This document shows positions 1 to 64,000 of a DNA stretch of 64,000 bases, one piece after another. A program made the translations under genes and the position numbers. Where the stretch lies: contig CAXXGI010000001.1 of assembly GCA_963674695.2 (NCBI GenBank), forward strand, positions 416,001 to 480,000. The letters are read 5' to 3'. The number at the start of each line of letters is the position of its first letter. Positions within the stretch are counted from its first letter, which is position 1. The notes under the pieces are model-generated. The model searched no databases and was not told where the DNA came from. It saw nothing but the letters and a program-made list of their open reading frames with translations. The stretch is from a bacterium (GTDB lineage: Bacteria; UBA10199; 2-02-FULL-44-16; JAAZCA01).

Positions 1-418
1 ATCGGAGCAGCTCTATGGCCATAGCCGCACCGAGGTCATCGGAAAACTGCTCGCGGATCTATTGCTCGCACCGGAAGAGGTAAAGAAATTTCAGGAGCTC
101 CTCGATGACATCGTCGCGGGACACGTGGAAACGAAGCCTCGCGAATGGACCGTGCGACATCAGGACGGAACAACGCGGCATGTCCTGTCCAGCATGTTTC
201 CCATCCGCGAACAGGGCACCATCTCGACCATCTTCTGCATGGATGTCGACGTCACCGCCGAACACCAGGCGCGCAGCGACCTCAAAAAACAACTCCAGCT
301 GATGGAGCGCTTCAATCAAGCGGCGATGGGTCGCGAAATGCGCATCCTCGAGCTCAAGGCTGAAATCAATACCCTCCTCAAGACGCTCGGACGCACCGAA
401 AAATTCACGATCGTCTGA
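1..418 (+). CDS. PAS/PAC-domain sensor protein, C-terminal part (truncated by window edge)
   Basis: Frame reads ...YGHSRTEVIGK... then PAC-like REWTVRHQDGTTRHV...DVT and a coiled tail AMGREMRILELKAEIN; stop at 418. Confidence 0.7.
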   Translation, partial: SEQLYGHSRTEVIGKLLADLLLAPEEVKKFQELLDDIVAGHVETKPREWTVRHQDGTTRHVLSSMFPIREQGTISTIFCMDVDVTAEHQARSDLKKQLQLMERFNQAAMGREMRILELKAEINTLLKTLGRTEKFTIV

Positions 419-515
419 TCCTCCCAGACCATCCCGACGATACCGTCTTTTCCTTGTGCTCGCCCGCCTCTTGTGGAAATCTCCCCTCACGCATTTCTTT
501 CCTCCTGGGGGGTCG

Positions 516-3207
<2,692 letters not shown>

Positions 3208-3295
3208 GCTCGTTGTCGATCCGTTCTCTCACGAACCCCCGCACGGCATCACGGGCGTGCGGGTTTGACCATACATTCGCGAAGGATACACACCG

Positions 3296-5026
3296 ATGAT
3301 GCCCAACTCTTGGAAATGGAAACTGGTCCTGTTGGTCGGACTGATCGCGATCTCCCTCTACCTGCTCGTGCCGACGCTCTTCGGCTTTCAGGAGCGCCTC
3401 GAGCGCGCCGAGGCCGAAGGGATGCAACGCCCTTGGTATTTCTCCGTCTTCCCCGAAAAGGGAATCAACCTGGGGCTCGACCTGCGCGGCGGCATCTACA
3501 TGGAGTTCGAGGTCGAGACGGGAAAAGCCATCAGCAACAAGGTCGACATGATCATCGGCGACCTCACGCGTGAGATGAAGAACGATGAGATTGCCTTCAC
3601 CACCATTCGCCAAGACCCCTCGACGCACGCGATCACCATTGCTGGACTTGGCCCCGACGGCAACGCTCGCATCGGGGACATGGTGACCAACACCTGGTCG
3701 AACGTCCTGACCCCTGAGTCGAGCACCGCCGACAGCGCAACGCTCGGCCTGCTGGAGAGCTATGCCTCCTACCTACGCGAGCTGATCATCAAGCAGGCGC
3801 TGGAGAAGGTGCGCAACCGCATCGATCGCTACGGTGTGGCCGAGCCCTCGATCCAACGCTTGGGCTCCGACCGCATCGCGGTGGAGCTCCCGGGCATCAA
3901 GGATCCGGACCGCGCAATCGGCATCATCAAGAAGGCGGGCCAGCTCGAATTCAAGATCATCTCCGACGACATGGACGAAGCCAAACTTCGCCCCCTCATC
4001 GCCGAAGCGCGCAAGGAGCTGAATCTTCCCAACGACTATTCCCTCAAGACCACCGAGCGCATCAACGAGCAGTTGCGTGAGAAGCTTCCGCCGGACACCG
4101 AGATCGCCTTCGAGCTGCAATACGATCCGGTCACGCGCCAGGTCACCGGGGCCGTCCCCTATCTCCTCTATCGCCGCGCCGAAGTGACCGGCGAGATGCT
4201 CAAGAACACCCAGGTCAACGTGCAGAACAACGAACCCTACGTCAGCCTCACCTTCGACGCCCAGGGAACGCAGCTCTTCGGTGAGACCACGACCAAACAT
4301 ACAGGAAAACGGATGGCCATCCTGCTCGACGGCACGGTGACCAAGGCACCCGTAATCCGAGAGCCGATCCTCGGCGGACAGGCGCAGATCACGCTCGGCT
4401 ACGGCGGCTATGGCGACCTGCTCAAGGAGGCCGAGGACCTCACCCTCGTGTTGCAGGAGGGCGCGCTGCCCGCGCAGCTCACCGAGGCCACCAAGACGAT
4501 CGTCGGCCCGAGCCTGGGTGCCGATTCGATCCATAAGGGAATCGTCGCCACGGTCATCGGCGCCATCCTCGTCTTCATCTTCATGATGATCTATTATAAG
4601 TGGTCGGGGGTCATCGCCGACATCGCCCTCATGATCAACCTGATGTTCATCCTCTCAGCGCTCGCGCTCTTTCAGGCCACGCTCACGCTTCCGGGTATCG
4701 CGGGAATCGTGCTGACACTGGGTATGGCGGTAGATGCCAACGTGTTGATCTTCGAGCGCATCCGCGAAGAACTGCGGTCGGGAAAGCCTGTGCGCCAAGC
4801 CATCGACGGCGGCTATCACAATGCCATGCGCACGATCATCGACGCCAACGTCACCACGCTCATCGCAGCGGTCGTGCTCTACCAATTCGGCACCGGGCCC
4901 ATCAAAGGCTTCGCCGTCACGCTGACCATCGGTCTGCTGGTGAGCATGTATACGGCCTGCGTCTGCACCCGCATGGTGTATGATTACTTCCTGACCAAGC
5001 GTCACATGACGAAGGTGAGCATCTAA
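3296..5026 (+). CDS. secD: Protein translocase subunit SecD
   Basis: LGLDLRGG, RIDRYGVAEPSIQ, GMAVDANVLIFERIREE. Confidence 0.97.
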   Translation: MMPNSWKWKLVLLVGLIAISLYLLVPTLFGFQERLERAEAEGMQRPWYFSVFPEKGINLGLDLRGGIYMEFEVETGKAISNKVDMIIGDLTREMKNDEIAFTTIRQDPSTHAITIAGLGPDGNARIGDMVTNTWSNVLTPESSTADSATLGLLESYASYLRELIIKQALEKVRNRIDRYGVAEPSIQRLGSDRIAVELPGIKDPDRAIGIIKKAGQLEFKIISDDMDEAKLRPLIAEARKELNLPNDYSLKTTERINEQLREKLPPDTEIAFELQYDPVTRQVTGAVPYLLYRRAEVTGEMLKNTQVNVQNNEPYVSLTFDAQGTQLFGETTTKHTGKRMAILLDGTVTKAPVIREPILGGQAQITLGYGGYGDLLKEAEDLTLVLQEGALPAQLTEATKTIVGPSLGADSIHKGIVATVIGAILVFIFMMIYYKWSGVIADIALMINLMFILSALALFQATLTLPGIAGIVLTLGMAVDANVLIFERIREELRSGKPVRQAIDGGYHNAMRTIIDANVTTLIAAVVLYQFGTGPIKGFAVTLTIGLLVSMYTACVCTRMVYDYFLTKRHMTKVSI

Positions 5027-5095
5027 AAAAGTTCGATGGTCCGTCGGTTCGATGGTCCGATGGTACAGGCGAACGAACACAAGAGGGTTTTCTCC

Positions 5096-6010
5096 ATGAA
5101 ACAACCGCGATTCAACTTGCCGTTCATCAAATACCGCTACGCCTTCATCGCCCTGTCGGTGATCGCCGTGGTCGCATCGCTCGTCCTGTTCGCGACCAAG
5201 GGGTTCAACTACGGCATCGACTTCAAAGGCGGTGCAAAGATTGAATTTCAATTCACCGAACCGGTGACCGAGAACCAGGTGCGCGAAGCGCTGGCCCCGC
5301 TCGATCTGGGAGATGTCAGCGTCGTGCGCTTCGGCGAAGCCTCCGACAACCGCATGAGCATCAAGGTTGAACTCCCGGAAGAGCATGCCGGTATCGGCGA
5401 ATCCATCTTCACCGCACTGACAACCGCTTTTGGCGAAGGCAACGTAAAACTCGAACAGGAGGAGACCGTCGGCCCCCGCGTGGGCGAAGAACTGCGCCGA
5501 AAAGCGTGGCTCACCATCCTCTTCTCCTGGGTATTGATGCTCATCTACATCGGATATCGCTTCGACTTTCTTTTCGCCCCCGGCGCGGTTATCGCCCTCA
5601 TGCACGACGTCATCATCACGCTGGGTTTCTTCGCGCTCCTGGGAAAAGAGATCAACCTCGCCATCCTCGCGGCGATCCTCACCCTCATCGGCTATTCGAT
5701 CAACGATACCATCGTCGTCTTCGATCGCATCCGCGAAAACAAAAACCGTATTTCGCCGTCGACCATCATGGATGTCGTCAACGAGTGCCTCAACGCGACG
5801 CTCGCGCGAACCATCATCACATCGCTGACCGTGCTCTTCGTGGTCGTGGTGCTCTTCTTCAAAGGCGGCGGCACGCTCCACGACTTCGCCTTTGCACTGA
5901 TCGTCGGCGTGATCGTCGGAACCTATTCCTCGATCTTCATCGCCTCGCCCGTCTATGTCGGCCTCTATGATAACTGGCCACGCATTCGGAAACTCTGGGC
6001 GAAACGGTAA
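5096..6010 (+). CDS. secF: Protein translocase subunit SecF
   Basis: GIDFKGG, GYSINDTIVVFDRIRE, GTYSSIFIA. Confidence 0.97.
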   Translation: MKQPRFNLPFIKYRYAFIALSVIAVVASLVLFATKGFNYGIDFKGGAKIEFQFTEPVTENQVREALAPLDLGDVSVVRFGEASDNRMSIKVELPEEHAGIGESIFTALTTAFGEGNVKLEQEETVGPRVGEELRRKAWLTILFSWVLMLIYIGYRFDFLFAPGAVIALMHDVIITLGFFALLGKEINLAILAAILTLIGYSINDTIVVFDRIRENKNRISPSTIMDVVNECLNATLARTIITSLTVLFVVVVLFFKGGGTLHDFAFALIVGVIVGTYSSIFIASPVYVGLYDNWPRIRKLWAKR

Positions 6011-6014
6011 AATC

Positions 6015-6040
6015 GAGATTCCCGCCTCCGCGGGAATGAC
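6015..6040. repeat. REP-like palindrome, GTCATTCCCGC family (single arm)
   Basis: gagattcccgc-ctcc-gcgggaatgac. Confidence 0.85.
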
Positions 6041-6072
6041 AACACAATGGTAAACGCTTACGTATCTCTCCT

Positions 6073-7779
6073 ATGTCCTACACGTGGACCATCAACACGA
6101 TTGACCTGGAGGCAGCTGCACAGCTTGCCCGTGCGCTCGAGCTGCATCCGATCGTTGCCCAGATCATGATTGGGCGCGGCATCACCCAACCCGAGGCCGC
6201 GCGCCGTTGGCTCGAACCGGAACTGGCCGGACTCCCCGATCCGGATACGCTCCCGGATATGATGCTCGCCACCGAACGCCTTGCCCATGCGATTTCAAAC
6301 GGGGAACGCATCGCCCTCTTCGGCGATTATGACGTGGACGGCGTCTCCGGAACGGCACTGGTCGTGCGCGCCCTGCGTCACCTGGGCGCTGCCCCCCTCT
6401 TCATGCTTCCTTCCCGTCATGGGGAAGGCTATGGGCTGACGACCGCTGCGGTCGAAGCACTGCATGAGCGTGGAGCATCGCTCATCGTCACCGTGGACAA
6501 CGGGACACGCTCATTCGCTGAAGTCGAGCATGCGCGCTCGCTCGGCATGGACGTCATCATTACCGATCATCACGACGCTTCTGCCGGACGGCCGGATGCC
6601 ATCGCCGTGGTCAATCCACAACTCGATGAGCAGCATCCCGAGAACGCGGTCCTGTCCGGCTGCGGCGTGGCATTCATGCTCATGCTGTCGCTGCGCCGAA
6701 ACCTGCGAAATGCCGGCGTTGCCAACGCCGCCACTCTCAACGGCAAGCGTCTGCTCGATCTCGTTGCGCTCGGCACAATTGCCGATATCGTCCCGCTCAC
6801 CGGCCCCAACCGCATTCTCGTGCGCCACGGCTTACAGGAACTCGCTGCGGGAGAACGGGCGGGCGTTCGCGCACTGATGCAAGTGAGCCGAACGTCTCCC
6901 GACGCCCTCACACCGATCACGGTCGCCTTTCAACTCGCTCCGCGGCTCAATGCCGCCGGCCGTATGGGAAGCGCCGAACCGGCGCTCAACCTGCTGCTCA
7001 CCGATGACCCCGATGAGGCCGTGGCACTCGCGACAGAGCTCGACCGAACCAATCAGGAGCGTCGTCAGCTCGAATCGAATATCCTGGCGGAGATCGACAA
7101 AGAACTTTCCGCGGAGGAAGCGCCCCATAGGCCTCGTGGACTGGTCCTGGCCGGATCGGACTGGCATGTGGGTGTGCTGGGTATCGTCGCCTCCAAACTC
7201 GCACGTCGCCTCAACCTCCCTGTGGCCGTCTTCACCACATCGACGACCCCCGCCCGCGGCTCCGCTCGGGCTCCGAATGCGGTCAATCTGATGACCGCGC
7301 TTGGATCCTGCGCCGACCTCCTGGTGCGCTACGGAGGGCATGCCCAGGCCGCCGGCATGTCGATCGATCCGAAGCGGATGGACGCCTTTCGCACCCGTTT
7401 CGACCAATCCTGCCGTCTGCTCTGCTCGGAAACAGCCGGCCCACAGACCGTCGTGGATGCCCTGGTCGATCCGAAGGATGTGAGCCTCGATCTGGTGGAA
7501 CAGCTCGATCGCCTGGAACCCTTCGGCGCCGGAAACCCCGAACCCGTACTCGGCATGCACCACCTCGACGTGGTCGAGCGCCGCATCGTGGGAAAGGGAC
7601 ATCTCAAACTCACGCTCGCGCGCGAAGGCCAGCGTTTCGAGGCCATCGGCTTCTCCTTCGCCGATCGGTTGCAGGAGAGCTGCTCGCGCGTGAGTGCCGC
7701 CTTCGTTCCCCAGATGAACACCTGGAACGGCGTGACGAGCATCCAGCTCAAGCTCAAGGATATCCAGCCGGAGGAATGA
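6073..7779 (+). CDS. recJ: ssDNA-specific exonuclease RecJ
   Basis: GDYDVDG, TVDNG, TDHH, ALGTIADIVPL, YGGHAQAAG, LEPFGAGNPEP. Confidence 0.96.
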   Translation: MSYTWTINTIDLEAAAQLARALELHPIVAQIMIGRGITQPEAARRWLEPELAGLPDPDTLPDMMLATERLAHAISNGERIALFGDYDVDGVSGTALVVRALRHLGAAPLFMLPSRHGEGYGLTTAAVEALHERGASLIVTVDNGTRSFAEVEHARSLGMDVIITDHHDASAGRPDAIAVVNPQLDEQHPENAVLSGCGVAFMLMLSLRRNLRNAGVANAATLNGKRLLDLVALGTIADIVPLTGPNRILVRHGLQELAAGERAGVRALMQVSRTSPDALTPITVAFQLAPRLNAAGRMGSAEPALNLLLTDDPDEAVALATELDRTNQERRQLESNILAEIDKELSAEEAPHRPRGLVLAGSDWHVGVLGIVASKLARRLNLPVAVFTTSTTPARGSARAPNAVNLMTALGSCADLLVRYGGHAQAAGMSIDPKRMDAFRTRFDQSCRLLCSETAGPQTVVDALVDPKDVSLDLVEQLDRLEPFGAGNPEPVLGMHHLDVVERRIVGKGHLKLTLAREGQRFEAIGFSFADRLQESCSRVSAAFVPQMNTWNGVTSIQLKLKDIQPEE

Positions 7780-8147
7780 TGTTCGAAATCGTCGTCGGCC
7801 GAACCTTTCCGGCCGAACATGCCCTGCATCTCAATAGCGAACAGATCGAAGCACCACACGCCCACGACTGGCGCTGTGAGGTCTGCCTTCACAGCGACAC
7901 GCTCGATGACGCTGGATGCGTCATCGACTTCCGCGAGGTCGACGCCGCACTCGATCGCGCGATCGAACCGATCGCCGGCACCGCACTCCAGGAACACCCG
8001 TTCTTTGCGGGAACGAGCCCATCGGCGGAAAATGTCGCGCACTATCTCTATCGCTGTCTCAACCAATCGCTCGCAGGAGGCAGTGCCCACATCGTACGCG
8101 TCACCACATGGGAGGACGCCGAGCACGGAGCATCGTATTGGGAATGA
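7776..8147 (+). CDS. queD: 6-carboxytetrahydropterin synthase / PTPS-family protein
   Basis: F.AEH...EAPHAHDW, VIDF, PSAENVA, WE; lies in the que cluster. Confidence 0.85.
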   Translation: MMFEIVVGRTFPAEHALHLNSEQIEAPHAHDWRCEVCLHSDTLDDAGCVIDFREVDAALDRAIEPIAGTALQEHPFFAGTSPSAENVAHYLYRCLNQSLAGGSAHIVRVTTWEDAEHGASYWE

Positions 8148-8830
8148 AACCGACCGCCATCACATTGCTCTCCGGGGGCCTCGACAGCGCTGTGGCAACG
8201 CAGCTCGCCGCACGCGAATCTGAGATCGCATTGGCGCTCACCTTCGACTACGGCCAGCGCGCTGCCGAACGTGAAATCGCGATCGCGCAGCGCCTTTGCG
8301 CCGACCGCGAGATCGAGCATCGCGTCGTCGCGCTCCCCTGGCTTGGGGGTGAAACCGCGACCGCCCTGGTCGACCGCACCCACGCCCTCCCGGAGCGAAC
8401 GCCCGACGGAGTCGATGCCAACGCCCAAGACAGCGCCGCTGCCGTCTGGGTCCCGGCACGCAATGCAATCTTCATCGCTATCGCCGCCGCCTATGCCGAA
8501 GCGCGTGGAGCGAAACGAATCATCGCCGGCTTCAACATTGAGGAAGCCCAGACCTTTCCCGACAATTCGCAGGGTTTTGTCGATGCCGCCAACGCCCTGC
8601 TGGCATTTGCCACCCGGACGAACGTGCGCGTGGACAGCCCGACCGTCGGAATGTCCAAACCCGAGATCGCGCGCGCCTTCCTCGACCTAAAGATCGCGCC
8701 GAGCGACTTCTGGTGTTGTTATGAAGGAGCGGAAACACTCTGTGGCCGATGCGAATCCTGCGCCCGAACCAAACGCGCCTTTCAAACGATCGGGGCGTGG
8801 GAAACAATCGCCGCGCGATTCGACACCTGA
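8144..8830 (+). CDS. queC: 7-cyano-7-deazaguanine synthase
   Basis: LLSGGLDS, FDYGQR, WVPARNAIF, CY...CGRCESC. Confidence 0.95.
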   Translation: MKPTAITLLSGGLDSAVATQLAARESEIALALTFDYGQRAAEREIAIAQRLCADREIEHRVVALPWLGGETATALVDRTHALPERTPDGVDANAQDSAAAVWVPARNAIFIAIAAAYAEARGAKRIIAGFNIEEAQTFPDNSQGFVDAANALLAFATRTNVRVDSPTVGMSKPEIARAFLDLKIAPSDFWCCYEGAETLCGRCESCARTKRAFQTIGAWETIAARFDT

Positions 8831-8908
8831 ACCAAACCTGACCTCTGGAGGTGCTCCTGACGTGGCGCATGGCGAAGCGATCCGTTTTGGCCTACGAGGA
8901 ACACAACG

Positions 8909-9463
8909 ATGAAGACTCACTGGATCGACGACACAATCACCTATGATGGAACGCAACTGCGTTCCTGCTGGATCACGGAGCAGACCGGTCAGACCGGTGA
9001 TGCCATCGCGGCCTTCGTCGGGCCCGCCGATGTCCCGATCGAAAACATGGTCGACCTCGACGACGTCGCCGCGAACGCCCCGATTTATTCGCCCCTGATG
9101 CTCCACCTCCTCATCGAACACGCGGGCGCCGACATCGCTCTGGGCGTGGCGCGGCAACGACTGCTCACGGCCATCATCGCCGAACTCCTGCACGAGAGCG
9201 GCGCGACCGATCTCGTGCGTCGCGGCGACGACCTCTTCGACGGTGAACGAAAACTCTCCGTCTCGATCGCCACGACCTCTGCGCAGGACACGCTCATCCA
9301 CTTCGCCCTCAACATCGAATGCGAGGGAACGCCCGTGCCAACGCAGGGGCTGGCCCACTACGGCATCGACCCCCAGCAGTTGGGCGAAGCGATCATGCGC
9401 CGCTACGCCGAAGAGATCGCCCAGATGGCCCATGCATGCACAAAAGTACGCTCGGTCCCCTGA
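8909..9463 (+). CDS. DUF366-family protein (BPL/LplA-like fold)
   Basis: YDGTQLRSCW, MVDLDD, MLHLLIEH, RQRLL, RRGDDLF, KLSVSIAT, KVRSV. Confidence 0.85.
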   Translation: MKTHWIDDTITYDGTQLRSCWITEQTGQTGDAIAAFVGPADVPIENMVDLDDVAANAPIYSPLMLHLLIEHAGADIALGVARQRLLTAIIAELLHESGATDLVRRGDDLFDGERKLSVSIATTSAQDTLIHFALNIECEGTPVPTQGLAHYGIDPQQLGEAIMRRYAEEIAQMAHACTKVRSVP

Positions 9464-9551
9464 AGAAAAACACCGCCTATCCGATTGAATTTAAAGCGCT
9501 TTTCATTTTCAACTATTTTCTTTCTGCCGCCAACGCTATGCACGCCCGCAC

Positions 9552-10295
9552 ATGCAAACCACCGCACAGATCGTCGAAATCTTCAGCTCCCGTCAGGGCG
9601 AGGGGCTCTATGTCGGAAAGCCCATGACCTTCCTGCGCTTTGGGCGCTGTGGCCTGCGCTGTCAATACTGCGACACGCCCCAGGGGCTGTGCCATCAGGA
9701 GTCATTTCGCGTCGAGTCGCCCGCAGGATCGGAGTCCTTCGTCGACGAACACAACCCGGTCTCCGCCGCGCGCCTGAGCGAACTGGTCGCGACATTCGAT
9801 GATCCGGTGCTGGCCATCACCGGCGGCGAACCCTTGGAACAGGCCGACTTTCTCGTGCATTGGCTTCCCTCGCAGACGCCGCGCCGAACCATCATGCTCG
9901 AGACCAACGGCATCCACGTGGAGGAGCTCAAGAGGGTCCTCCCCTTCCTGCACATCGTCAGCATGGACATCAAACTCCCCTCGGCGACCGGTCGCCGAGC
10001 CCGCTGGGAGGAACACAAGGCGTTTCTCGAAACAGCGCTGTCCCGAACCGCCGAGGTCTACGCCAAGATCATCGTCACCGCGGAGACGACCGATCGCGAC
10101 ATCGAACGTGCCCTCGACCTGATTGGGCGCACCAACAAGCACATCCCGCTGATCATCCAACCCGCCTCCGCAACACTCACCTTCCATCACCCCGCAACAA
10201 CCGAGCGCATCGAATCGCTCGCACGCCTCTGCGGTGTCTACCTCCCCAATGTGCAGGTCATCCCGCAGATGCACAAACAGTGGGGCGTGCTTTAG
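9552..10295 (+). CDS. queE: 7-carboxy-7-deazaguanine synthase (radical SAM)
   Basis: EIFSSRQGEG, CGLRCQYCDT, TGGEP, LETNG, SMDIKLPS, IPQMHK. Confidence 0.95.
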   Translation: MQTTAQIVEIFSSRQGEGLYVGKPMTFLRFGRCGLRCQYCDTPQGLCHQESFRVESPAGSESFVDEHNPVSAARLSELVATFDDPVLAITGGEPLEQADFLVHWLPSQTPRRTIMLETNGIHVEELKRVLPFLHIVSMDIKLPSATGRRARWEEHKAFLETALSRTAEVYAKIIVTAETTDRDIERALDLIGRTNKHIPLIIQPASATLTFHHPATTERIESLARLCGVYLPNVQVIPQMHKQWGVL

Positions 10296-10327
10296 CACGC
10301 CATCATCCTGCATGCTCCACAACATGA

Positions 10328-10536
10328 CTGTCTGCCACGGCATCCTCCCCTCCGTCGCTCGAGCGCGCTCGCCTCCCTACTCGCCGTGAAAAGATCGCTG
10401 GGTTCAAAAACACGAATTGCGGATCTTCCTTCGTCAGATCGCAACTCGTGAACCCAGTCGATCTTTTCACGACTCATACGGTCGGTCTCGCAGACGCGCT
10501 TTTAGGCTCCTCCGGGAAGGATACCGTGGCAGGCAG
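10328..10536. repeat. Long imperfect palindrome, diverged copy of inner module B
   Basis: Nested stems ctgtctgccacggcatcct/aggataccgtggcaggcag, gtgaaaagatcg/cgatcttttcac, ctgggttca/tgaacccag; loop motifs shared with 23897-24109. Confidence 0.85.
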
Positions 10537-10608
10537 GAAGGCAGTCTATACGACCCTGGGCGATTATGAACCAACACCGAAAGGGGATCTCGACGTACAC
10601 TGACAATC

Positions 10609-10661
10609 GAGATTCCCGCTGGAGCCTGCCCTCGAATAATTGAATCGGGGGCGGGAATGAC
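10609..10661. repeat. REP-like GTCATTCCCGC-family arm with an expanded loop
   Basis: gagattcccgc...gcgggaatgac. Confidence 0.75.
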
Positions 10662-10688
10662 TCCTCACCAACTGACGACACGCCCTGG

Positions 10689-10952
10689 CTACCTGTAGAT
10701 TTCTCTCCGATGACCGATGTCGATGACGACGATCACGAGACGCGAGCGCCGGATTTCGTAGATAATTCGATAGGAACCCATACGGTATTTGTGAAGCCCC
10801 TTGAGTTGTCCCCGAAGGGGCGTGCCGATATCCGGATCTTCGGCAATGCGATCGATGGCACGCGCGAGGCGCTTCCCAAATGCCGGCTGGGCTTTCATAA
10901 GCGTGGCAAACGATTTCTCGGCTTGTTTGGTCAATTCAACACGATAGGACAT
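10689..10952 (-). CDS. RelE/ParE-family type II toxin
   Basis: MSYRVELTKQAEK...PLRGQLKGLHKYRMGSYRIIYEI...DIGHRREIYR. Confidence 0.92.
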   Translation of the reverse strand: MSYRVELTKQAEKSFATLMKAQPAFGKRLARAIDRIAEDPDIGTPLRGQLKGLHKYRMGSYRIIYEIRRSRLVIVVIDIGHRREIYR

Positions 10953-10963
10953 CTCAAAACTCC

Positions 10964-11233
10964 CTAGAGATGATACTTTTCTTTGATCACCTTCCAATCA
11001 ACCGTCCGTCCCGAGCGCGCTTCCGCAAACCCCTTTTTGATTCGTTTGAGGTTCTCCTTATCCTGAACTTCTTCCGCCGTATCCACGAGAGCTTCAAAAT
11101 CATCGAGGGAAAGGAGCACTGCCACCGGCCTGCCATGCTTAGAAACGATATAGCGATCCAGCTCCTCATCGACCTCGTCGATGATTCCCGACAGGTTGGG
11201 GCGCAAATCTTTGAGCGTAATGTGATTATACAT
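10964..11233 (-). CDS. Phd/YefM-family antitoxin
   Basis: ITLKDLRPNLSGIID...IVSKHGRPVAVLLSLDDFE; directly upstream of the toxin. Confidence 0.92.
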   Translation of the reverse strand: MYNHITLKDLRPNLSGIIDEVDEELDRYIVSKHGRPVAVLLSLDDFEALVDTAEEVQDKENLKRIKKGFAEARSGRTVDWKVIKEKYHL

Positions 11234-11256
11234 GATATCCTCCGGGCCTCTTCAAA

Positions 11257-11285
11257 AGAGTACACTATAGGGTACACCATGTCAA
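11257..11285 (-). promoter_or_regulatory. Sigma70-type promoter of the TA operon with GTAC operator-like palindrome
   Basis: Minus strand TTGACA-17 nt-TACTCT; near-palindrome gtaccctatagtgtac overlaps the spacer and -10. Confidence 0.7.
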
Positions 11286-11595
11286 TCATCCAATGCAGCT
11301 CCGCTCACGCTGGGATCGATAGTGCGAGGGTCTATAAGATGATGGGTCAGGTGAGCAGTGAGAGGAAAGGCAAAAAAAAGAACTCTCGCCTCACTGTCCA
11401 TACACAGATTATTCATCATAGAATATGCGTGTTGGCGAACCCTTTGGAAATTCTGAACTGCAGATGCATTTTGCAAATGTTAGAACCAAGAGGTCAATAC
11501 CGACAGACAATAATATGCAACCTTTTCAAACAAACCGACTTCTTTGACTCGATATTCATTTCTACTGTGAAAACATGTGCCATTAATTTTGTCTT

Positions 11596-11805
11596 TCATT
11601 TCGTGGCACAGCTTATATTTCTCGCATAATCTGCAATTTCGCTATCTAAATCTGCCCTTGCTTCCTCTTCGCTATCGCCCTCTCCAATCAAGAACATGTT
11701 ATTCCTACTCTCGAGACAGTCCATAAATTGAAAACGGAAGGATGTAACACAACTGCCTTGATCGTATTTTTCAATAAAAGCATTTGTATGAGCGATGTAT
11801 GACAT
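11596..11805 (-). CDS. Small hypothetical protein in AT-rich segment
   Basis: 69-aa ORF; a GGAGG with a downstream ATG suggests the start lies near 11805; GEGDSEEEARADL loosely HicB-like. Confidence 0.35.
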   Translation of the reverse strand: MSYIAHTNAFIEKYDQGSCVTSFRFQFMDCLESRNNMFLIGEGDSEEEARADLDSEIADYARNISCATK

Positions 11806-11900
11806 GGACGACCTCCGTTACGAAATCATTACGTTATCTTTCCAACAATCACTAGTGGTATCGCCCACCTCAGAAAAAAGTTGCTTGGTTCCCCCCCCCC

Positions 11901-13263
11901 CCCAAATCCGACAGTTCCAAGTTGGCATGAAATATCACGCCGTTATCCGGAAAACTTTTCAAAAAATGTCGGCCGGATTTCGTTAAAAAAAGCGGCGCGC
12001 GGAGGTGTTTTCTCCGTTTGGCCGTCGTGTGCGCCGTCTTAAGGAGCTCTCGTGCTGTATTACAAACGCACCTCGCCGGCGGTTTCTGTTTTCCTCGTCT
12101 TCGTTTCTCCCGCGTCCTTCCTGTGCCCTCATGGCATCGCCATGTCTGCGATGAGTCGTCTCGCATCCCGATAGATCGCAAACGACGGATGCCCGTGGCA
12201 GAGTTTGACGATCATCTGCCGTCCGGTCTTGATGACGCGCCCGGCGATGCAGAAGAGCCAGAGCCGCAGCTTCTTGAGTCGGCAGGTGGAGAGCTCTTCT
12301 GGCAGGGCGTGCAGTTGGAGCGCCCTCACAAGATTCTGAGCGATGCACTGGATCCGCCACCACGCGGCGTTGGCGCCGAATGCGGCGCAGGGAAGCACGC
12401 CTCCGGCGAGGTCGCTCTTGATCTGTTTGTTGACGTGCTCGATCGTCCCGCCTCGCTCGTGGTGCCACCGGATGAGGCGATCGCCCGCCCAGTCCATATT
12501 GGTGACGATGAGCTCATAGCGATCCTTGCGTGTCACTTCCTCTATGGCTTCATCCTGAATGAGCTCCCATTGCTCCCTGCGTCTTTCTGGTGACGAGATA
12601 GCGATACGTTCGCTTCCGCATATCCTCCTGTGATCCGTTTGCGCTCACCCAGTCGATCTCGGCCCACTCGCGTGCGGATTCGCTTCACGCCCTTCGGGAT
12701 CACCGAGAGACACCGCTTGAAAAACCCCAGGACGTCGTGCGCGGGGGCGACGTTTCCGTCCCGAAACTCGTCGGCGATGACGATCCCAAGCTCCGCGATC
12801 GTGCCGATGACCGATTCGAGGAGCCGCCACTCCTCCCAGCCCTTTCCCTTGAGTGTGAGCGTTCGACGCACGAATCGGGGCAGACCCAGGGCGATCATCA
12901 TCTCGTGCAGCGGAGGCAGGCCACCGAACCCGGTGAGCGTATCGTTGCGATCCATCATTTCACACTTGAACGGAAGGAGAGTTTGGCGTAGAGGTTTGGT
13001 CATTGGGAAGTTCCTTTTTCTCGTGTGGGATGGAGTCTCAAACCCTTTCTACACGAGCTTTTCCGAGAGGAAAGAGGGGCTTCCCTTTTTTTATGCGATC
13101 TCTCTCCCGCCGAAACTCCAACCATAATAATGAAGGGGATACCCACCGCCGGATGTGGACAGGGCACCTCTGGAAGGTACCCTGCCCACATCCAACCGTG
13201 GATATCCCAGCTCTATTATCATCAAGCGTCAAAAAAACCTCGTCGCCGTCAAATGAATTCAGG
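11901..13263 (-). mobile_element. IS1380-family insertion sequence, internally deleted
   Basis: Candidate ends CCTGAATTCAT (minus strand at 13263) and CCCAAATCCG (11901) resemble IS1380 IRs and enclose transposase fragments. Confidence 0.75.
12129..13003 (-). pseudogene. IS1380-family DDE transposase remnant in two fragments (13003-12542, 12536-12129)
   Basis: LTGFGGL, EFRDGN, IVTNM...HERGGTIEH.NKQIKSD, FGANAAW, LRLWLFCIAGRV; much shorter than an intact enzyme. Confidence 0.85.
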
Positions 13264-13286
13264 ATATGCGCCAAAGTGGTCGATCT

Positions 13287-13405
13287 CGACCACCACGAAC
13301 GGCCTTCGTAGCGGTCCTCGATGACCACTTTTGAGCACCGCGCCCCAAACTGGCAAAAACCGACCACCACGAACGGCCTTCGTGGCGGTCGTCGATGACC
13401 ACTTT
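13287..13405. repeat. Two 45-bp hairpin-forming direct repeats separated by 29 bp
   Basis: cgaccaccacgaacggccttcgtRgcggtcStcgatgaccacttt at 13287-13331 and 13361-13405 (2 mismatches). Confidence 0.9.
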
Positions 13406-14058
13406 GCTTCGCGGCGTGTCGTCCTGGCGAAGGATTACCCGCACCCGATTCGTTCGGCGGCAGAAGTCTCCGAATTCTGCTGTGAGCAAGGATGTCGCGA
13501 ATTTTGGTGCCGAAGCTTGGCGAAGTGACTGTCCCCTATAATCGGTCCCGATTTTCACCCTCAGGGTGAAGATCGGATCATCTTCAATGCTTCGCCTTCT
13601 CAATCCCTGCCGACATCTCCGCGCGCAATCACCGTTCTTCCTGTCGGATGGGGGATCAATGACCGATTTTTTGGAGAATCCCTTGGCATTTTTGTCCGGG
13701 ACGCAACTTTGGGGTTCGGGCGGTCGATAATACCCTTGAACCCAGGATAAATCGCTGTTTCCCAGCACAAGGAGAACCCCATTATGTCGCTGTTCGACCT
13801 CGCCCATCGCATCGGCCAAGGCCAAGCGACCCCCTTCGACGCCCAGCGCCCGAAGGAGACGTCAGCGATCTCCTCCGAGACCCAGGATCCGTGGGACGAC
13901 GTCACGCAGAAGGAGATCCTGCTCCCACGTGAGGACTCGACGCAGTATACGGCATGTTCAGGCCCGGAAAATTCCATCCCGAAATCCTCACCAAAAATTA
14001 ACAGAATCTGGAAGTAACCTCCCTTGCCATCTGATCGAGGCTGGGCTATGCCGCAGCC

Positions 14059-15219
14059 ATGATTTCCGGCATGACATACGAGGATCGCGAACGGGAGTTT
14101 CTCGCCCCCTATGCGGTCCACAGCGCACAGAGCCGCGGTAGACAGCATGCGGAAGAGGCCTGTCCGCTCCGCACCTGTTTTCAGCGCGATCGCGATCGCA
14201 TCGTCCATTCCGAGGCCTTCCGCCGACTCGAGTACAAGACCCAGGTCTTCGTCAACCACGAGGGCGACTACTATCGCACGCGGCTCACCCACACACTCGA
14301 GGTCGCCCAGATCTCGCGCGGGCTGGCGCGCACGCTGCGACTCAACGAGGACCTGGCCGAAGCGATCGCCCTGGCACATGATCTGGGCCATACGCCCTTC
14401 GGCCATCGCGGCGAGACCGCGCTCAACGACCTGATGGCAGAGCACGGCGGGTTTGAACACAATCGGCAGAGCTATCGCGTGGTCACGCTACTCGAACGAC
14501 GCTATCCGGATTTTCTGGGCTTGAATCTCTCGCTCGAGGTCCTCGACGGAATTGTCAAACACGCCACCGAATACGACGCGCCGAACCTCGACGGCATGGA
14601 GCTGGGGACCGAGCGCTTCCCCACCATGGAGGCACAGGTCGTCAATATCGCCGACGAGATCGCCTACATGAATCACGATCTCGACGACGGCCTGGAATCG
14701 GGCATGCTCATCCCGAGTGAAATCGATGCGGTCGCGCTCTGGCGCACGACCCATGGGGCAGCGCTCAAAGACCACCCCAACGCATCGCCCCGAATGGCCA
14801 AATATCAGACGATCCGCCGCCTCATCCACCTGCTCGTCTCGGACCTCGCGGAGGCGACCAAGAGCCGCATCGACACGATGAACCTGTCCTCATTGGATGA
14901 AGTCGTCCAATGCCCGAATCAGATCGTGGCCTTCAGCGAAGAGATCACCGCGCAGGCCAAGGAGCTCAAGGATTTCCTCTTCTCCCATCTCTATCGACAC
15001 TACCGCGTGGAACGCATGGCCGACAAATCGACGCGCATCTTGAACGCCCTCTTTGAAACGTATCTCAATAACCCGAAGGTATTGCCGCCCGCGCTCGAAG
15101 CGACCATTCGCACCGAGGGGCACGCCCACCGCCGCATCTGCGACTATATGGCGGGCATGACCGATCGGTATGCCCTGGGAGAATACGCAAAACTGTTCGA
15201 TCCGAATGCAACGGTTTGA
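14059..15219 (+). CDS. dgt: Deoxyguanosinetriphosphate triphosphohydrolase (HD family)
   Basis: FQRDRDRIVHSEAFRRLEYKTQVF, RTRLTHTLEV, HDLGHTPFGH.GE, DYMAGMTD. Confidence 0.95.
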   Translation: MISGMTYEDREREFLAPYAVHSAQSRGRQHAEEACPLRTCFQRDRDRIVHSEAFRRLEYKTQVFVNHEGDYYRTRLTHTLEVAQISRGLARTLRLNEDLAEAIALAHDLGHTPFGHRGETALNDLMAEHGGFEHNRQSYRVVTLLERRYPDFLGLNLSLEVLDGIVKHATEYDAPNLDGMELGTERFPTMEAQVVNIADEIAYMNHDLDDGLESGMLIPSEIDAVALWRTTHGAALKDHPNASPRMAKYQTIRRLIHLLVSDLAEATKSRIDTMNLSSLDEVVQCPNQIVAFSEEITAQAKELKDFLFSHLYRHYRVERMADKSTRILNALFETYLNNPKVLPPALEATIRTEGHAHRRICDYMAGMTDRYALGEYAKLFDPNATV

Positions 15220-15236
15220 GGAAAGGTTTCCGAATA

Positions 15237-16373
15237 ATGACCAGCGATCAGAGTCCCTCACATCCCCTGGCGTTTGTCGTTCGGGCCTTCGGTTTTATCG
15301 TATTGCTCTTTTTCTTCCTCGTCGCCATCAGCCTCCTGGGAGGATCCTTCAAGCTCCTGGGCAAAGGCGTCGCCGAATCGCTCATCACGACGACCGCAAA
15401 TCCCTTCGCGGGGCTGCTCATCGGCATCCTCTCTACCGCCATCGTCCAGAGCTCATCGGTGACCACCTCCATGGTCGTGGCCCTCGTCTCCGGCGGAGCG
15501 CTCTCGGTGCAGAGCGCGGTGCCCATCGTCATGGGTGCCAACATCGGCACCACGATCACCTGCGCGCTGGTCTCGGTCGGGCACATCACGCGCAACGATG
15601 AATTCGAACGCGCCTATGCCGGTGCCAACGTCCACGATATCTTCAACATCATGAGCGTGATCGTCATCCTTCCCTTGCAGCTGGCCACGGGCTTCCTCAA
15701 CAAAGCCGCCTCCGTGATGGCTGGCTTCTTCTACGGAATGGAATCGAGCACATTCTCCAGCCCCATCAAGGTGGCCGTCAAACCGATCGTGAAGGCCGTT
15801 CATCACTTTTTTCTCGATACGATGGCCCTGTCCGACAAAACGACCGGCATTCTTTCCATCATCCTGGCCGCACTCCTGATCTTCCTGACGCTCTCGTTCA
15901 TGGTCAAGGCGATGCGCGCGATCACCGCATCACGCCTGGAGCACTGGATTCAGCGCATCTTCTCAGCAAATATCTACATCATCTTTGCCATCGGCATCGT
16001 CATCACCGCTATCATCCAGTCGAGCTCGATCACGACCTCGATCATGGTACCGATGGTCGGCGCAGGATTGGTCACCATCGAACAGGCCTTCCCGATCACC
16101 GTCGGCGCCAACATCGGAACGACTGTCACCGCCATCCTGGCGGCGCTCGCCGGCAATCAGGCGGGGCTCACGATCGCGTTTGTCCACCTCATCTTCAACC
16201 TCTGCGGCACGCTCCTCTTCTTCGTCCCCCCCTGGACGCGCCGCATTCCAGTAGCCATTTCGAAGTGGTTGGCCTCTATATTCGTTCGAAATAAAAAGCT
16301 TGTGGTGATCTACATCGCTATGCTTTTCTTTGTCCTCCCGCTGATCGGCATGTACATCAGCAGCAAATGGTAA
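15237..16373 (+). CDS. Na/Pi cotransporter family protein
   Basis: Duplicated QSSS...GANIGTT motifs, multiple TM segments. Confidence 0.93.
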   Translation: MTSDQSPSHPLAFVVRAFGFIVLLFFFLVAISLLGGSFKLLGKGVAESLITTTANPFAGLLIGILSTAIVQSSSVTTSMVVALVSGGALSVQSAVPIVMGANIGTTITCALVSVGHITRNDEFERAYAGANVHDIFNIMSVIVILPLQLATGFLNKAASVMAGFFYGMESSTFSSPIKVAVKPIVKAVHHFFLDTMALSDKTTGILSIILAALLIFLTLSFMVKAMRAITASRLEHWIQRIFSANIYIIFAIGIVITAIIQSSSITTSIMVPMVGAGLVTIEQAFPITVGANIGTTVTAILAALAGNQAGLTIAFVHLIFNLCGTLLFFVPPWTRRIPVAISKWLASIFVRNKKLVVIYIAMLFFVLPLIGMYISSKW

Positions 16374-16389
16374 CGAAAGGAGACCGACC

Positions 16390-17064
16390 ATGGTCCTGAA
16401 AGAACTCTTGAGCCTCTGGCACGACGATTCTGCGCTGGATGAAACCTTTCGGCGCTTCGATGAAATGATCATATCCGCGAAGGAGATGTTTTCGCTTTCG
16501 ACAACATTCCTCATCAGCGATGACAACCCGGACGGAACGGGAAAACAGTTGAGCAAGATGGATGGAAAGCTCAACACCCTGCAGCAGGTCATTCGCCGCG
16601 ACATCATCACGCATATCTCCGTACAGGGAACGGGCGATATGGTCCCCAGCCTGATGCTCACCAGCATCATCAAGGACGCCGAACGCATCGGCGATTACTG
16701 CAAGAACATCCATGAAGTGGCGCGAAAGGCATCATACATCAACACCGATCCACTCTTCCCGGATCTCGTCGAAATGCGCGCCAAGATCCTCATCTGGTTC
16801 GACCAGACCAAACGCTCTTTTGACCGCCAGGATCGAGAGCTCGCGGAGAATACGCGCGAAGAGGCCTACCTCCATGAAAAGAGCTGCGACCGCCTCCTGT
16901 GGGACCTGGCCTCCGATAACAAGGGCCGCAATGCCGTCGCCGCCGCCCTGATGTTGCGTTTCTTCAAGCGCGTTGCCGCCCACCTGGGCAACATCTGTTC
17001 GAGCGTCGTCCAGCCGCTGGACAAGATCGATTATTACGATCTCTCCGAGAAAGAAGAAGCCTAA
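16390..17064 (+). CDS. PhoU-domain protein
   Basis: KDAERIGDYCKNI and KRVAAHLGNI repeats; follows the Na/Pi transporter. Confidence 0.85.
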   Translation: MVLKELLSLWHDDSALDETFRRFDEMIISAKEMFSLSTTFLISDDNPDGTGKQLSKMDGKLNTLQQVIRRDIITHISVQGTGDMVPSLMLTSIIKDAERIGDYCKNIHEVARKASYINTDPLFPDLVEMRAKILIWFDQTKRSFDRQDRELAENTREEAYLHEKSCDRLLWDLASDNKGRNAVAAALMLRFFKRVAAHLGNICSSVVQPLDKIDYYDLSEKEEA

Positions 17065-17176
17065 TCGAGAACGACGAACGCCCATGATCTGCCGCGTCAT
17101 TTTCTATTGCGCGCCGCATATTGTACGCTTTCCTCCCCCGTCTATGATCAGCCCACGTGAAATGGGAGGGACTATC

Positions 17177-17851
17177 GTGAAGCCATCGGCACATCGGTCA
17201 CATTATCTCCGTTTCCTCAGCATCCTGCTGCTCTGCGTCTGCGCCTGGCTCTCTCTGCTGGGAACGCGCCCCGCATCTGCCGCTGAGAACAACGAACGCC
17301 GCTTCGACGTCACCATGCGCCTGGGCGCCCAATTCGTCACCCTGCCGGATGCCCCCTTCTTCTGGGCCGAGGGTCGCGATAGCATCACCGTCCAAGGTCG
17401 CCATGAGGGCGCGGTCATTCCAGGCGAATCGATCCCGCGCATGGTCTTTCAAGCTAAACACCCCCCCCTCGACCTCAAGGCGCTGACCGTCGTCATCGAA
17501 GGCATCCCCGGCACCTGGATTCAGATCGACTGGGCCGACTATCCGACCATCCGCCTCACAGAGGTCGACCTTCGCGTGCAGGCCTTCGACGTCCCCAAGA
17601 ATGAACTCATGCCCGCGACGCAACCGATCCTCGATATCGTCCTATCCAACATCTCGCTCTCCACCGAACCCATCGATGTGGAGGGGGTGACCAGTGCCGG
17701 CTATGTCGATGCGATGAAACTCGAGGTCCAGGTCGTAGGCGAGGCCCTCCTCCCCGAAGACCCCCACCCGCTCTACACCGAATGGCTCGCAAACGAACCG
17801 ATCCTCCTCGAACTCATCGTCCGCGCCCACAACCCCTTCAGCAAGAAGTAG
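17177..17851 (+). CDS. Hypothetical exported protein
   Basis: GTG start after GGAGGG, signal peptide ending ASA-AE, genome-like codon usage. Confidence 0.6.
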   Translation: MKPSAHRSHYLRFLSILLLCVCAWLSLLGTRPASAAENNERRFDVTMRLGAQFVTLPDAPFFWAEGRDSITVQGRHEGAVIPGESIPRMVFQAKHPPLDLKALTVVIEGIPGTWIQIDWADYPTIRLTEVDLRVQAFDVPKNELMPATQPILDIVLSNISLSTEPIDVEGVTSAGYVDAMKLEVQVVGEALLPEDPHPLYTEWLANEPILLELIVRAHNPFSKK

Positions 17852-17892
17852 CCCAACCAGAGACAATCAAAGAAGAGCACAGAGCACACATC

Positions 17893-18254
17893 GTCCGGCA
17901 GTGTGTTTGTAGGGTTATCATGATCCAACCGGGTGAAATGCCTTGCATGTGCGCCCTACTTCCGCACCGCGAGCCGGACCCTTCCCGGAGGAGTATAAAG
18001 GCGCGTTTGCGAGACGAGCGTATCCCGAAGCAATAAAATCCGTTTGGCTTCACGACATTGAGAGCCGACGGAGGAGGATCCTCAATGTCGATGAAGACAA
18101 CGGATTTTTTGCGAGGGGTAGCGAGCGAAGCGCGCCCTCACGACGAAGGGAAGGGTCCGGCTCGCGGTGCGGAAAGAGCGAAGCGGAAGCGCACATGCAA
18201 GGCATTTCACCCGGTTGGATCATCCGGCGGTCCCCGCAAAACACACTGCCGGAC
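17893..18254. repeat. 362-bp nested palindrome: outer arms A enclosing inner module B
   Basis: gtccggcagtgtgttt/aaacacactgccggac; atgatccaaccgggtgaaatgccttgcatgtgcgc with its exact complement; 27-bp perfect inner stem 17960-17986/18148-18174. Confidence 0.95.
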
Positions 18255-18309
18255 TGACGCGCTCATTTGTTCCAATATACAGGATGTAGATTGCTGTGCG
18301 AATGATGAA

Positions 18310-20571
18310 TCAGTTCTTTGCCGTGGGCGGTGAAGCGATGGGAATTGGTGGGTAGAGGCGTTGCATGGTCCAGAGGCTTGCCAGGACCTTCTTCACGTAG
18401 AGGTTGGTCTCGCTGTAGGGGATCTCTTCGATCCATTCTTCGATGTCGTTCATTTCCCCATTGCCGAGCCAGCGCCCGACGGCCTCTTCGCCGGCGTTGT
18501 AGGACGCGATGTGCGCGACGGGGTTTCCGGGAAAGAGTCCGGACAGTTTTTCGAGATACTGCGCACCGAACCCGATGTTGACCGCCGGGCGATAGAGCAT
18601 GCGCCGATCGACCATGCCTTCACCGACATCGCTCGCCAAGCGATTGGCGGTCGTCGGCATCAGCTGCATCAGCCCCACCGCTCCTGCGGGAGAGACGACC
18701 CACGGACGAAAGGTCGACTCGTTGCGCATGATCGCCCAGATGAGCATCGGATCGACCGTACACTCGCGCGCGAGCGCCCCTACGATCGGACGATAGGCCT
18801 CGGGATAAGCGGCCTGCCAGACGAAGCGATCGAAACCCTTCCCTTTCGGAATTCCCCGCTTGAGCGTTCCGCGATGACGGCGCACCGAAAGGCGGTAGGC
18901 AAGGTTGTGCGCGAAGTTGCGTGATGCCAGCCACATCACCTCGTCTGCGAGTTCGGGATACCGCTTGAGATCGACGACGCGGAGTTCACGCGCAGCCTCC
19001 TCATGGAGCCCAAGGCCATCATAGAATCGCGCGCGCGCCATATGGATCGATTCGGTCTCGGCCGTCTCGTCCGGCGCCCACTGACTGTCCTGGCCCCCCA
19101 TCCAAGAGACGCGCGCAAACTGCTCGGTGGTCAAACGCTTCCCGGCAAGGCGTCGGCGCGCGATCTCTCCGTAATAGCCCTTCGGATATTTGCGGCGCAC
19201 CTCGGTATAGACCGCCCGCGCCTGTTCGCGACGGCCCGCTTTTTCGAGGGCCCGCCCCTTCCAGTAGAGGACGCGATCAGCGATGCGAATGCGTTTTGCC
19301 GCACCCCCGAGCAATCCATCAAAGACAGCGATCGCATCGTCAGATTGGCCGCGCATATACTCGCACCACCCCATATGCCAACGCGCGAGCGTCTTGGTCT
19401 TGCTCCCTCCATGCATCTCGGCCACGTGTCGAAAATGCGGAATCGCCTCCGCATACTTTCCCTCATCCATATAGAGGTACGCGATCTTGTACGCGATATT
19501 GGCAGCGCGACGCGAACGCGGATTCTCGCGGGCGAGCATCCGCTTGCGCATTGCAATCGCTTTTTCGTAGTCGTCCTTCTTCGCATAGGTCGTGGCGAGT
19601 GTGGCCGAGACCCCGCCGACGTATCCTCGGGCACGTGGATCGGCCAGCAGCTCCTGCATAAGCGCGATGGCCTCGTCATAGCGATGTGTCCAGCGGTAAC
19701 ACCGCGCGAGCAACCAGCGTGCGCGCACCTCGTTCTCGGAGCCCAACCCCTCGCGTTCGAGCAACGCCTTCAGGCGAACAGCCGCCTCGTCCCACTGCGA
19801 ACGATCGACGAACGACTGGGCCAAGCGATATTGTTGTTGGGGATGGTCCAGCCACTTGCGAACATCGACGCCAAAACGCCGACGCACATCCCCGATGAGG
19901 GAGGAGAGATCGCGAAGCTCTTCCTCGCTGCCCGCATTGACCGCCAGCGCCTTCACCCGCGCCACGGCCGTCTCCGCCTGACCGGATTCAATCGCCAGCT
20001 CGGCGTTGACGCGATCGATGCGCGCCTGCCTCTCGATCGAGAGATGCTTCTCGCGCGAAAGAACTCGCAGCGCTTCGCTCGCCTCACGAAATCGCCGCAT
20101 GCCGACGAGCGCACGCACGCGTTCGAATTCGGCATCACGCGCCCAAACGCTTTCGGGAAAACGATCCTTCAGAAGGTCGAGAAAGGTGAGCGCCTGCGGA
20201 AAATGCCCGAGTTCGATCGCCGCGACACCGCGCTCATAGAACACTGTGTCCTCCACGAGGGGAAGCGCATCGGCCACCTTGGCGAGAAAGGTCTCGGCCT
20301 CCTTCCACCGCCTCTTTTGAAAATGGGCATACCCGAGGACAAAATCCCACTCCGGAACGGAATACTGCTTCGCACGGACGGCAAAATCGGAGAGTCCCTG
20401 CACGACCTCGTCGAGGGATAAGGCTGTAGCCTGCACCGAACGGCGAGGTGCGGTCTCGGCAACCTGCGCCTGCGCCGCAGAAGCGCGGCCCGCACACCCG
20501 GTCGCGGCGAAGACAACGATCGTACCGATGAAACAGATGGCAATGTTCACGACACGCATGGGAGATAACAT
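18310..20571 (-). CDS. Soluble lytic transglycosylase with TPR repeats
   Basis: AIMRNESTF, SPAGAVGLMQLMP, ASYNAG, IPYSETNLYVKKV; N-terminal TPR helices; possible lipobox TGC. Confidence 0.92.
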   Translation of the reverse strand: MLSPMRVVNIAICFIGTIVVFAATGCAGRASAAQAQVAETAPRRSVQATALSLDEVVQGLSDFAVRAKQYSVPEWDFVLGYAHFQKRRWKEAETFLAKVADALPLVEDTVFYERGVAAIELGHFPQALTFLDLLKDRFPESVWARDAEFERVRALVGMRRFREASEALRVLSREKHLSIERQARIDRVNAELAIESGQAETAVARVKALAVNAGSEEELRDLSSLIGDVRRRFGVDVRKWLDHPQQQYRLAQSFVDRSQWDEAAVRLKALLEREGLGSENEVRARWLLARCYRWTHRYDEAIALMQELLADPRARGYVGGVSATLATTYAKKDDYEKAIAMRKRMLARENPRSRRAANIAYKIAYLYMDEGKYAEAIPHFRHVAEMHGGSKTKTLARWHMGWCEYMRGQSDDAIAVFDGLLGGAAKRIRIADRVLYWKGRALEKAGRREQARAVYTEVRRKYPKGYYGEIARRRLAGKRLTTEQFARVSWMGGQDSQWAPDETAETESIHMARARFYDGLGLHEEAARELRVVDLKRYPELADEVMWLASRNFAHNLAYRLSVRRHRGTLKRGIPKGKGFDRFVWQAAYPEAYRPIVGALARECTVDPMLIWAIMRNESTFRPWVVSPAGAVGLMQLMPTTANRLASDVGEGMVDRRMLYRPAVNIGFGAQYLEKLSGLFPGNPVAHIASYNAGEEAVGRWLGNGEMNDIEEWIEEIPYSETNLYVKKVLASLWTMQRLYPPIPIASPPTAKN

Positions 20572-20598
20572 TTTCTTGAGACGAACTGTTCAATAGTT

Positions 20599-20667
20599 GT
20601 CATTCCCGCGAAGGCGGGAATCTCGAAGTGGGTGAAAAATCGAGATTCCCGCCTTCGCGGGAATGAC
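20599..20667. repeat. REP-like inverted doublet, GTCATTCCCGC family
   Basis: gtcattcccgcgaaggcgggaatctcga...tcgagattcccgccttcgcgggaatgac, perfect arms. Confidence 0.95.
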
Positions 20668-20714
20668 AGCAAAAAGCCCTCTTCCCTCTAAGCGATTATC
20701 ACCCGTCACGGCTC

Positions 20715-23700
20715 TTAAAACGCCGCGCCCAACGTCAGGATGAAGATACCGTCCTTGATGCTCTGACCGAAGATCGGGTCGGTGAGCGCCGCGACGCGAC
20801 CGCGGTTGAGGACGATGATGGCATAGCCGATGCGACCGTGGATGGGAAGGCCATGGCCGACGATGAAGTTCCCGCGCAGCTCGGCGCCGACGCCGAGCAG
20901 AAATTCGTCGAAGAAGGTGTTCAAGGAATCGCAGCCACCCTCATGCGCATTCCAGGCGTTGCCGTAATCGGCAAAGACCGCCGCGCTGATGTCCTTCAAG
21001 AAGAACGGCGCGGTGCCGAGACCGAATTGCGGCTCGACGAGCGGAAAGCGATACTCGCCCGAGAAGAGCATGGCACGTGTCCGCGAGAGCGCTGATACCG
21101 GAAGGCCGCGCAGGGGAAAGTAATTGTAGGTTCCGCCGCCGCCGAAGTTCCCCTCGCCGAGCGCACCACCCATACCGAAGGTTCCCTGCACGAGTCGATC
21201 GCCCCAGGTCATACCGCCGGCAGCGCGAAGGGCAAAGACCGTCATCCAGGGGAGTTTGATGAATTCGCGCCAGTCGCCGGAGAAGATCACCTGCTCGTTG
21301 CGATCGCCGGAACCAAAGTATTTATTCTGGACGATCGTCGTGAGCCGAATATCGCGCCCGTTCTCGCGGCTGATCGACGCGGGATACCGCTCGGTGTCGC
21401 GATAGTTGTACTTGAAACGAAGACCGGCGAAGTGACCGAGGTTGAGCACCGCTCGCTCCGCCGCCGTGAGCTTGGTCTTCGGCATGTGGTCTTCGAAGAA
21501 GTAGGCGACCTGGAAGCCGTGACTCCCCCAGGGGACACCCACCGAGGCCGCGACCGCGCGACGTTTTTCATAGAAGTGAACGGTGCGCGAGAGCGTCGGG
21601 GTCACAGAATTGACAAACGAGATCATACCGAAATCGACGGCGTAGTCGGCCAGAATCACGCTGAAGACCGGCCGATACCGGCTGTACCAGTATTGCAAGC
21701 TGTAGCCGAGATGCCGCGCATCGACGCGATAGTTGAGCGAGGCCAGCCAGTTGTGCCAACGCAGCACATCCGCACCGCCGGTCATGATCGAAGCGAAGAC
21801 CGTGTCACTCGTATAGGCGACGTTGGGCAGAACAAAGCGCGGAAGGAAGAGCGACTGCCCGAAGGCGACGTACTTCTCGACCGGATACTTCTTGAATCCC
21901 GTCGCTCCGAGCGAGGCCGTGCCGATTCCTGCCGGATCGGGGACGCCCTTTCCGCCCCCCGTCGGGCGACTGTCGTCGCCGAGCTGAAAGTGCTTCGGAT
22001 AGGTACTGCCGGAGCCACCGTAGAGACCGAGGCCCGCATCGCCGACCGCCTTGCCCTTGCATCGCTCAAGATCATGATCGGCCGGGCGCACCCAGGTCCC
22101 AAAGCGCGCGATGACGAGACCATCCGGGGTATAGTATTCGCCCACAATCCCCGCGCCGACGGCCGTCGTCGGCTGGAAGGCACCGCTCACGACGTTCGTG
22201 ATACGGCAGGGCTTGCGCTCGCCGTGCGCGGAGACGCGATAGAAGTTGGAGATCCCCGTCTCGTCCGAGGAGTAGATGACGTCATTGCCATCCGGCGCCC
22301 AGACCGGATGGGCCTCGATGACGAGCCCGCGCGTCTTCGTCAACCGAACGGGATTGGTGCCATCGATATTGAGGCGGTAGATGCGCCAACCGTGGTCCGG
22401 CTGCCACATGGAAACGACGATGAAGCGTCCGCAGGGAGAGACGCGCGGATTAGCAAACTGCGTATGCGGCGCCACGTTCGGCGTGAGCAGGGTCACATCG
22501 CGCGTCTTGACATCGATGCGATTCAGGGTGTCGGTACTGCCATCCCCCTTCACGAAGATGAGGTTCTTCCCATCCGGCGTAAAATCCGGATCGCGCGCGC
22601 GCTGCCCAACGGTGAGGCGCCGAAAACGCTGCTTACGCTTTTTCGCATCGCGGTCATAGATCCAGAGGTCGTAGAACTTATAATAGCGTTTATACCCGCC
22701 CATCTTGGAGTAGGCGATTGTGCGCCCATCCGGACTGAAGGAGAACTGGTTCGCCGCAACCTTCTTCTTGATGCGTTCATCCTCGCCCGTCTCGATATTG
22801 TAGAGGTGCATCTCCGGCGGACCGAAGGGCGATGTCTGCGTATAGACGAGCTCGCGTCCATCGCGCGAGAGCGTCGGCGACCAATACCGCCGCTGCTCCT
22901 TCACCGGCACGAGCGTCTCAGCGGGGGTAACGCCCTCGGCGGTGAGCGCCGCATCGACAGCGGCAAACCGTTTCAGGAGGTGCCGCTTCCACTCCATCCA
23001 GAGTTCGTAGAAGGTCTTGCCGTAGACCTGGCGCGCCTGATGATTGATCATGGCCAGCATGATCGAGCGACGCACGCGCCCATCGAACTCCATGAAGCGA
23101 TCTTCGCCATAGGTGCTGATCAACCACTCGACGAATTCGATGCCATAGAGGTAGGCCGCGGCGTATCCGGGCCATTTCCAACTCAGGCCGTCGGCGAAAC
23201 TGATCGGGGGAAAACTATCCGAGAGGATCGCGGTGCGAATGGCCATCTCGCTGTAGGAGCCGCGCCCGCGCCCGCCCTTGGTGAAGACCGTCTCATCCCA
23301 CTGGGCGATTCCCTCGCGCAACCAGGTCGGGCTGATCCCGGAAGGGCTCACGGTCTTACCCAGGAGCACGCGCACCGGCCACCAGATGCCACCGAAGGCG
23401 TCGATCTGGACGATGTGCGTAAATTCGTGGACGAGCAACATCCGCAGCCAGTCATCATAGTGCGCCAGCGACGAATCGGGACTGGGCGGTACGGTATAGA
23501 TGATCATCCAGTTATACGGGAGCACGGCCGCCATGCCGTTGGAATCGTCGGTGCGATCGGTCAGGACCACCTCGGTGTAGCTCCAGGGCTTGCGCCCCCA
23601 CTTCTCAGTAACCAGGGGGAAGACCTCTTCGAGGATGTTGGCGGATTTCTGGGCGATAGGCTCAATCCGCTCGGGAAAGCGGATGCGAAAGTGCGGCGTC

Positions 23701-23837
23701 TTGATCGTCTTCCAATCGACCGACGGATCGAACGACGCCGCGCGCACCGGCGCCGCGGCCAGAAGCACCGCAACCACCGAAAAAACAAGCAGAAATGTCC
23801 GGAGCAACCCCCGAGCGCAATGCCACATAGCGCGCAT
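20715..23837 (-). CDS. Omp85/BamA-TamA-type barrel with N-terminal zincin-like domain and TolB-like beta-propeller
   Basis: HEFTH + WLREGIA, repeated SPDG/TPDG blades, FPLRG, EYRFPL, FADYGNAW, terminal Phe. Confidence 0.85.
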   Translation of the reverse strand: MRAMWHCARGLLRTFLLVFSVVAVLLAAAPVRAASFDPSVDWKTIKTPHFRIRFPERIEPIAQKSANILEEVFPLVTEKWGRKPWSYTEVVLTDRTDDSNGMAAVLPYNWMIIYTVPPSPDSSLAHYDDWLRMLLVHEFTHIVQIDAFGGIWWPVRVLLGKTVSPSGISPTWLREGIAQWDETVFTKGGRGRGSYSEMAIRTAILSDSFPPISFADGLSWKWPGYAAAYLYGIEFVEWLISTYGEDRFMEFDGRVRRSIMLAMINHQARQVYGKTFYELWMEWKRHLLKRFAAVDAALTAEGVTPAETLVPVKEQRRYWSPTLSRDGRELVYTQTSPFGPPEMHLYNIETGEDERIKKKVAANQFSFSPDGRTIAYSKMGGYKRYYKFYDLWIYDRDAKKRKQRFRRLTVGQRARDPDFTPDGKNLIFVKGDGSTDTLNRIDVKTRDVTLLTPNVAPHTQFANPRVSPCGRFIVVSMWQPDHGWRIYRLNIDGTNPVRLTKTRGLVIEAHPVWAPDGNDVIYSSDETGISNFYRVSAHGERKPCRITNVVSGAFQPTTAVGAGIVGEYYTPDGLVIARFGTWVRPADHDLERCKGKAVGDAGLGLYGGSGSTYPKHFQLGDDSRPTGGGKGVPDPAGIGTASLGATGFKKYPVEKYVAFGQSLFLPRFVLPNVAYTSDTVFASIMTGGADVLRWHNWLASLNYRVDARHLGYSLQYWYSRYRPVFSVILADYAVDFGMISFVNSVTPTLSRTVHFYEKRRAVAASVGVPWGSHGFQVAYFFEDHMPKTKLTAAERAVLNLGHFAGLRFKYNYRDTERYPASISRENGRDIRLTTIVQNKYFGSGDRNEQVIFSGDWREFIKLPWMTVFALRAAGGMTWGDRLVQGTFGMGGALGEGNFGGGGTYNYFPLRGLPVSALSRTRAMLFSGEYRFPLVEPQFGLGTAPFFLKDISAAVFADYGNAWNAHEGGCDSLNTFFDEFLLGVGAELRGNFIVGHGLPIHGRIGYAIIVLNRGRVAALTDPIFGQSIKDGIFILTLGAAF

Positions 23838-23896
23838 AAACTATCGGAATTCATCACGAATCACAACTTCTTTTGTGTGGCAAGGCAGACGCCCCT

Positions 23897-24180
23897 TCGT
23901 CACTGCGCTGAAGCATCCTTCCCTTCGTCGTAGGGCGCGCTTCGCTCGCTACCCCTTGCACACAATCCGTTGTCTTCATCGGTATTGAGGATCCTCCTCC
24001 GTCGGCTCTCAATACCGTGAAGCCAATCGGATTTTGTGCTTCGGGATACGCTCGTCTCGCAAACGCGCCTTTATACTCCTCCGGGAAGGATGCTTCAGCG
24101 CAGTGACGACGAGAGATCCCCTCCAAACACACTGTCGGACTTTTATCTCACCACTCGGCCTTCCCGACGACGTGTTTTTC
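23897..24180. repeat. Module B (inverted relative to the 17960 copy) followed by the right end and tail of arm A
   Basis: 27-bp perfect stem tcgtcactgcgctgaagcatccttccc with its complement; core is nearly the reverse complement of 17980-18153. Confidence 0.95.
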
Positions 24181-24182
24181 GA

Positions 24183-24875
24183 TTATTCTTTCATCGCCCA
24201 TCGGGCGGTGGCTTTGGCGTGGATGCGCGTCGTGTCGAAGAGCGGGATCGAGACGTGTTGTTGTTGGATGAGGAGCGGAATTTCGGTGCACCCGAGGATG
24301 AGCCCTTCGGCGCCGCGCCCGACCAGGCCTTCGATGATGTGCATGAATGAATCGCGCGAACGCTCGACGATTCTGCCGTGCACGAGTTCCTCGAAGATCA
24401 CCTTGTGGACGAACTGTCGTTCCTCCTCCTCGGGGATCATGATTTCAATGCCGTGCGATTGCATGGACTCCTGATAGAATCCATCCTCCATCGTGAAGGC
24501 GGTCCCCAGGAGGGCAATCCGTTTGAGCTTCTGCTTCGTAATCGCCGCAGCGGTCGCCTCGACGATATGCAGGAGGGAAATGTCGACCGCATCTTCAACC
24601 GTTCGCGCCACTTTGTGCAGGCTGTTCGAACCGATCACGAGGAGATCGGCCCCGCCCGCTTCCAGCCGCTTCGCCTCGACGATCAACTGACGCGCAATCT
24701 CGTCCCAATTTCCCGCCACCGCCAGCGCCACCAACGGATCGAAGTCGACGCTCGACAGCAGCAGGGGCGCCGAATGATGGCCGCCTTTCACTTCGGCGAC
24801 GACTTCATTGATGATGCGATAATAATCGATCGTCGACTGCCAACCCACTCCACCGATCATGCCGATCCGTTTCAT
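24183..24875 (-). CDS. Aspartate/glutamate racemase family protein (RacX/YgeA-like)
   Basis: IGMIGGVGWQSTIDYY, LLGTAFTM, ILGCTEIPLL, FDTT.IHA. Confidence 0.92.
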   Translation of the reverse strand: MKRIGMIGGVGWQSTIDYYRIINEVVAEVKGGHHSAPLLLSSVDFDPLVALAVAGNWDEIARQLIVEAKRLEAGGADLLVIGSNSLHKVARTVEDAVDISLLHIVEATAAAITKQKLKRIALLGTAFTMEDGFYQESMQSHGIEIMIPEEEERQFVHKVIFEELVHGRIVERSRDSFMHIIEGLVGRGAEGLILGCTEIPLLIQQQHVSIPLFDTTRIHAKATARWAMKE

Positions 24876-24902
24876 ATCGCCTCCCCTCTCGAAGACATCA
24901 TC

Positions 24903-25247
24903 CGGCAGTGTGAGCGGAGGGGATATCTTCTGATCATGATCCAACCGGGTAAAATATTTTGTATGTGCGCCTCGTGGAGAGAACCGTTTTGGCCTGCGAA
25001 GACCCGCTGGTTGAGATCGGAGATCTCAATTCCGAGTGCTGTCTGAGCCCGCCAAAAATATGATGCGCTCTTATTCCGCTGGCGGGCGAGTTCACGAGGA
25101 AAAGCGGGTCGAGTCAGATGCCAAAACGTGTGAACGGAGCGGAAGCGCACATACAAGATATTTTACCCGGTTGGATCATGACATCCCCTCCAAACACACT
25201 GCCGAACTTTTGTCTCACCACTCGGCCTTACCGACGACGTGTTTTTC
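24903..25247. repeat. Outer arms A enclosing a different branched inner module C, plus tail
   Basis: cggcagtgtg...atgatccaaccgggtaaaatattttgtatgtgcgc / gcgcacatacaagatattttacccggttggatcat...cacactgccg. Confidence 0.95.
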
Positions 25248-25289
25248 AATCACCTCTCCATCGCCACATCGTTCCACGAGGAGGACTTC

Positions 25290-27386
25290 TCATAGGATCA
25301 ATCGGCCGACCTGGTTGACGAGGAGGACGACGAGGTAGGCGAGTGCGGTGAGGCCGAAGAATTGCAGGAGCGCCCAGCGAATGCTGCCGGACTCGCGCCA
25401 GGTGACCGCGACGGTCGCCATGCAGGGGGTGGCGATGAGGCAGAAGAGGATGACGCAGAGACCGGTGAGCGGCGTATAGCGCCGCTGCAGACGTCTGATG
25501 AGCGAGCCCCGATCGGTATCGGCATCACCGATAGAAAAGATAATGGAGAGTTGCGAGACGAAGACCTCCTTGGCGGCGAACGCCCCGAGAAGCGCGGTGT
25601 TGATCCGCCAATCGAATCCCAGGGGCTTTGTCACGACCTCCATCGCGTGCCCGACGCGCCCGGCGATGGAATAGCGCAGGTCCTCCGCGGCGTGTGCACG
25701 CGCGATCGCCTGCGGCATAGCCCGTCCGCCCCCCTCCACCCACTCGTCCATCGTGTATGTCTTCGGTTTTGGGAACGACGTGAACACCCACATGATGATC
25801 GAGATCAGAAGAATCACCGTTCCGGCCTTGCGCAGATACATCCAGGACCGCTGCCACATATGCAGAACAATCCCCTTGAGCGTCGGCATGCGATACGGCG
25901 GCAGCTCCATGACAAACGGCGTGGACTCGCCGCGCAGGAGTGTGGAGCGCAGGAGACGCACGACGAGCACCGCGAGCAAAACGCCCGTGAGGTAGATCAG
26001 CCAGAGCACGCGCGCGCGCCACACCTCCGGAAAGAACGCGGGGATGAAGAGGGCATAGATGGGGAGCCTCGCGCCGCAACTCATGAGCGGGATGACCATC
26101 ATCGTGGCGAGCCGATCGCGCCGATTTTCGAGCGTACGCGTGGCCATGATGGCCGGGACCGAACAGCCGAATCCCACGAGCATCGGGATGAAGGATTTCC
26201 CGTGCAGGCCGATGCGGTGCATGAGCCGATCCATGATGAAGGCGACGCGCGCCATGTAACCGGTGTCCTCGAGAAGCGCGATGCCGAGAAAGAGCAGAAC
26301 GATGTTGGGCAGAAAGATCACCACGCCGCCGACGCCGCCGATGACGCCGTCGATGACGAGCGACTTGAGCGGGCCGTCCGGCCAATGGGTGCTCAAGAAA
26401 GAGGCCAACCACCCGAAACCCGAGTCGAGCCACTCCATCGGCGCCTGGCCGAGCGTAAAGGTCATCCAAAAGACGAGGTACATGAAGCCGAGAAAGATCG
26501 GAATGCCGAGCATGCGATGGGTGAGCAGATCGTCGATCCGATCGGAGAGCCAGCGGCGCGTGTTGGCCTCCTGCCGCAGGATCTCGCGATAGAGCCCTGC
26601 CGCGAACCCATACTGCCGCTCGGCGATGAAGACCGCGAGCGCGTCGCCATGGTGCCCCTCCATCCGACGGCGCAGCTGCGCGGAAAAAGAAAGGATGCGC
26701 ATCGACTGCGCGGGAAAGCGCTTGCGCACGAGGTGCTTGATCTCCTCATCCTCTTCGAGCAACCGGATGGCCGCCCACCGATCCTCATAGGGCGCGAGCT
26801 TTCCCGCACCGGCCGCGCGCAGGCGCGCCTCCATATCGTCGATGAGCCCGCCGAGTTCATCGCCATAATCCAGATCGATCTGGGAAGCGGGTTTTTGCGC
26901 CGCACGCCCAATGGCATTTTTGAGTTCATGCAGACCGACGCCCTTGCTGCCGACGGTCTCGACGACCTCGCAGCCGAGCCGCTCGGCGAGGATGTCCAGA
27001 TCCAAGACCTGACCGGCCGCGCGCGCGCGATCGGTCATGTTGAGGACGAGCACCAGGCGCACGCCTATCTCCACGAGCTGCGCGACGAGATAGGCATGGC
27101 GCTCGAAGTTGGTGGCATCGATCACATCGACGACGACATCGGGCCGCTCCTGGATGAGAAAGTCGCGCGCCACGCGTTCGTCGAGCGAGGCCGCCGAAAG
27201 GCTATAGGTGCCGGGCAGGTCGACGACGTTCACTTCCACACCCTTGTGGGTATACTCCCCTTCCTTTTTTTCCACCGTCACGCCCGAATAGTTTCCGACG
27301 TGCTGATGCGTTCCGGTCAGCGCGTTGAAGATGGTGGTCTTGCCCGAGTTTGGATTTCCCGCGATGGCGACGGTGAGGTGATTCAT
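25290..27386 (-). CDS. feoB: Ferrous iron transport protein B
   Basis: GNPNSGKTT, VGNYSGVTVEKK, DLPGTYSL, GFGCSVPAIMATR, MSCGARLP. Confidence 0.97.
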   Translation of the reverse strand: MNHLTVAIAGNPNSGKTTIFNALTGTHQHVGNYSGVTVEKKEGEYTHKGVEVNVVDLPGTYSLSAASLDERVARDFLIQERPDVVVDVIDATNFERHAYLVAQLVEIGVRLVLVLNMTDRARAAGQVLDLDILAERLGCEVVETVGSKGVGLHELKNAIGRAAQKPASQIDLDYGDELGGLIDDMEARLRAAGAGKLAPYEDRWAAIRLLEEDEEIKHLVRKRFPAQSMRILSFSAQLRRRMEGHHGDALAVFIAERQYGFAAGLYREILRQEANTRRWLSDRIDDLLTHRMLGIPIFLGFMYLVFWMTFTLGQAPMEWLDSGFGWLASFLSTHWPDGPLKSLVIDGVIGGVGGVVIFLPNIVLLFLGIALLEDTGYMARVAFIMDRLMHRIGLHGKSFIPMLVGFGCSVPAIMATRTLENRRDRLATMMVIPLMSCGARLPIYALFIPAFFPEVWRARVLWLIYLTGVLLAVLVVRLLRSTLLRGESTPFVMELPPYRMPTLKGIVLHMWQRSWMYLRKAGTVILLISIIMWVFTSFPKPKTYTMDEWVEGGGRAMPQAIARAHAAEDLRYSIAGRVGHAMEVVTKPLGFDWRINTALLGAFAAKEVFVSQLSIIFSIGDADTDRGSLIRRLQRRYTPLTGLCVILFCLIATPCMATVAVTWRESGSIRWALLQFFGLTALAYLVVLLVNQVGRLIL

Positions 27387-28066
27387 GCGCCCCCTTCAAC
27401 CGGTTCGACGGCGATGGTGGCGGCCTCCTTCTTCCGAAGGGAGACGCTCGCCCCCTTGATGCGAATCTCGAGGGGATCGCCGAAGGGCGCGGCGCGCTGA
27501 ACGGATACCTCAGCACCGCAGACGACCCCCATCTCGATGAGTCGGCGACGCAGCCCCCCACACCCCATGATGCCCACCACGCGCACGGTCCGGCCGGGCT
27601 CGACCTCGTCCAGGGTGAGCATCTGTTCGAGGACCCTGGTGCGCCCTCGACCGCGGCCACGGCGATGCCCCCGGCAGGGGATCTCGTCGCACTCCGCGAG
27701 TTCATCCAGATACGCCGACAGCGCCACCACCGTCTTGTCGCTCACCAGGTGTTCGATGGCGCAGGCATCGCGCTCGGCCACCGGCTCATCGATATCGAGC
27801 ACGCCGACGAGCAGGTGTTTGAAGAGCGCATGTCGATTGGCGGTGCGCAGCGCAATCTTGCGTCCTGCAGGGGTAAGCGCAATGGCATTGGAGCGATCGT
27901 GTCGCACCAGGCCCTGTTTTTCCAAACGCTTCATCGCCCCGGTCACCGAAGGCATCGAGACGTTGCGGTGCGCCGCGATATCGCTCACGCGCGCGCCGCC
28001 CCCGAGACCACCGATCTCGATGATCGATTCGAGGTAATCCTCTTGACTGGGGGAGATCTCCGGCAT
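27383..28066 (-). CDS. DtxR/MntR-family metal-dependent repressor with C-terminal FeoA domain
   Basis: QEDYLESI, HTH DIA...SVT, ACAIEH; C-terminal RRLIEMG...APFGDP. Confidence 0.92.
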   Translation of the reverse strand: MPEISPSQEDYLESIIEIGGLGGGARVSDIAAHRNVSMPSVTGAMKRLEKQGLVRHDRSNAIALTPAGRKIALRTANRHALFKHLLVGVLDIDEPVAERDACAIEHLVSDKTVVALSAYLDELAECDEIPCRGHRRGRGRGRTRVLEQMLTLDEVEPGRTVRVVGIMGCGGLRRRLIEMGVVCGAEVSVQRAAPFGDPLEIRIKGASVSLRKKEAATIAVEPVEGGA

Positions 28067-28076
28067 ATGGACTCCA

Positions 28077-28098
28077 TTAGTTAGCCGAGCCTAACTAA
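28077..28098. promoter_or_regulatory. DtxR/MntR-type operator palindrome
   Basis: TTAGTTAG-ccgagc-CTAACTAA, 10 bp upstream of the repressor start, between divergent genes. Confidence 0.8.
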
Positions 28099-28140
28099 CG
28101 GAGAAGACCCATTAGGTCAACAGGAAACCGAGGAGAAACG

Positions 28141-28746
28141 ATGACGAAACGCGACCGGACCATCCGCTTTTTTGACGAACGTGCCCACGACTGGGAGAAG
28201 CGGCACACACCGCCCTCCCCGGAACGTCTCGATGAAGTCGTCGCGCTGGCAAACCTCGCTGCTGAATCGACGGTCGTCGATATCGGCTGCGGCGTGGGGG
28301 TGCTGATCCCAGCACTGCTGGGAGCCATGGGAGATTCGGGACGCATCGTCGCCGTCGACCCCGCCCCGCGCATGATCGAGGGACTCTGCGCCCGCCACCC
28401 CGACCCCCGCATCGAGACACGCGTGGAGACGCTTGAAGAGAACACCATCCCGCAAGAAAGCGCCGATGCGATCATCTGCTTCTCCTGCTTTCCGCACATG
28501 CACGATCAGCAACAGGCAATCGCGAGTGCCGCGCGCATCCTCAAACCCGGGGGTCGCCTCGTCATCGCCCACTTCTCAAGCCGCGCAGAGATCAACGACT
28601 TTCATACCACGGCCCACGCCGAGGTGAGCGCCCACACGCTCCCCGACCGTGCAGAGATGGAGCAGATGATCCGGAACGCGGGACTTGCGCCCACGCATTT
28701 TATCGACGAACCCGGACGCTATGAAATCGTTGCGATCAAACGCTAA
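28141..28746 (+). CDS. Class I SAM-dependent methyltransferase
   Basis: VVDIGCGVG, DAIICFSCFPH, LKPGGRLVIAH. Confidence 0.9.
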   Translation: MTKRDRTIRFFDERAHDWEKRHTPPSPERLDEVVALANLAAESTVVDIGCGVGVLIPALLGAMGDSGRIVAVDPAPRMIEGLCARHPDPRIETRVETLEENTIPQESADAIICFSCFPHMHDQQQAIASAARILKPGGRLVIAHFSSRAEINDFHTTAHAEVSAHTLPDRAEMEQMIRNAGLAPTHFIDEPGRYEIVAIKR

Positions 28747-28797
28747 AAAAAGGCGGAGCCTTTCGGCCCCGCCTCGCATCCCCCATCCCTTTTCCGA

Positions 28798-30750
28798 TCA
28801 GTATTTCACCGCAAAATCGAAGCTCGCCTTGGTGAATCCCAGATAGCGATCCTCGACCTCCTTCATACGCACGAGCTTTGATCCCTCGCCCGCAGTGAAA
28901 TCGTCGATCAGCGTCTTGGCTGAAGCCGCATCGCCGGAGGCCATGACCTGCCCCGTCTTCCGCATCAGCCCCTCGATCGACGCGGGGAGCTTGTCGTAGT
29001 TGATCTGAAAACGCCCGAGGACGCCGTCGTTCTGGGGATCGACGTTGGGCACCCACGTCAGCGCCCCGTCGCGGACGAACGTCCCGATCTGGATCGCCGC
29101 CAGTTGACTATAGGCCTTGGGATTGCCCGTGGCGGTGAACATGCCGCGCGAGATGTGGTTGAAACACCAATCGATGGCGGCCGTGTAGATCTCGTTGGCG
29201 CGCTTCTGATCGAAGTACCCCTTGCCGCGCAGGTAGTCGATGAACCAGATGCCACCGGTCTGGGCCTTCAGCTCCTCGAGCACCATGGCATTGCGTCCGC
29301 CGAAGATCTCCTCGGGCGTCTTGCCGTCCACCTTGAACGCCGAGTGCGGCCCGAAGTTGTGCGTCGCCTCGTGCAGAATGGTCGTGATCAGCCCCGCCTC
29401 GTTGTCCTCGGGATAGAGCTTCATCGCACTCGCATCGAGCATCGAGGAGGCCTTGGCGCGCATGATCCGCTTGGAATCCGGATCGGTGTAGAAGTTGGTC
29501 ATCGCCATCGTGCGACGACGGTTTTCCTCAGCCACCTTCCCCCAGTTGGGCAACGACTGTCCGATCATCGCGCCGAGGTTTGAGCGCGCATCGCCGGAAT
29601 ACATCACCACGCGGACGAAGTCCGGGAAGGTGAAGGAGACATCGCGCGCGTCATAGGCCGGCCCGATCAGGTCGGCAAACCCCTGTTCCATGTCCTTCTT
29701 GAGGGGCTCGAGCCGCCCCTGCCACTTGAGCGAACTCTGATCGTTGATGCCGAAATCGAGTTCGAAACCCGCCTTGAGCTGACAGGGATCGAAGTAGGTC
29801 TCATCGGGCGCTACGCGCAGGAACCACTTGCTGTTGCTGCTATTCATCGCGGCCCAGGCCTCGTCCGGCTCGCTCCAGTCGTTGTTCTCAAATCCCTTGG
29901 CCGCCGCGAGCAGATAGCGCTTGAAGGCCTCCTCCTTCTCGTCGAGCGTGGCCGCCGCCGCGCGCAATTCCGTGGCCACCGCGCGCATCCGATCGCCGTA
30001 GACCTCGGTGAGCGGCAGCGCGATCAGCTTCCCTCCGCGCTCGCGCACGACGGTAAAGGGATCCATCAGCTCCTTGGCGTTGGACTGTTCGGAAAGCCGC
30101 TTGCACATCGCCTCGTCCTGCTTCATCCCCTCGGGATAGGCATCCGAGATCTTCTCGGGAAAGCTGGCCACCGCATTGCAAAAGGGATTGGACTGCGTCT
30201 TGGGCGCCGCACACCAGGGCTCCTGGTTGCGATGGTAGAGCGCCCGGCTCATCGTGTCGCTCTCCGGAATTTGCTGGAGATATTTATAGGCACCCTTCTG
30301 GACCTGATAGAGTTCGTCGATGAGCTTTCCCGCCGCCATGAGGTGACCCACGAGCGTGCGCTCATTCTCGGGGCTATCGGTAAAATCGGTCCGGATGAGG
30401 GTCAGCCGCCCCTGGTCGAGTTCCTTGGCCACCGCATCGAGGCGCGCGGTCGCCACCATTTCAAGATAGGCCTGTTCAAACGCCTCGGTGAATTTTCCCT
30501 TCTGGACATACTTCGCGATGTCGATGCCATCGCGGCTCGAGCCGAGCTCATTCGGATCGACCAACCCATTCTCGTTGGTGTCCTCCATCCAATAGAAGGG
30601 AAGGTTGCGCAACACGACGATGCGGTTGAAATCGGTACGATCGAGCTTGGGCACGCCGAACTGCGTGGCCGACGGTTTGGGTTTGAACATCTTGCACCCC
30701 ATACAGGCGGCGGTGAGCATGAGCAGAACGACGATTCCTTTTCGCATCAT
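28798..30750 (-). CDS. Dipeptidyl-peptidase III-like (M49) zinc metallopeptidase, probable lipoprotein
   Basis: GQSLPN, ILHEATHNFGP, LEELKA; lipobox-like CMGC. Confidence 0.75.
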   Translation of the reverse strand: MMRKGIVVLLMLTAACMGCKMFKPKPSATQFGVPKLDRTDFNRIVVLRNLPFYWMEDTNENGLVDPNELGSSRDGIDIAKYVQKGKFTEAFEQAYLEMVATARLDAVAKELDQGRLTLIRTDFTDSPENERTLVGHLMAAGKLIDELYQVQKGAYKYLQQIPESDTMSRALYHRNQEPWCAAPKTQSNPFCNAVASFPEKISDAYPEGMKQDEAMCKRLSEQSNAKELMDPFTVVRERGGKLIALPLTEVYGDRMRAVATELRAAAATLDEKEEAFKRYLLAAAKGFENNDWSEPDEAWAAMNSSNSKWFLRVAPDETYFDPCQLKAGFELDFGINDQSSLKWQGRLEPLKKDMEQGFADLIGPAYDARDVSFTFPDFVRVVMYSGDARSNLGAMIGQSLPNWGKVAEENRRRTMAMTNFYTDPDSKRIMRAKASSMLDASAMKLYPEDNEAGLITTILHEATHNFGPHSAFKVDGKTPEEIFGGRNAMVLEELKAQTGGIWFIDYLRGKGYFDQKRANEIYTAAIDWCFNHISRGMFTATGNPKAYSQLAAIQIGTFVRDGALTWVPNVDPQNDGVLGRFQINYDKLPASIEGLMRKTGQVMASGDAASAKTLIDDFTAGEGSKLVRMKEVEDRYLGFTKASFDFAVKY

Positions 30751-30843
30751 AAAGCCTCCTTGAATGCATGTGGGCGGATCTTTCCCCGGACGCGCGCGAT
30801 TGTCAAATGACATACGAGGCTGGAGTACGCTATAAGGGGGGAA

Positions 30844-32187
30844 ATGAAACGAATCCTCACCGTTATCGCGCTGATCCTGCTTTTCACCCAGACCGCGCAG
30901 GCCCACCCCTTCAGCACGCGTCTGTGGGGGCACCGTCTGGATGCCACCGCCACCGGCCGGGCGATCGCCATCGACTATACCATCGAGGTTCCGGTCACGA
31001 AGCTCGTGCTGATGATGAACCGCTTCAAATCGATGCACACACTCGAACGCATCGGACCGGAGGAGGAGAGACAGTTCAACGAGGAGATGGTCGATCACCT
31101 CACGAAGGGGATCAGCGTTGCCATCGATGGAAACCCCGTCGCCACCGCCTGGAATCCGAACTACGCGCGAACGTATGATAACGGCGAACCGGGGTTTTAC
31201 GAATACCATCTCCACCTGATCGCCCCCCTTCCCGAAGGGAATGAGCCGCATCGGATCGCCATCACCAACGACAACTTCCGGATGCAGCGAGCGGTCTTTC
31301 GCAACCAGGCCCAGGGGCGCGACGGCGTGGAGACGACGGCCATCAGCAAACCGACGGAAACGGAGTGGTCGGAGATGGACGAGCACCGCACGCTGACATT
31401 CAGCGTCGCTCCGGGCCAGGGGCAGACGTCACCGGCGCATACGACGGAGGCAGACACAGAGGGGGTATCCGCCGACTCGACGCTCGTGGACTATCTCAAA
31501 ACGCGCGAAATCACCGCGCGCGTGTTCGCCCTGGCGCTGATCGCCGCGCTCCTGCTGGGCGCGCTGCACGCCCTCTCGCCGGGACACGGCAAGGCGCTGG
31601 TGGCCGCCTATCTCGTGGGGAGCCACGGCACCGTGGGACACGCCATGCTCTTGGGCCTCATCGTCACGCTCACCCACGTAGCGAGCGTCATCGTCCTGGG
31701 GCTCGTGGGGCTTTTCGCCGCGCAGTATATCGTTCCGGAATACTATACGCCCTTCGTCTCGCTCTTCTCCGGCGCCCTCATCGTCGGCATCGGCCTCTAT
31801 CTCTTCGTGCGCCGCCTCATTCCGCGCCGGCATCATCACCATCATCATCAGGAATCGTCCGCGCCCACCCTCCGCCAGCTCCTCGTCCTGGGCATCTCCG
31901 GCGGCATCGTCCCCTGCCCCACCGCGACGGTCGTCATGCTCACGGCGATTGCCATCGGACGCATCGGCTTCGGGCTGGCGCTGATCGCCGTCTTCTCGGT
32001 GGGGCTCGCCCTCGTCCTCATCGCCATAGGCATCCTCACCGTTCGGGCGCGCCCGTTCATCGACCGCCTCCCGAAGGGGGAACTCCTCACCCGCTGGCTG
32101 CCGCTGGCCAGCGCCATCATCGTCACGCTCCTCGGAGGCGCGATCATCTATCAGGGGTTCTGGCGGGAATGGACCCTTCTCCACTGA
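30844..32187 (+). CDS. RcnA/HoxN-type nickel/cobalt transporter with exported N-terminal domain
   Basis: AQAHP signal, HALSPGHGK, HHHHHH loop, GGIVPCP. Confidence 0.9.
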   Translation: MKRILTVIALILLFTQTAQAHPFSTRLWGHRLDATATGRAIAIDYTIEVPVTKLVLMMNRFKSMHTLERIGPEEERQFNEEMVDHLTKGISVAIDGNPVATAWNPNYARTYDNGEPGFYEYHLHLIAPLPEGNEPHRIAITNDNFRMQRAVFRNQAQGRDGVETTAISKPTETEWSEMDEHRTLTFSVAPGQGQTSPAHTTEADTEGVSADSTLVDYLKTREITARVFALALIAALLLGALHALSPGHGKALVAAYLVGSHGTVGHAMLLGLIVTLTHVASVIVLGLVGLFAAQYIVPEYYTPFVSLFSGALIVGIGLYLFVRRLIPRRHHHHHHQESSAPTLRQLLVLGISGGIVPCPTATVVMLTAIAIGRIGFGLALIAVFSVGLALVLIAIGILTVRARPFIDRLPKGELLTRWLPLASAIIVTLLGGAIIYQGFWREWTLLH

Positions 32188-32289
32188 AGGAATGACAATT
32201 TTACTCAGCATTTCAAATGCTTTGACGAACGCGCCCCTCCTGTGCCATCGATATTATGCGACTCTTTGTATCGGGAGAGAAGACCACCC

Positions 32290-34068
32290 ATGTCCAGCGA
32301 ACTCGTCACCGACCTGACCAGGATCCTCGAACCGCACGCCAAGCGGCTTGAGCACGTCCATGGGCAGATGGTCGATTCCGACGAACCGTTCGACCTCACC
32401 CCCTTCGCCACGGCCCTTGCCCATTCACAGGACGAACACGACGAGAACCTGTGCGCGATGTGGATTGCGGGAATAGTCGATTCGATCGCACTGACGGAAC
32501 GGTACTACGCCTTCCTCGAAGGGCGCGCGGGAAGGATCGACGAACAATCCTCACGACCTCCAGATGAGGAGAGGCGGCGACGGCACGCCGGCCACCTCAT
32601 CGGTATGCTGCGCAAACCCAAGATCGACGACGGCATCCAGCGGGATCTGATGCGCACCGTTCTGGCCATCAACACGCGGCAGGGATATCTCTCCACGCTC
32701 TTGACGCTGATCATGGCCATCCGCGAGGAGGCCACGCGCATCAGTTCGCACGCGGTCGATCCCGCCGTCGATCTGTCCCGCTCACACATTGCGTTCATGC
32801 GACTCTTTCCGCCGCTCACGGCCTTTGTCGAACACCCGCTCTACGAAGAGACCTGGAAGAGCCTGCCCAACCTCTACGAACTCGATCGCCTCTCCCACAT
32901 CGTGCGCGATCTCCCGGTGCATCGTCCCCAAGATGATCGAAAGATGCGCGCACAGGTACAGCGCGCGGCACAGATCATCACCGCCGCCATCGACCGGCGA
33001 TGGATTCCGCTCATTCAAGAGACCGTACAGACGGGATCACATCAAGCGATCGTCCTCAAGACCACGAAGGGAACGATCCCCTCTCAGGGGGTAGAAGGCC
33101 AGAAGACCGCGCATGATCTCTTGGGCGATCCCGCCAGCGCGTGGCGCACACGTCCCCCTCTGCACGCCGAAGAACCTCCTCCGCTGCCAGCGGAATTCGA
33201 CGCCGCAGATGAATCCCCGTCGACACCGCCGCCCGACACGAGCGACGACATGGACGAGATCGATGTCGAATTGCCCCCGGATGAAGGGATCGAGATCGAG
33301 ATCGAGATCGATCTGGGTGAGGGTATGGAGGAAACGGCCCCTCCCCAGAGCACCGTTACCGAGGCCAGCCCCCCCGCGCACCCCGCGGAGATGCTGCGCG
33401 CGTTTCTCAACGCGATCGGAAAACCCATCGATGAGAACGCCGCCAATGAACTCGCCCTGCAAGGGCTGCGCACCGCCCTCATGATCGATGATCCCAGCCG
33501 GCACCTGGAGATGACGGCCCTCATGTCGCGTGCGGCGCTGGGCGTATATCTGCGGCGGAACCCCTCGAGAACGGCCGCACAGGAACGCGCGCTCAAGGCG
33601 CTCAAGAACAACCTCGCCTCGATCCAGATGCATCTGCAGTTCGAACAGTTCGAAAGACCGAGCCAGCGCGCGAGCAATCGCCGATCCTTCTCCACCCTCT
33701 TCGTCGGTACGAACGCCGATCGGAACGGATTCGCGCAGGCACACACCTTCGTCGACCAGCATCTCACCGATCGTTTCCCGGATGCCTTTGCGCTCACCCC
33801 CGACCTTCAGGGCCGTTCGCTCAATCGTATTGCGACGGCGACTCTCGACTTCTTCGAATACGGCCTGGGGCTCGCTATCGGGGAAAACGGTGAACTCAAC
33901 GACGAAAACATCGCCGCGGTGCACGAAACCCTTCATGCGCTCGACGGCCCCGCACTCCCCGATAACGACCTCCAGGAGGTGACCGCCACCTGGGATATGG
34001 CCCTGGGCGTGATCGACGCGCTGGCCATCCCCGCGCCGATCGCCCCCACCACGACCGGCATGCTGTGA
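32290..34068 (+). CDS. Hypothetical protein with central acidic/Pro-rich linker
   Basis: Long ORF with genome-like codon usage; no family recognised. Confidence 0.7.
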   Translation: MSSELVTDLTRILEPHAKRLEHVHGQMVDSDEPFDLTPFATALAHSQDEHDENLCAMWIAGIVDSIALTERYYAFLEGRAGRIDEQSSRPPDEERRRRHAGHLIGMLRKPKIDDGIQRDLMRTVLAINTRQGYLSTLLTLIMAIREEATRISSHAVDPAVDLSRSHIAFMRLFPPLTAFVEHPLYEETWKSLPNLYELDRLSHIVRDLPVHRPQDDRKMRAQVQRAAQIITAAIDRRWIPLIQETVQTGSHQAIVLKTTKGTIPSQGVEGQKTAHDLLGDPASAWRTRPPLHAEEPPPLPAEFDAADESPSTPPPDTSDDMDEIDVELPPDEGIEIEIEIDLGEGMEETAPPQSTVTEASPPAHPAEMLRAFLNAIGKPIDENAANELALQGLRTALMIDDPSRHLEMTALMSRAALGVYLRRNPSRTAAQERALKALKNNLASIQMHLQFEQFERPSQRASNRRSFSTLFVGTNADRNGFAQAHTFVDQHLTDRFPDAFALTPDLQGRSLNRIATATLDFFEYGLGLAIGENGELNDENIAAVHETLHALDGPALPDNDLQEVTATWDMALGVIDALAIPAPIAPTTTGML

Positions 34069-34083
34069 TGAGGAGAACTACCC

Positions 34084-35964
34084 ATGCGCCCAACCGCCCT
34101 TGAGGCCTTTCGCGCGCTGCTGATTGCATCCGGCCTGCACCTGCCGAATGAAGCGCAGCACATCACCTTTCAAAGCCGCGTGGGCCAGGCCTGCCTTGCC
34201 GCCCTCCTCCCCGATGGCCTCCCGGACCGCACGGTGGGAGACGATGGCGACATCGACGATGAGGCATTCAACGCCGAACTCGCGCAGCGTTTTTCGCGAC
34301 TGACGATGCAGTTTGCCTGGGAGCCACCGCTCGCGGCATCGACGCGCCGCTTCGGCAGCATCGAACAACTCACCGGAGCGATTGCGGGCGTCCCCGAGAA
34401 TGCACCGTCGCCCCCTGGCACCGAAGCACTGCCCGCCGAGGTCGTCATCACGAACCAGAACCTGGGCGGCGATGAGACGACGCTTCCCACCTCGATCAAA
34501 CAGGCCGCCAACCGATTCTTGAATGCCGCGCTCCGCTCGGGATCATCCTCAGCCACGCAGGCGGCTCGATGTGTCCTTGCCCTCCACCGCTTCGATGACG
34601 CCGGTTGGCACCTTCCACTGCCCGCGCTCCTGCCGTCGCTGCATGCACTCGTCGACTGGGGCTATGAGAATCAACGCAACCCTCTGGTGATCGGCGTGGC
34701 CGACGCCATCGATGCGGTCATTCGCGAGGATGAACGCGTCGTCGCCATCCTCGATGAGATCGATGACCGCGTATCCGCCGAGGAGGAAAGAGCCAATGCC
34801 GCCCGTGCGCAGGCCCAGATTGCGAACACCGCCGCGAAGCAGTCTTCTCCCGACCGCCCGAAGCGAGGTCGCCCGCGGAAGAAGAAAACGCCGTCAGCGG
34901 AAAAGACAGCGCCGCTTCAGGATGATACCGCTCGGGCCAACGAACGCGCGCAGTTCCTCTTCGGACGACACCCCCTGACCCTGCACACGGCCCTCGCGCA
35001 CCTCGGCGCAGCCAATATCCTGCGCGATCTCACCTGGTGGATGGAGCGCAACTTTGCGCAAGTGGATGAGCCGACGGCCTTGAACCTGCTCGACACACTC
35101 GCGCGCGATCCACGTGCGCATGGCGTCGCCCACAATGATCTCGTCGTCGCCCTCGTCGGCTTTCTCTGGAACTCGGTCCCGGAGACAGATGCGGAGAAAC
35201 AGGCGAATCACCTCATGGAACAGTTGGGTTTTCCGCACATGAGCGCCACCAGGATCACGCGCCTCTTTCCGGAGACAACCCCCAGCTGGACACCACAGAC
35301 GGTGATGCACCGCCTGCAGAAAAGCGCCGCACCCCGGCCTCAGCCAAAGCCGACGCCCGCCGACGCAAACCAACGGCGCGATCCCGTGCCGCACACGATC
35401 ATGCCTCAGGACGCGCTCGATGAATACCGCGAGCGAGCGGAGGAGAAGAACCCCGTGGCAGGGGCGCTGATCCATCTAGCAAAGCCCTTCATCGTCGATG
35501 CTCCCTTCGATCCCAAAACACTCATCACGGGGGCAAATCACCGTTTCCTCCTCTTTATGGATGGACGCGTCGGCATCACGCTCATGCAGGCGGGCCCAAC
35601 GCTGGCGAGCCGCAAAGACCTCACCGCCCGCGGCATCTTTCGCCTCAGCCATCGCCACCAACTCGCGCTCCTCGACGGCCTGCCCAAAAATCTGGTTGAA
35701 GAACAGATCGTCCCCCTCTTCCAAACCTGGGGATATGAACCGACCATCCGCACGGGCATCGCGCGCGACCCCATCGTCGACGACGATGACGATGAAGGCG
35801 GATCGACGCCGCCGACCACTCCGGAAGACATCATGGGTTCGCCGCAGACCGGCGGCACCAATGGTGGGATGGATGCCATGTCTGCGTTTGACGTCGACGC
35901 GCTTGCATTCGAAACGACGGCGACCCCTCCGCCCATCCTTTCGGCGATAACGTTCCTGCGTTGA
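34084..35964 (+). CDS. Hypothetical protein with AT-hook-like KRGRPRK motif
   Basis: Long ORF after GAGGAG; no family recognised. Confidence 0.7.
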   Translation: MRPTALEAFRALLIASGLHLPNEAQHITFQSRVGQACLAALLPDGLPDRTVGDDGDIDDEAFNAELAQRFSRLTMQFAWEPPLAASTRRFGSIEQLTGAIAGVPENAPSPPGTEALPAEVVITNQNLGGDETTLPTSIKQAANRFLNAALRSGSSSATQAARCVLALHRFDDAGWHLPLPALLPSLHALVDWGYENQRNPLVIGVADAIDAVIREDERVVAILDEIDDRVSAEEERANAARAQAQIANTAAKQSSPDRPKRGRPRKKKTPSAEKTAPLQDDTARANERAQFLFGRHPLTLHTALAHLGAANILRDLTWWMERNFAQVDEPTALNLLDTLARDPRAHGVAHNDLVVALVGFLWNSVPETDAEKQANHLMEQLGFPHMSATRITRLFPETTPSWTPQTVMHRLQKSAAPRPQPKPTPADANQRRDPVPHTIMPQDALDEYRERAEEKNPVAGALIHLAKPFIVDAPFDPKTLITGANHRFLLFMDGRVGITLMQAGPTLASRKDLTARGIFRLSHRHQLALLDGLPKNLVEEQIVPLFQTWGYEPTIRTGIARDPIVDDDDDEGGSTPPTTPEDIMGSPQTGGTNGGMDAMSAFDVDALAFETTATPPPILSAITFLR

Positions 35965-35982
35965 TGAACCATCACAATAAAA

Positions 35983-36864
35983 TCAGAGGTGCTGTGTTTC
36001 CGGCGGGCGAGCTATGCTGCGGGTAAAGAGCGTGCGGGGAAAACCGGCGATCAATGCCGATTGCGCGAGATTCCCGTTGGGAATAGAGAGAAAGCGCCGT
36101 GCCCAGCGCGACTGCTGCACGAAGGGGGGCACCATGCCGATGATCGTCGTCCCCAGCCCCAATGCCTGTGCCGCCAGCATCGCATAGGTGGCAGCGATCA
36201 CGGGATCGTCGTGCGCGCTGATCTTGTCAGCTGGCGCGTGAAAGACCAAGAGCAGCGGAGCACTCCAGGTGAAGACGTCCTCCTCGGTCCGCTCGTAGTG
36301 GGCAAACATGCGGTCCATGACCGGCATGAAGTTCTGGATGGCACAAAAAACCTTCTTCCCCATGGAGAGCCGAAGGATTGGACGCATGAAGGGGCTTCGC
36401 ATCCCCCGGTGCAAACGGCGATAAAAAGCCACCATCGGGGGAAGGAGCCGAGCCACCTTCTCCTTTCCGTTTACGATACTCACGCCGCCGAGCTCAGCGG
36501 GAAAACCGAGGGGGGCTTGCGCCACCGCCTCGAGGATGCAATCGACCATTGCGCGTGGAACCGGTTCGTCGCGAAAAGCGCGCACCGAGCGACGCGTCTT
36601 CATCAGATCGAGCAGCGCCTCGATGCCGATCGTCTCCTTCGGGAGGGCATCGAACTGTGTCTCCGGCAGCCCCTCGACCGTCACGGCCCCGGTGGGGCAG
36701 ATGGCCATGCAATGACCGCAACAGATGCAACAATCCTCTGCTTCCGGCACGAAACGGACCTGTTCGTCCCGATATTCGATGAGTCGCATCGGACAGTCGA
36801 TGATGCATCGACCACAGGTGATACACTTTTGAGAATCGATCGAAAATTCCATGTCATCCCCCAT
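35983..36864 (-). CDS. Nitroreductase with N-terminal 2x[4Fe-4S] ferredoxin domain
   Basis: CITCGRCIIDCP, CICCGHCMAICP, RRSVRAF, LAAQALGLGT. Confidence 0.93.
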   Translation of the reverse strand: MGDDMEFSIDSQKCITCGRCIIDCPMRLIEYRDEQVRFVPEAEDCCICCGHCMAICPTGAVTVEGLPETQFDALPKETIGIEALLDLMKTRRSVRAFRDEPVPRAMVDCILEAVAQAPLGFPAELGGVSIVNGKEKVARLLPPMVAFYRRLHRGMRSPFMRPILRLSMGKKVFCAIQNFMPVMDRMFAHYERTEEDVFTWSAPLLLVFHAPADKISAHDDPVIAATYAMLAAQALGLGTTIIGMVPPFVQQSRWARRFLSIPNGNLAQSALIAGFPRTLFTRSIARPPETQHL

Positions 36865-37006
36865 CCGTATTCATACACGCGCACCAACCCCCGTGCAACA
36901 TTTCATCCCCTTGAATAATCGATGGTTTTCCCCTGAAGACAACGGTCTTCAGGAATCGAGCGACAGAGACAATTTTCACCCCCCGCACAGCCGATAACAC
37001 CAACAG

Positions 37007-39688
37007 ATGACGACGAATACCCCATATCAGAGATCCTGCACAAAGACGCTCATCATCCTTCTGATGATGGGGCTCATCTGTTCCTGCGGCAACGGAACCG
37101 GGGCATCGACAACGGCCGCGCTCATCGATGAGGACACGCCGATCATCGATAGCGACGAGGAGACACCGAGCGGTGGCCTCTTCGAGTTGCCCGCCGATGT
37201 TGAGACCGACACCGAGATAAATGCCGACGTGGAATCGGACGAAGAGGAGACGAACTGCGCCCGATTGGAATCGCAGGCCGTCCATCTCGCCGAGGATATC
37301 GTCGCCAAGCGCGAGCGCCTCTTCGGTGCCGAGGGCAAACGCGCCAAGCGCGATGCGACCTGTGCGGAGATGGCCTGCACCTCCGTCACCGTGCTCACCA
37401 CCAGGCGAGCGAAGATCGATGAACTGCGCCACAAACTCGAGATGTGTCGCAACGGCGATGCCGTGGCGGAGGAAGCGACCGACCGCAAGAGCCTGGGTGC
37501 CCTCGCCGCGCAGATTTCACGGGTGACCGAACGGACGACGCGGGCGCGCACGAATCGCGCGGAACAGGTGGAGCTGCTCGATGCCCAACGCGAGGACCTC
37601 TGTGCCTACGGCGAGGAGCGCGCCCTCTATTGTAGAATGGATGCCGATGGCGCCGGGGCCTGCCTCAAAGGGACCGATGCCGAACAGTGGCTCGACACCG
37701 CCACCCTCGTCGGCAAGCTGCTCACCAAGATCCCCTCAGCCGAACCGGATGGACCGACCGATGAGGGTATCGTTGCCATCCCCGAGGAGATGCCGAGCAT
37801 CGCCGCCATCGGCACGACGCAGATCGCGGCAGTGGAGAGAGCACCGGAACAAAGCGACGACGGCTCGGCATGCAATGGACTCGCCTCCCGCGTGGCCGCC
37901 CTCCAGGTGGAGCTCGATGCGATCGACGAACAGGAATCCATCCTCGCTGAGGATACGCGGCAGTGCCAACTCGCGCGCGACGAGGGATGTCGCACCGCTG
38001 TCCGCGCCGAGCAGACAATCCTCGATCGATGGATCGCCTACTACGATGGAGATCACGTGGCCACCACCGAGGCCGAACAGGACGGCGCCGTCGAAACCTG
38101 TCGCAACAAGCGGCGTGAGCTGGAAAAGGTCTTGGAGAAGCGGACGAAAGTTCTCGCCCTCTTCGAAGAGGGCAGCGCCTTCGATCGCGAATTGGAGGGA
38201 AGCATCGCCGCCTGCGAACAAGCCGATAAAGACTTCAAAGGATGGCGCGATGCAAACCTCGCCATCAAGGGCGAGCGCTACAACGATCAGAACGTCTTCG
38301 GCGGCGTCTATGAGGGCGCAACATTCGGCAAGACCGATGGTCGATTCACCTGCGCCGAACACAAGGTGCTCACCGGCATGTGGGTCAATCACGGCAAGGA
38401 GAAGACGATCGTCACCGCCATCGAATGTGCCCATTTCACGGTCGGCGACGGGATCTTCAAGAGCCGGTCGACCCATCGGATCTTCGGGACGGAGAAGAGC
38501 ACCATCGATGGAGACTACATCGGCTGTGCGGATGGTTTCGGCGTGTCGGCGATCCTGGGCGGTGCTCGGAAAAACAAACGTGGCGTCGGCGGCCTGGTGC
38601 TCGAATGCACGCAGTCGGGAAAATCAGGGCCCATCGTCCTCGTGCGCAAAGGCAATGATGAAGATACCCCTGTCCACCCCGTGCGCACCTACACGAAACC
38701 GGTGGGTAAGCTCAAGAAAAACGCCTGGGCAAAGATCAACAACGAAGAACAGGAAAAACAAAACACCTGCAACGGTCGCGCCTGCGCCCACTGGACGAGC
38801 AACCTCTTTCGCTCGAAGTGCTACAATGAAAGCAAACAGCGTTTCGGCTTCGCCGTCGGCATTCATGGTCGTATCGGTGAAGGCAACCGCTTCGAAGACA
38901 TCGGCCTGCGCTGTGAAGGCGTAATCAATGCGGAGAATGAGATATATGTGAAATCGATCGAAGGCATGCGAACGGGAGAGGCCAGAGTCCTCAATCCCGA
39001 CGAACTCCTCGACCACGTTATTTTAAAAACCCTCTGGTCAGCGGGACAGTCCGACGGGGGCGGGTGGTATCAGGACTCCGTCACCACCGACAACCTCGAT
39101 ACCAAGGGTGACGCAGGCCGCCGCCTGGTGATGACTGGCATCGCCGTCGTGCGACACTCCGTCGATGGCATCCATAAAGTGGGCACATCACGATTCACCA
39201 TCGGATACGCCCGTCCGATCTTCACCGCATTCGAAAATCTCTTTGCCGAGAAATCACACAAAAGCGATCCGATGGATCATGCCATCTCCGCGATCGAAGA
39301 GAAGTGGCGCATCGAGGATAATGCCGTGGAATACAGCTGCCCGGCGGGACACGTCGTGACCGGCATCAAGCGATACGTCAACCATCAGTCAAAGTGGGAC
39401 TACCGGTCGGGAATGCGCCAGCACGACTACCGGCCCTACAGCTATCAGCTCGAGTGCACGCCGCTGCATCTCACCGATAAAGGAAGCTGGGCGCTGCTCA
39501 CCTGGCGCACCACATGGACGAGCATGTACAACGCCGTACCCGGAAGCCATAAGAAGAAGGTCTTTCAGTGCGCACCGAACCAGGTCGCCGCCGGAATCAA
39601 CGGCTTCGTCGAGGGTTTCAGTGGAAAACCCTCCGATCGCGGCGTGGTCTCCGACATCGTGCTCGCCTGCGCCGATCTTGAGAATTAA
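37007..39688 (+). CDS. Large Cys-rich lipoprotein: coiled coil plus lectin-like beta repeats
   Basis: Lipobox ICSC; repeats FTCAEHKVLTG, IGCADGFGVSA, YSCPAGHVVTG, FQCAPNQVAAG. Confidence 0.7.
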   Translation: MTTNTPYQRSCTKTLIILLMMGLICSCGNGTGASTTAALIDEDTPIIDSDEETPSGGLFELPADVETDTEINADVESDEEETNCARLESQAVHLAEDIVAKRERLFGAEGKRAKRDATCAEMACTSVTVLTTRRAKIDELRHKLEMCRNGDAVAEEATDRKSLGALAAQISRVTERTTRARTNRAEQVELLDAQREDLCAYGEERALYCRMDADGAGACLKGTDAEQWLDTATLVGKLLTKIPSAEPDGPTDEGIVAIPEEMPSIAAIGTTQIAAVERAPEQSDDGSACNGLASRVAALQVELDAIDEQESILAEDTRQCQLARDEGCRTAVRAEQTILDRWIAYYDGDHVATTEAEQDGAVETCRNKRRELEKVLEKRTKVLALFEEGSAFDRELEGSIAACEQADKDFKGWRDANLAIKGERYNDQNVFGGVYEGATFGKTDGRFTCAEHKVLTGMWVNHGKEKTIVTAIECAHFTVGDGIFKSRSTHRIFGTEKSTIDGDYIGCADGFGVSAILGGARKNKRGVGGLVLECTQSGKSGPIVLVRKGNDEDTPVHPVRTYTKPVGKLKKNAWAKINNEEQEKQNTCNGRACAHWTSNLFRSKCYNESKQRFGFAVGIHGRIGEGNRFEDIGLRCEGVINAENEIYVKSIEGMRTGEARVLNPDELLDHVILKTLWSAGQSDGGGWYQDSVTTDNLDTKGDAGRRLVMTGIAVVRHSVDGIHKVGTSRFTIGYARPIFTAFENLFAEKSHKSDPMDHAISAIEEKWRIEDNAVEYSCPAGHVVTGIKRYVNHQSKWDYRSGMRQHDYRPYSYQLECTPLHLTDKGSWALLTWRTTWTSMYNAVPGSHKKKVFQCAPNQVAAGINGFVEGFSGKPSDRGVVSDIVLACADLEN

Positions 39689-39715
39689 TCACTCTTGAAA
39701 CCTGGTTTTTCGCCT

Positions 39716-39829
39716 GTCATCCCCGCCTGCCCGCCTCCGGCGGGAGTGATTCTATCGGGGATCCAGTCCCGGAAAGTCGTACAACAAAGGCATCTGCCTG
39801 GATTCCCGCCTACCCCATGCGGGAATGAC
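39716..39829. repeat. REP-like doublet (GTCATYCCCGC family) with insertions
   Basis: gtcatccccgc...ggggatccag...ctggattcccgc...gcgggaatgac. Confidence 0.8.
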
Positions 39830-39904
39830 AAAAACAAAAAACAGGTTTCTAGAGATACCCCACAGACGCTTCTCGGTTCTTGATCTTTGGTCCATGGTCT
39901 ATGG

Positions 39905-42900
39905 TCAAAGCGGAGAGATGCCTTCGCGGACATACTTGGCGGCAAAGCCGCCGCCGTCGGCATCGATGAAGATGGGATTGGCCAGCCCCCAGGCGGACGC
40001 ACCCACCCGCGGGTCGGCGTGAAAGGCGGTGAGATCAGCAGGGTCGAAGATCTCGGGCGCATCCTTCGCATCGACGAGCGCATACGTCACGATGGGAAAG
40101 AGCGATCGATACCCCTCGGTGGATGGCGTCCCGCGCGCCATCGCCACCACCCAGGTATCCTCCGCAACGTTCATCTCGAAGGTGACGCTCGCCGTGATCA
40201 CACCCTCCTCTTCCGTCCAATTCTCGAGCGTCCCGTCGGAGAGTTTGAAGCTGCGCTCCGGCTGATAGGTGTAGCGCGGCGTGTGATAGGGTTTATAAAA
40301 TTCAGCGGGATCGGCGGCGGTGCCCTGCATGGGCATGTCGGTCGCGTCATCGACCGGAATGGGTTCCGTGTTGGCGTAGATCTCGATCGTGTCGAACCAT
40401 CCCCAGGAGGGCGCACTCACCTCGACCGTGAAGGTCGCCTTCGATCCTGAAACCGTCCCGCCGATCTCAGCCGAATCGCCATCCGCGCCGACGGCGCGCA
40501 CCATGACGACAGGACCGGCCGAGACCGAAACCCGCAGCGCATTGATGTTGCGTGCATACTCCTCCAGACCGATGGCGTCGTGGCTCCCCCCCATGCCGTC
40601 GCGCGGATCGACCGAGTGTGCGATGAAGTTGCGCGGCAGGCCCATGGGGTTGGCCGCACCTCGATGGCTGTCGGAGTCGGCGGTAGCCGCCACGATCTGG
40701 CCCAAGTTGAGGAGGTTGAACCAGGTCGGAATCGCCGATCGATAGAGCATCTCGGTGTCGTGCAGGTGCATGCCGATCACGAGTTCCACCGCGTTGTAGT
40801 CGGTCGTCATCAACCCCGAGCTTCCGAAGGAAGAGGGAATCCCGCCACTCGCTGCCGGCATGCGCCGCGAGAGCGGATCGGCATAGGTGGAAAGCGGTGC
40901 CACGCCGAACCCCTCTTGATAGAAGGGAGTGGTCACCCAGCCGGTCGCCAACAGCAAGCCCGTGGGGTTATCCATAATGTGGTTGAGCATGATCACTTCT
41001 TCGCCGGGATCCTCGCGCAGCTGTGGAATCATCTCGTCGAGCGTCCAGACGAAATCCGGCGCGGGGGAGACCTCTTCCGCATTCGAGCCGCTCCAATCGA
41101 ACGCCCCGCCCTCGGGATCGGAGGGATCATGGTCGAGCGGGAAGACGTGCAGATGCCCATAGTGATTCGGCGTCACCTCATCGCCCACGGACGTCTGCAT
41201 CGAACCGGGCGGAATGAGACCGCGATCTTCGAGACGCGCGAGCACCGGCGCATAGTCGGTGAGATAGTCGTGATCGGAGGACTGCAAGACGTCGAGCCCC
41301 TCGGCTGCGGCCGAGAGCACGCGCAGCTCATGGTTGAGTTTCGAATCGGGACTCGTGATCGAGTGGACGTGAAAATCGGCGCAGACATATCCGGGTGTGC
41401 GCGCCGCACGTCGCAGCTGCAGGCCGTCGAGCACGGCCTGCCCCCCTGCGGGCACCTCCACGACGCGCTCGTCGCTCGTGTACTCCGGACCATGGCTCAC
41501 GACGATGCGATAGGTCCCCGGCTCCAGGGTGAGCGTGGCGCTCCCGGTGAGATCGAACGTCCCGCGCGCGGTGAGGTATTTCACATCGACGATACCGAAG
41601 CGCTCTTCCCAATGGATGGTGGAACGAAAGCGACCGGCGCTGCCCACCTTGTTGGGACTCGGATCCTCGCCCACAATCGTGAGTCGTGCAGGGATCGCAC
41701 CGCCCGTCTCGGCATCGATGACGGGCCCGGAAAGCATCAGTGATCCGCGCTCGCCGAGCGTGCAGGTGATGCTGGCCGATTCGCGCGTGCTCAGATCGAT
41801 CGTGGCCGGATCGCAGCTGCCCGCATCGGTCGTGCCATTGAGATGATAGCCGAACTTATCCACGACCACCGAATAACGACCGGAACCGAACCCGCGCGAG
41901 ATGACATCGCCGCCGGTGGGAAGGTCGCCGGAAAAACGCCCCTGCGCATCGGTGCGATAGGTGATCACCGCCGCCGCCCCATCCATGATCGCCACCGTCG
42001 CCCCTTGCACGGGCGTGCCGCTGGCATCGACCACGCTTCCGGAGATGGGTCGACGCGCGGCACCGAGCAGACGCAGGCCCTCGTCGAGGACCGAACCGGC
42101 GGAACCGTCGCCGACGACGAAGTAGCTCGTGATCGTACGCGAGGATGAAGGCGCAATGCTGAAATGAATATCCGGTTCGCCGCCGCTTCCCAGGGGAGCG
42201 AGTTTTAAAAACTCCTCACCGAAGATCACGCCGGTGACATCGGAGTAACTCACCGAGGTGGTGGTGTGCGGCTTGCCCGTATCCGGATCGAGGAACTGCT
42301 GCGGATCGAAGAAGTAGCCGTAGGAGACATCGACCTCGTCGAATCCCGCATAGATCACCGCGGGCGTATTCGCGCCCACCTGCGTCATGAGATCGGGCGA
42401 AAAACCCAGCCCCGGCACGAGCATCGAAACCTGTCCGGAGCCGTTGAGAAACGTCCCCATCGGAATCTCGACGGAATCGCTCCCCTCGTTCGTAAAGGTC
42501 GTCTCAATGCGAACACCGCGCGCTCCCGGCTCGAGGATATAGTCGGTGATCACCTCGGCACTCATCGCCTTCAAGTCGCCATAGATGTCGAAGGGGTTTT
42601 TGAGATCATCGAATCGGTTGGAGAAGGTGATCGCCTGACCGGCAACGCCCTCGGCCACATCGCCGATAAAATCCAGATCGAGGTAGTCGTAGACATCGAT
42701 GCGACCCTTGGCACGCAACACTTTTGCTGAACCGTCGGAACCATCGGAGATCACCTCATAGTCATAGGTGTTGACCGTCCACTCGATGTTCACGAGGGGA
42801 AAGAGCGAACCGAAATTATCCTGGCCCGCGCCCGATCGATTGAGATCGGCGTCGATGATATTGCCGCCGAAGGAATTGACGCCCGCATTCTTGCGCGGCT

Positions 42901-43129
42901 TCTGGATGATGACGCGAATGCGCTCGTTGGCGAGCAGCACATCCCCCACACGCCCCTGCGCCATGGGCCCGCCGATGAGATCGCCTTCATCGGTGATCGT
43001 GAGCGGAGTGATCGGATAGGCCGAAAAATTCGGATCCATCGGCGCCACGCCCTTGTCGCAGGCACAAACCCCGACGACCAGGCAGACCACGATCACTATG
43101 TTGTGCCAAGAGTTCTGCATCGTCACCAT
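39905..43129 (-). CDS. CehA/McbA-like PHP metallohydrolase, probable lipoprotein with Ig-like domains
   Basis: ADFHVHS..SPDS, AAEGLD, SDHD, GHLHVFPL, NH, DSDSH, NPIFID; lipobox CACD. Confidence 0.85.
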   Translation of the reverse strand: MVTMQNSWHNIVIVVCLVVGVCACDKGVAPMDPNFSAYPITPLTITDEGDLIGGPMAQGRVGDVLLANERIRVIIQKPRKNAGVNSFGGNIIDADLNRSGAGQDNFGSLFPLVNIEWTVNTYDYEVISDGSDGSAKVLRAKGRIDVYDYLDLDFIGDVAEGVAGQAITFSNRFDDLKNPFDIYGDLKAMSAEVITDYILEPGARGVRIETTFTNEGSDSVEIPMGTFLNGSGQVSMLVPGLGFSPDLMTQVGANTPAVIYAGFDEVDVSYGYFFDPQQFLDPDTGKPHTTTSVSYSDVTGVIFGEEFLKLAPLGSGGEPDIHFSIAPSSSRTITSYFVVGDGSAGSVLDEGLRLLGAARRPISGSVVDASGTPVQGATVAIMDGAAAVITYRTDAQGRFSGDLPTGGDVISRGFGSGRYSVVVDKFGYHLNGTTDAGSCDPATIDLSTRESASITCTLGERGSLMLSGPVIDAETGGAIPARLTIVGEDPSPNKVGSAGRFRSTIHWEERFGIVDVKYLTARGTFDLTGSATLTLEPGTYRIVVSHGPEYTSDERVVEVPAGGQAVLDGLQLRRAARTPGYVCADFHVHSITSPDSKLNHELRVLSAAAEGLDVLQSSDHDYLTDYAPVLARLEDRGLIPPGSMQTSVGDEVTPNHYGHLHVFPLDHDPSDPEGGAFDWSGSNAEEVSPAPDFVWTLDEMIPQLREDPGEEVIMLNHIMDNPTGLLLATGWVTTPFYQEGFGVAPLSTYADPLSRRMPAASGGIPSSFGSSGLMTTDYNAVELVIGMHLHDTEMLYRSAIPTWFNLLNLGQIVAATADSDSHRGAANPMGLPRNFIAHSVDPRDGMGGSHDAIGLEEYARNINALRVSVSAGPVVMVRAVGADGDSAEIGGTVSGSKATFTVEVSAPSWGWFDTIEIYANTEPIPVDDATDMPMQGTAADPAEFYKPYHTPRYTYQPERSFKLSDGTLENWTEEEGVITASVTFEMNVAEDTWVVAMARGTPSTEGYRSLFPIVTYALVDAKDAPEIFDPADLTAFHADPRVGASAWGLANPIFIDADGGGFAAKYVREGISPL

Positions 43130-43385
43130 TATCCCCTCTCGAAGAGAGGCTCGCGTTGTACGGCTGTATCGGCATCTCGCTGAATTTGTTGCGTCTTTAT
43201 TGAACATGCCTGTCCGATGCACGGTGCAGGGCGGCATGGGCATGCCGCGACACGTCGGAGATGCGCTAACATACTGATATATTTGCAATAACATGAATTG
43301 CCCCCGAGGGGAATTCCTTGACGCCGCCCCCACCGATCGCATATGAATCGCTCGCACGCACACCCATTCACCCAGGAGGATCATC

Positions 43386-44477
43386 ATGATCATCGGCGTT
43401 CCCAAGGAGATCAAAACGAAAGAGACGCGCGTGGCCGTCACGCCCGAAGGCGTGAAGCAGTTCGTCGCGGCCGGACACACGGTCTTCGTCGAAAAAAATG
43501 CAGGGGCCCTGTCCGGCTTCAAGGACGAGGACTACACGAGTGCGGGCGCCACGCTCCTGCCGACCGGCAAGGATGTCTGGGACAAGGCCGAGATGATCGT
43601 GAAGGTAAAGGAACCGCTCGAGAGCGAATATAAATATTTCCGCGCCGGCCTCAAGCTCTACACCTATCTGCACCTGGCCAGCGTTCCGCAATTGGCCAAG
43701 GCGCTGTGCGAAGCGAATGTGGAGAGCATCGGCTATGAAACGGTGGAGACCGAAACGGGAAACCTCCCGCTGCTGATCCCGATGAGTGAGGTCGCCGGAC
43801 GCGTCGGCGCGCAGGTCGGAACGTATCTGCTCCACGCCAACCACGGCGGCAAGGGCGTACTCCTCGGTGGCGTCACCGGCACGCGGCCGGGAACGGTCGT
43901 GGTCGTCGGCGGCGGCGTGGTCGGCATCAACGCAGCCGAAGTGGCCTCAGGCCTTCGCGCCGAAACGATCGTCCTCGACATCAGCGACGATCGACTCGCC
44001 TGGATCGAGAAGACCTATCAGGGAAAGATCCGTCCGGTGAAATCGACCGCGCAGTCGATCGCCGAGTGGACGAAAAAGGCCGACCTGCTCGTCGGCGCCG
44101 TGCTCGTCGCGGGCGATCGCGCACCACACGTCGTGACCGAAGAGATGGTGAAAACCATGGAGCCGGGTTCGGTGATCGTTGACGTCGCCATCGACCAGGG
44201 CGGCTGCGTGGAGACGATTCGCGCCACCAGCCACGCAGAGCCGACCTATGTCGCCCACGGCGTCATTCACTATGCCGTTCCCAACATGCCGGCGCTCACA
44301 CCGCACACCTCGACGGAGGCGCTCACCACCGCCACGCTCCCCTACGGTCTGGAACTGGCGACCAAGGGATGGGACAAAGCACTGGCCGACGACGCGGTGC
44401 TGGCCAAGGGCCTGCAGACGAAGAACGGCAAGGTCACGCTGCCGGTGCTGAAGAAACTGTTTCCGGAATTGGCGTAG
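43386..44477 (+). CDS. ald: Alanine dehydrogenase
   Basis: IGVPKEIK.ETRVA, KVKEP, PMSEVAGR, DVAIDQGG, HYAVPNMP. Confidence 0.97.
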   Translation: MIIGVPKEIKTKETRVAVTPEGVKQFVAAGHTVFVEKNAGALSGFKDEDYTSAGATLLPTGKDVWDKAEMIVKVKEPLESEYKYFRAGLKLYTYLHLASVPQLAKALCEANVESIGYETVETETGNLPLLIPMSEVAGRVGAQVGTYLLHANHGGKGVLLGGVTGTRPGTVVVVGGGVVGINAAEVASGLRAETIVLDISDDRLAWIEKTYQGKIRPVKSTAQSIAEWTKKADLLVGAVLVAGDRAPHVVTEEMVKTMEPGSVIVDVAIDQGGCVETIRATSHAEPTYVAHGVIHYAVPNMPALTPHTSTEALTTATLPYGLELATKGWDKALADDAVLAKGLQTKNGKVTLPVLKKLFPELA

Positions 44478-44545
44478 TCTTGTGAGATGGTGAGATGGCT
44501 GAATCGTGAGATGGCGAAACCAGGATAATGACAACCCTTGGATGT

Positions 44546-44571
44546 GTCATCCCCGCGAAAGCGGGGATCTC
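44546..44571. repeat. REP-like single arm
   Basis: gtcatccccgcgaaagcggggatctc. Confidence 0.85.
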
Positions 44572-44583
44572 GACTTAAAAACA

Positions 44584-44613
44584 AAAACCGTCTGCGCGAG
44601 CAGGCGGTTTTTT
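44584..44613. terminator. Probable bidirectional intrinsic terminator between ald and coaX
   Basis: aaaaaccgtctgc-gcga-gcaggcggtttttt. Confidence 0.7.
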
Positions 44614-45364
44614 ATTTCTGGGAATCGTTCCAGGCCAGGCGCAATCCTTCGACGACGAGGTCGGGATGGACGTGTTGGATGCGGGGCAGATGCGGTGCGA
44701 TCGCTCGCGCGCCACCGCCAGTAGCGATGATGACGGGTTTTCCTCCCATCTCATCGAGTATGCGCGCGAGCACACCGTCGATCGCACCGATGAGTCCGAA
44801 GTGGATCCCTGAGGCGATACACGCGCGCGTATTCGTTCCGATCACACGCCGGGGTCGCTTCGCAGAGATCAGCGGCAGCTGCGCGGTGGAATCGGCGAGC
44901 GCCCCCGCCTGCAGCTCGACCCCCGGCAGAATCGCCCCACCGAGGAAGACGCCATCGCTGGAAACCGCATCGAAGGTGACGGCGGTACCGATGTCGACGA
45001 CGATGAGCGCGTGCTCGTAGCGCTCCCATGCCGCGCGCGCAACGAGCAGACGATCGATACCCACCTGACGGGCGGGATAGGAGCCCAGCGGAATCCCGAC
45101 CTCTTTCGGACCCACACGCATGGGCGCAATGCCGAGGAGACGCATGCATTCCCGGCTGATGACACCGGTGCATTCCGGGACGACGCTGGCCAGAGCGCTC
45201 CCCTCCGGCGTGCACCCGGGCTCGAGCGCCCCTTCAAGCTGCGCTGCCAGAGCCTGCCCTGTAGCGACCTGACGCGTCGCCAGCGTCGTGCGCCGCACGA
45301 TCCGCCGCCCCCGAAAGAGCGCCAGATGCACGGTGGAATTGCCGATGTCGATAGCGAGAAACAT
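44612..45364 (-). CDS. coaX: Type III pantothenate kinase
   Basis: IDIGNS, SVVP, VGIDR, VDIGTAVTFD, GGAILPG, ATGG. Confidence 0.95.
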   Translation of the reverse strand: MFLAIDIGNSTVHLALFRGRRIVRRTTLATRQVATGQALAAQLEGALEPGCTPEGSALASVVPECTGVISRECMRLLGIAPMRVGPKEVGIPLGSYPARQVGIDRLLVARAAWERYEHALIVVDIGTAVTFDAVSSDGVFLGGAILPGVELQAGALADSTAQLPLISAKRPRRVIGTNTRACIASGIHFGLIGAIDGVLARILDEMGGKPVIIATGGGARAIAPHLPRIQHVHPDLVVEGLRLAWNDSQK

Positions 45365-45576
45365 ACCACCCTCATACCGCGCGCCAGAAATAATTCAATA
45401 CATTTCAGTCAGTTAGCGCATCCCCTGCAAAAGCGGTCAAAACCCTACCACTGGGAAGGCCGTTTGGAGCGGTAGGAAAATGACCACCTCGTGGCAACGT
45501 CAGGAACCCCTTGACTCTGAAGGGGATATGGCTTAGAGATCGCCGCTCGTCATCACGCTGGAAAGAGAGGAACGGT

Positions 45577-45939
45577 ATGTCGCTCAATCAGAAATACACC
45601 TGGAACGACTTCCTCCGGGACAACCCCGAGATGAAGGAAAAGGGCATCAAGCGCACCAGCTCCGAGGGCAAGAAGGCCTTCGAGGCCGCGTATAAGAAGG
45701 CGATCAAAGACTATCTGGGCAAGCGCGCCGAGCGCTGCGACACCGAGATCGCCAAGGCGACCAAGCGTCGCGATGGACGCATAACAACGCTCAAGACGTG
45801 CCAGCAGATCAAGAACAAGACCAAGCGCAAGATCCGCAGCGGCATCGCGCAGAAGAAGGTCGGAGCCACCGATCACGCGATCGCTGCACTCTCAAAGATA
45901 AAGGAAAAGACCACACAGCTGCAGAAGACGTTCAAGTGA
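45577..45939 (+). CDS. Small Lys/Arg-rich hypothetical protein (120 aa)
   Basis: GAGAGGA RBS, strongly biased codons (AAG, ATC), downstream terminator. Confidence 0.8.
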   Translation: MSLNQKYTWNDFLRDNPEMKEKGIKRTSSEGKKAFEAAYKKAIKDYLGKRAERCDTEIAKATKRRDGRITTLKTCQQIKNKTKRKIRSGIAQKKVGATDHAIAALSKIKEKTTQLQKTFK

Positions 45940-45948
45940 TCCCGATCT

Positions 45949-46042
45949 GTCATTCCCGCGCAGGCAGCCTGCCCGCCGGTTGTGTGGCGGGGGAATCTCG
46001 CTTTTCATGACAAATCGGGATCCCCGTTTTCACGGGGATGAC
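45949..46042. repeat. REP-like doublet with nested 25-nt insert
   Basis: gtcattcccgcgcaggc[agcctgcccgccggttgtgtggcgg]gggaatctcg...cggggatgac. Confidence 0.9.
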
Positions 46043-46066
46043 ACAACCAAGGTTTTTCAGCCGTCT

Positions 46067-46095
46067 AACCGCCTCCGAAACGAGGCGGTTTTTTT
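46067..46095 (+). terminator. Intrinsic terminator
   Basis: aaccgcctc-cgaaac-gaggcggttttttt. Confidence 0.7.
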
Positions 46096-46123
46096 ATGCG
46101 CTCTCAAGAAGAGTCCCTCTCCA

Positions 46124-46235
46124 GGAGGCGCCATGGCATCTGCACCGCGAGGTGGAGGGCGAACCCATTTTTACAGCTTCATCGGAAAAATGGTTTCGCC
46201 CTCCGCCGGGAGGCGCCGTGGCATCTGCGCTGCGA
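46124..46235. repeat. 27-bp direct repeats flanking a hairpin
   Basis: 46124-46150 and 46209-46235 match at 24/27; imperfect inverted repeat 46151-46207 between them. Confidence 0.85.
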
Positions 46236-46255
46236 TGAGGAAATACAGCACGTTT

Positions 46256-47245
46256 TTACGATTGAAGGATCGCGTCGACGAAGGCCTGCGGATCGAAGGG
46301 GCGAAGGTCGTCCATGCCCTCGCCCACACCGATATGCGTGATGGGAATGCCGAGCTGGCCGGCCACGGCGCAGACGATGCCGCCCTTGGCCGTGCCATCG
46401 AGTTTGGTGACGATGGCGCCGGTGAGATCAATCGCTTCGTGAAACTGCCGCGCCTGATTGAGTCCGTTCGATCCCACCGTTGCATCCAGGACGAGCCAGC
46501 GCTCGTGCGGAGCGCCCGGCAGGGCCTTGGCGATCACGCGCCCCACCTTTTTGAGCTCCTCCATCAGATTCACCTTCGTATGCAGACGGCCAGCCGTGTC
46601 GATGAGGACGACGTCATATCCCTTGGCCTTGGCCTTTTCCACGCCGTCGAAGGCGACCGCCGCCGGATCCGCGCCGTGCGCCTGCGCGACGACCTCGACC
46701 TTTAAGCGCTCGCCCCAGACCTGCAATTGTTCGACCGCCGCTGCACGAAAGGTGTCGCCCGCGACGAGGAGCACGCGCTTGCCCTCATTCTGAAAAGCAC
46801 GCGCGAGCTTGGCGATGGTCGTCGTCTTGCCCACGCCGTTCACACCCAACACGAGGATCACGCGCGGGTGTCCCTCGACGGGTCGATGCGAAGAAAAGAG
46901 CGCCGTCAACCGCTGCGCGAGGGCATGTTTGACGGCGGATGCATCCGGCTCCTTCCGAACCGATGCGAGGAGCGTTGCGGTCACATCGATGCCGACGTCC
47001 GCCTCGACGAGCGTTGCTTCCAGATCCGCGAAAAAACGCTCGTCGAGAGTGCCGCGCCCCATCAGGTCATTGAAGCGAGAGGCGATCCGATCGTGTGTGG
47101 ATTTGAGGCCGACGGTCAGCGGGACAGGACCGCTCGCCTTCGGCGATCCCGTGCGTCCGCGCAAGCGCTGCACGACAACGATGATGAGAGCGCCAAAAGC
47201 CACGACGGCGAGGGCCAAACGAATGAGAAAAAGGATATCGGTCAT
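46256..47245 (-). CDS. ftsY: SRP receptor FtsY
   Basis: GVNGVGKTTTIAKLA, DTFRAAA, DTAGR, TKLDGTAKGG, GVGE..DDL. Confidence 0.97.
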   Translation of the reverse strand: MTDILFLIRLALAVVAFGALIIVVVQRLRGRTGSPKASGPVPLTVGLKSTHDRIASRFNDLMGRGTLDERFFADLEATLVEADVGIDVTATLLASVRKEPDASAVKHALAQRLTALFSSHRPVEGHPRVILVLGVNGVGKTTTIAKLARAFQNEGKRVLLVAGDTFRAAAVEQLQVWGERLKVEVVAQAHGADPAAVAFDGVEKAKAKGYDVVLIDTAGRLHTKVNLMEELKKVGRVIAKALPGAPHERWLVLDATVGSNGLNQARQFHEAIDLTGAIVTKLDGTAKGGIVCAVAGQLGIPITHIGVGEGMDDLRPFDPQAFVDAILQS

Positions 47246-47375
47246 AGTGGGTGAGGAGATAGGCGCGTTTCACCCGCGCGTCAAGCACGCTGCACAAGAA
47301 AAGGCCGGGCGAAATCGCCCGGCCCAGACTGCTGACAAAGTCCCTTCATGTTATCATTATCCAAAATCGAAGTTT

Positions 47376-47469
47376 GTCATTCCCGCGAAAGCAGCCTGCC
47401 CGCCGGTTGTGTGGCGGGGGAATCTCGCTTTTTACGGCACATCGAGATCCCCGCTTTCGCGGGGATGAC
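47376..47469. repeat. REP-like doublet with the same nested 25-nt insert
   Basis: gtcattcccgcgaaagc[insert]gggaatctcg...cgagatccccgctttcgcggggatgac. Confidence 0.9.
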
Positions 47470-47555
47470 AACGGCAGAGTTTGTCATCAACCTCGGCCGG
47501 GCTTTCGCCCGGCCGTCTTCCCTTTCAACTTTTCACTTTTAACTTTCAACTGCCT

Positions 47556-50500
47556 TCAAGCGACCGCCGGCTCTTCCTCGCCCTTCTTCTTGTCATTGCC
47601 CAGGCGCACGCTCACCATCTTGGAGACGCCTGCCTCCTCCATGGTGACGCCGTAGAGCAGATCAGCGAGCTCCATCGTGCGCTTGTTGTGCGTGATGAGG
47701 ATGAACTGCGAGTGCGGCGTCATCGACCGGATGAGGTCATTGAAGCGATCGATATTGGCGTCGTCGAGCGGCGCATCGACCTCGTCGAGCAGGCAGAAGG
47801 GGCTGGGCTTGATGAGGAAGATCGAGAAGACCAGCGCCACCGCGGTGAGCGCCTTCTCTCCGCCGGAGAGCAGTGTGATCGACTGCAGCTTTTTCCCCGG
47901 GGGCTGCGCGATGATCTCCACGCCCGTCTCGAGCAGGTTCTCCTCGTCGGTGAGCAGAAGCTTGGCCTTGCCCCCTTTGAAGAGCTTCGGAAAGAGGATG
48001 ACGAACTGTTCGTTGACCGCATCGAAGGCGCGACGAAAGCGCGCGCGGCTGGTGCGATTGATCTTGGCGATCGCCTTGGAGAGGTTCTCGAGCGATGCGG
48101 TGAGATCGCCATGCTGTCGTTCCAGAAACTCGTGACGAACTTTCAGCTCCTCGTATTCTTCGATCGCATCGACATTGACCGAACCGATCTTCTCGAGCGA
48201 CTCCTTGAGCTCGTGCACCGCAACCTCTTCCGCATCAAGATCGATGTCGTCGCGCGCATAGCGCTCCCAGACCTGGGTCAACTCCATATGATAGCGTTCC
48301 CGGATGGAATCGATCAGATAGGTTGCCCGTCCGCGCTCTTCGGTGAGCTTGAGCTCCACCTCGTGGAAACGACTGCGCGCCTCGTCGTGACGACCGCGCG
48401 CCTCACGGATGGCCAACTCACGGTCGCGCATCGAGGTCTGCCCGCTCTCGAAGCGATCGTGGAGCACGCGCTGCGACTCCTTGAGTTTTCCGATGGAACG
48501 AATCGCCAGATCGAGCTCTGCACGCAACGCTTCAATTTCACGGGCCAGGACAACGGCGCGACATTCAGCAACGCGTCGATCGTTCTCGCGCCGATCGATG
48601 CCGAGAATCGTCTCTACCTTTGTACGCACCAACCCCTCAAGCTCACGGGCCGCAGCGGTCTGACGCTCTTCAGCCTGGGCCAGATCCACTTTCAGATCGA
48701 TCAGCCCCCCCTCTTCGCGGGAGAGCTCGTCGGCCAGCATGCGGGCTGAAGCCTGCGCCTCCTGGAGACGTGCACGCGCCGTCTCGCGATCGGTCGTGTG
48801 CTGCGTAAGACGCATGCGCGAATCGGTCTGTTCATGTTCGATGCCCGCCAATTCCTCGGCCAGCGCCGCCGTCTCGACGGTGAGCTGATCGCGCTCCTGA
48901 TCCAAGCGATCGTGCTCGCTCTTGAGGTGTTCGAAATCGCGCTGGCGCCCCAGAAGCTTGAGCTCTTCCCCATGCGCATCGCGACGAATCGCTTCGACCT
49001 GCTCCTCGAGGTGTTTGACCTGTTCGGAACGACGCAGAACCTCGCCTTCGGCAGCCGTGCGCTGGCCGCGCAGGACGCTCAAACGCTCTTCGAGCTCCTT
49101 GGTACGCCGCTTCTGGGCGATGAGCTGCTCTTCAACACCACCGCCGTCGCCACCGCTGATCACACCGGTGGCATCGACCACGCTGCCGTCGCGCGTGACG
49201 AACGTCTGAGAAGAGGACCCCGTTTCCCAGAGGGCAAGTGCGCGCGGCAGATCCTCGACGAGGACGACATCGCGCAGAAGATGCTGGGCGATCAATCGAT
49301 GATCGTCGCTGAAGCGCACGACATCGGTCATGGCACCGACGACCCCTTCGCCGGAAGGAACGCCTTCGCTCGCCGCATCCGCCCGAAGGGTGAGCGGCAC
49401 AAACGTCCCGCGTCCACGCGCAGCCTGCTGGAGATACTCGATCGCCTCCACGCCCGCACTCTGCGACTGCACGACGACATACTGCAGCTTCTCGCCCAGG
49501 ACCGCCGCGAGCGCCTGCTCGTATTCGGGTTCGGTCTCGAGCAGATCGCCCACCGTCCCCATGACGCCGGAGAGTTTCTCGCCATCGGTATCGGTGCGCT
49601 CGAGCACCGCTTTGACGCCTTCCTTGTATCCTTCCAAATTCTTGCGCAGCTCGCGCAGCGATTCGAGTTTTGAGCGCACATCGGATTCTTCCGACCGCAC
49701 GCACTGGAACTGTTCTTCCGCCCCGGACAACGCCTCGCGCTGCTGCACGAGCGTTGCCGCTGCCGTCTCCGATTCGCCCTCGAGCTTGAATTTGAGTTGT
49801 TTTGCCCCCGCGAGCTCGCGTTCGCGCTCGGTGAGTTCACCATCGATCTGTTTACGCCGACGATCGATCGCGTCGATCTGCGACTGATCCCTGGCCACGC
49901 GTCCGTTGAGATCCACATGCCGACGTTCGAGCTGCGTGAGCGTCGCCTCGAAATTGGCAATCGCCTCGCCGTCACTGGAGATCGCAGCAGCCAGCTGCTC
50001 GCATTCGGCGACCATCTCCCCATGCTGCCCACGAACGCCCGCCACCTTCTCTTCGAGGGTGACCACCACGCTCGTGGAGCCGGCCAGCTGAAGATCCGCA
50101 CGCGCCAGCGCCGTGTTGGCCGCTTCGATGCGACGATCGATATCGGCGCGACGCTCGCGCAGATCAACGAGTTCCTGATCCAACTCATCGCGCCGACGCG
50201 CGGTCGCGGTGCGCTCCTGAGTCCGGTGTTCAATGCCCGCTTCAGCGAGCCGGATCTGTTGCTGCACGCTGTAGAGCTGCTGCTGCACGCCGTCGAGCTG
50301 GCCTTCTACCTCGGCCAGAGAGAGCTTTGCCGACTCGAGGTCCGCCTCGAGCTGTCCCAGCTCGGCCTGCGCCGCCGTCTCCATTTCATTCAGACGCGTG
50401 CTGTCGCCCTCGAGATCCGTGAGCTCCTGGCGAAGTTCGCGATAGCGCGTGGAGGCCACCGCCAACTCGCGCTCGGCCAACTCGTCGTTGATGCGTTTAT

Positions 50501-51152
50501 AGCGCTCGGCCTTCTTCGCCTGTCGGTTGAGCGAATTGATCTGACGCGTGAGTTCGGAGAGCACATCGGTGAGCCGTGCGAGGTTGGAGCGCGTGGAATC
50601 CATCTTCCGCAGCGCCGCCTCCTTGCGCGCCTTGAACTTCGAAATGCCCGCCGCCTCTTCGATGAGCGTGCGGCGATCCTCCGGTTTGGAGGAGATGATC
50701 GAGCCGACCGTTCCCTGCTCGACGATGGAGTAGGCCTTCGTGCCCACACCCGTGCCGAGGAAAAGCTCGACGATATCCTTGAGGCGACAGATCGTCTTGT
50801 TGATGAAGTATTCGCTCTCGCCGGAGCGATAGAGACGGCGGCCGACCTGAATCTCGCTGTAGCTGGCATATTCAGCCGGTGCGCGGCCATCGGCATTATC
50901 GAAGGTGAGAAAGACCTGCGCCATACCGACAGCTGGGCGCGTCTCGCAGCCGTTGAAGATGACATCCTCCATGGCCGAACCACGCAGATGCTTGGCCGAC
51001 ATCTCGCCCATCACCCAACGGATGGCATCGACGATGTTGCTCTTGCCGCACCCGTTTGGCCCCACCACACCGGTGATACCCTCTTCGAACAGGATGACGG
51101 TGCGATCGGAAAACGATTTAAAACCGCTCATCTCCAGGGATTTGATGCGCAT
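47556..51152 (-). CDS. smc: Chromosome segregation protein SMC
   Basis: GFKSF, GPNGCGKSN, hinge region, LSGGEK, LDEVDAPLD. Confidence 0.98.
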   Translation of the reverse strand: MRIKSLEMSGFKSFSDRTVILFEEGITGVVGPNGCGKSNIVDAIRWVMGEMSAKHLRGSAMEDVIFNGCETRPAVGMAQVFLTFDNADGRAPAEYASYSEIQVGRRLYRSGESEYFINKTICRLKDIVELFLGTGVGTKAYSIVEQGTVGSIISSKPEDRRTLIEEAAGISKFKARKEAALRKMDSTRSNLARLTDVLSELTRQINSLNRQAKKAERYKRINDELAERELAVASTRYRELRQELTDLEGDSTRLNEMETAAQAELGQLEADLESAKLSLAEVEGQLDGVQQQLYSVQQQIRLAEAGIEHRTQERTATARRRDELDQELVDLRERRADIDRRIEAANTALARADLQLAGSTSVVVTLEEKVAGVRGQHGEMVAECEQLAAAISSDGEAIANFEATLTQLERRHVDLNGRVARDQSQIDAIDRRRKQIDGELTERERELAGAKQLKFKLEGESETAAATLVQQREALSGAEEQFQCVRSEESDVRSKLESLRELRKNLEGYKEGVKAVLERTDTDGEKLSGVMGTVGDLLETEPEYEQALAAVLGEKLQYVVVQSQSAGVEAIEYLQQAARGRGTFVPLTLRADAASEGVPSGEGVVGAMTDVVRFSDDHRLIAQHLLRDVVLVEDLPRALALWETGSSSQTFVTRDGSVVDATGVISGGDGGGVEEQLIAQKRRTKELEERLSVLRGQRTAAEGEVLRRSEQVKHLEEQVEAIRRDAHGEELKLLGRQRDFEHLKSEHDRLDQERDQLTVETAALAEELAGIEHEQTDSRMRLTQHTTDRETARARLQEAQASARMLADELSREEGGLIDLKVDLAQAEERQTAAARELEGLVRTKVETILGIDRRENDRRVAECRAVVLAREIEALRAELDLAIRSIGKLKESQRVLHDRFESGQTSMRDRELAIREARGRHDEARSRFHEVELKLTEERGRATYLIDSIRERYHMELTQVWERYARDDIDLDAEEVAVHELKESLEKIGSVNVDAIEEYEELKVRHEFLERQHGDLTASLENLSKAIAKINRTSRARFRRAFDAVNEQFVILFPKLFKGGKAKLLLTDEENLLETGVEIIAQPPGKKLQSITLLSGGEKALTAVALVFSIFLIKPSPFCLLDEVDAPLDDANIDRFNDLIRSMTPHSQFILITHNKRTMELADLLYGVTMEEAGVSKMVSVRLGNDKKKGEEEPAVA

Positions 51153-51354
51153 AGATCTCTCTCGTGTGAAGCTGGTTGCGGCCTGGCATCGACATATTCG
51201 TCATCGGCCATGCCGGTTATCGGTCGTTTGAAAAAATGGTTGCGTAAAAACCGTCGCTCTTTCCCGAAGATGGAAAGAATCCTTCAATAATCGGTTTAAC
51301 GTGCTGAATTTTCAGGAGATTTTATCAGACCCAACCCGCTGGGGCAATCAAAAA

Positions 51355-51406
51355 ACACTACAAGTTGTGGTGTGCCAAGTTTTTGACGACTACATCTTGT
51401 GGATAA
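51355..51406. promoter_or_regulatory. Two NrdR-box-like sites 32 bp apart plus an overlapping perfect DnaA box, upstream of smc
   Basis: acactacaagttgtgg (51355-51370), cgactacatcttgtgg (51387-51402), TGTGGATAA (51398-51406). Confidence 0.7.
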
Positions 51407-51466
51407 GTCGGAGACTACGCGATTTTCCAGCGGGAATTTCCATCACCTGACTGGCCTGACTGGCTA

Positions 51467-52618
51467 TCACGGATACGTCGCCACGACGGTGAGGGTGGAC
51501 AGATCGATGATGGAGAGCGTGTTGGACTCGACGTTGCCGATGTAGACATAGCGATCGACGCCGGCGCCGTCCTGATAGAGGGCCAGCGAGAAGGGCTGAC
51601 GACCGACGGTGATCGTCGCATCGACGATGAGGCTGGTGCGATTGACGACCGAAACCGTGTCGTCCTGCATGTTCGTCACCATCGCATAGTCGGTGGTGAG
51701 CAGGACCTCCTGCGGTTGCAGCCCGATCTCAACGATTTGCGTGAGAATCCCTGCATCATCCTTGTCGACATGCACGGTGGTGGTGTTGCCCGCGATCGGC
51801 GTGAGCGTGGAGACATCCAGGACCATGAGAAAACGTTTGTAGGAACCGCCCTCACTCCCCTCGCCGACGACATAGAGCGTGTTGCCATCGATGGCGATCC
51901 CGCGCGGGCTACCGATGTCGCTGATATAGTAATCGACCGGAACGGCATCGCCCGCCCCCGCCTTGTCGAGGTTGAGTACCATCACCCCGCCGAATTCCCG
52001 CGAAAGAAAGGCCTGGTTGTCGCGCACGACGATGTGATTGGCATACGCGTTCGACACGCGACCGCCGGTGTCGAGATCGGTCAGGAGCGAGACGTTCGTC
52101 GGTGTAAGCGCAGTGTCGAGATCGACGTACTGCACCGCATCCAAGCTCGTGGTGATCCAGACGCGCCGCGCCGGATAGCAGCAGGAGATCGCATAGGCAT
52201 CGCGCCCGAGCGTCGATTCTGTATAGGTTGCAAATGCCGCCGACGTCTCATCGAGGTCGAAGGTATAGAGGCGATCGTTCGTCGCCTGCGAGTTCACCGA
52301 ATAGCGATTGGGAATGTAGGCCGTTGTATTGGCGACATCGTAATAGATCTCGCCGGAGTAACTCAGCGTCGGTGTCGTTTGAAGCAGCACCGGCACCAAG
52401 GGATCGGTGATGTCGAGGACCTGAAGAGTCCCTTGCGTCCAGTCGTAGAGGACCTCGCTGTTGGAGTTGACCATATAGAGGCGATTCGCCGCCACATCGA
52501 CGGCCATCGCACTGGGGGTCGCGACGTTCGTGCCGATCGGGGGAAAGATATCACCCGACTGGGCACAGCCCGCCATCAAACACGCCACCGCCATCAGCAT
52601 GCATCGAATCTTCTTCAT
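51467..52618 (-). CDS. YncE/YVTN-like beta-propeller lipoprotein
   Basis: Lipobox MAGC; MVTNMQDDTVSVVN and YIGNVESNTLSIID blades. Confidence 0.8.
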   Translation of the reverse strand: MKKIRCMLMAVACLMAGCAQSGDIFPPIGTNVATPSAMAVDVAANRLYMVNSNSEVLYDWTQGTLQVLDITDPLVPVLLQTTPTLSYSGEIYYDVANTTAYIPNRYSVNSQATNDRLYTFDLDETSAAFATYTESTLGRDAYAISCCYPARRVWITTSLDAVQYVDLDTALTPTNVSLLTDLDTGGRVSNAYANHIVVRDNQAFLSREFGGVMVLNLDKAGAGDAVPVDYYISDIGSPRGIAIDGNTLYVVGEGSEGGSYKRFLMVLDVSTLTPIAGNTTTVHVDKDDAGILTQIVEIGLQPQEVLLTTDYAMVTNMQDDTVSVVNRTSLIVDATITVGRQPFSLALYQDGAGVDRYVYIGNVESNTLSIIDLSTLTVVATYP

Positions 52619-52695
52619 GTGTTGCTCCCTCACTGTACAACCACGATGGACACGAAAGCTCTTTCGCCCTTCGCCCCCTCGCCCTTCACCCCTCG

Positions 52696-55362
<2,667 letters not shown>

Positions 55363-55448
55363 AGTACTCCTCCTTTTTCGTGGTCTCGTGAATTGTGGTC
55401 TCGTGGTCTCGTTCAATCATCAAATCGTAAAATCGCAACAAACACTGT

Positions 55449-56753
<1,305 letters not shown>

Positions 56754-56962
56754 AAGAAACCTCTTCCGAAGGAGTGGATACAGACCGCCCACGCAAAAAA
56801 GTGTGGGAAATCAAGGGCCTCGGCACTAACACGCACCCCGGGAGGCGTCAAGCGCGATCGGCTCAAAAGCACCCGCCCGCGGGGGGAGATGCGGCGCGGA
56901 ATTAGGCGTTGCCCTCCGACCCGCATGCATTATAATGCCCCGAAAACGCAGGGGGTTTTTCC

Positions 56963-58060
56963 ATGAAAGTCGTCGGTATCTTTGCACTCATCGCCGCCAT
57001 CGTCGTCGTCGCCTTCAGCTGTAGCAACGAGGGGGATGGGTTTCTCGCCCGCATCCTCCGTGGAAACTCTGGTGGTTCGGCCGTTCCCGTCACGGTGACC
57101 AACGTGGTCATGCGCGAGCATTCCCCGACCATCACGGTTCCGGCAAAACTCGTTCCGACCGAGCGGGTCGAAGTAAGCCTTCCCGAAGAGGCCACCATCG
57201 ATGCGGTCATGGCATCTGACGGCGATCTGGTCGATGTCGGGGATGCGCTCTTTCGCATCTCGGAGGAGAATACGATCACCAAACTTACGGGGCTGCGCAC
57301 CGATCTGAAGGAGGCGCAGGCGCAGCTCGAAAAGAACTCCTACTTCCTGCGCAACCGCGATCGCCTGCGCGATGAAGGGCGCGTCGACGATACGCAGTAC
57401 GACAACCTCGAATCACAGGTCGATGAAGACGAAGCTGCGGTCGAACGCCAGCAGCAGGAGATCGCACGGCTTGAAGATCGCGCGGGAGAGACCACCATCA
57501 CCGCAACGATCGCCGGCGTGGTGAGCGACAGCAAGGCCGCACCGGCGGCGACCTTCGACGCCAATGCGCCGATCATGGCGATCGAAAAGGTCAACCCGAT
57601 CGAAGCCGAATTTCGCCTGGCCGCATATGAAGCCACGACCGTACGCCCGGGCATGCCGATCCAAATCCGCTTTCGCGAACTCGGCGGCGAGAGGGCCGCG
57701 GGTCGTATCACCTATGTCGGCACAAAACTCGATCCAAAGACAAACACCTTCGACGTGCGCGCCCAAATTCCGAACCCGACCGGCTACTATAAAGTCGGGC
57801 TGAGCGGAGAGGTCGAGTTCACCAGCTCCAAGAAACAGCATTTCGCCATCATCCCCGCCGATGCACTCATCCGCGAACGCCGCCGGTATTTCATCTATAC
57901 CGTCATCAAGGGAGTAGCCCACCGTGTGCAGGTCTTCCCCAACGAGACGCGCGGAAACGAGATTGAAATCACCCGGGGACTTCGCGAAGACGATCTCATC
58001 GTCGTCAAGGGACACGACAAGTTGACCGAAGGCAGCGTCGTGGATATATGGGGAAAGTGA
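56963..58060 (+). CDS. RND-type periplasmic adaptor (membrane fusion protein)
   Basis: Lipoyl halves flanking a helical hairpin, ITATIAGVV, LDPKTNTFDVRA, IPADAL, GLREDDLIV. Confidence 0.88.
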   Translation: MKVVGIFALIAAIVVVAFSCSNEGDGFLARILRGNSGGSAVPVTVTNVVMREHSPTITVPAKLVPTERVEVSLPEEATIDAVMASDGDLVDVGDALFRISEENTITKLTGLRTDLKEAQAQLEKNSYFLRNRDRLRDEGRVDDTQYDNLESQVDEDEAAVERQQQEIARLEDRAGETTITATIAGVVSDSKAAPAATFDANAPIMAIEKVNPIEAEFRLAAYEATTVRPGMPIQIRFRELGGERAAGRITYVGTKLDPKTNTFDVRAQIPNPTGYYKVGLSGEVEFTSSKKQHFAIIPADALIRERRRYFIYTVIKGVAHRVQVFPNETRGNEIEITRGLREDDLIVVKGHDKLTEGSVVDIWGK

Positions 58061-58066
58061 AGACAT

Positions 58067-58192
58067 GGTATTTCAATGGATCGATCACAAGCCCCCTCCC
58101 GGGGAAATCAGGTACATCTTCACAGGTGAAGCTTGTTCCAGACGCACCTGATTTCCCCTCGCGGAGACTTGTGATCGATCCATTGAAATACC
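58067..58192. repeat. 126-bp palindrome (25-bp perfect outer stem, 13-bp inner stem)
   Basis: ggtatttcaatggatcgatcacaag/cttgtgatcgatccattgaaatacc; ggggaaatcaggt/acctgatttcccc. Confidence 0.92.
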
Positions 58193-58221
58193 CTCCCGTT
58201 CAACGGTGAAGGTAGAGAATT

Positions 58222-58995
58222 ATGCGGAAAACTATTCTCTTCATCTGCGCATGGCTTCTGCTCGTTCCGTCGGTGGCGCTGGCGAGCCCCAAGGCCGCCT
58301 ATGTCTGGGTGCAGCTCCAGGACGGCTTGAGCTATGCGACCTATTCCTTCTCCAACGGCGAGCGCAACCGCACCACGATCCATGCCTTTCAGATTGACCC
58401 GAAGAAACTCACGATCGATGTCGCGGTGGCCGCCGACGAACAGTCGGGCATGACCGCACGCGAGATGGCGCGAATGACGGGAGCGCTCGTCGCCATCAAC
58501 GGAGGATTCTTCACGCCCCAGCACACCTCGATCGGGCTGATCATCAAAGAGGGCAAGACGATCAACCCGTTGCACAAGACCAGCTGGTGGAGCATCTTCG
58601 CGCTGACGGGAACCAAACCTCGCATCATCTCACCGCGCGACTTCAAGAAGTCGGATGAAACCACGACCGCGCTTCAGGTCGGCCCGAGGCTCGCCATCGA
58701 CGGGAAGATGCCAAAGCTCAAGGAGGGGCTGGCCGCGCGCTCGGCGGTGGGGATCGATCGGAATGGCACGGTCGTCATCGCCATGTCCACCGGCAATGGC
58801 ATTTCGTTGAAAGAGATGGCGCGCCGTATGAGCGCGAGCCGTTTTCAAGGCGGCCTGGAATGTCCGAACGCCATGGCCCTCGATGGCGGCAGCTCTTCAC
58901 AGCTCTATGCCAAGTCAGGCTCCTTCGACCTCTCGCTCCCGAACATGGCCCGCGTCACCAACGGCCTCATCGTCCTGCCGCGCAAATCAAAATAA
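58222..58995 (+). CDS. Phosphodiester glycosidase (NAGPA-like) family exported protein
   Basis: AINGGFF, ARSAVGI, AMALDGGSSS. Confidence 0.88.
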   Translation: MRKTILFICAWLLLVPSVALASPKAAYVWVQLQDGLSYATYSFSNGERNRTTIHAFQIDPKKLTIDVAVAADEQSGMTAREMARMTGALVAINGGFFTPQHTSIGLIIKEGKTINPLHKTSWWSIFALTGTKPRIISPRDFKKSDETTTALQVGPRLAIDGKMPKLKEGLAARSAVGIDRNGTVVIAMSTGNGISLKEMARRMSASRFQGGLECPNAMALDGGSSSQLYAKSGSFDLSLPNMARVTNGLIVLPRKSK

Positions 58996-59007
58996 CACTT
59001 TCGCTGC

Positions 59008-59039
59008 AAAAAAACGCCGCGTTAACGCGGCGTTTTTTT
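59008..59039. terminator. Bidirectional intrinsic terminator
   Basis: aaaaaaacgccgcg-ttaa-cgcggcgttttttt between convergent genes. Confidence 0.85.
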
Positions 59040-59060
59040 GTATGAAGGGATGAGAACACA

Positions 59061-60308
59061 TCACTGATTCATCGACATCAGGAACTCCTTGTTCGTCTTG
59101 CAGGGAGCCACCTTGCCGAGCAGAAATTCCATGGCATCGATCTGATTGAGCGGCTGGAGCATCTTGCGCAGGATCCAGACCTTGCCGATCTCCTCTTCGT
59201 TGAGCAGGAGCTCTTCCTTGCGCGTACCGGACTTGTTGATATCCATACAGGGGAAGATGCGCTTCTCCATGAGCTTGCGATCGAGATGGATCTCCATGTT
59301 GCCCGTGCCCTTGAACTCTTCGAAGATCACCTCGTCCATGCGACTGCCCGTATCGATAAGCGCAGTGCCAATGATCGTGAGCGAGCCACCCTCTTCGATG
59401 TTGCGCGCCGCGCCGAAGAAACGCTTCGGTTTGTGCAAGGCGTTGGAATCGACACCACCAGAGAGGATCTTCCCCGAGGGCGGAACCACCGAGTTATAGG
59501 CACGCGCCAAACGCGTGATCGAATCGAGCAGGATCACGACATCCCTGCCGTGTTCGACGAGGCGCTTGGCCTTCTCGATCACCATCTCGGCCACCTGCAC
59601 GTGACGCTGCGCGGGTTCGTCGAAGGTCGAGCTGATCACCTCGGCGTTGACCGAGCGCTGCATATCGGTCACCTCTTCAGGCCGCTCGTCGATGAGCAGG
59701 ACCATCATGAAGACCTCGGGCTGGTTCGTGCAGATGGCGTTGGCCACGTTCTGCAACAGCACCGTCTTACCCGCGCGCGGCGGCGAAACAATCAGCGCGC
59801 GCTGTCCCTTCCCGATGGGCGTGAACAGATCCATGATGCGCGTCGAGTAGTTCTTCGCATCGAACTCGAGCTGCAGACGCTGGTTCGGATAAAGAGGGGT
59901 CAAGTTATCGAAGAGCGTCTTGCCCTTGGACTTCTCCGGCTTATCGCCGTTGAGCATCTCGACCTTGAGGAGCGCAAAATAGCGTTCCCCCTCCTTGGGC
60001 GGCCGAATCTGGCCGGAGATGATATCGCCCGTGCGCAGGCTGAAGCGCCGAATCTGCGACGGCGAAACATAGATATCGTCCGGCCCGGGCAGATAGTTAT
60101 AGTCGGGTGAACGCAGAAACCCGAAACCGTCCGGAAGGGTCTCCAAGACCCCCTCGCCGAAGATGGCGCCGTTCTTTTCGGTGTGGGCCTGCAGAAGCGC
60201 GAAGATGAGTTCCTGCTTGCGCAGCGTCTCCACGCCCTCGATCTTGAACTGCTGAGCCATCTCGACCAGTTCGTTGATCTTCTTCCCCTTCAATTCGTTC
60301 AAATGCAT
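59061..60308 (-). CDS. rho: Transcription termination factor Rho
   Basis: [46 protein letters not shown]. Confidence 0.98.
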
Positions 60309-60653
60309 GGCAATCCCTTTCGATCCATAAAATGGAAGGTCATGAGGGGTATTGGACGTACTCCCCTCGGAATGAATGTTGCTGATAACATGTGCGTCGT
60401 GTGAACGCTCTGTTTCGCATACGCAGTGAGCAGACCAATCGACACGGTCTTAGCAATCTGGCGATAAATGGCGTGTTGTCGTCGTGGACGTCCTTGAATT
60501 GTCTGGATCGATGATAGTGTGCAGGTGAAAGAAGATTCCCTGAAAAGCGTAGGGAAGTCAAGCAGTTTGAACACCCTTCCGACGGGAGCAGTGTAACCAT
60601 CGAAAAAAATGAGGGTTTTCTCGTTGCCCCGAACACAGAAGGCGTCGATTTCC

Positions 60654-60682
60654 TTGACAAAACAGGCTTGGGTTGATATTGT
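60654..60682 (+). promoter_or_regulatory. Sigma70-type promoter for the dap operon
   Basis: TTGACA-17 nt-TATTGT with an extended TG. Confidence 0.6.
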
Positions 60683-60752
60683 TTGCCAAATTTATTTTTA
60701 TATTTCAACCACTTAGGGACTTATCCCCTAGAAACTCCCCCCGGGAGGAATC

Positions 60753-61601
60753 ATGACCACAGCGACGAAGGGCAAAGGGAAGCTTCGCCCGTTCATCAAG
60801 ATGCATGGTATCGGAAACGACATCATCCTCTTCGACTGCCTCAAGCACAGCATCGCCAACCCCACGCATATGGCCCGAAAGCTCTGCAACCGCCATACCG
60901 GCATCGGTGCCGACCAGCTGGTCTTGCTGAGCAAGTCACGCAAGTGCGACTTCGGGGTCCGCTTCTTCAACCCTGACGGCAGTGAAGCCGAGATGTGCGG
61001 CAACGGCATTCGCTGTGTCGCGCGCTACATCAAAGACGCCAAGCTCAGCGCCAAGAAGGAAATCTGCCTCGAGACATCGGCCGGGCCGCGCACGGTGAAG
61101 CACAAGGGAAAGCTCATCGAAGTGGATATGGGCGAACCCATCATGAAGGGCAAGGAGATCCCCGTGAACCTTTCGGGGCGCGTGGTCAACCGCCCGCTCA
61201 AGACCGAGAACAAAGAGTTTCGCATCACCTGCCTCTCGATGGGCAACCCGCATTGTATCACCTTTCATGAAAACCTCGACGAACTGGCCGTCGACAAGTA
61301 CGGGCCACTGTTGGAGACCTATTCCACCTTTCCGAAGAAGGCCAACATCAGCTTCGTCAACGTCATGAGCAAGAAGGAAATCCACATGCGCGTCTGGGAA
61401 CGCGGCACGGGCGAAACGCTCGGCTGTGGTACGGCCGCGTGCGCCTCGGCGGTGGCTTCGGTACTCAACGGCTTTACCGATCGCAAGGTCACCATCGTCC
61501 TGCCGGGGGGAAAGCTCGAGGTCGAGTGGAGCACGAAGGACAATCACGTCTATATGCGCGGCCCCGCCGAACCGGTCTTCAAGGGCGAGATTCGATTCTG
61601 A
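60753..61601 (+). CDS. dapF: Diaminopimelate epimerase
   Basis: KMHGIGND, EMCGNGIRC, MGNPH, ERGTGETLGCGT. Confidence 0.97.
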   Translation: MTTATKGKGKLRPFIKMHGIGNDIILFDCLKHSIANPTHMARKLCNRHTGIGADQLVLLSKSRKCDFGVRFFNPDGSEAEMCGNGIRCVARYIKDAKLSAKKEICLETSAGPRTVKHKGKLIEVDMGEPIMKGKEIPVNLSGRVVNRPLKTENKEFRITCLSMGNPHCITFHENLDELAVDKYGPLLETYSTFPKKANISFVNVMSKKEIHMRVWERGTGETLGCGTAACASAVASVLNGFTDRKVTIVLPGGKLEVEWSTKDNHVYMRGPAEPVFKGEIRF

Positions 61602-61621
61602 CGAAACCATCAAGGAATCCG

Positions 61622-61647
61622 AAGGGCGCCTGCGGGCGCCCTTTTTT
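61622..61647 (+). terminator. Terminator-like hairpin between dapF and dapA
   Basis: aagggcgcc-tgcg-ggcgcccttttt. Confidence 0.55.
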
Positions 61648-61668
61648 CGAACGAGACAGGAGAACCCC

Positions 61669-62547
61669 ATGACCTTCGAAGGCGCCATGACCGCAATCGT
61701 CACCCCCTTTCGCGACGGCAAGCTCGACGAGGAGGCGCTACGCGAACACATTCGATGGCAGATTGCCTCCGGCATCGACGGCATCATCGTCTGCGGCACG
61801 ACGGGCGAGGCCGCCACGATGGATATCGCCGAACGCACGCGCGCCGTGCACATCGCCGTGGAGGAAGCGGCTGGACGCGTGCCGATCATCGCCGGCACCG
61901 GTTCGAACGCGACGCAAACGACGATTGAATCCTCGCGCCAGGCGGTGGAAGCGGGCGCAGATGCACTGCTGATCGTCACCCCCTATTACAACAAGCCGAC
62001 GCAGGAAGGGCTCTATCAACACTATCGCGCTGTGGCCGAAACAGTGAGCGCACCGATCATCCTCTATAATGTTCCGGGGCGCACCGCCTGCAACATGCTC
62101 GCGGAGACGACACTGCGGCTGGCCGAGGTCGATGCGATCGTCGGTATCAAGGAGGCCAGCGGCGACCTTGAGCAGATCCGAACGATCTGCACGGATGCAC
62201 CGGAGGGGTTTGTCCTGCTCTCAGGAGAAGACGCGCAGAACGAGGCGATCTATCGTCTCGGCGGCCGCGGCTGCATCTCGGTGACAGCAAACGTCGTTCC
62301 CGATCGCGTCGCCCAGGTCTGGCGCACGCATATCGAGGGTGAAGGCGACCGGGCGCAGGCGCTGCAGGAAAAGCTCGTCGAACTCAACCGCGCGATGTTT
62401 TTCGAGACCAACCCAATTCCGGTCAAGACCGCGCTCGCCCTCATGGGCCGCATGGCCGAGGAGTTTCGCCTTCCGCTCACACCGATGGGAGAGGAGAACC
62501 GGGAAAAGCTCATCGCCGTGTTGCGCGCCGAGCAGCTGCTCGCGTAG
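61669..62547 (+). CDS. dapA: 4-hydroxy-tetrahydrodipicolinate synthase
   Basis: GTTGE, PYYNKP, LYNVPGRT, GIKEASG, ETNPIPVK. Confidence 0.97.
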   Translation: MTFEGAMTAIVTPFRDGKLDEEALREHIRWQIASGIDGIIVCGTTGEAATMDIAERTRAVHIAVEEAAGRVPIIAGTGSNATQTTIESSRQAVEAGADALLIVTPYYNKPTQEGLYQHYRAVAETVSAPIILYNVPGRTACNMLAETTLRLAEVDAIVGIKEASGDLEQIRTICTDAPEGFVLLSGEDAQNEAIYRLGGRGCISVTANVVPDRVAQVWRTHIEGEGDRAQALQEKLVELNRAMFFETNPIPVKTALALMGRMAEEFRLPLTPMGEENREKLIAVLRAEQLLA

Positions 62548-62571
62548 ATCACTGAGGAAAAGGGGCCCATC

Positions 62572-63243
62572 ATGTTCACATTCGTCGTCATCGGCGCCAA
62601 AGGTCGGATGGGAAAACGCATCATCGCGTTCATCGAGAAGGCCGACGATTGCGCGCTCGCCGCCGGCGTTGACGTGGGCGATGACATCGCCGCCGCACTC
62701 GCGGGCGCCGATGCCGTCATCGATTTCACGATCGCGGATGCCAGCGCCCACAACGCGGCCATCGCCGCCGATTGCGGCGTCCCCATCGTGATCGGGACGA
62801 CCGGGCAGGATGAAGCGCAGCTCGCGGCCATCCGTGAAGCGTCCCAACACATCCCCGTGGTCCTCGCCCCCAACATGAGCGTGGGCGTGAACGTCCTGTT
62901 CGCCCTCGTCGATCAGGCGACAAAGACCCTGGGAGAGGGATATGCCATCTCCATCGAGGAGACGCACCACGTCCATAAGAAGGACGCGCCCAGCGGTACG
63001 GCCAAACGCCTGGCCGATATTTCCGGCATCGAACTCGGCGATGTCCGCTCGATCCGCGAGGGCGAGGTGGTAGGCGACCATGAGATCGTCTTCGAAAGCC
63101 CCGAGGAAAAACTGATCCTCACCCATCATGCCGTCACGCGCGACGTCTTCGCCCGCGGGGCGATCACCGCCGCGCACTGGATCGTCGGCAAACCGGCCGG
63201 ACTCTATGGGATGAACGATGTCCTGGGATTACAACGACCATAG
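62572..63243 (+). CDS. dapB: 4-hydroxy-tetrahydrodipicolinate reductase
   Basis: GAKGRMG, IDFT, GTTG, ETHHVHKKDAPSGTA. Confidence 0.96.
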   Translation: MFTFVVIGAKGRMGKRIIAFIEKADDCALAAGVDVGDDIAAALAGADAVIDFTIADASAHNAAIAADCGVPIVIGTTGQDEAQLAAIREASQHIPVVLAPNMSVGVNVLFALVDQATKTLGEGYAISIEETHHVHKKDAPSGTAKRLADISGIELGDVRSIREGEVVGDHEIVFESPEEKLILTHHAVTRDVFARGAITAAHWIVGKPAGLYGMNDVLGLQRP

Positions 63244-63254
63244 ACCAGTTTTTT

Positions 63255-63311
63255 GTCATTCCCGCATGCAGGAAGCAGCCTGCCCGCCGGTTGTGTGGCG
63301 GGGGAATCCAG
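63255..63311. repeat. REP-like single arm with the nested insert
   Basis: gtcattcccgc...gcagcctgcccgccggttgtgtggcgggggaatcc. Confidence 0.88.
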
Positions 63312-63341
63312 CCAAAGCCTTTCATCCTTCGGGAGATCGAG

Positions 63342-63854
63342 ATGCACATCGCCTACATCGGCCTCGGTTCCAACCTCGGCGATCGCGCTGCACACATCGA
63401 GCGTGCAGTCACACAGCTTGGCGACACCGACGACATCACCGTGACCGCCTGCTCGCCGCTCTATGAGAGCGCGGCGATGCACGGAAAGACGCCCGCCCCG
63501 GACGATCCGCCCTATCTCAACGCCGCCGCCGCGCTCGAAACGACGCTCTCCCCCGAAACACTGCTCGAACGCCTCCTGGAAATTGAGGTCGCGATGGGAC
63601 GCCCCGCCCAACACCAAAAGGACGCTCCCCGCACCATCGACCTGGATCTGCTCTTCTACGACGACCTCGTGCAGGAGGCAAAAACGCTCACCCTCCCCCA
63701 TCCGGAGGCCGGGAAAAGAGTATTTGTCTTGCTTCCCCTGTGTGATATAGCCCCCCTGTTCGTTCATCCGGTCACGAAAGTGAGCGTGCGCACGATGTGC
63801 GAGCGTCTCCAGGCCGAATCGAATATGACCGCAACCCGCTGGAATAAAAAGTGA
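63342..63854 (+). CDS. folK: 6-hydroxymethyl-7,8-dihydropterin pyrophosphokinase
   Basis: YIGLGSNLGD, YLNAA, PRTIDLDLL, LPHP, FVLLPL. Confidence 0.96.
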   Translation: MHIAYIGLGSNLGDRAAHIERAVTQLGDTDDITVTACSPLYESAAMHGKTPAPDDPPYLNAAAALETTLSPETLLERLLEIEVAMGRPAQHQKDAPRTIDLDLLFYDDLVQEAKTLTLPHPEAGKRVFVLLPLCDIAPLFVHPVTKVSVRTMCERLQAESNMTATRWNKK

Positions 63855-63861
63855 ATCGACG

Positions 63862-64000
63862 ATGCTCCGTATTCTCTTCATCGCTCTCATCATCTATGTC
63901 ATCTGGCGCCTCTGGAAGAAGGCGAGCCGAGCGGCGACCGCACGCCCCGATGCCCCGAGCGCGTCCGGACAGATCGACGCCGGCGAGATGATCGCCTGCG
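63862..64000 (+). CDS. Small membrane protein, start only (truncated by window edge)
   Basis: MLRILFIALIIYVIWRLWKK...EMIAC. Confidence 0.55.
   Translation, partial: MLRILFIALIIYVIWRLWKKASRAATARPDAPSASGQIDAGEMIAC

Follow-up and report, generated by a model that had tools for sequence, protein, structure and literature searches.

BIMEs and BOX elements are mosaics in which a few repeat modules are arranged combinatorially in gene spacers, and attC sites conserve structure and unpaired bases but not stem sequence. MITEs such as Correia, ERIC and RUP are, like the elements described here, non-coding, multi-copy, foldable and inserted in or next to each other. REP and REPIN sequences are extragenic, multi-copy hairpins with long vertical persistence, and compensatory changes that keep the hairpin are described for REPINs in PMC3116915. 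According to the account in PMC8266576, TnpAREP acts on single-stranded REP DNA, recognizes one strand only and requires bulges, and the REP GTAG tetranucleotide sits at the 5' foot of the hairpin. The elements described here were found in a 64,000-nucleotide stretch (the window) of the 3.03-Mb genome of an uncultured bacterium (G000). Their closest resemblance is to mobile REP hairpins known from other bacteria, and they matched no described family. With REPs and REPINs they share multi-copy extragenic hairpins, compensatory change, long persistence and the presence of RAYT-like genes, one of which is flanked by its own REP doublets (family P), and recognition of one folded strand through its bulges is proposed for families B and C by analogy. 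These two families differ from REPs in being multi-loop or branched units of 170-250 nt, compared with 20-40 nt, and in being conserved inside and variable outside, the reverse of REPINs; in addition, none of the RAYT-like genes has B or C on its flanks. A (G/A)TAG word in B recalls the REP tetranucleotide, with its position in an internal loop and not at the hairpin foot. As in BIMEs and BOX, few modules are combined in gene spacers, but here they are nested up to three or four deep in each other's hairpin loops, whereas BIME modules lie side by side.

All four intergenic elements of the preliminary description (E1 to E4) were located and are copies of genome-wide repeat families. A genome-wide BLAST search returned 44 regions with these modules. 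Family B gave 20 nhmmer hits in G000, which resolve into 11 full-length copies and about six interrupted or partial loci, and family C gave 17 hits and has 12 full copies and three interrupted or partial ones. Family D had 33 BLAST matches and family R had 86, both strands counted. At least six repeat families are present (B, C, D, F, R and P are named here), and all repeats together occupy 527 regions and 80,314 bp. Subfamilies are genome-specific, with 83-92% identity within G000. Of the 93 class genomes searched with a covariance model, 33 contained B, which establishes its class-wide conservation. The preliminary description had recognized no named family, and Rfam 15 agreed: the whole window had 0 hits at gathering thresholds, positions 23850-25300 had no match in E-value mode, and E1 in that mode matched only sub-threshold miRNA-hairpin models (69.8 bits against 200; 34.5 against 75). 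The features of the window are as follows.

10328..10546, plus strand: E4, a B-family copy of subfamily B2 (nhmmer E 6e-60; covariance model E 5e-42), with closing stem CTGTCTGCCACGGCATCC/GGATACCGTGGCAGGCAG and 3' tail GAAGGCAGTC
10578..10665: partial copy of family R (high-copy, REP-like), GTCATTCCCGC...GCGGGAATGAC
13273..13405: doublet of family P (REP-like), ACCACCACGAACGGCCTTCGTGG
17893..17919: outermost left arm of E1, family D type, TCCGGCAGTGTGTTTG
17920..17959: left C-type arm of E1, the inner part of the formerly named 'arm A'
17960..18174, minus strand: core B of E1, subfamily B1, with its own 27-bp closing stem (the top strand of the B model is the minus strand of the window)
18175..18223: right C-type arm of E1, including the C right-end remnant GAGCGAAGCGGAA
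18224..18255: outermost right arm of E1, family D type, CAAAACACACTGCCGGA (D match at C1:434225-434254)
20598..20668: full palindromic copy of family R, arms of 29 nt, 100% complementary
23897..24109, plus strand: E3, a B1 copy with a perfect 27-bp closing stem that differs from that of E1
24113..24198, plus strand: D-variant tail of E3, first copy of an 86-nt direct repeat
24183..24944, minus strand: Asp/Glu racemase gene between E3 and E2 (PF01177, E 3e-42)
24901..24933: outermost left arm of E2, D type, CCGGCAGTGTG..GGAGGGGAT
24934..24973: left arm of the C element of E2
24974..25141, plus strand: core C of E2, a branched fold with two inner hairpins
25142..25181: right arm of the C element of E2
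25180..25265, plus strand: D-variant tail, second copy of the 86-nt direct repeat

A complementarity check bore out the stems quoted earlier. The closing stems of E1 (17960-17986/18148-18174) and E3 (23897-23923/24083-24109) are each 27 nt and 100% complementary, with unlike sequences, and arm A is 35 nt and 100% complementary in E1 (17920-17954/18189-18223) and 40 nt and 95% complementary in E2 (24934-24973/25142-25181). The B cores of E1 and E3 are reverse complements of each other over 104 nt at 92% and 58 nt at 97%. The two copies of the direct repeat, which bracket the racemase gene, are 86% identical. Nesting of shared parts stood as proposed, with the additional families D, F, R and P now added to the module list, but 'arm A' did not hold as a single module: its outer part is family D, and the inner part belongs exclusively to C-type elements as their basal stem. 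The terminal ~14 nt of the right end of C (GAGCGAAGCGGAA) persist in E1, which is therefore a core B inside a C-type shell.

In each family a long stem closes off a core that is conserved and multi-looped. Across 34 B copies from 10 genomes, 92.3% of cells were paired, compared with 74.9% in shuffled controls (0/500 reached the observed value) and 33-44% when partners were slid, and 32 of 37 pairs were altered on both sides. The corresponding values for 11 C copies were 93.4%, 79.9% (0/500) and 30-42%, with double changes at 43 of 84 pairs. Covariation, as claimed in the preliminary description, was thus above both controls in both families. The stems keep their pairing (~95%) while their identity between copies is at the random level. 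The B closing stem is present in 34/34 copies, with 687 of 725 aligned positions complementary and an arm identity between copies of 0.48 (0.49 random), compared with 0.68 for the core. In any one C copy, 28-33 of the 33 arm positions are paired, and the mean arm identity between copies is 0.56 versus 0.53 ± 0.06 for random sequence and 0.83 for the core. The asymmetric internal loops of B are its most conserved, near-invariant parts; loops are ~90% fixed across genera, the unpaired motifs recur in E4 and in copies of other genera, and the B bottom strand carries a nearly invariant (G/A)TAGCGAG. The C fold is branched and unlike a simple foldback. The anatomy of B and C is a conserved core with fixed unpaired motifs and a basal stem that matters for pairing, not sequence.

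Inspection of the sequences by eye showed that modules interrupt each other at unpaired positions. Family F lies at a bulge and an internal loop inside the B copies c703 and c264, and family D takes the place of the B core within a B2 shell at C1:804240-804480 and C3:196640-196930. Three related composites (E1, c729 and c591) have B between arms of C type, and in E1 and E2 arms of C type are enclosed by D arms. No target-site duplication was visible by eye at the flanks of 11 B and 12 C copies. Excision or empty-site polymorphism of the elements was not seen in short-read contigs, which break at repeats. Core C is the site-specific target of an IS110-family insertion sequence (PF01548 and PF02371), which interrupts it at C1:838732-840330 and C3:391862-393460. 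The two insertions are 97.7% identical over 1608 nt, their host C copies have different arms, and a 3-nt GAG is present at both junctions (equivalent to 25088-25090 in E2); c385, an uninterrupted duplicate C copy, serves as the empty site. Because the same base of C was hit in two independent copies, C is a landing pad and not a derivative of this element, whose own 14-bp ends (ATATGGATGCCCAG) are unlike those of B and C. The IS110-family element was considered as the parent of C and ruled out, since it interrupts C at a fixed base. REPs are likewise targets of IS110-family elements (IS621, ISPpu9 and ISPpu10), including in Pseudomonas, with the difference that C is a 170-nt branched element and not a short REP. 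A GC-rich stem-loop immediately precedes the insertion site in C on its 5' side, an arrangement also described for ISPpu10 targets (10.64898/2026.03.19.712850, 10.1101/2025.01.17.633520). The 195-nt 3' non-coding end of the element, a candidate bridge RNA, has six 6-mer matches, with ~2 expected by chance on a rough estimate. Self-BLAST and module BLAST revealed no autonomous element with B or C termini in G000, and the earlier statement that the window holds no mobilizer was confirmed.

Wobble pairs distinguish the two strands, although the structure-prediction procedure skews these counts towards the folded strand. The C top strand has 42 G.T versus 18 A.C, and the bottom strand's own fold has 19 versus 28. 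The B bottom-strand fold has 116 versus 46 overall and ~66 versus 16 in the core helices (tallied from the per-pair table); the B top-strand structure has similar numbers of G.T (23) and A.C (27) with one fixed pair set aside. The predicted folding energy of B is -47.7 kcal/mol for the bottom strand and -33.6 kcal/mol for the top. The asymmetry shows only that one strand matters and would suit RNA equally. B has no orientation bias relative to neighboring genes (6/12 copies between co-directional genes) and no conserved promoter-like flank outside its closing stem, and on these grounds we lean towards DNA over a structured RNA. C is opposite to its neighboring genes in 9 of 11 co-directional contexts. 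A lagging-strand template bias, as exhibited by IS200/IS605-derived elements of the PATE type, was not found: the B top strand is on the G-rich strand in 11/17 cases (p = 0.33) and that of C in 8/15. E1 is flanked by convergent genes, and no T run follows the stems of E1-E4.

Comparison of filled and empty sites among relatives demonstrated that occupancy of the spacer downstream of queE varies. E4 lies directly downstream of the queE-like gene in G000; syntenic B copies are present in G010 and, inverted, in G008, and G013 has a B-like element. D-like elements were recognized by eye in G001 and G005, a short plain hairpin is in G003, and the spacer is empty in G007 and G015; two congeneric genomes differ in whether an element is present. 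The queE spacer is a recurrently occupied hotspot. At this site the closing stem in G010 extends, by eye, 8 nt deeper into the conserved flank than in its congener G001. For 4 of 23 B loci in relatives the flanking genes map within ~1.5 kb of a G000 B copy, three of the four adjoining one and the same neighboring gene, and the E4 and G010 cores agree in 180 of 290 aligned columns, a conservation equal to that of neighboring proteins. These data fit a host-selected function as well as a hotspot. Most copies are solitary and adjoin housekeeping genes. Copies are also located at the borders of accessory genes. The racemase gene was absent from all eight same-family relatives searched and is accessory; its paralogue at C1:117796-118521 has two in-frame TGA codons. 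Three same-orientation C copies separate single accessory genes in a defense island (C1:108-119 kb), and in G003 a restriction-modification pair and a Bro-N gene lie between B copies paired in inverted orientation.

G000 encodes four RAYT-like tyrosine transposases, whose best NCBIfam match, REP-associated tyrosine transposase, scored 56.9 and 76.6 bits, below the 80-bit cut-off of that model. A copy flanking a RAYT gene had been suggested as a place to look, and none of the four genes is flanked by B, C or D. The gene at C3:157556-158281 has family P doublets on both sides, and the three conserved paralogues have no flanking hairpins and no repeat within 1.2 kb. Among 41 genomes a conserved paralogue and B are both present in 16, the paralogue alone in 5, B alone in 6 and neither in 14 (Fisher p = 0.005, for an E-value threshold of 1e-50 set after the data were seen and with related, non-independent genomes).

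We tentatively assign the elements to the REP/REPIN/BIME kind of mobile DNA, as several non-autonomous families that form hairpins, and the mechanism we favor, with similar reserve, is that REPIN-like hairpin DNA is handled as single strands by the RAYT-like tyrosine transposases of the genome. The unit would act as a folded single DNA strand, recognized through its loops and bulges by an HUH/Y1 enzyme, for which the RAYT-like proteins are candidates, and would be cut and rejoined without target duplication. New copies may prefer the exposed single-stranded loops of existing hairpins, either other elements or terminator-like stems, and such a preference would build nested structures. Stem pairing would be kept by selection on the fold, to which arm-from-arm copying in replication (template switching in quasi-palindromes) may add. 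Against this proposal stand the RAYT-like genes without flanking B, C or D, the lack of lagging-strand bias and of visible excision in contigs that break at repeats, unit sizes and branched cores far beyond classical REPs, the syntenic fraction of B loci with cores as conserved as neighboring proteins, and the wobble asymmetry, which fits RNA equally. That last point is shared by a less likely alternative in which B, and perhaps C, are class-wide structured non-coding RNA genes that gained copies as passengers of mobile DNA. Proteins or other RNAs would then bind the conserved loops, for instance the apical loop rich in CCUCC, and the basal stem would be a helix for processing or stability. 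Strong covariation with near-invariant internal loops, detection in a third of the class (33/93), copies syntenic across genera, the better folding of one strand with G.U above A.C, and the branched C fold all agree with RNA, but the indifference of B to gene orientation, the lack of a promoter candidate, the balanced wobble counts of the B top-strand structure, perfect stems of 25-35 bp, which are unusual in stable bacterial RNAs, interruption and truncation in the manner of mobile DNA, and the empty Rfam search do not.

Three further explanations are each improbable. Folded single-strand recombination sites of the attC type, marking the ends of cassettes shuffled by a site-specific recombinase, would account for fixed unpaired bases in conserved structures beside accessory genes, the C copies of the defense island, the direct repeats around the racemase gene, the G003 pairs and the antisense orientation of C; however, by eye only two of the 11 C copies (E2 and c72) have fitting R''/R' boxes (RYYYAAC...GTTRRRY), no integron integrase was seen alongside, none of the five tyrosine recombinase genes (PF00589) lies beside a C or B array, the G003 pairs are in inverted and not direct orientation, and the majority of copies stand alone beside housekeeping genes. 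It is similarly doubtful that the elements are ordinary double-strand MITEs or foldback elements moved by DDE enzymes, with arms kept perfect by template switching or mismatch repair and no selection on the fold. Arm-to-arm copying would explain near-perfect stems despite saturated divergence, and the longer G010 stem suggests arm growth of this kind, but copying cannot maintain the asymmetric internal loops, the most conserved parts; the sequence of the terminal repeats is not conserved, target duplications are not visible, and there is no parent insertion sequence, since the one nearby has other ends and interrupts C. Nor do we expect immobile host elements, either cruciform sites for nucleoid proteins or gyrase or bidirectional terminators, that multiplied long ago and are now host-selected. 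Class-wide conservation, partial synteny, indifference to transcription and replication direction and the convergent genes around E1 agree with a host role, but the subfamilies are genome-specific and closely similar within G000, copies are interrupted, truncated and nested, occupancy of the queE site differs within a genus, and the stems lack a T run.

A minority possibility is that B and C represent an undescribed class of element, a class-wide fold of 170-250 nt whose loops are fixed and whose basal stem evolves freely in sequence but stays perfectly paired. They would then be either a new non-coding RNA family or folded single-stranded DNA sites of a new recombination system, and that system would place elements and gene cassettes in hairpin loops and leave no target duplication. 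The separation of loops, which are what is read, from stems, which only pair, makes the families a natural experiment on the recognition and upkeep of hairpin repeats, and four RAYT-like enzymes with at least six repeat families in one small genome form a test bed for matching enzymes to repeats. The elements probably shape the entry points of new DNA, because they lie at the edges of accessory genes and provide the landing pad of an IS110-family recombinase. The repeats also break the short-read assemblies of this lineage.

The modular palindromes reported in the preliminary description are confirmed and extended. All four elements are present in the window, and their sequences read as described.

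17893-18255, E1: B core inside C-type arms and outer D arms
24901-25265 region, E2: C core inside C arms and outer D arms
23897-24109, E3: copy of hairpin family B
10328-10546, E4: copy of hairpin family B

A repeat search recovered two different 27-nt closing stems for core B, each 100% complementary, and the pairing of the outer arms termed A in E1 (35 nt, 100%) and E2 (40 nt, 95%). Sharing of core B also holds, with the B core of E1 being the reverse complement of that in E3. An 86-nt direct repeat lies at 24113-24198 and 25180-25265. Arm A had been proposed as a module; it is shared by E1 and E2, but its outer 16-25 nt belong to a separate family, D, and its inner part is the arms of family C. 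Every C copy has its own 33-35 nt arms, and one related arm pair is common to E1 and E2. From the outside in, E2 consists of D arms, C arms and core C, and E1 consists of D arms, C-type arms and B and retains the final ~14 nt at the right end of C. A single B-in-C composite gave rise to E1 and to two B copies elsewhere in the genome (c729 and c591). A short reading frame in B (SD-like GGAGGAGG, then ATG) was dismissed by eye, as its frame in E1 and that in E3 are offset by an indel.

BLAST of the modules against the source genome (G000; 3,033,874 bp in three contigs, C1-C3, 58.6% G+C) located 44 regions that carry them. The window spans C1:416001-480000 of this genome. A profile search gave 20 B hits. 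Of the copies read from them, 11 are full length, 2 are split by another element and 4 are partial or have an internal deletion. The full-length copies divide into subfamilies B1 (E1, E3, c729, c591 and a further copy, c786) and B2 (E4 and five others). The 17 BLAST hits to C are read as 12 full copies, 2 interrupted copies and 1 half copy. Four more repeat families accompany B and C.

D: ~145 nt, 33 matches in G000
F: 78-nt core, 3 copies in G000
R: REP-like palindrome, at least 86 matches with both strands counted, 40 of 242 candidates scored
P: REP-like doublet

Self-comparison of the genome yielded 527 repeat regions totaling 80,314 bp, and 361 of the 527 join one network because composites are so many among the loci. 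Copies of the R palindrome (TGTCATTCCCGCGAAGGCGGGAATC...) occur in the window at 20598-20668, 45947-46069, 47323-47505 and 63252-63308, and variants at these positions have a small inner hairpin with an extra insert, AGCCTGCCCGCCGGTTGTGTGGCGGG, which is nesting at a smaller scale. Multicopy palindromes of other families lie at 58091-58172 (self-BLAST depth 16) and 39711-39860 (depth 8). Separate ~1-kb repeats (C3:18335-19410, with copies at C3:635203-636205, C3:6645-7550 and C2:896580-897506) are themselves 700-bp palindromes, and each is a divergent gene pair encoding 23S rRNA-intervening-sequence (four-helix bundle) proteins (PF05635, E 1.6e-19).

The stems keep their pairing and not their sequence. 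The two arms within a C copy match at 28-33 of 33 positions, and the mean arm identity between copies is 0.56 versus 0.53 ± 0.06 for random 33-mers run through the same aligner; C cores are 0.83 identical. The B closing stem is present in 34 of 34 aligned copies with 687 of 725 positions complementary, and B arm identity between copies is 0.48 versus 0.49 for random sequence and 0.68 for the core. Inside both cores the loops are fixed and the stems covary. The C fold is branched rather than a plain foldback, with two further stems within the arms around two separate hairpins. In B, 92.3% of cells pair versus 74.9% in shuffled alignments (0 of 500 reach 92.3%), pairing falls to 33-44% with partner columns slid by 1-3 positions, and two-sided changes occur in 32 of 37 pairs. 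In C, 93.4% of cells pair versus 79.9% shuffled (0 of 500) and 30-42% slid, with two-sided changes in 43 of 84 pairs and in 30 of 32 arm pairs. Because all C copies are from a single genome and every set includes related copies, the shuffle figures are not probabilities. Pairing thus stands above both controls, which bears out the proposal that it is maintained through changes in stem sequence.

Wobble pairs were used to compare the strands. The predicted top-strand structure of B contains 40 G·T pairs (23 without one fixed pair) and 27 A·C pairs. The bottom strand has the lower fold energy (-47.7 versus -33.6 kcal/mol), and its fold contains 116 G·U versus 46 A·C pairs overall and ~66 versus ~16 in the core helices by our own tally from the per-pair table. 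The corresponding counts for C are 42 versus 18 on the top strand and 19 versus 28 in the bottom strand's own fold. These counts, which are biased toward the strand that was folded and drawn from related copies, suggest that one strand may be the active one, whether as RNA or for single-strand DNA enzymes. DNA is preferred over RNA as the acting form because B has no gene-orientation bias, nothing is conserved outside the stems and the elements behave as mobile DNA. B shows no preference in its orientation to genes: according to crude gene calls, the model top strand runs along the genes in 6 of 12 copies between codirectional genes. In codirectional contexts C runs against the genes in 9 of 11 cases, one duplicated pair included (8 of 10 gives p = 0.11). 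No conserved sequence was found outside the stems.

Family C serves as a landing pad for an IS110-family element. A 1432-bp insert that splits two C copies encodes a 390-aa protein with PF01548 and PF02371, and G000 has only two genes of this type, both outside the window.

C1:838786-840217: IS110-family insertion sequence, 390-aa DEDD transposase
C3:391958-393406: IS110-family insertion sequence, 390-aa DEDD transposase

The two insertions share 97.7% identity over 1608 nt. Their host C copies differ in the arms but are interrupted at one and the same position, and GAG stands on both sides. The insertion point is directly 3′ of a GC-rich hairpin (CCCGCC...GGCGGG) and corresponds to 25088-25090 in E2. 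The element carries 14-bp inverted ends of its own, and its 3′ end is noncoding for 195 nt. An uninterrupted site is present in c385, a C copy that is a segmental duplicate of one of the two hosts. An origin of C as a deletion derivative of the IS110-family element is ruled out by the element's own inverted ends and the single-point interruption. These ends, insertion at the same site in different C copies and the empty site in c385 therefore identify C as the target of the element and not its remnant. A stem-loop requirement is reported for ISPpu10 targets (10.64898/2026.03.19.712850), and the GC-rich hairpin beside the C insertion site recalls it. A search for bridge-RNA complementarity returned six-mers only, at about three times a rough chance estimate.

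The elements appear to work most like REP/REPIN/BIME hairpin repeats, a mechanism that we infer. They fail the RAYT test for REPINs: the preliminary description proposed to look for a copy beside a RAYT gene, and no B, C or D copy flanks any of the four RAYT-like genes of G000, one of which is flanked by P. They differ from DDE-type MITEs in having neither a target duplication nor a parent element. Identity with attC is disfavored because the boxes fit only 2 of 11 C copies. Membership failed for all Rfam families; across the window there were no hits at gathering thresholds, in agreement with the earlier failure to recognize a named family, and E-value mode returned only subthreshold miRNA-hairpin models. 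Searching the plasmid collection with E1 and the phage collection with E2 returned no match. Literature searches on nested or compensatory MITEs and on Geobacter multicopy sequences uncovered no account of elements like these, which does not prove that they are unpublished.

The four RAYT-like genes are those with PF01797, a domain found in at least two genes in each of 12 family relatives. The best NCBIfam match for two of the G000 genes is REP-associated tyrosine transposase, below its cut-off. One gene (C3:157556-158281) has P doublets on both sides (C3:157360-157500 and 158290-158440), which is the classical REP-RAYT arrangement. A P doublet is found in the window as well (13273-13405), bordering a 3.5-kb stretch of genes without Pfam matches. 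The other three genes are paralogues 85-89% identical and lack flanking repeats. This paralogue is 65-74% identical across the order. It occurs together with B in 16 of 41 genomes and without B in 5; B is found without the paralogue in 6 genomes, and 14 have neither (Fisher p = 0.005, a figure inflated by kinship and obtained with a presence cut-off of E ≤ 1e-50 chosen after the table was seen). Within the family these counts are 11, 0, 0 and 2.

BLAST detected B in 10 of 41 relatives' genomes, G000 included; hits to C were confined to G000 apart from one weak hit. The class was also searched with a covariance model based on 34 B copies. Of 93 genomes, 33 were positive, each with between 1 and 25 matches and together with several hundred; among them are 10 of the 12 remaining members of the G000 family and all 4 from a second family. 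Stricter filters applied in this search, and some matches span the central hairpin only. The exact B loop-motif pattern was found in 17 stretches of genome contigs and 19 of metagenome contigs, nearly all from MAGs of this lineage; compared with the covariance model, exact patterns badly undercount B.

At 4 of 23 B loci in relatives the flanking genes map within ~1.5 kb of a G000 B copy, three beside the same neighboring gene and the fourth across a gene pair. The spacer downstream of queE was compared among relatives.

G000, G010 and G008: B, inverted in G008
G013: diverged B-like element
G001 and G005: D-like elements (by eye)
G003: short hairpin only
G007 and G015: no spacer

G010 and G001, from one genus, have the ~16 nt directly behind the stop codon and the outer portion of a stem in common, with different elements inside the shared stem. 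E4 and the G010 copy have a common core and unrelated closing stems. One reading of this spacer is repeated colonization via the loop of a pre-existing hairpin; prolonged retention in which the interior was replaced would explain the pattern equally well. Nesting occurs at other loci as well. F, which itself carries two different arm sets, splits one B copy (c703) where a bulge separates two stems and another (c264) within the conserved internal loop, and at two loci D plus short linkers stands in place of the whole B core inside a retained B2 shell (all by eye). A center-deleted B copy (c954) is closed by a perfect stem of still another sequence. Among the 17 B loci, 9 have D within 700 bp, as do 5 of the 15 C loci. 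Construction of new arms from the target flank at each insertion was rejected as a general rule, as B2 copies share arms and related C-arm pairs exist. No target duplications were seen in the flanks of B and C copies. Contigs assembled from three DNA runs end at repeats and contain no empty sites or excision joints; the listed joints connect different repeat copies.

GC skew stays negative throughout C1, becomes positive near C2:45 kb and returns to negative values at C3:450-650 kb. The origin is accordingly put near C2:45 kb and the terminus within C3:450-650 kb, and the pattern fits one circular chromosome split into three contigs. B (11 of 17) and C (8 of 15) have no orientation bias to replication.

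Several copies adjoin accessory genes. In G003, inverted B pairs at two loci bracket 2.5 kb of cargo and look like composite mobile units.

G003:C11, 1498-4277 (L040): inverted B pair around a C-5 cytosine methylase and a 284-aa neighbor
G003:C31, 1497-4385 (L041): inverted B pair around Bro-N domain genes

Three C copies in G000 stand between single genes of an island that encodes a Fic protein, a type I restriction system and a toxin-antitoxin-like pair (named by eye from translations). The 3.5 kb of genes without Pfam matches between E4 and an HD-domain gene (window 10650-14020) looks like an inserted islet because its two neighbors, the queE-side B copy and the HD-domain gene, are directly adjacent in G010. 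The racemase gene between E3 and E2 (24183-24944) was found in 0 of 8 same-family relatives. Its paralogue at C1:117796-118521 is 56% identical, has two in-frame TGA codons and adjoins the defense island with the three C copies.
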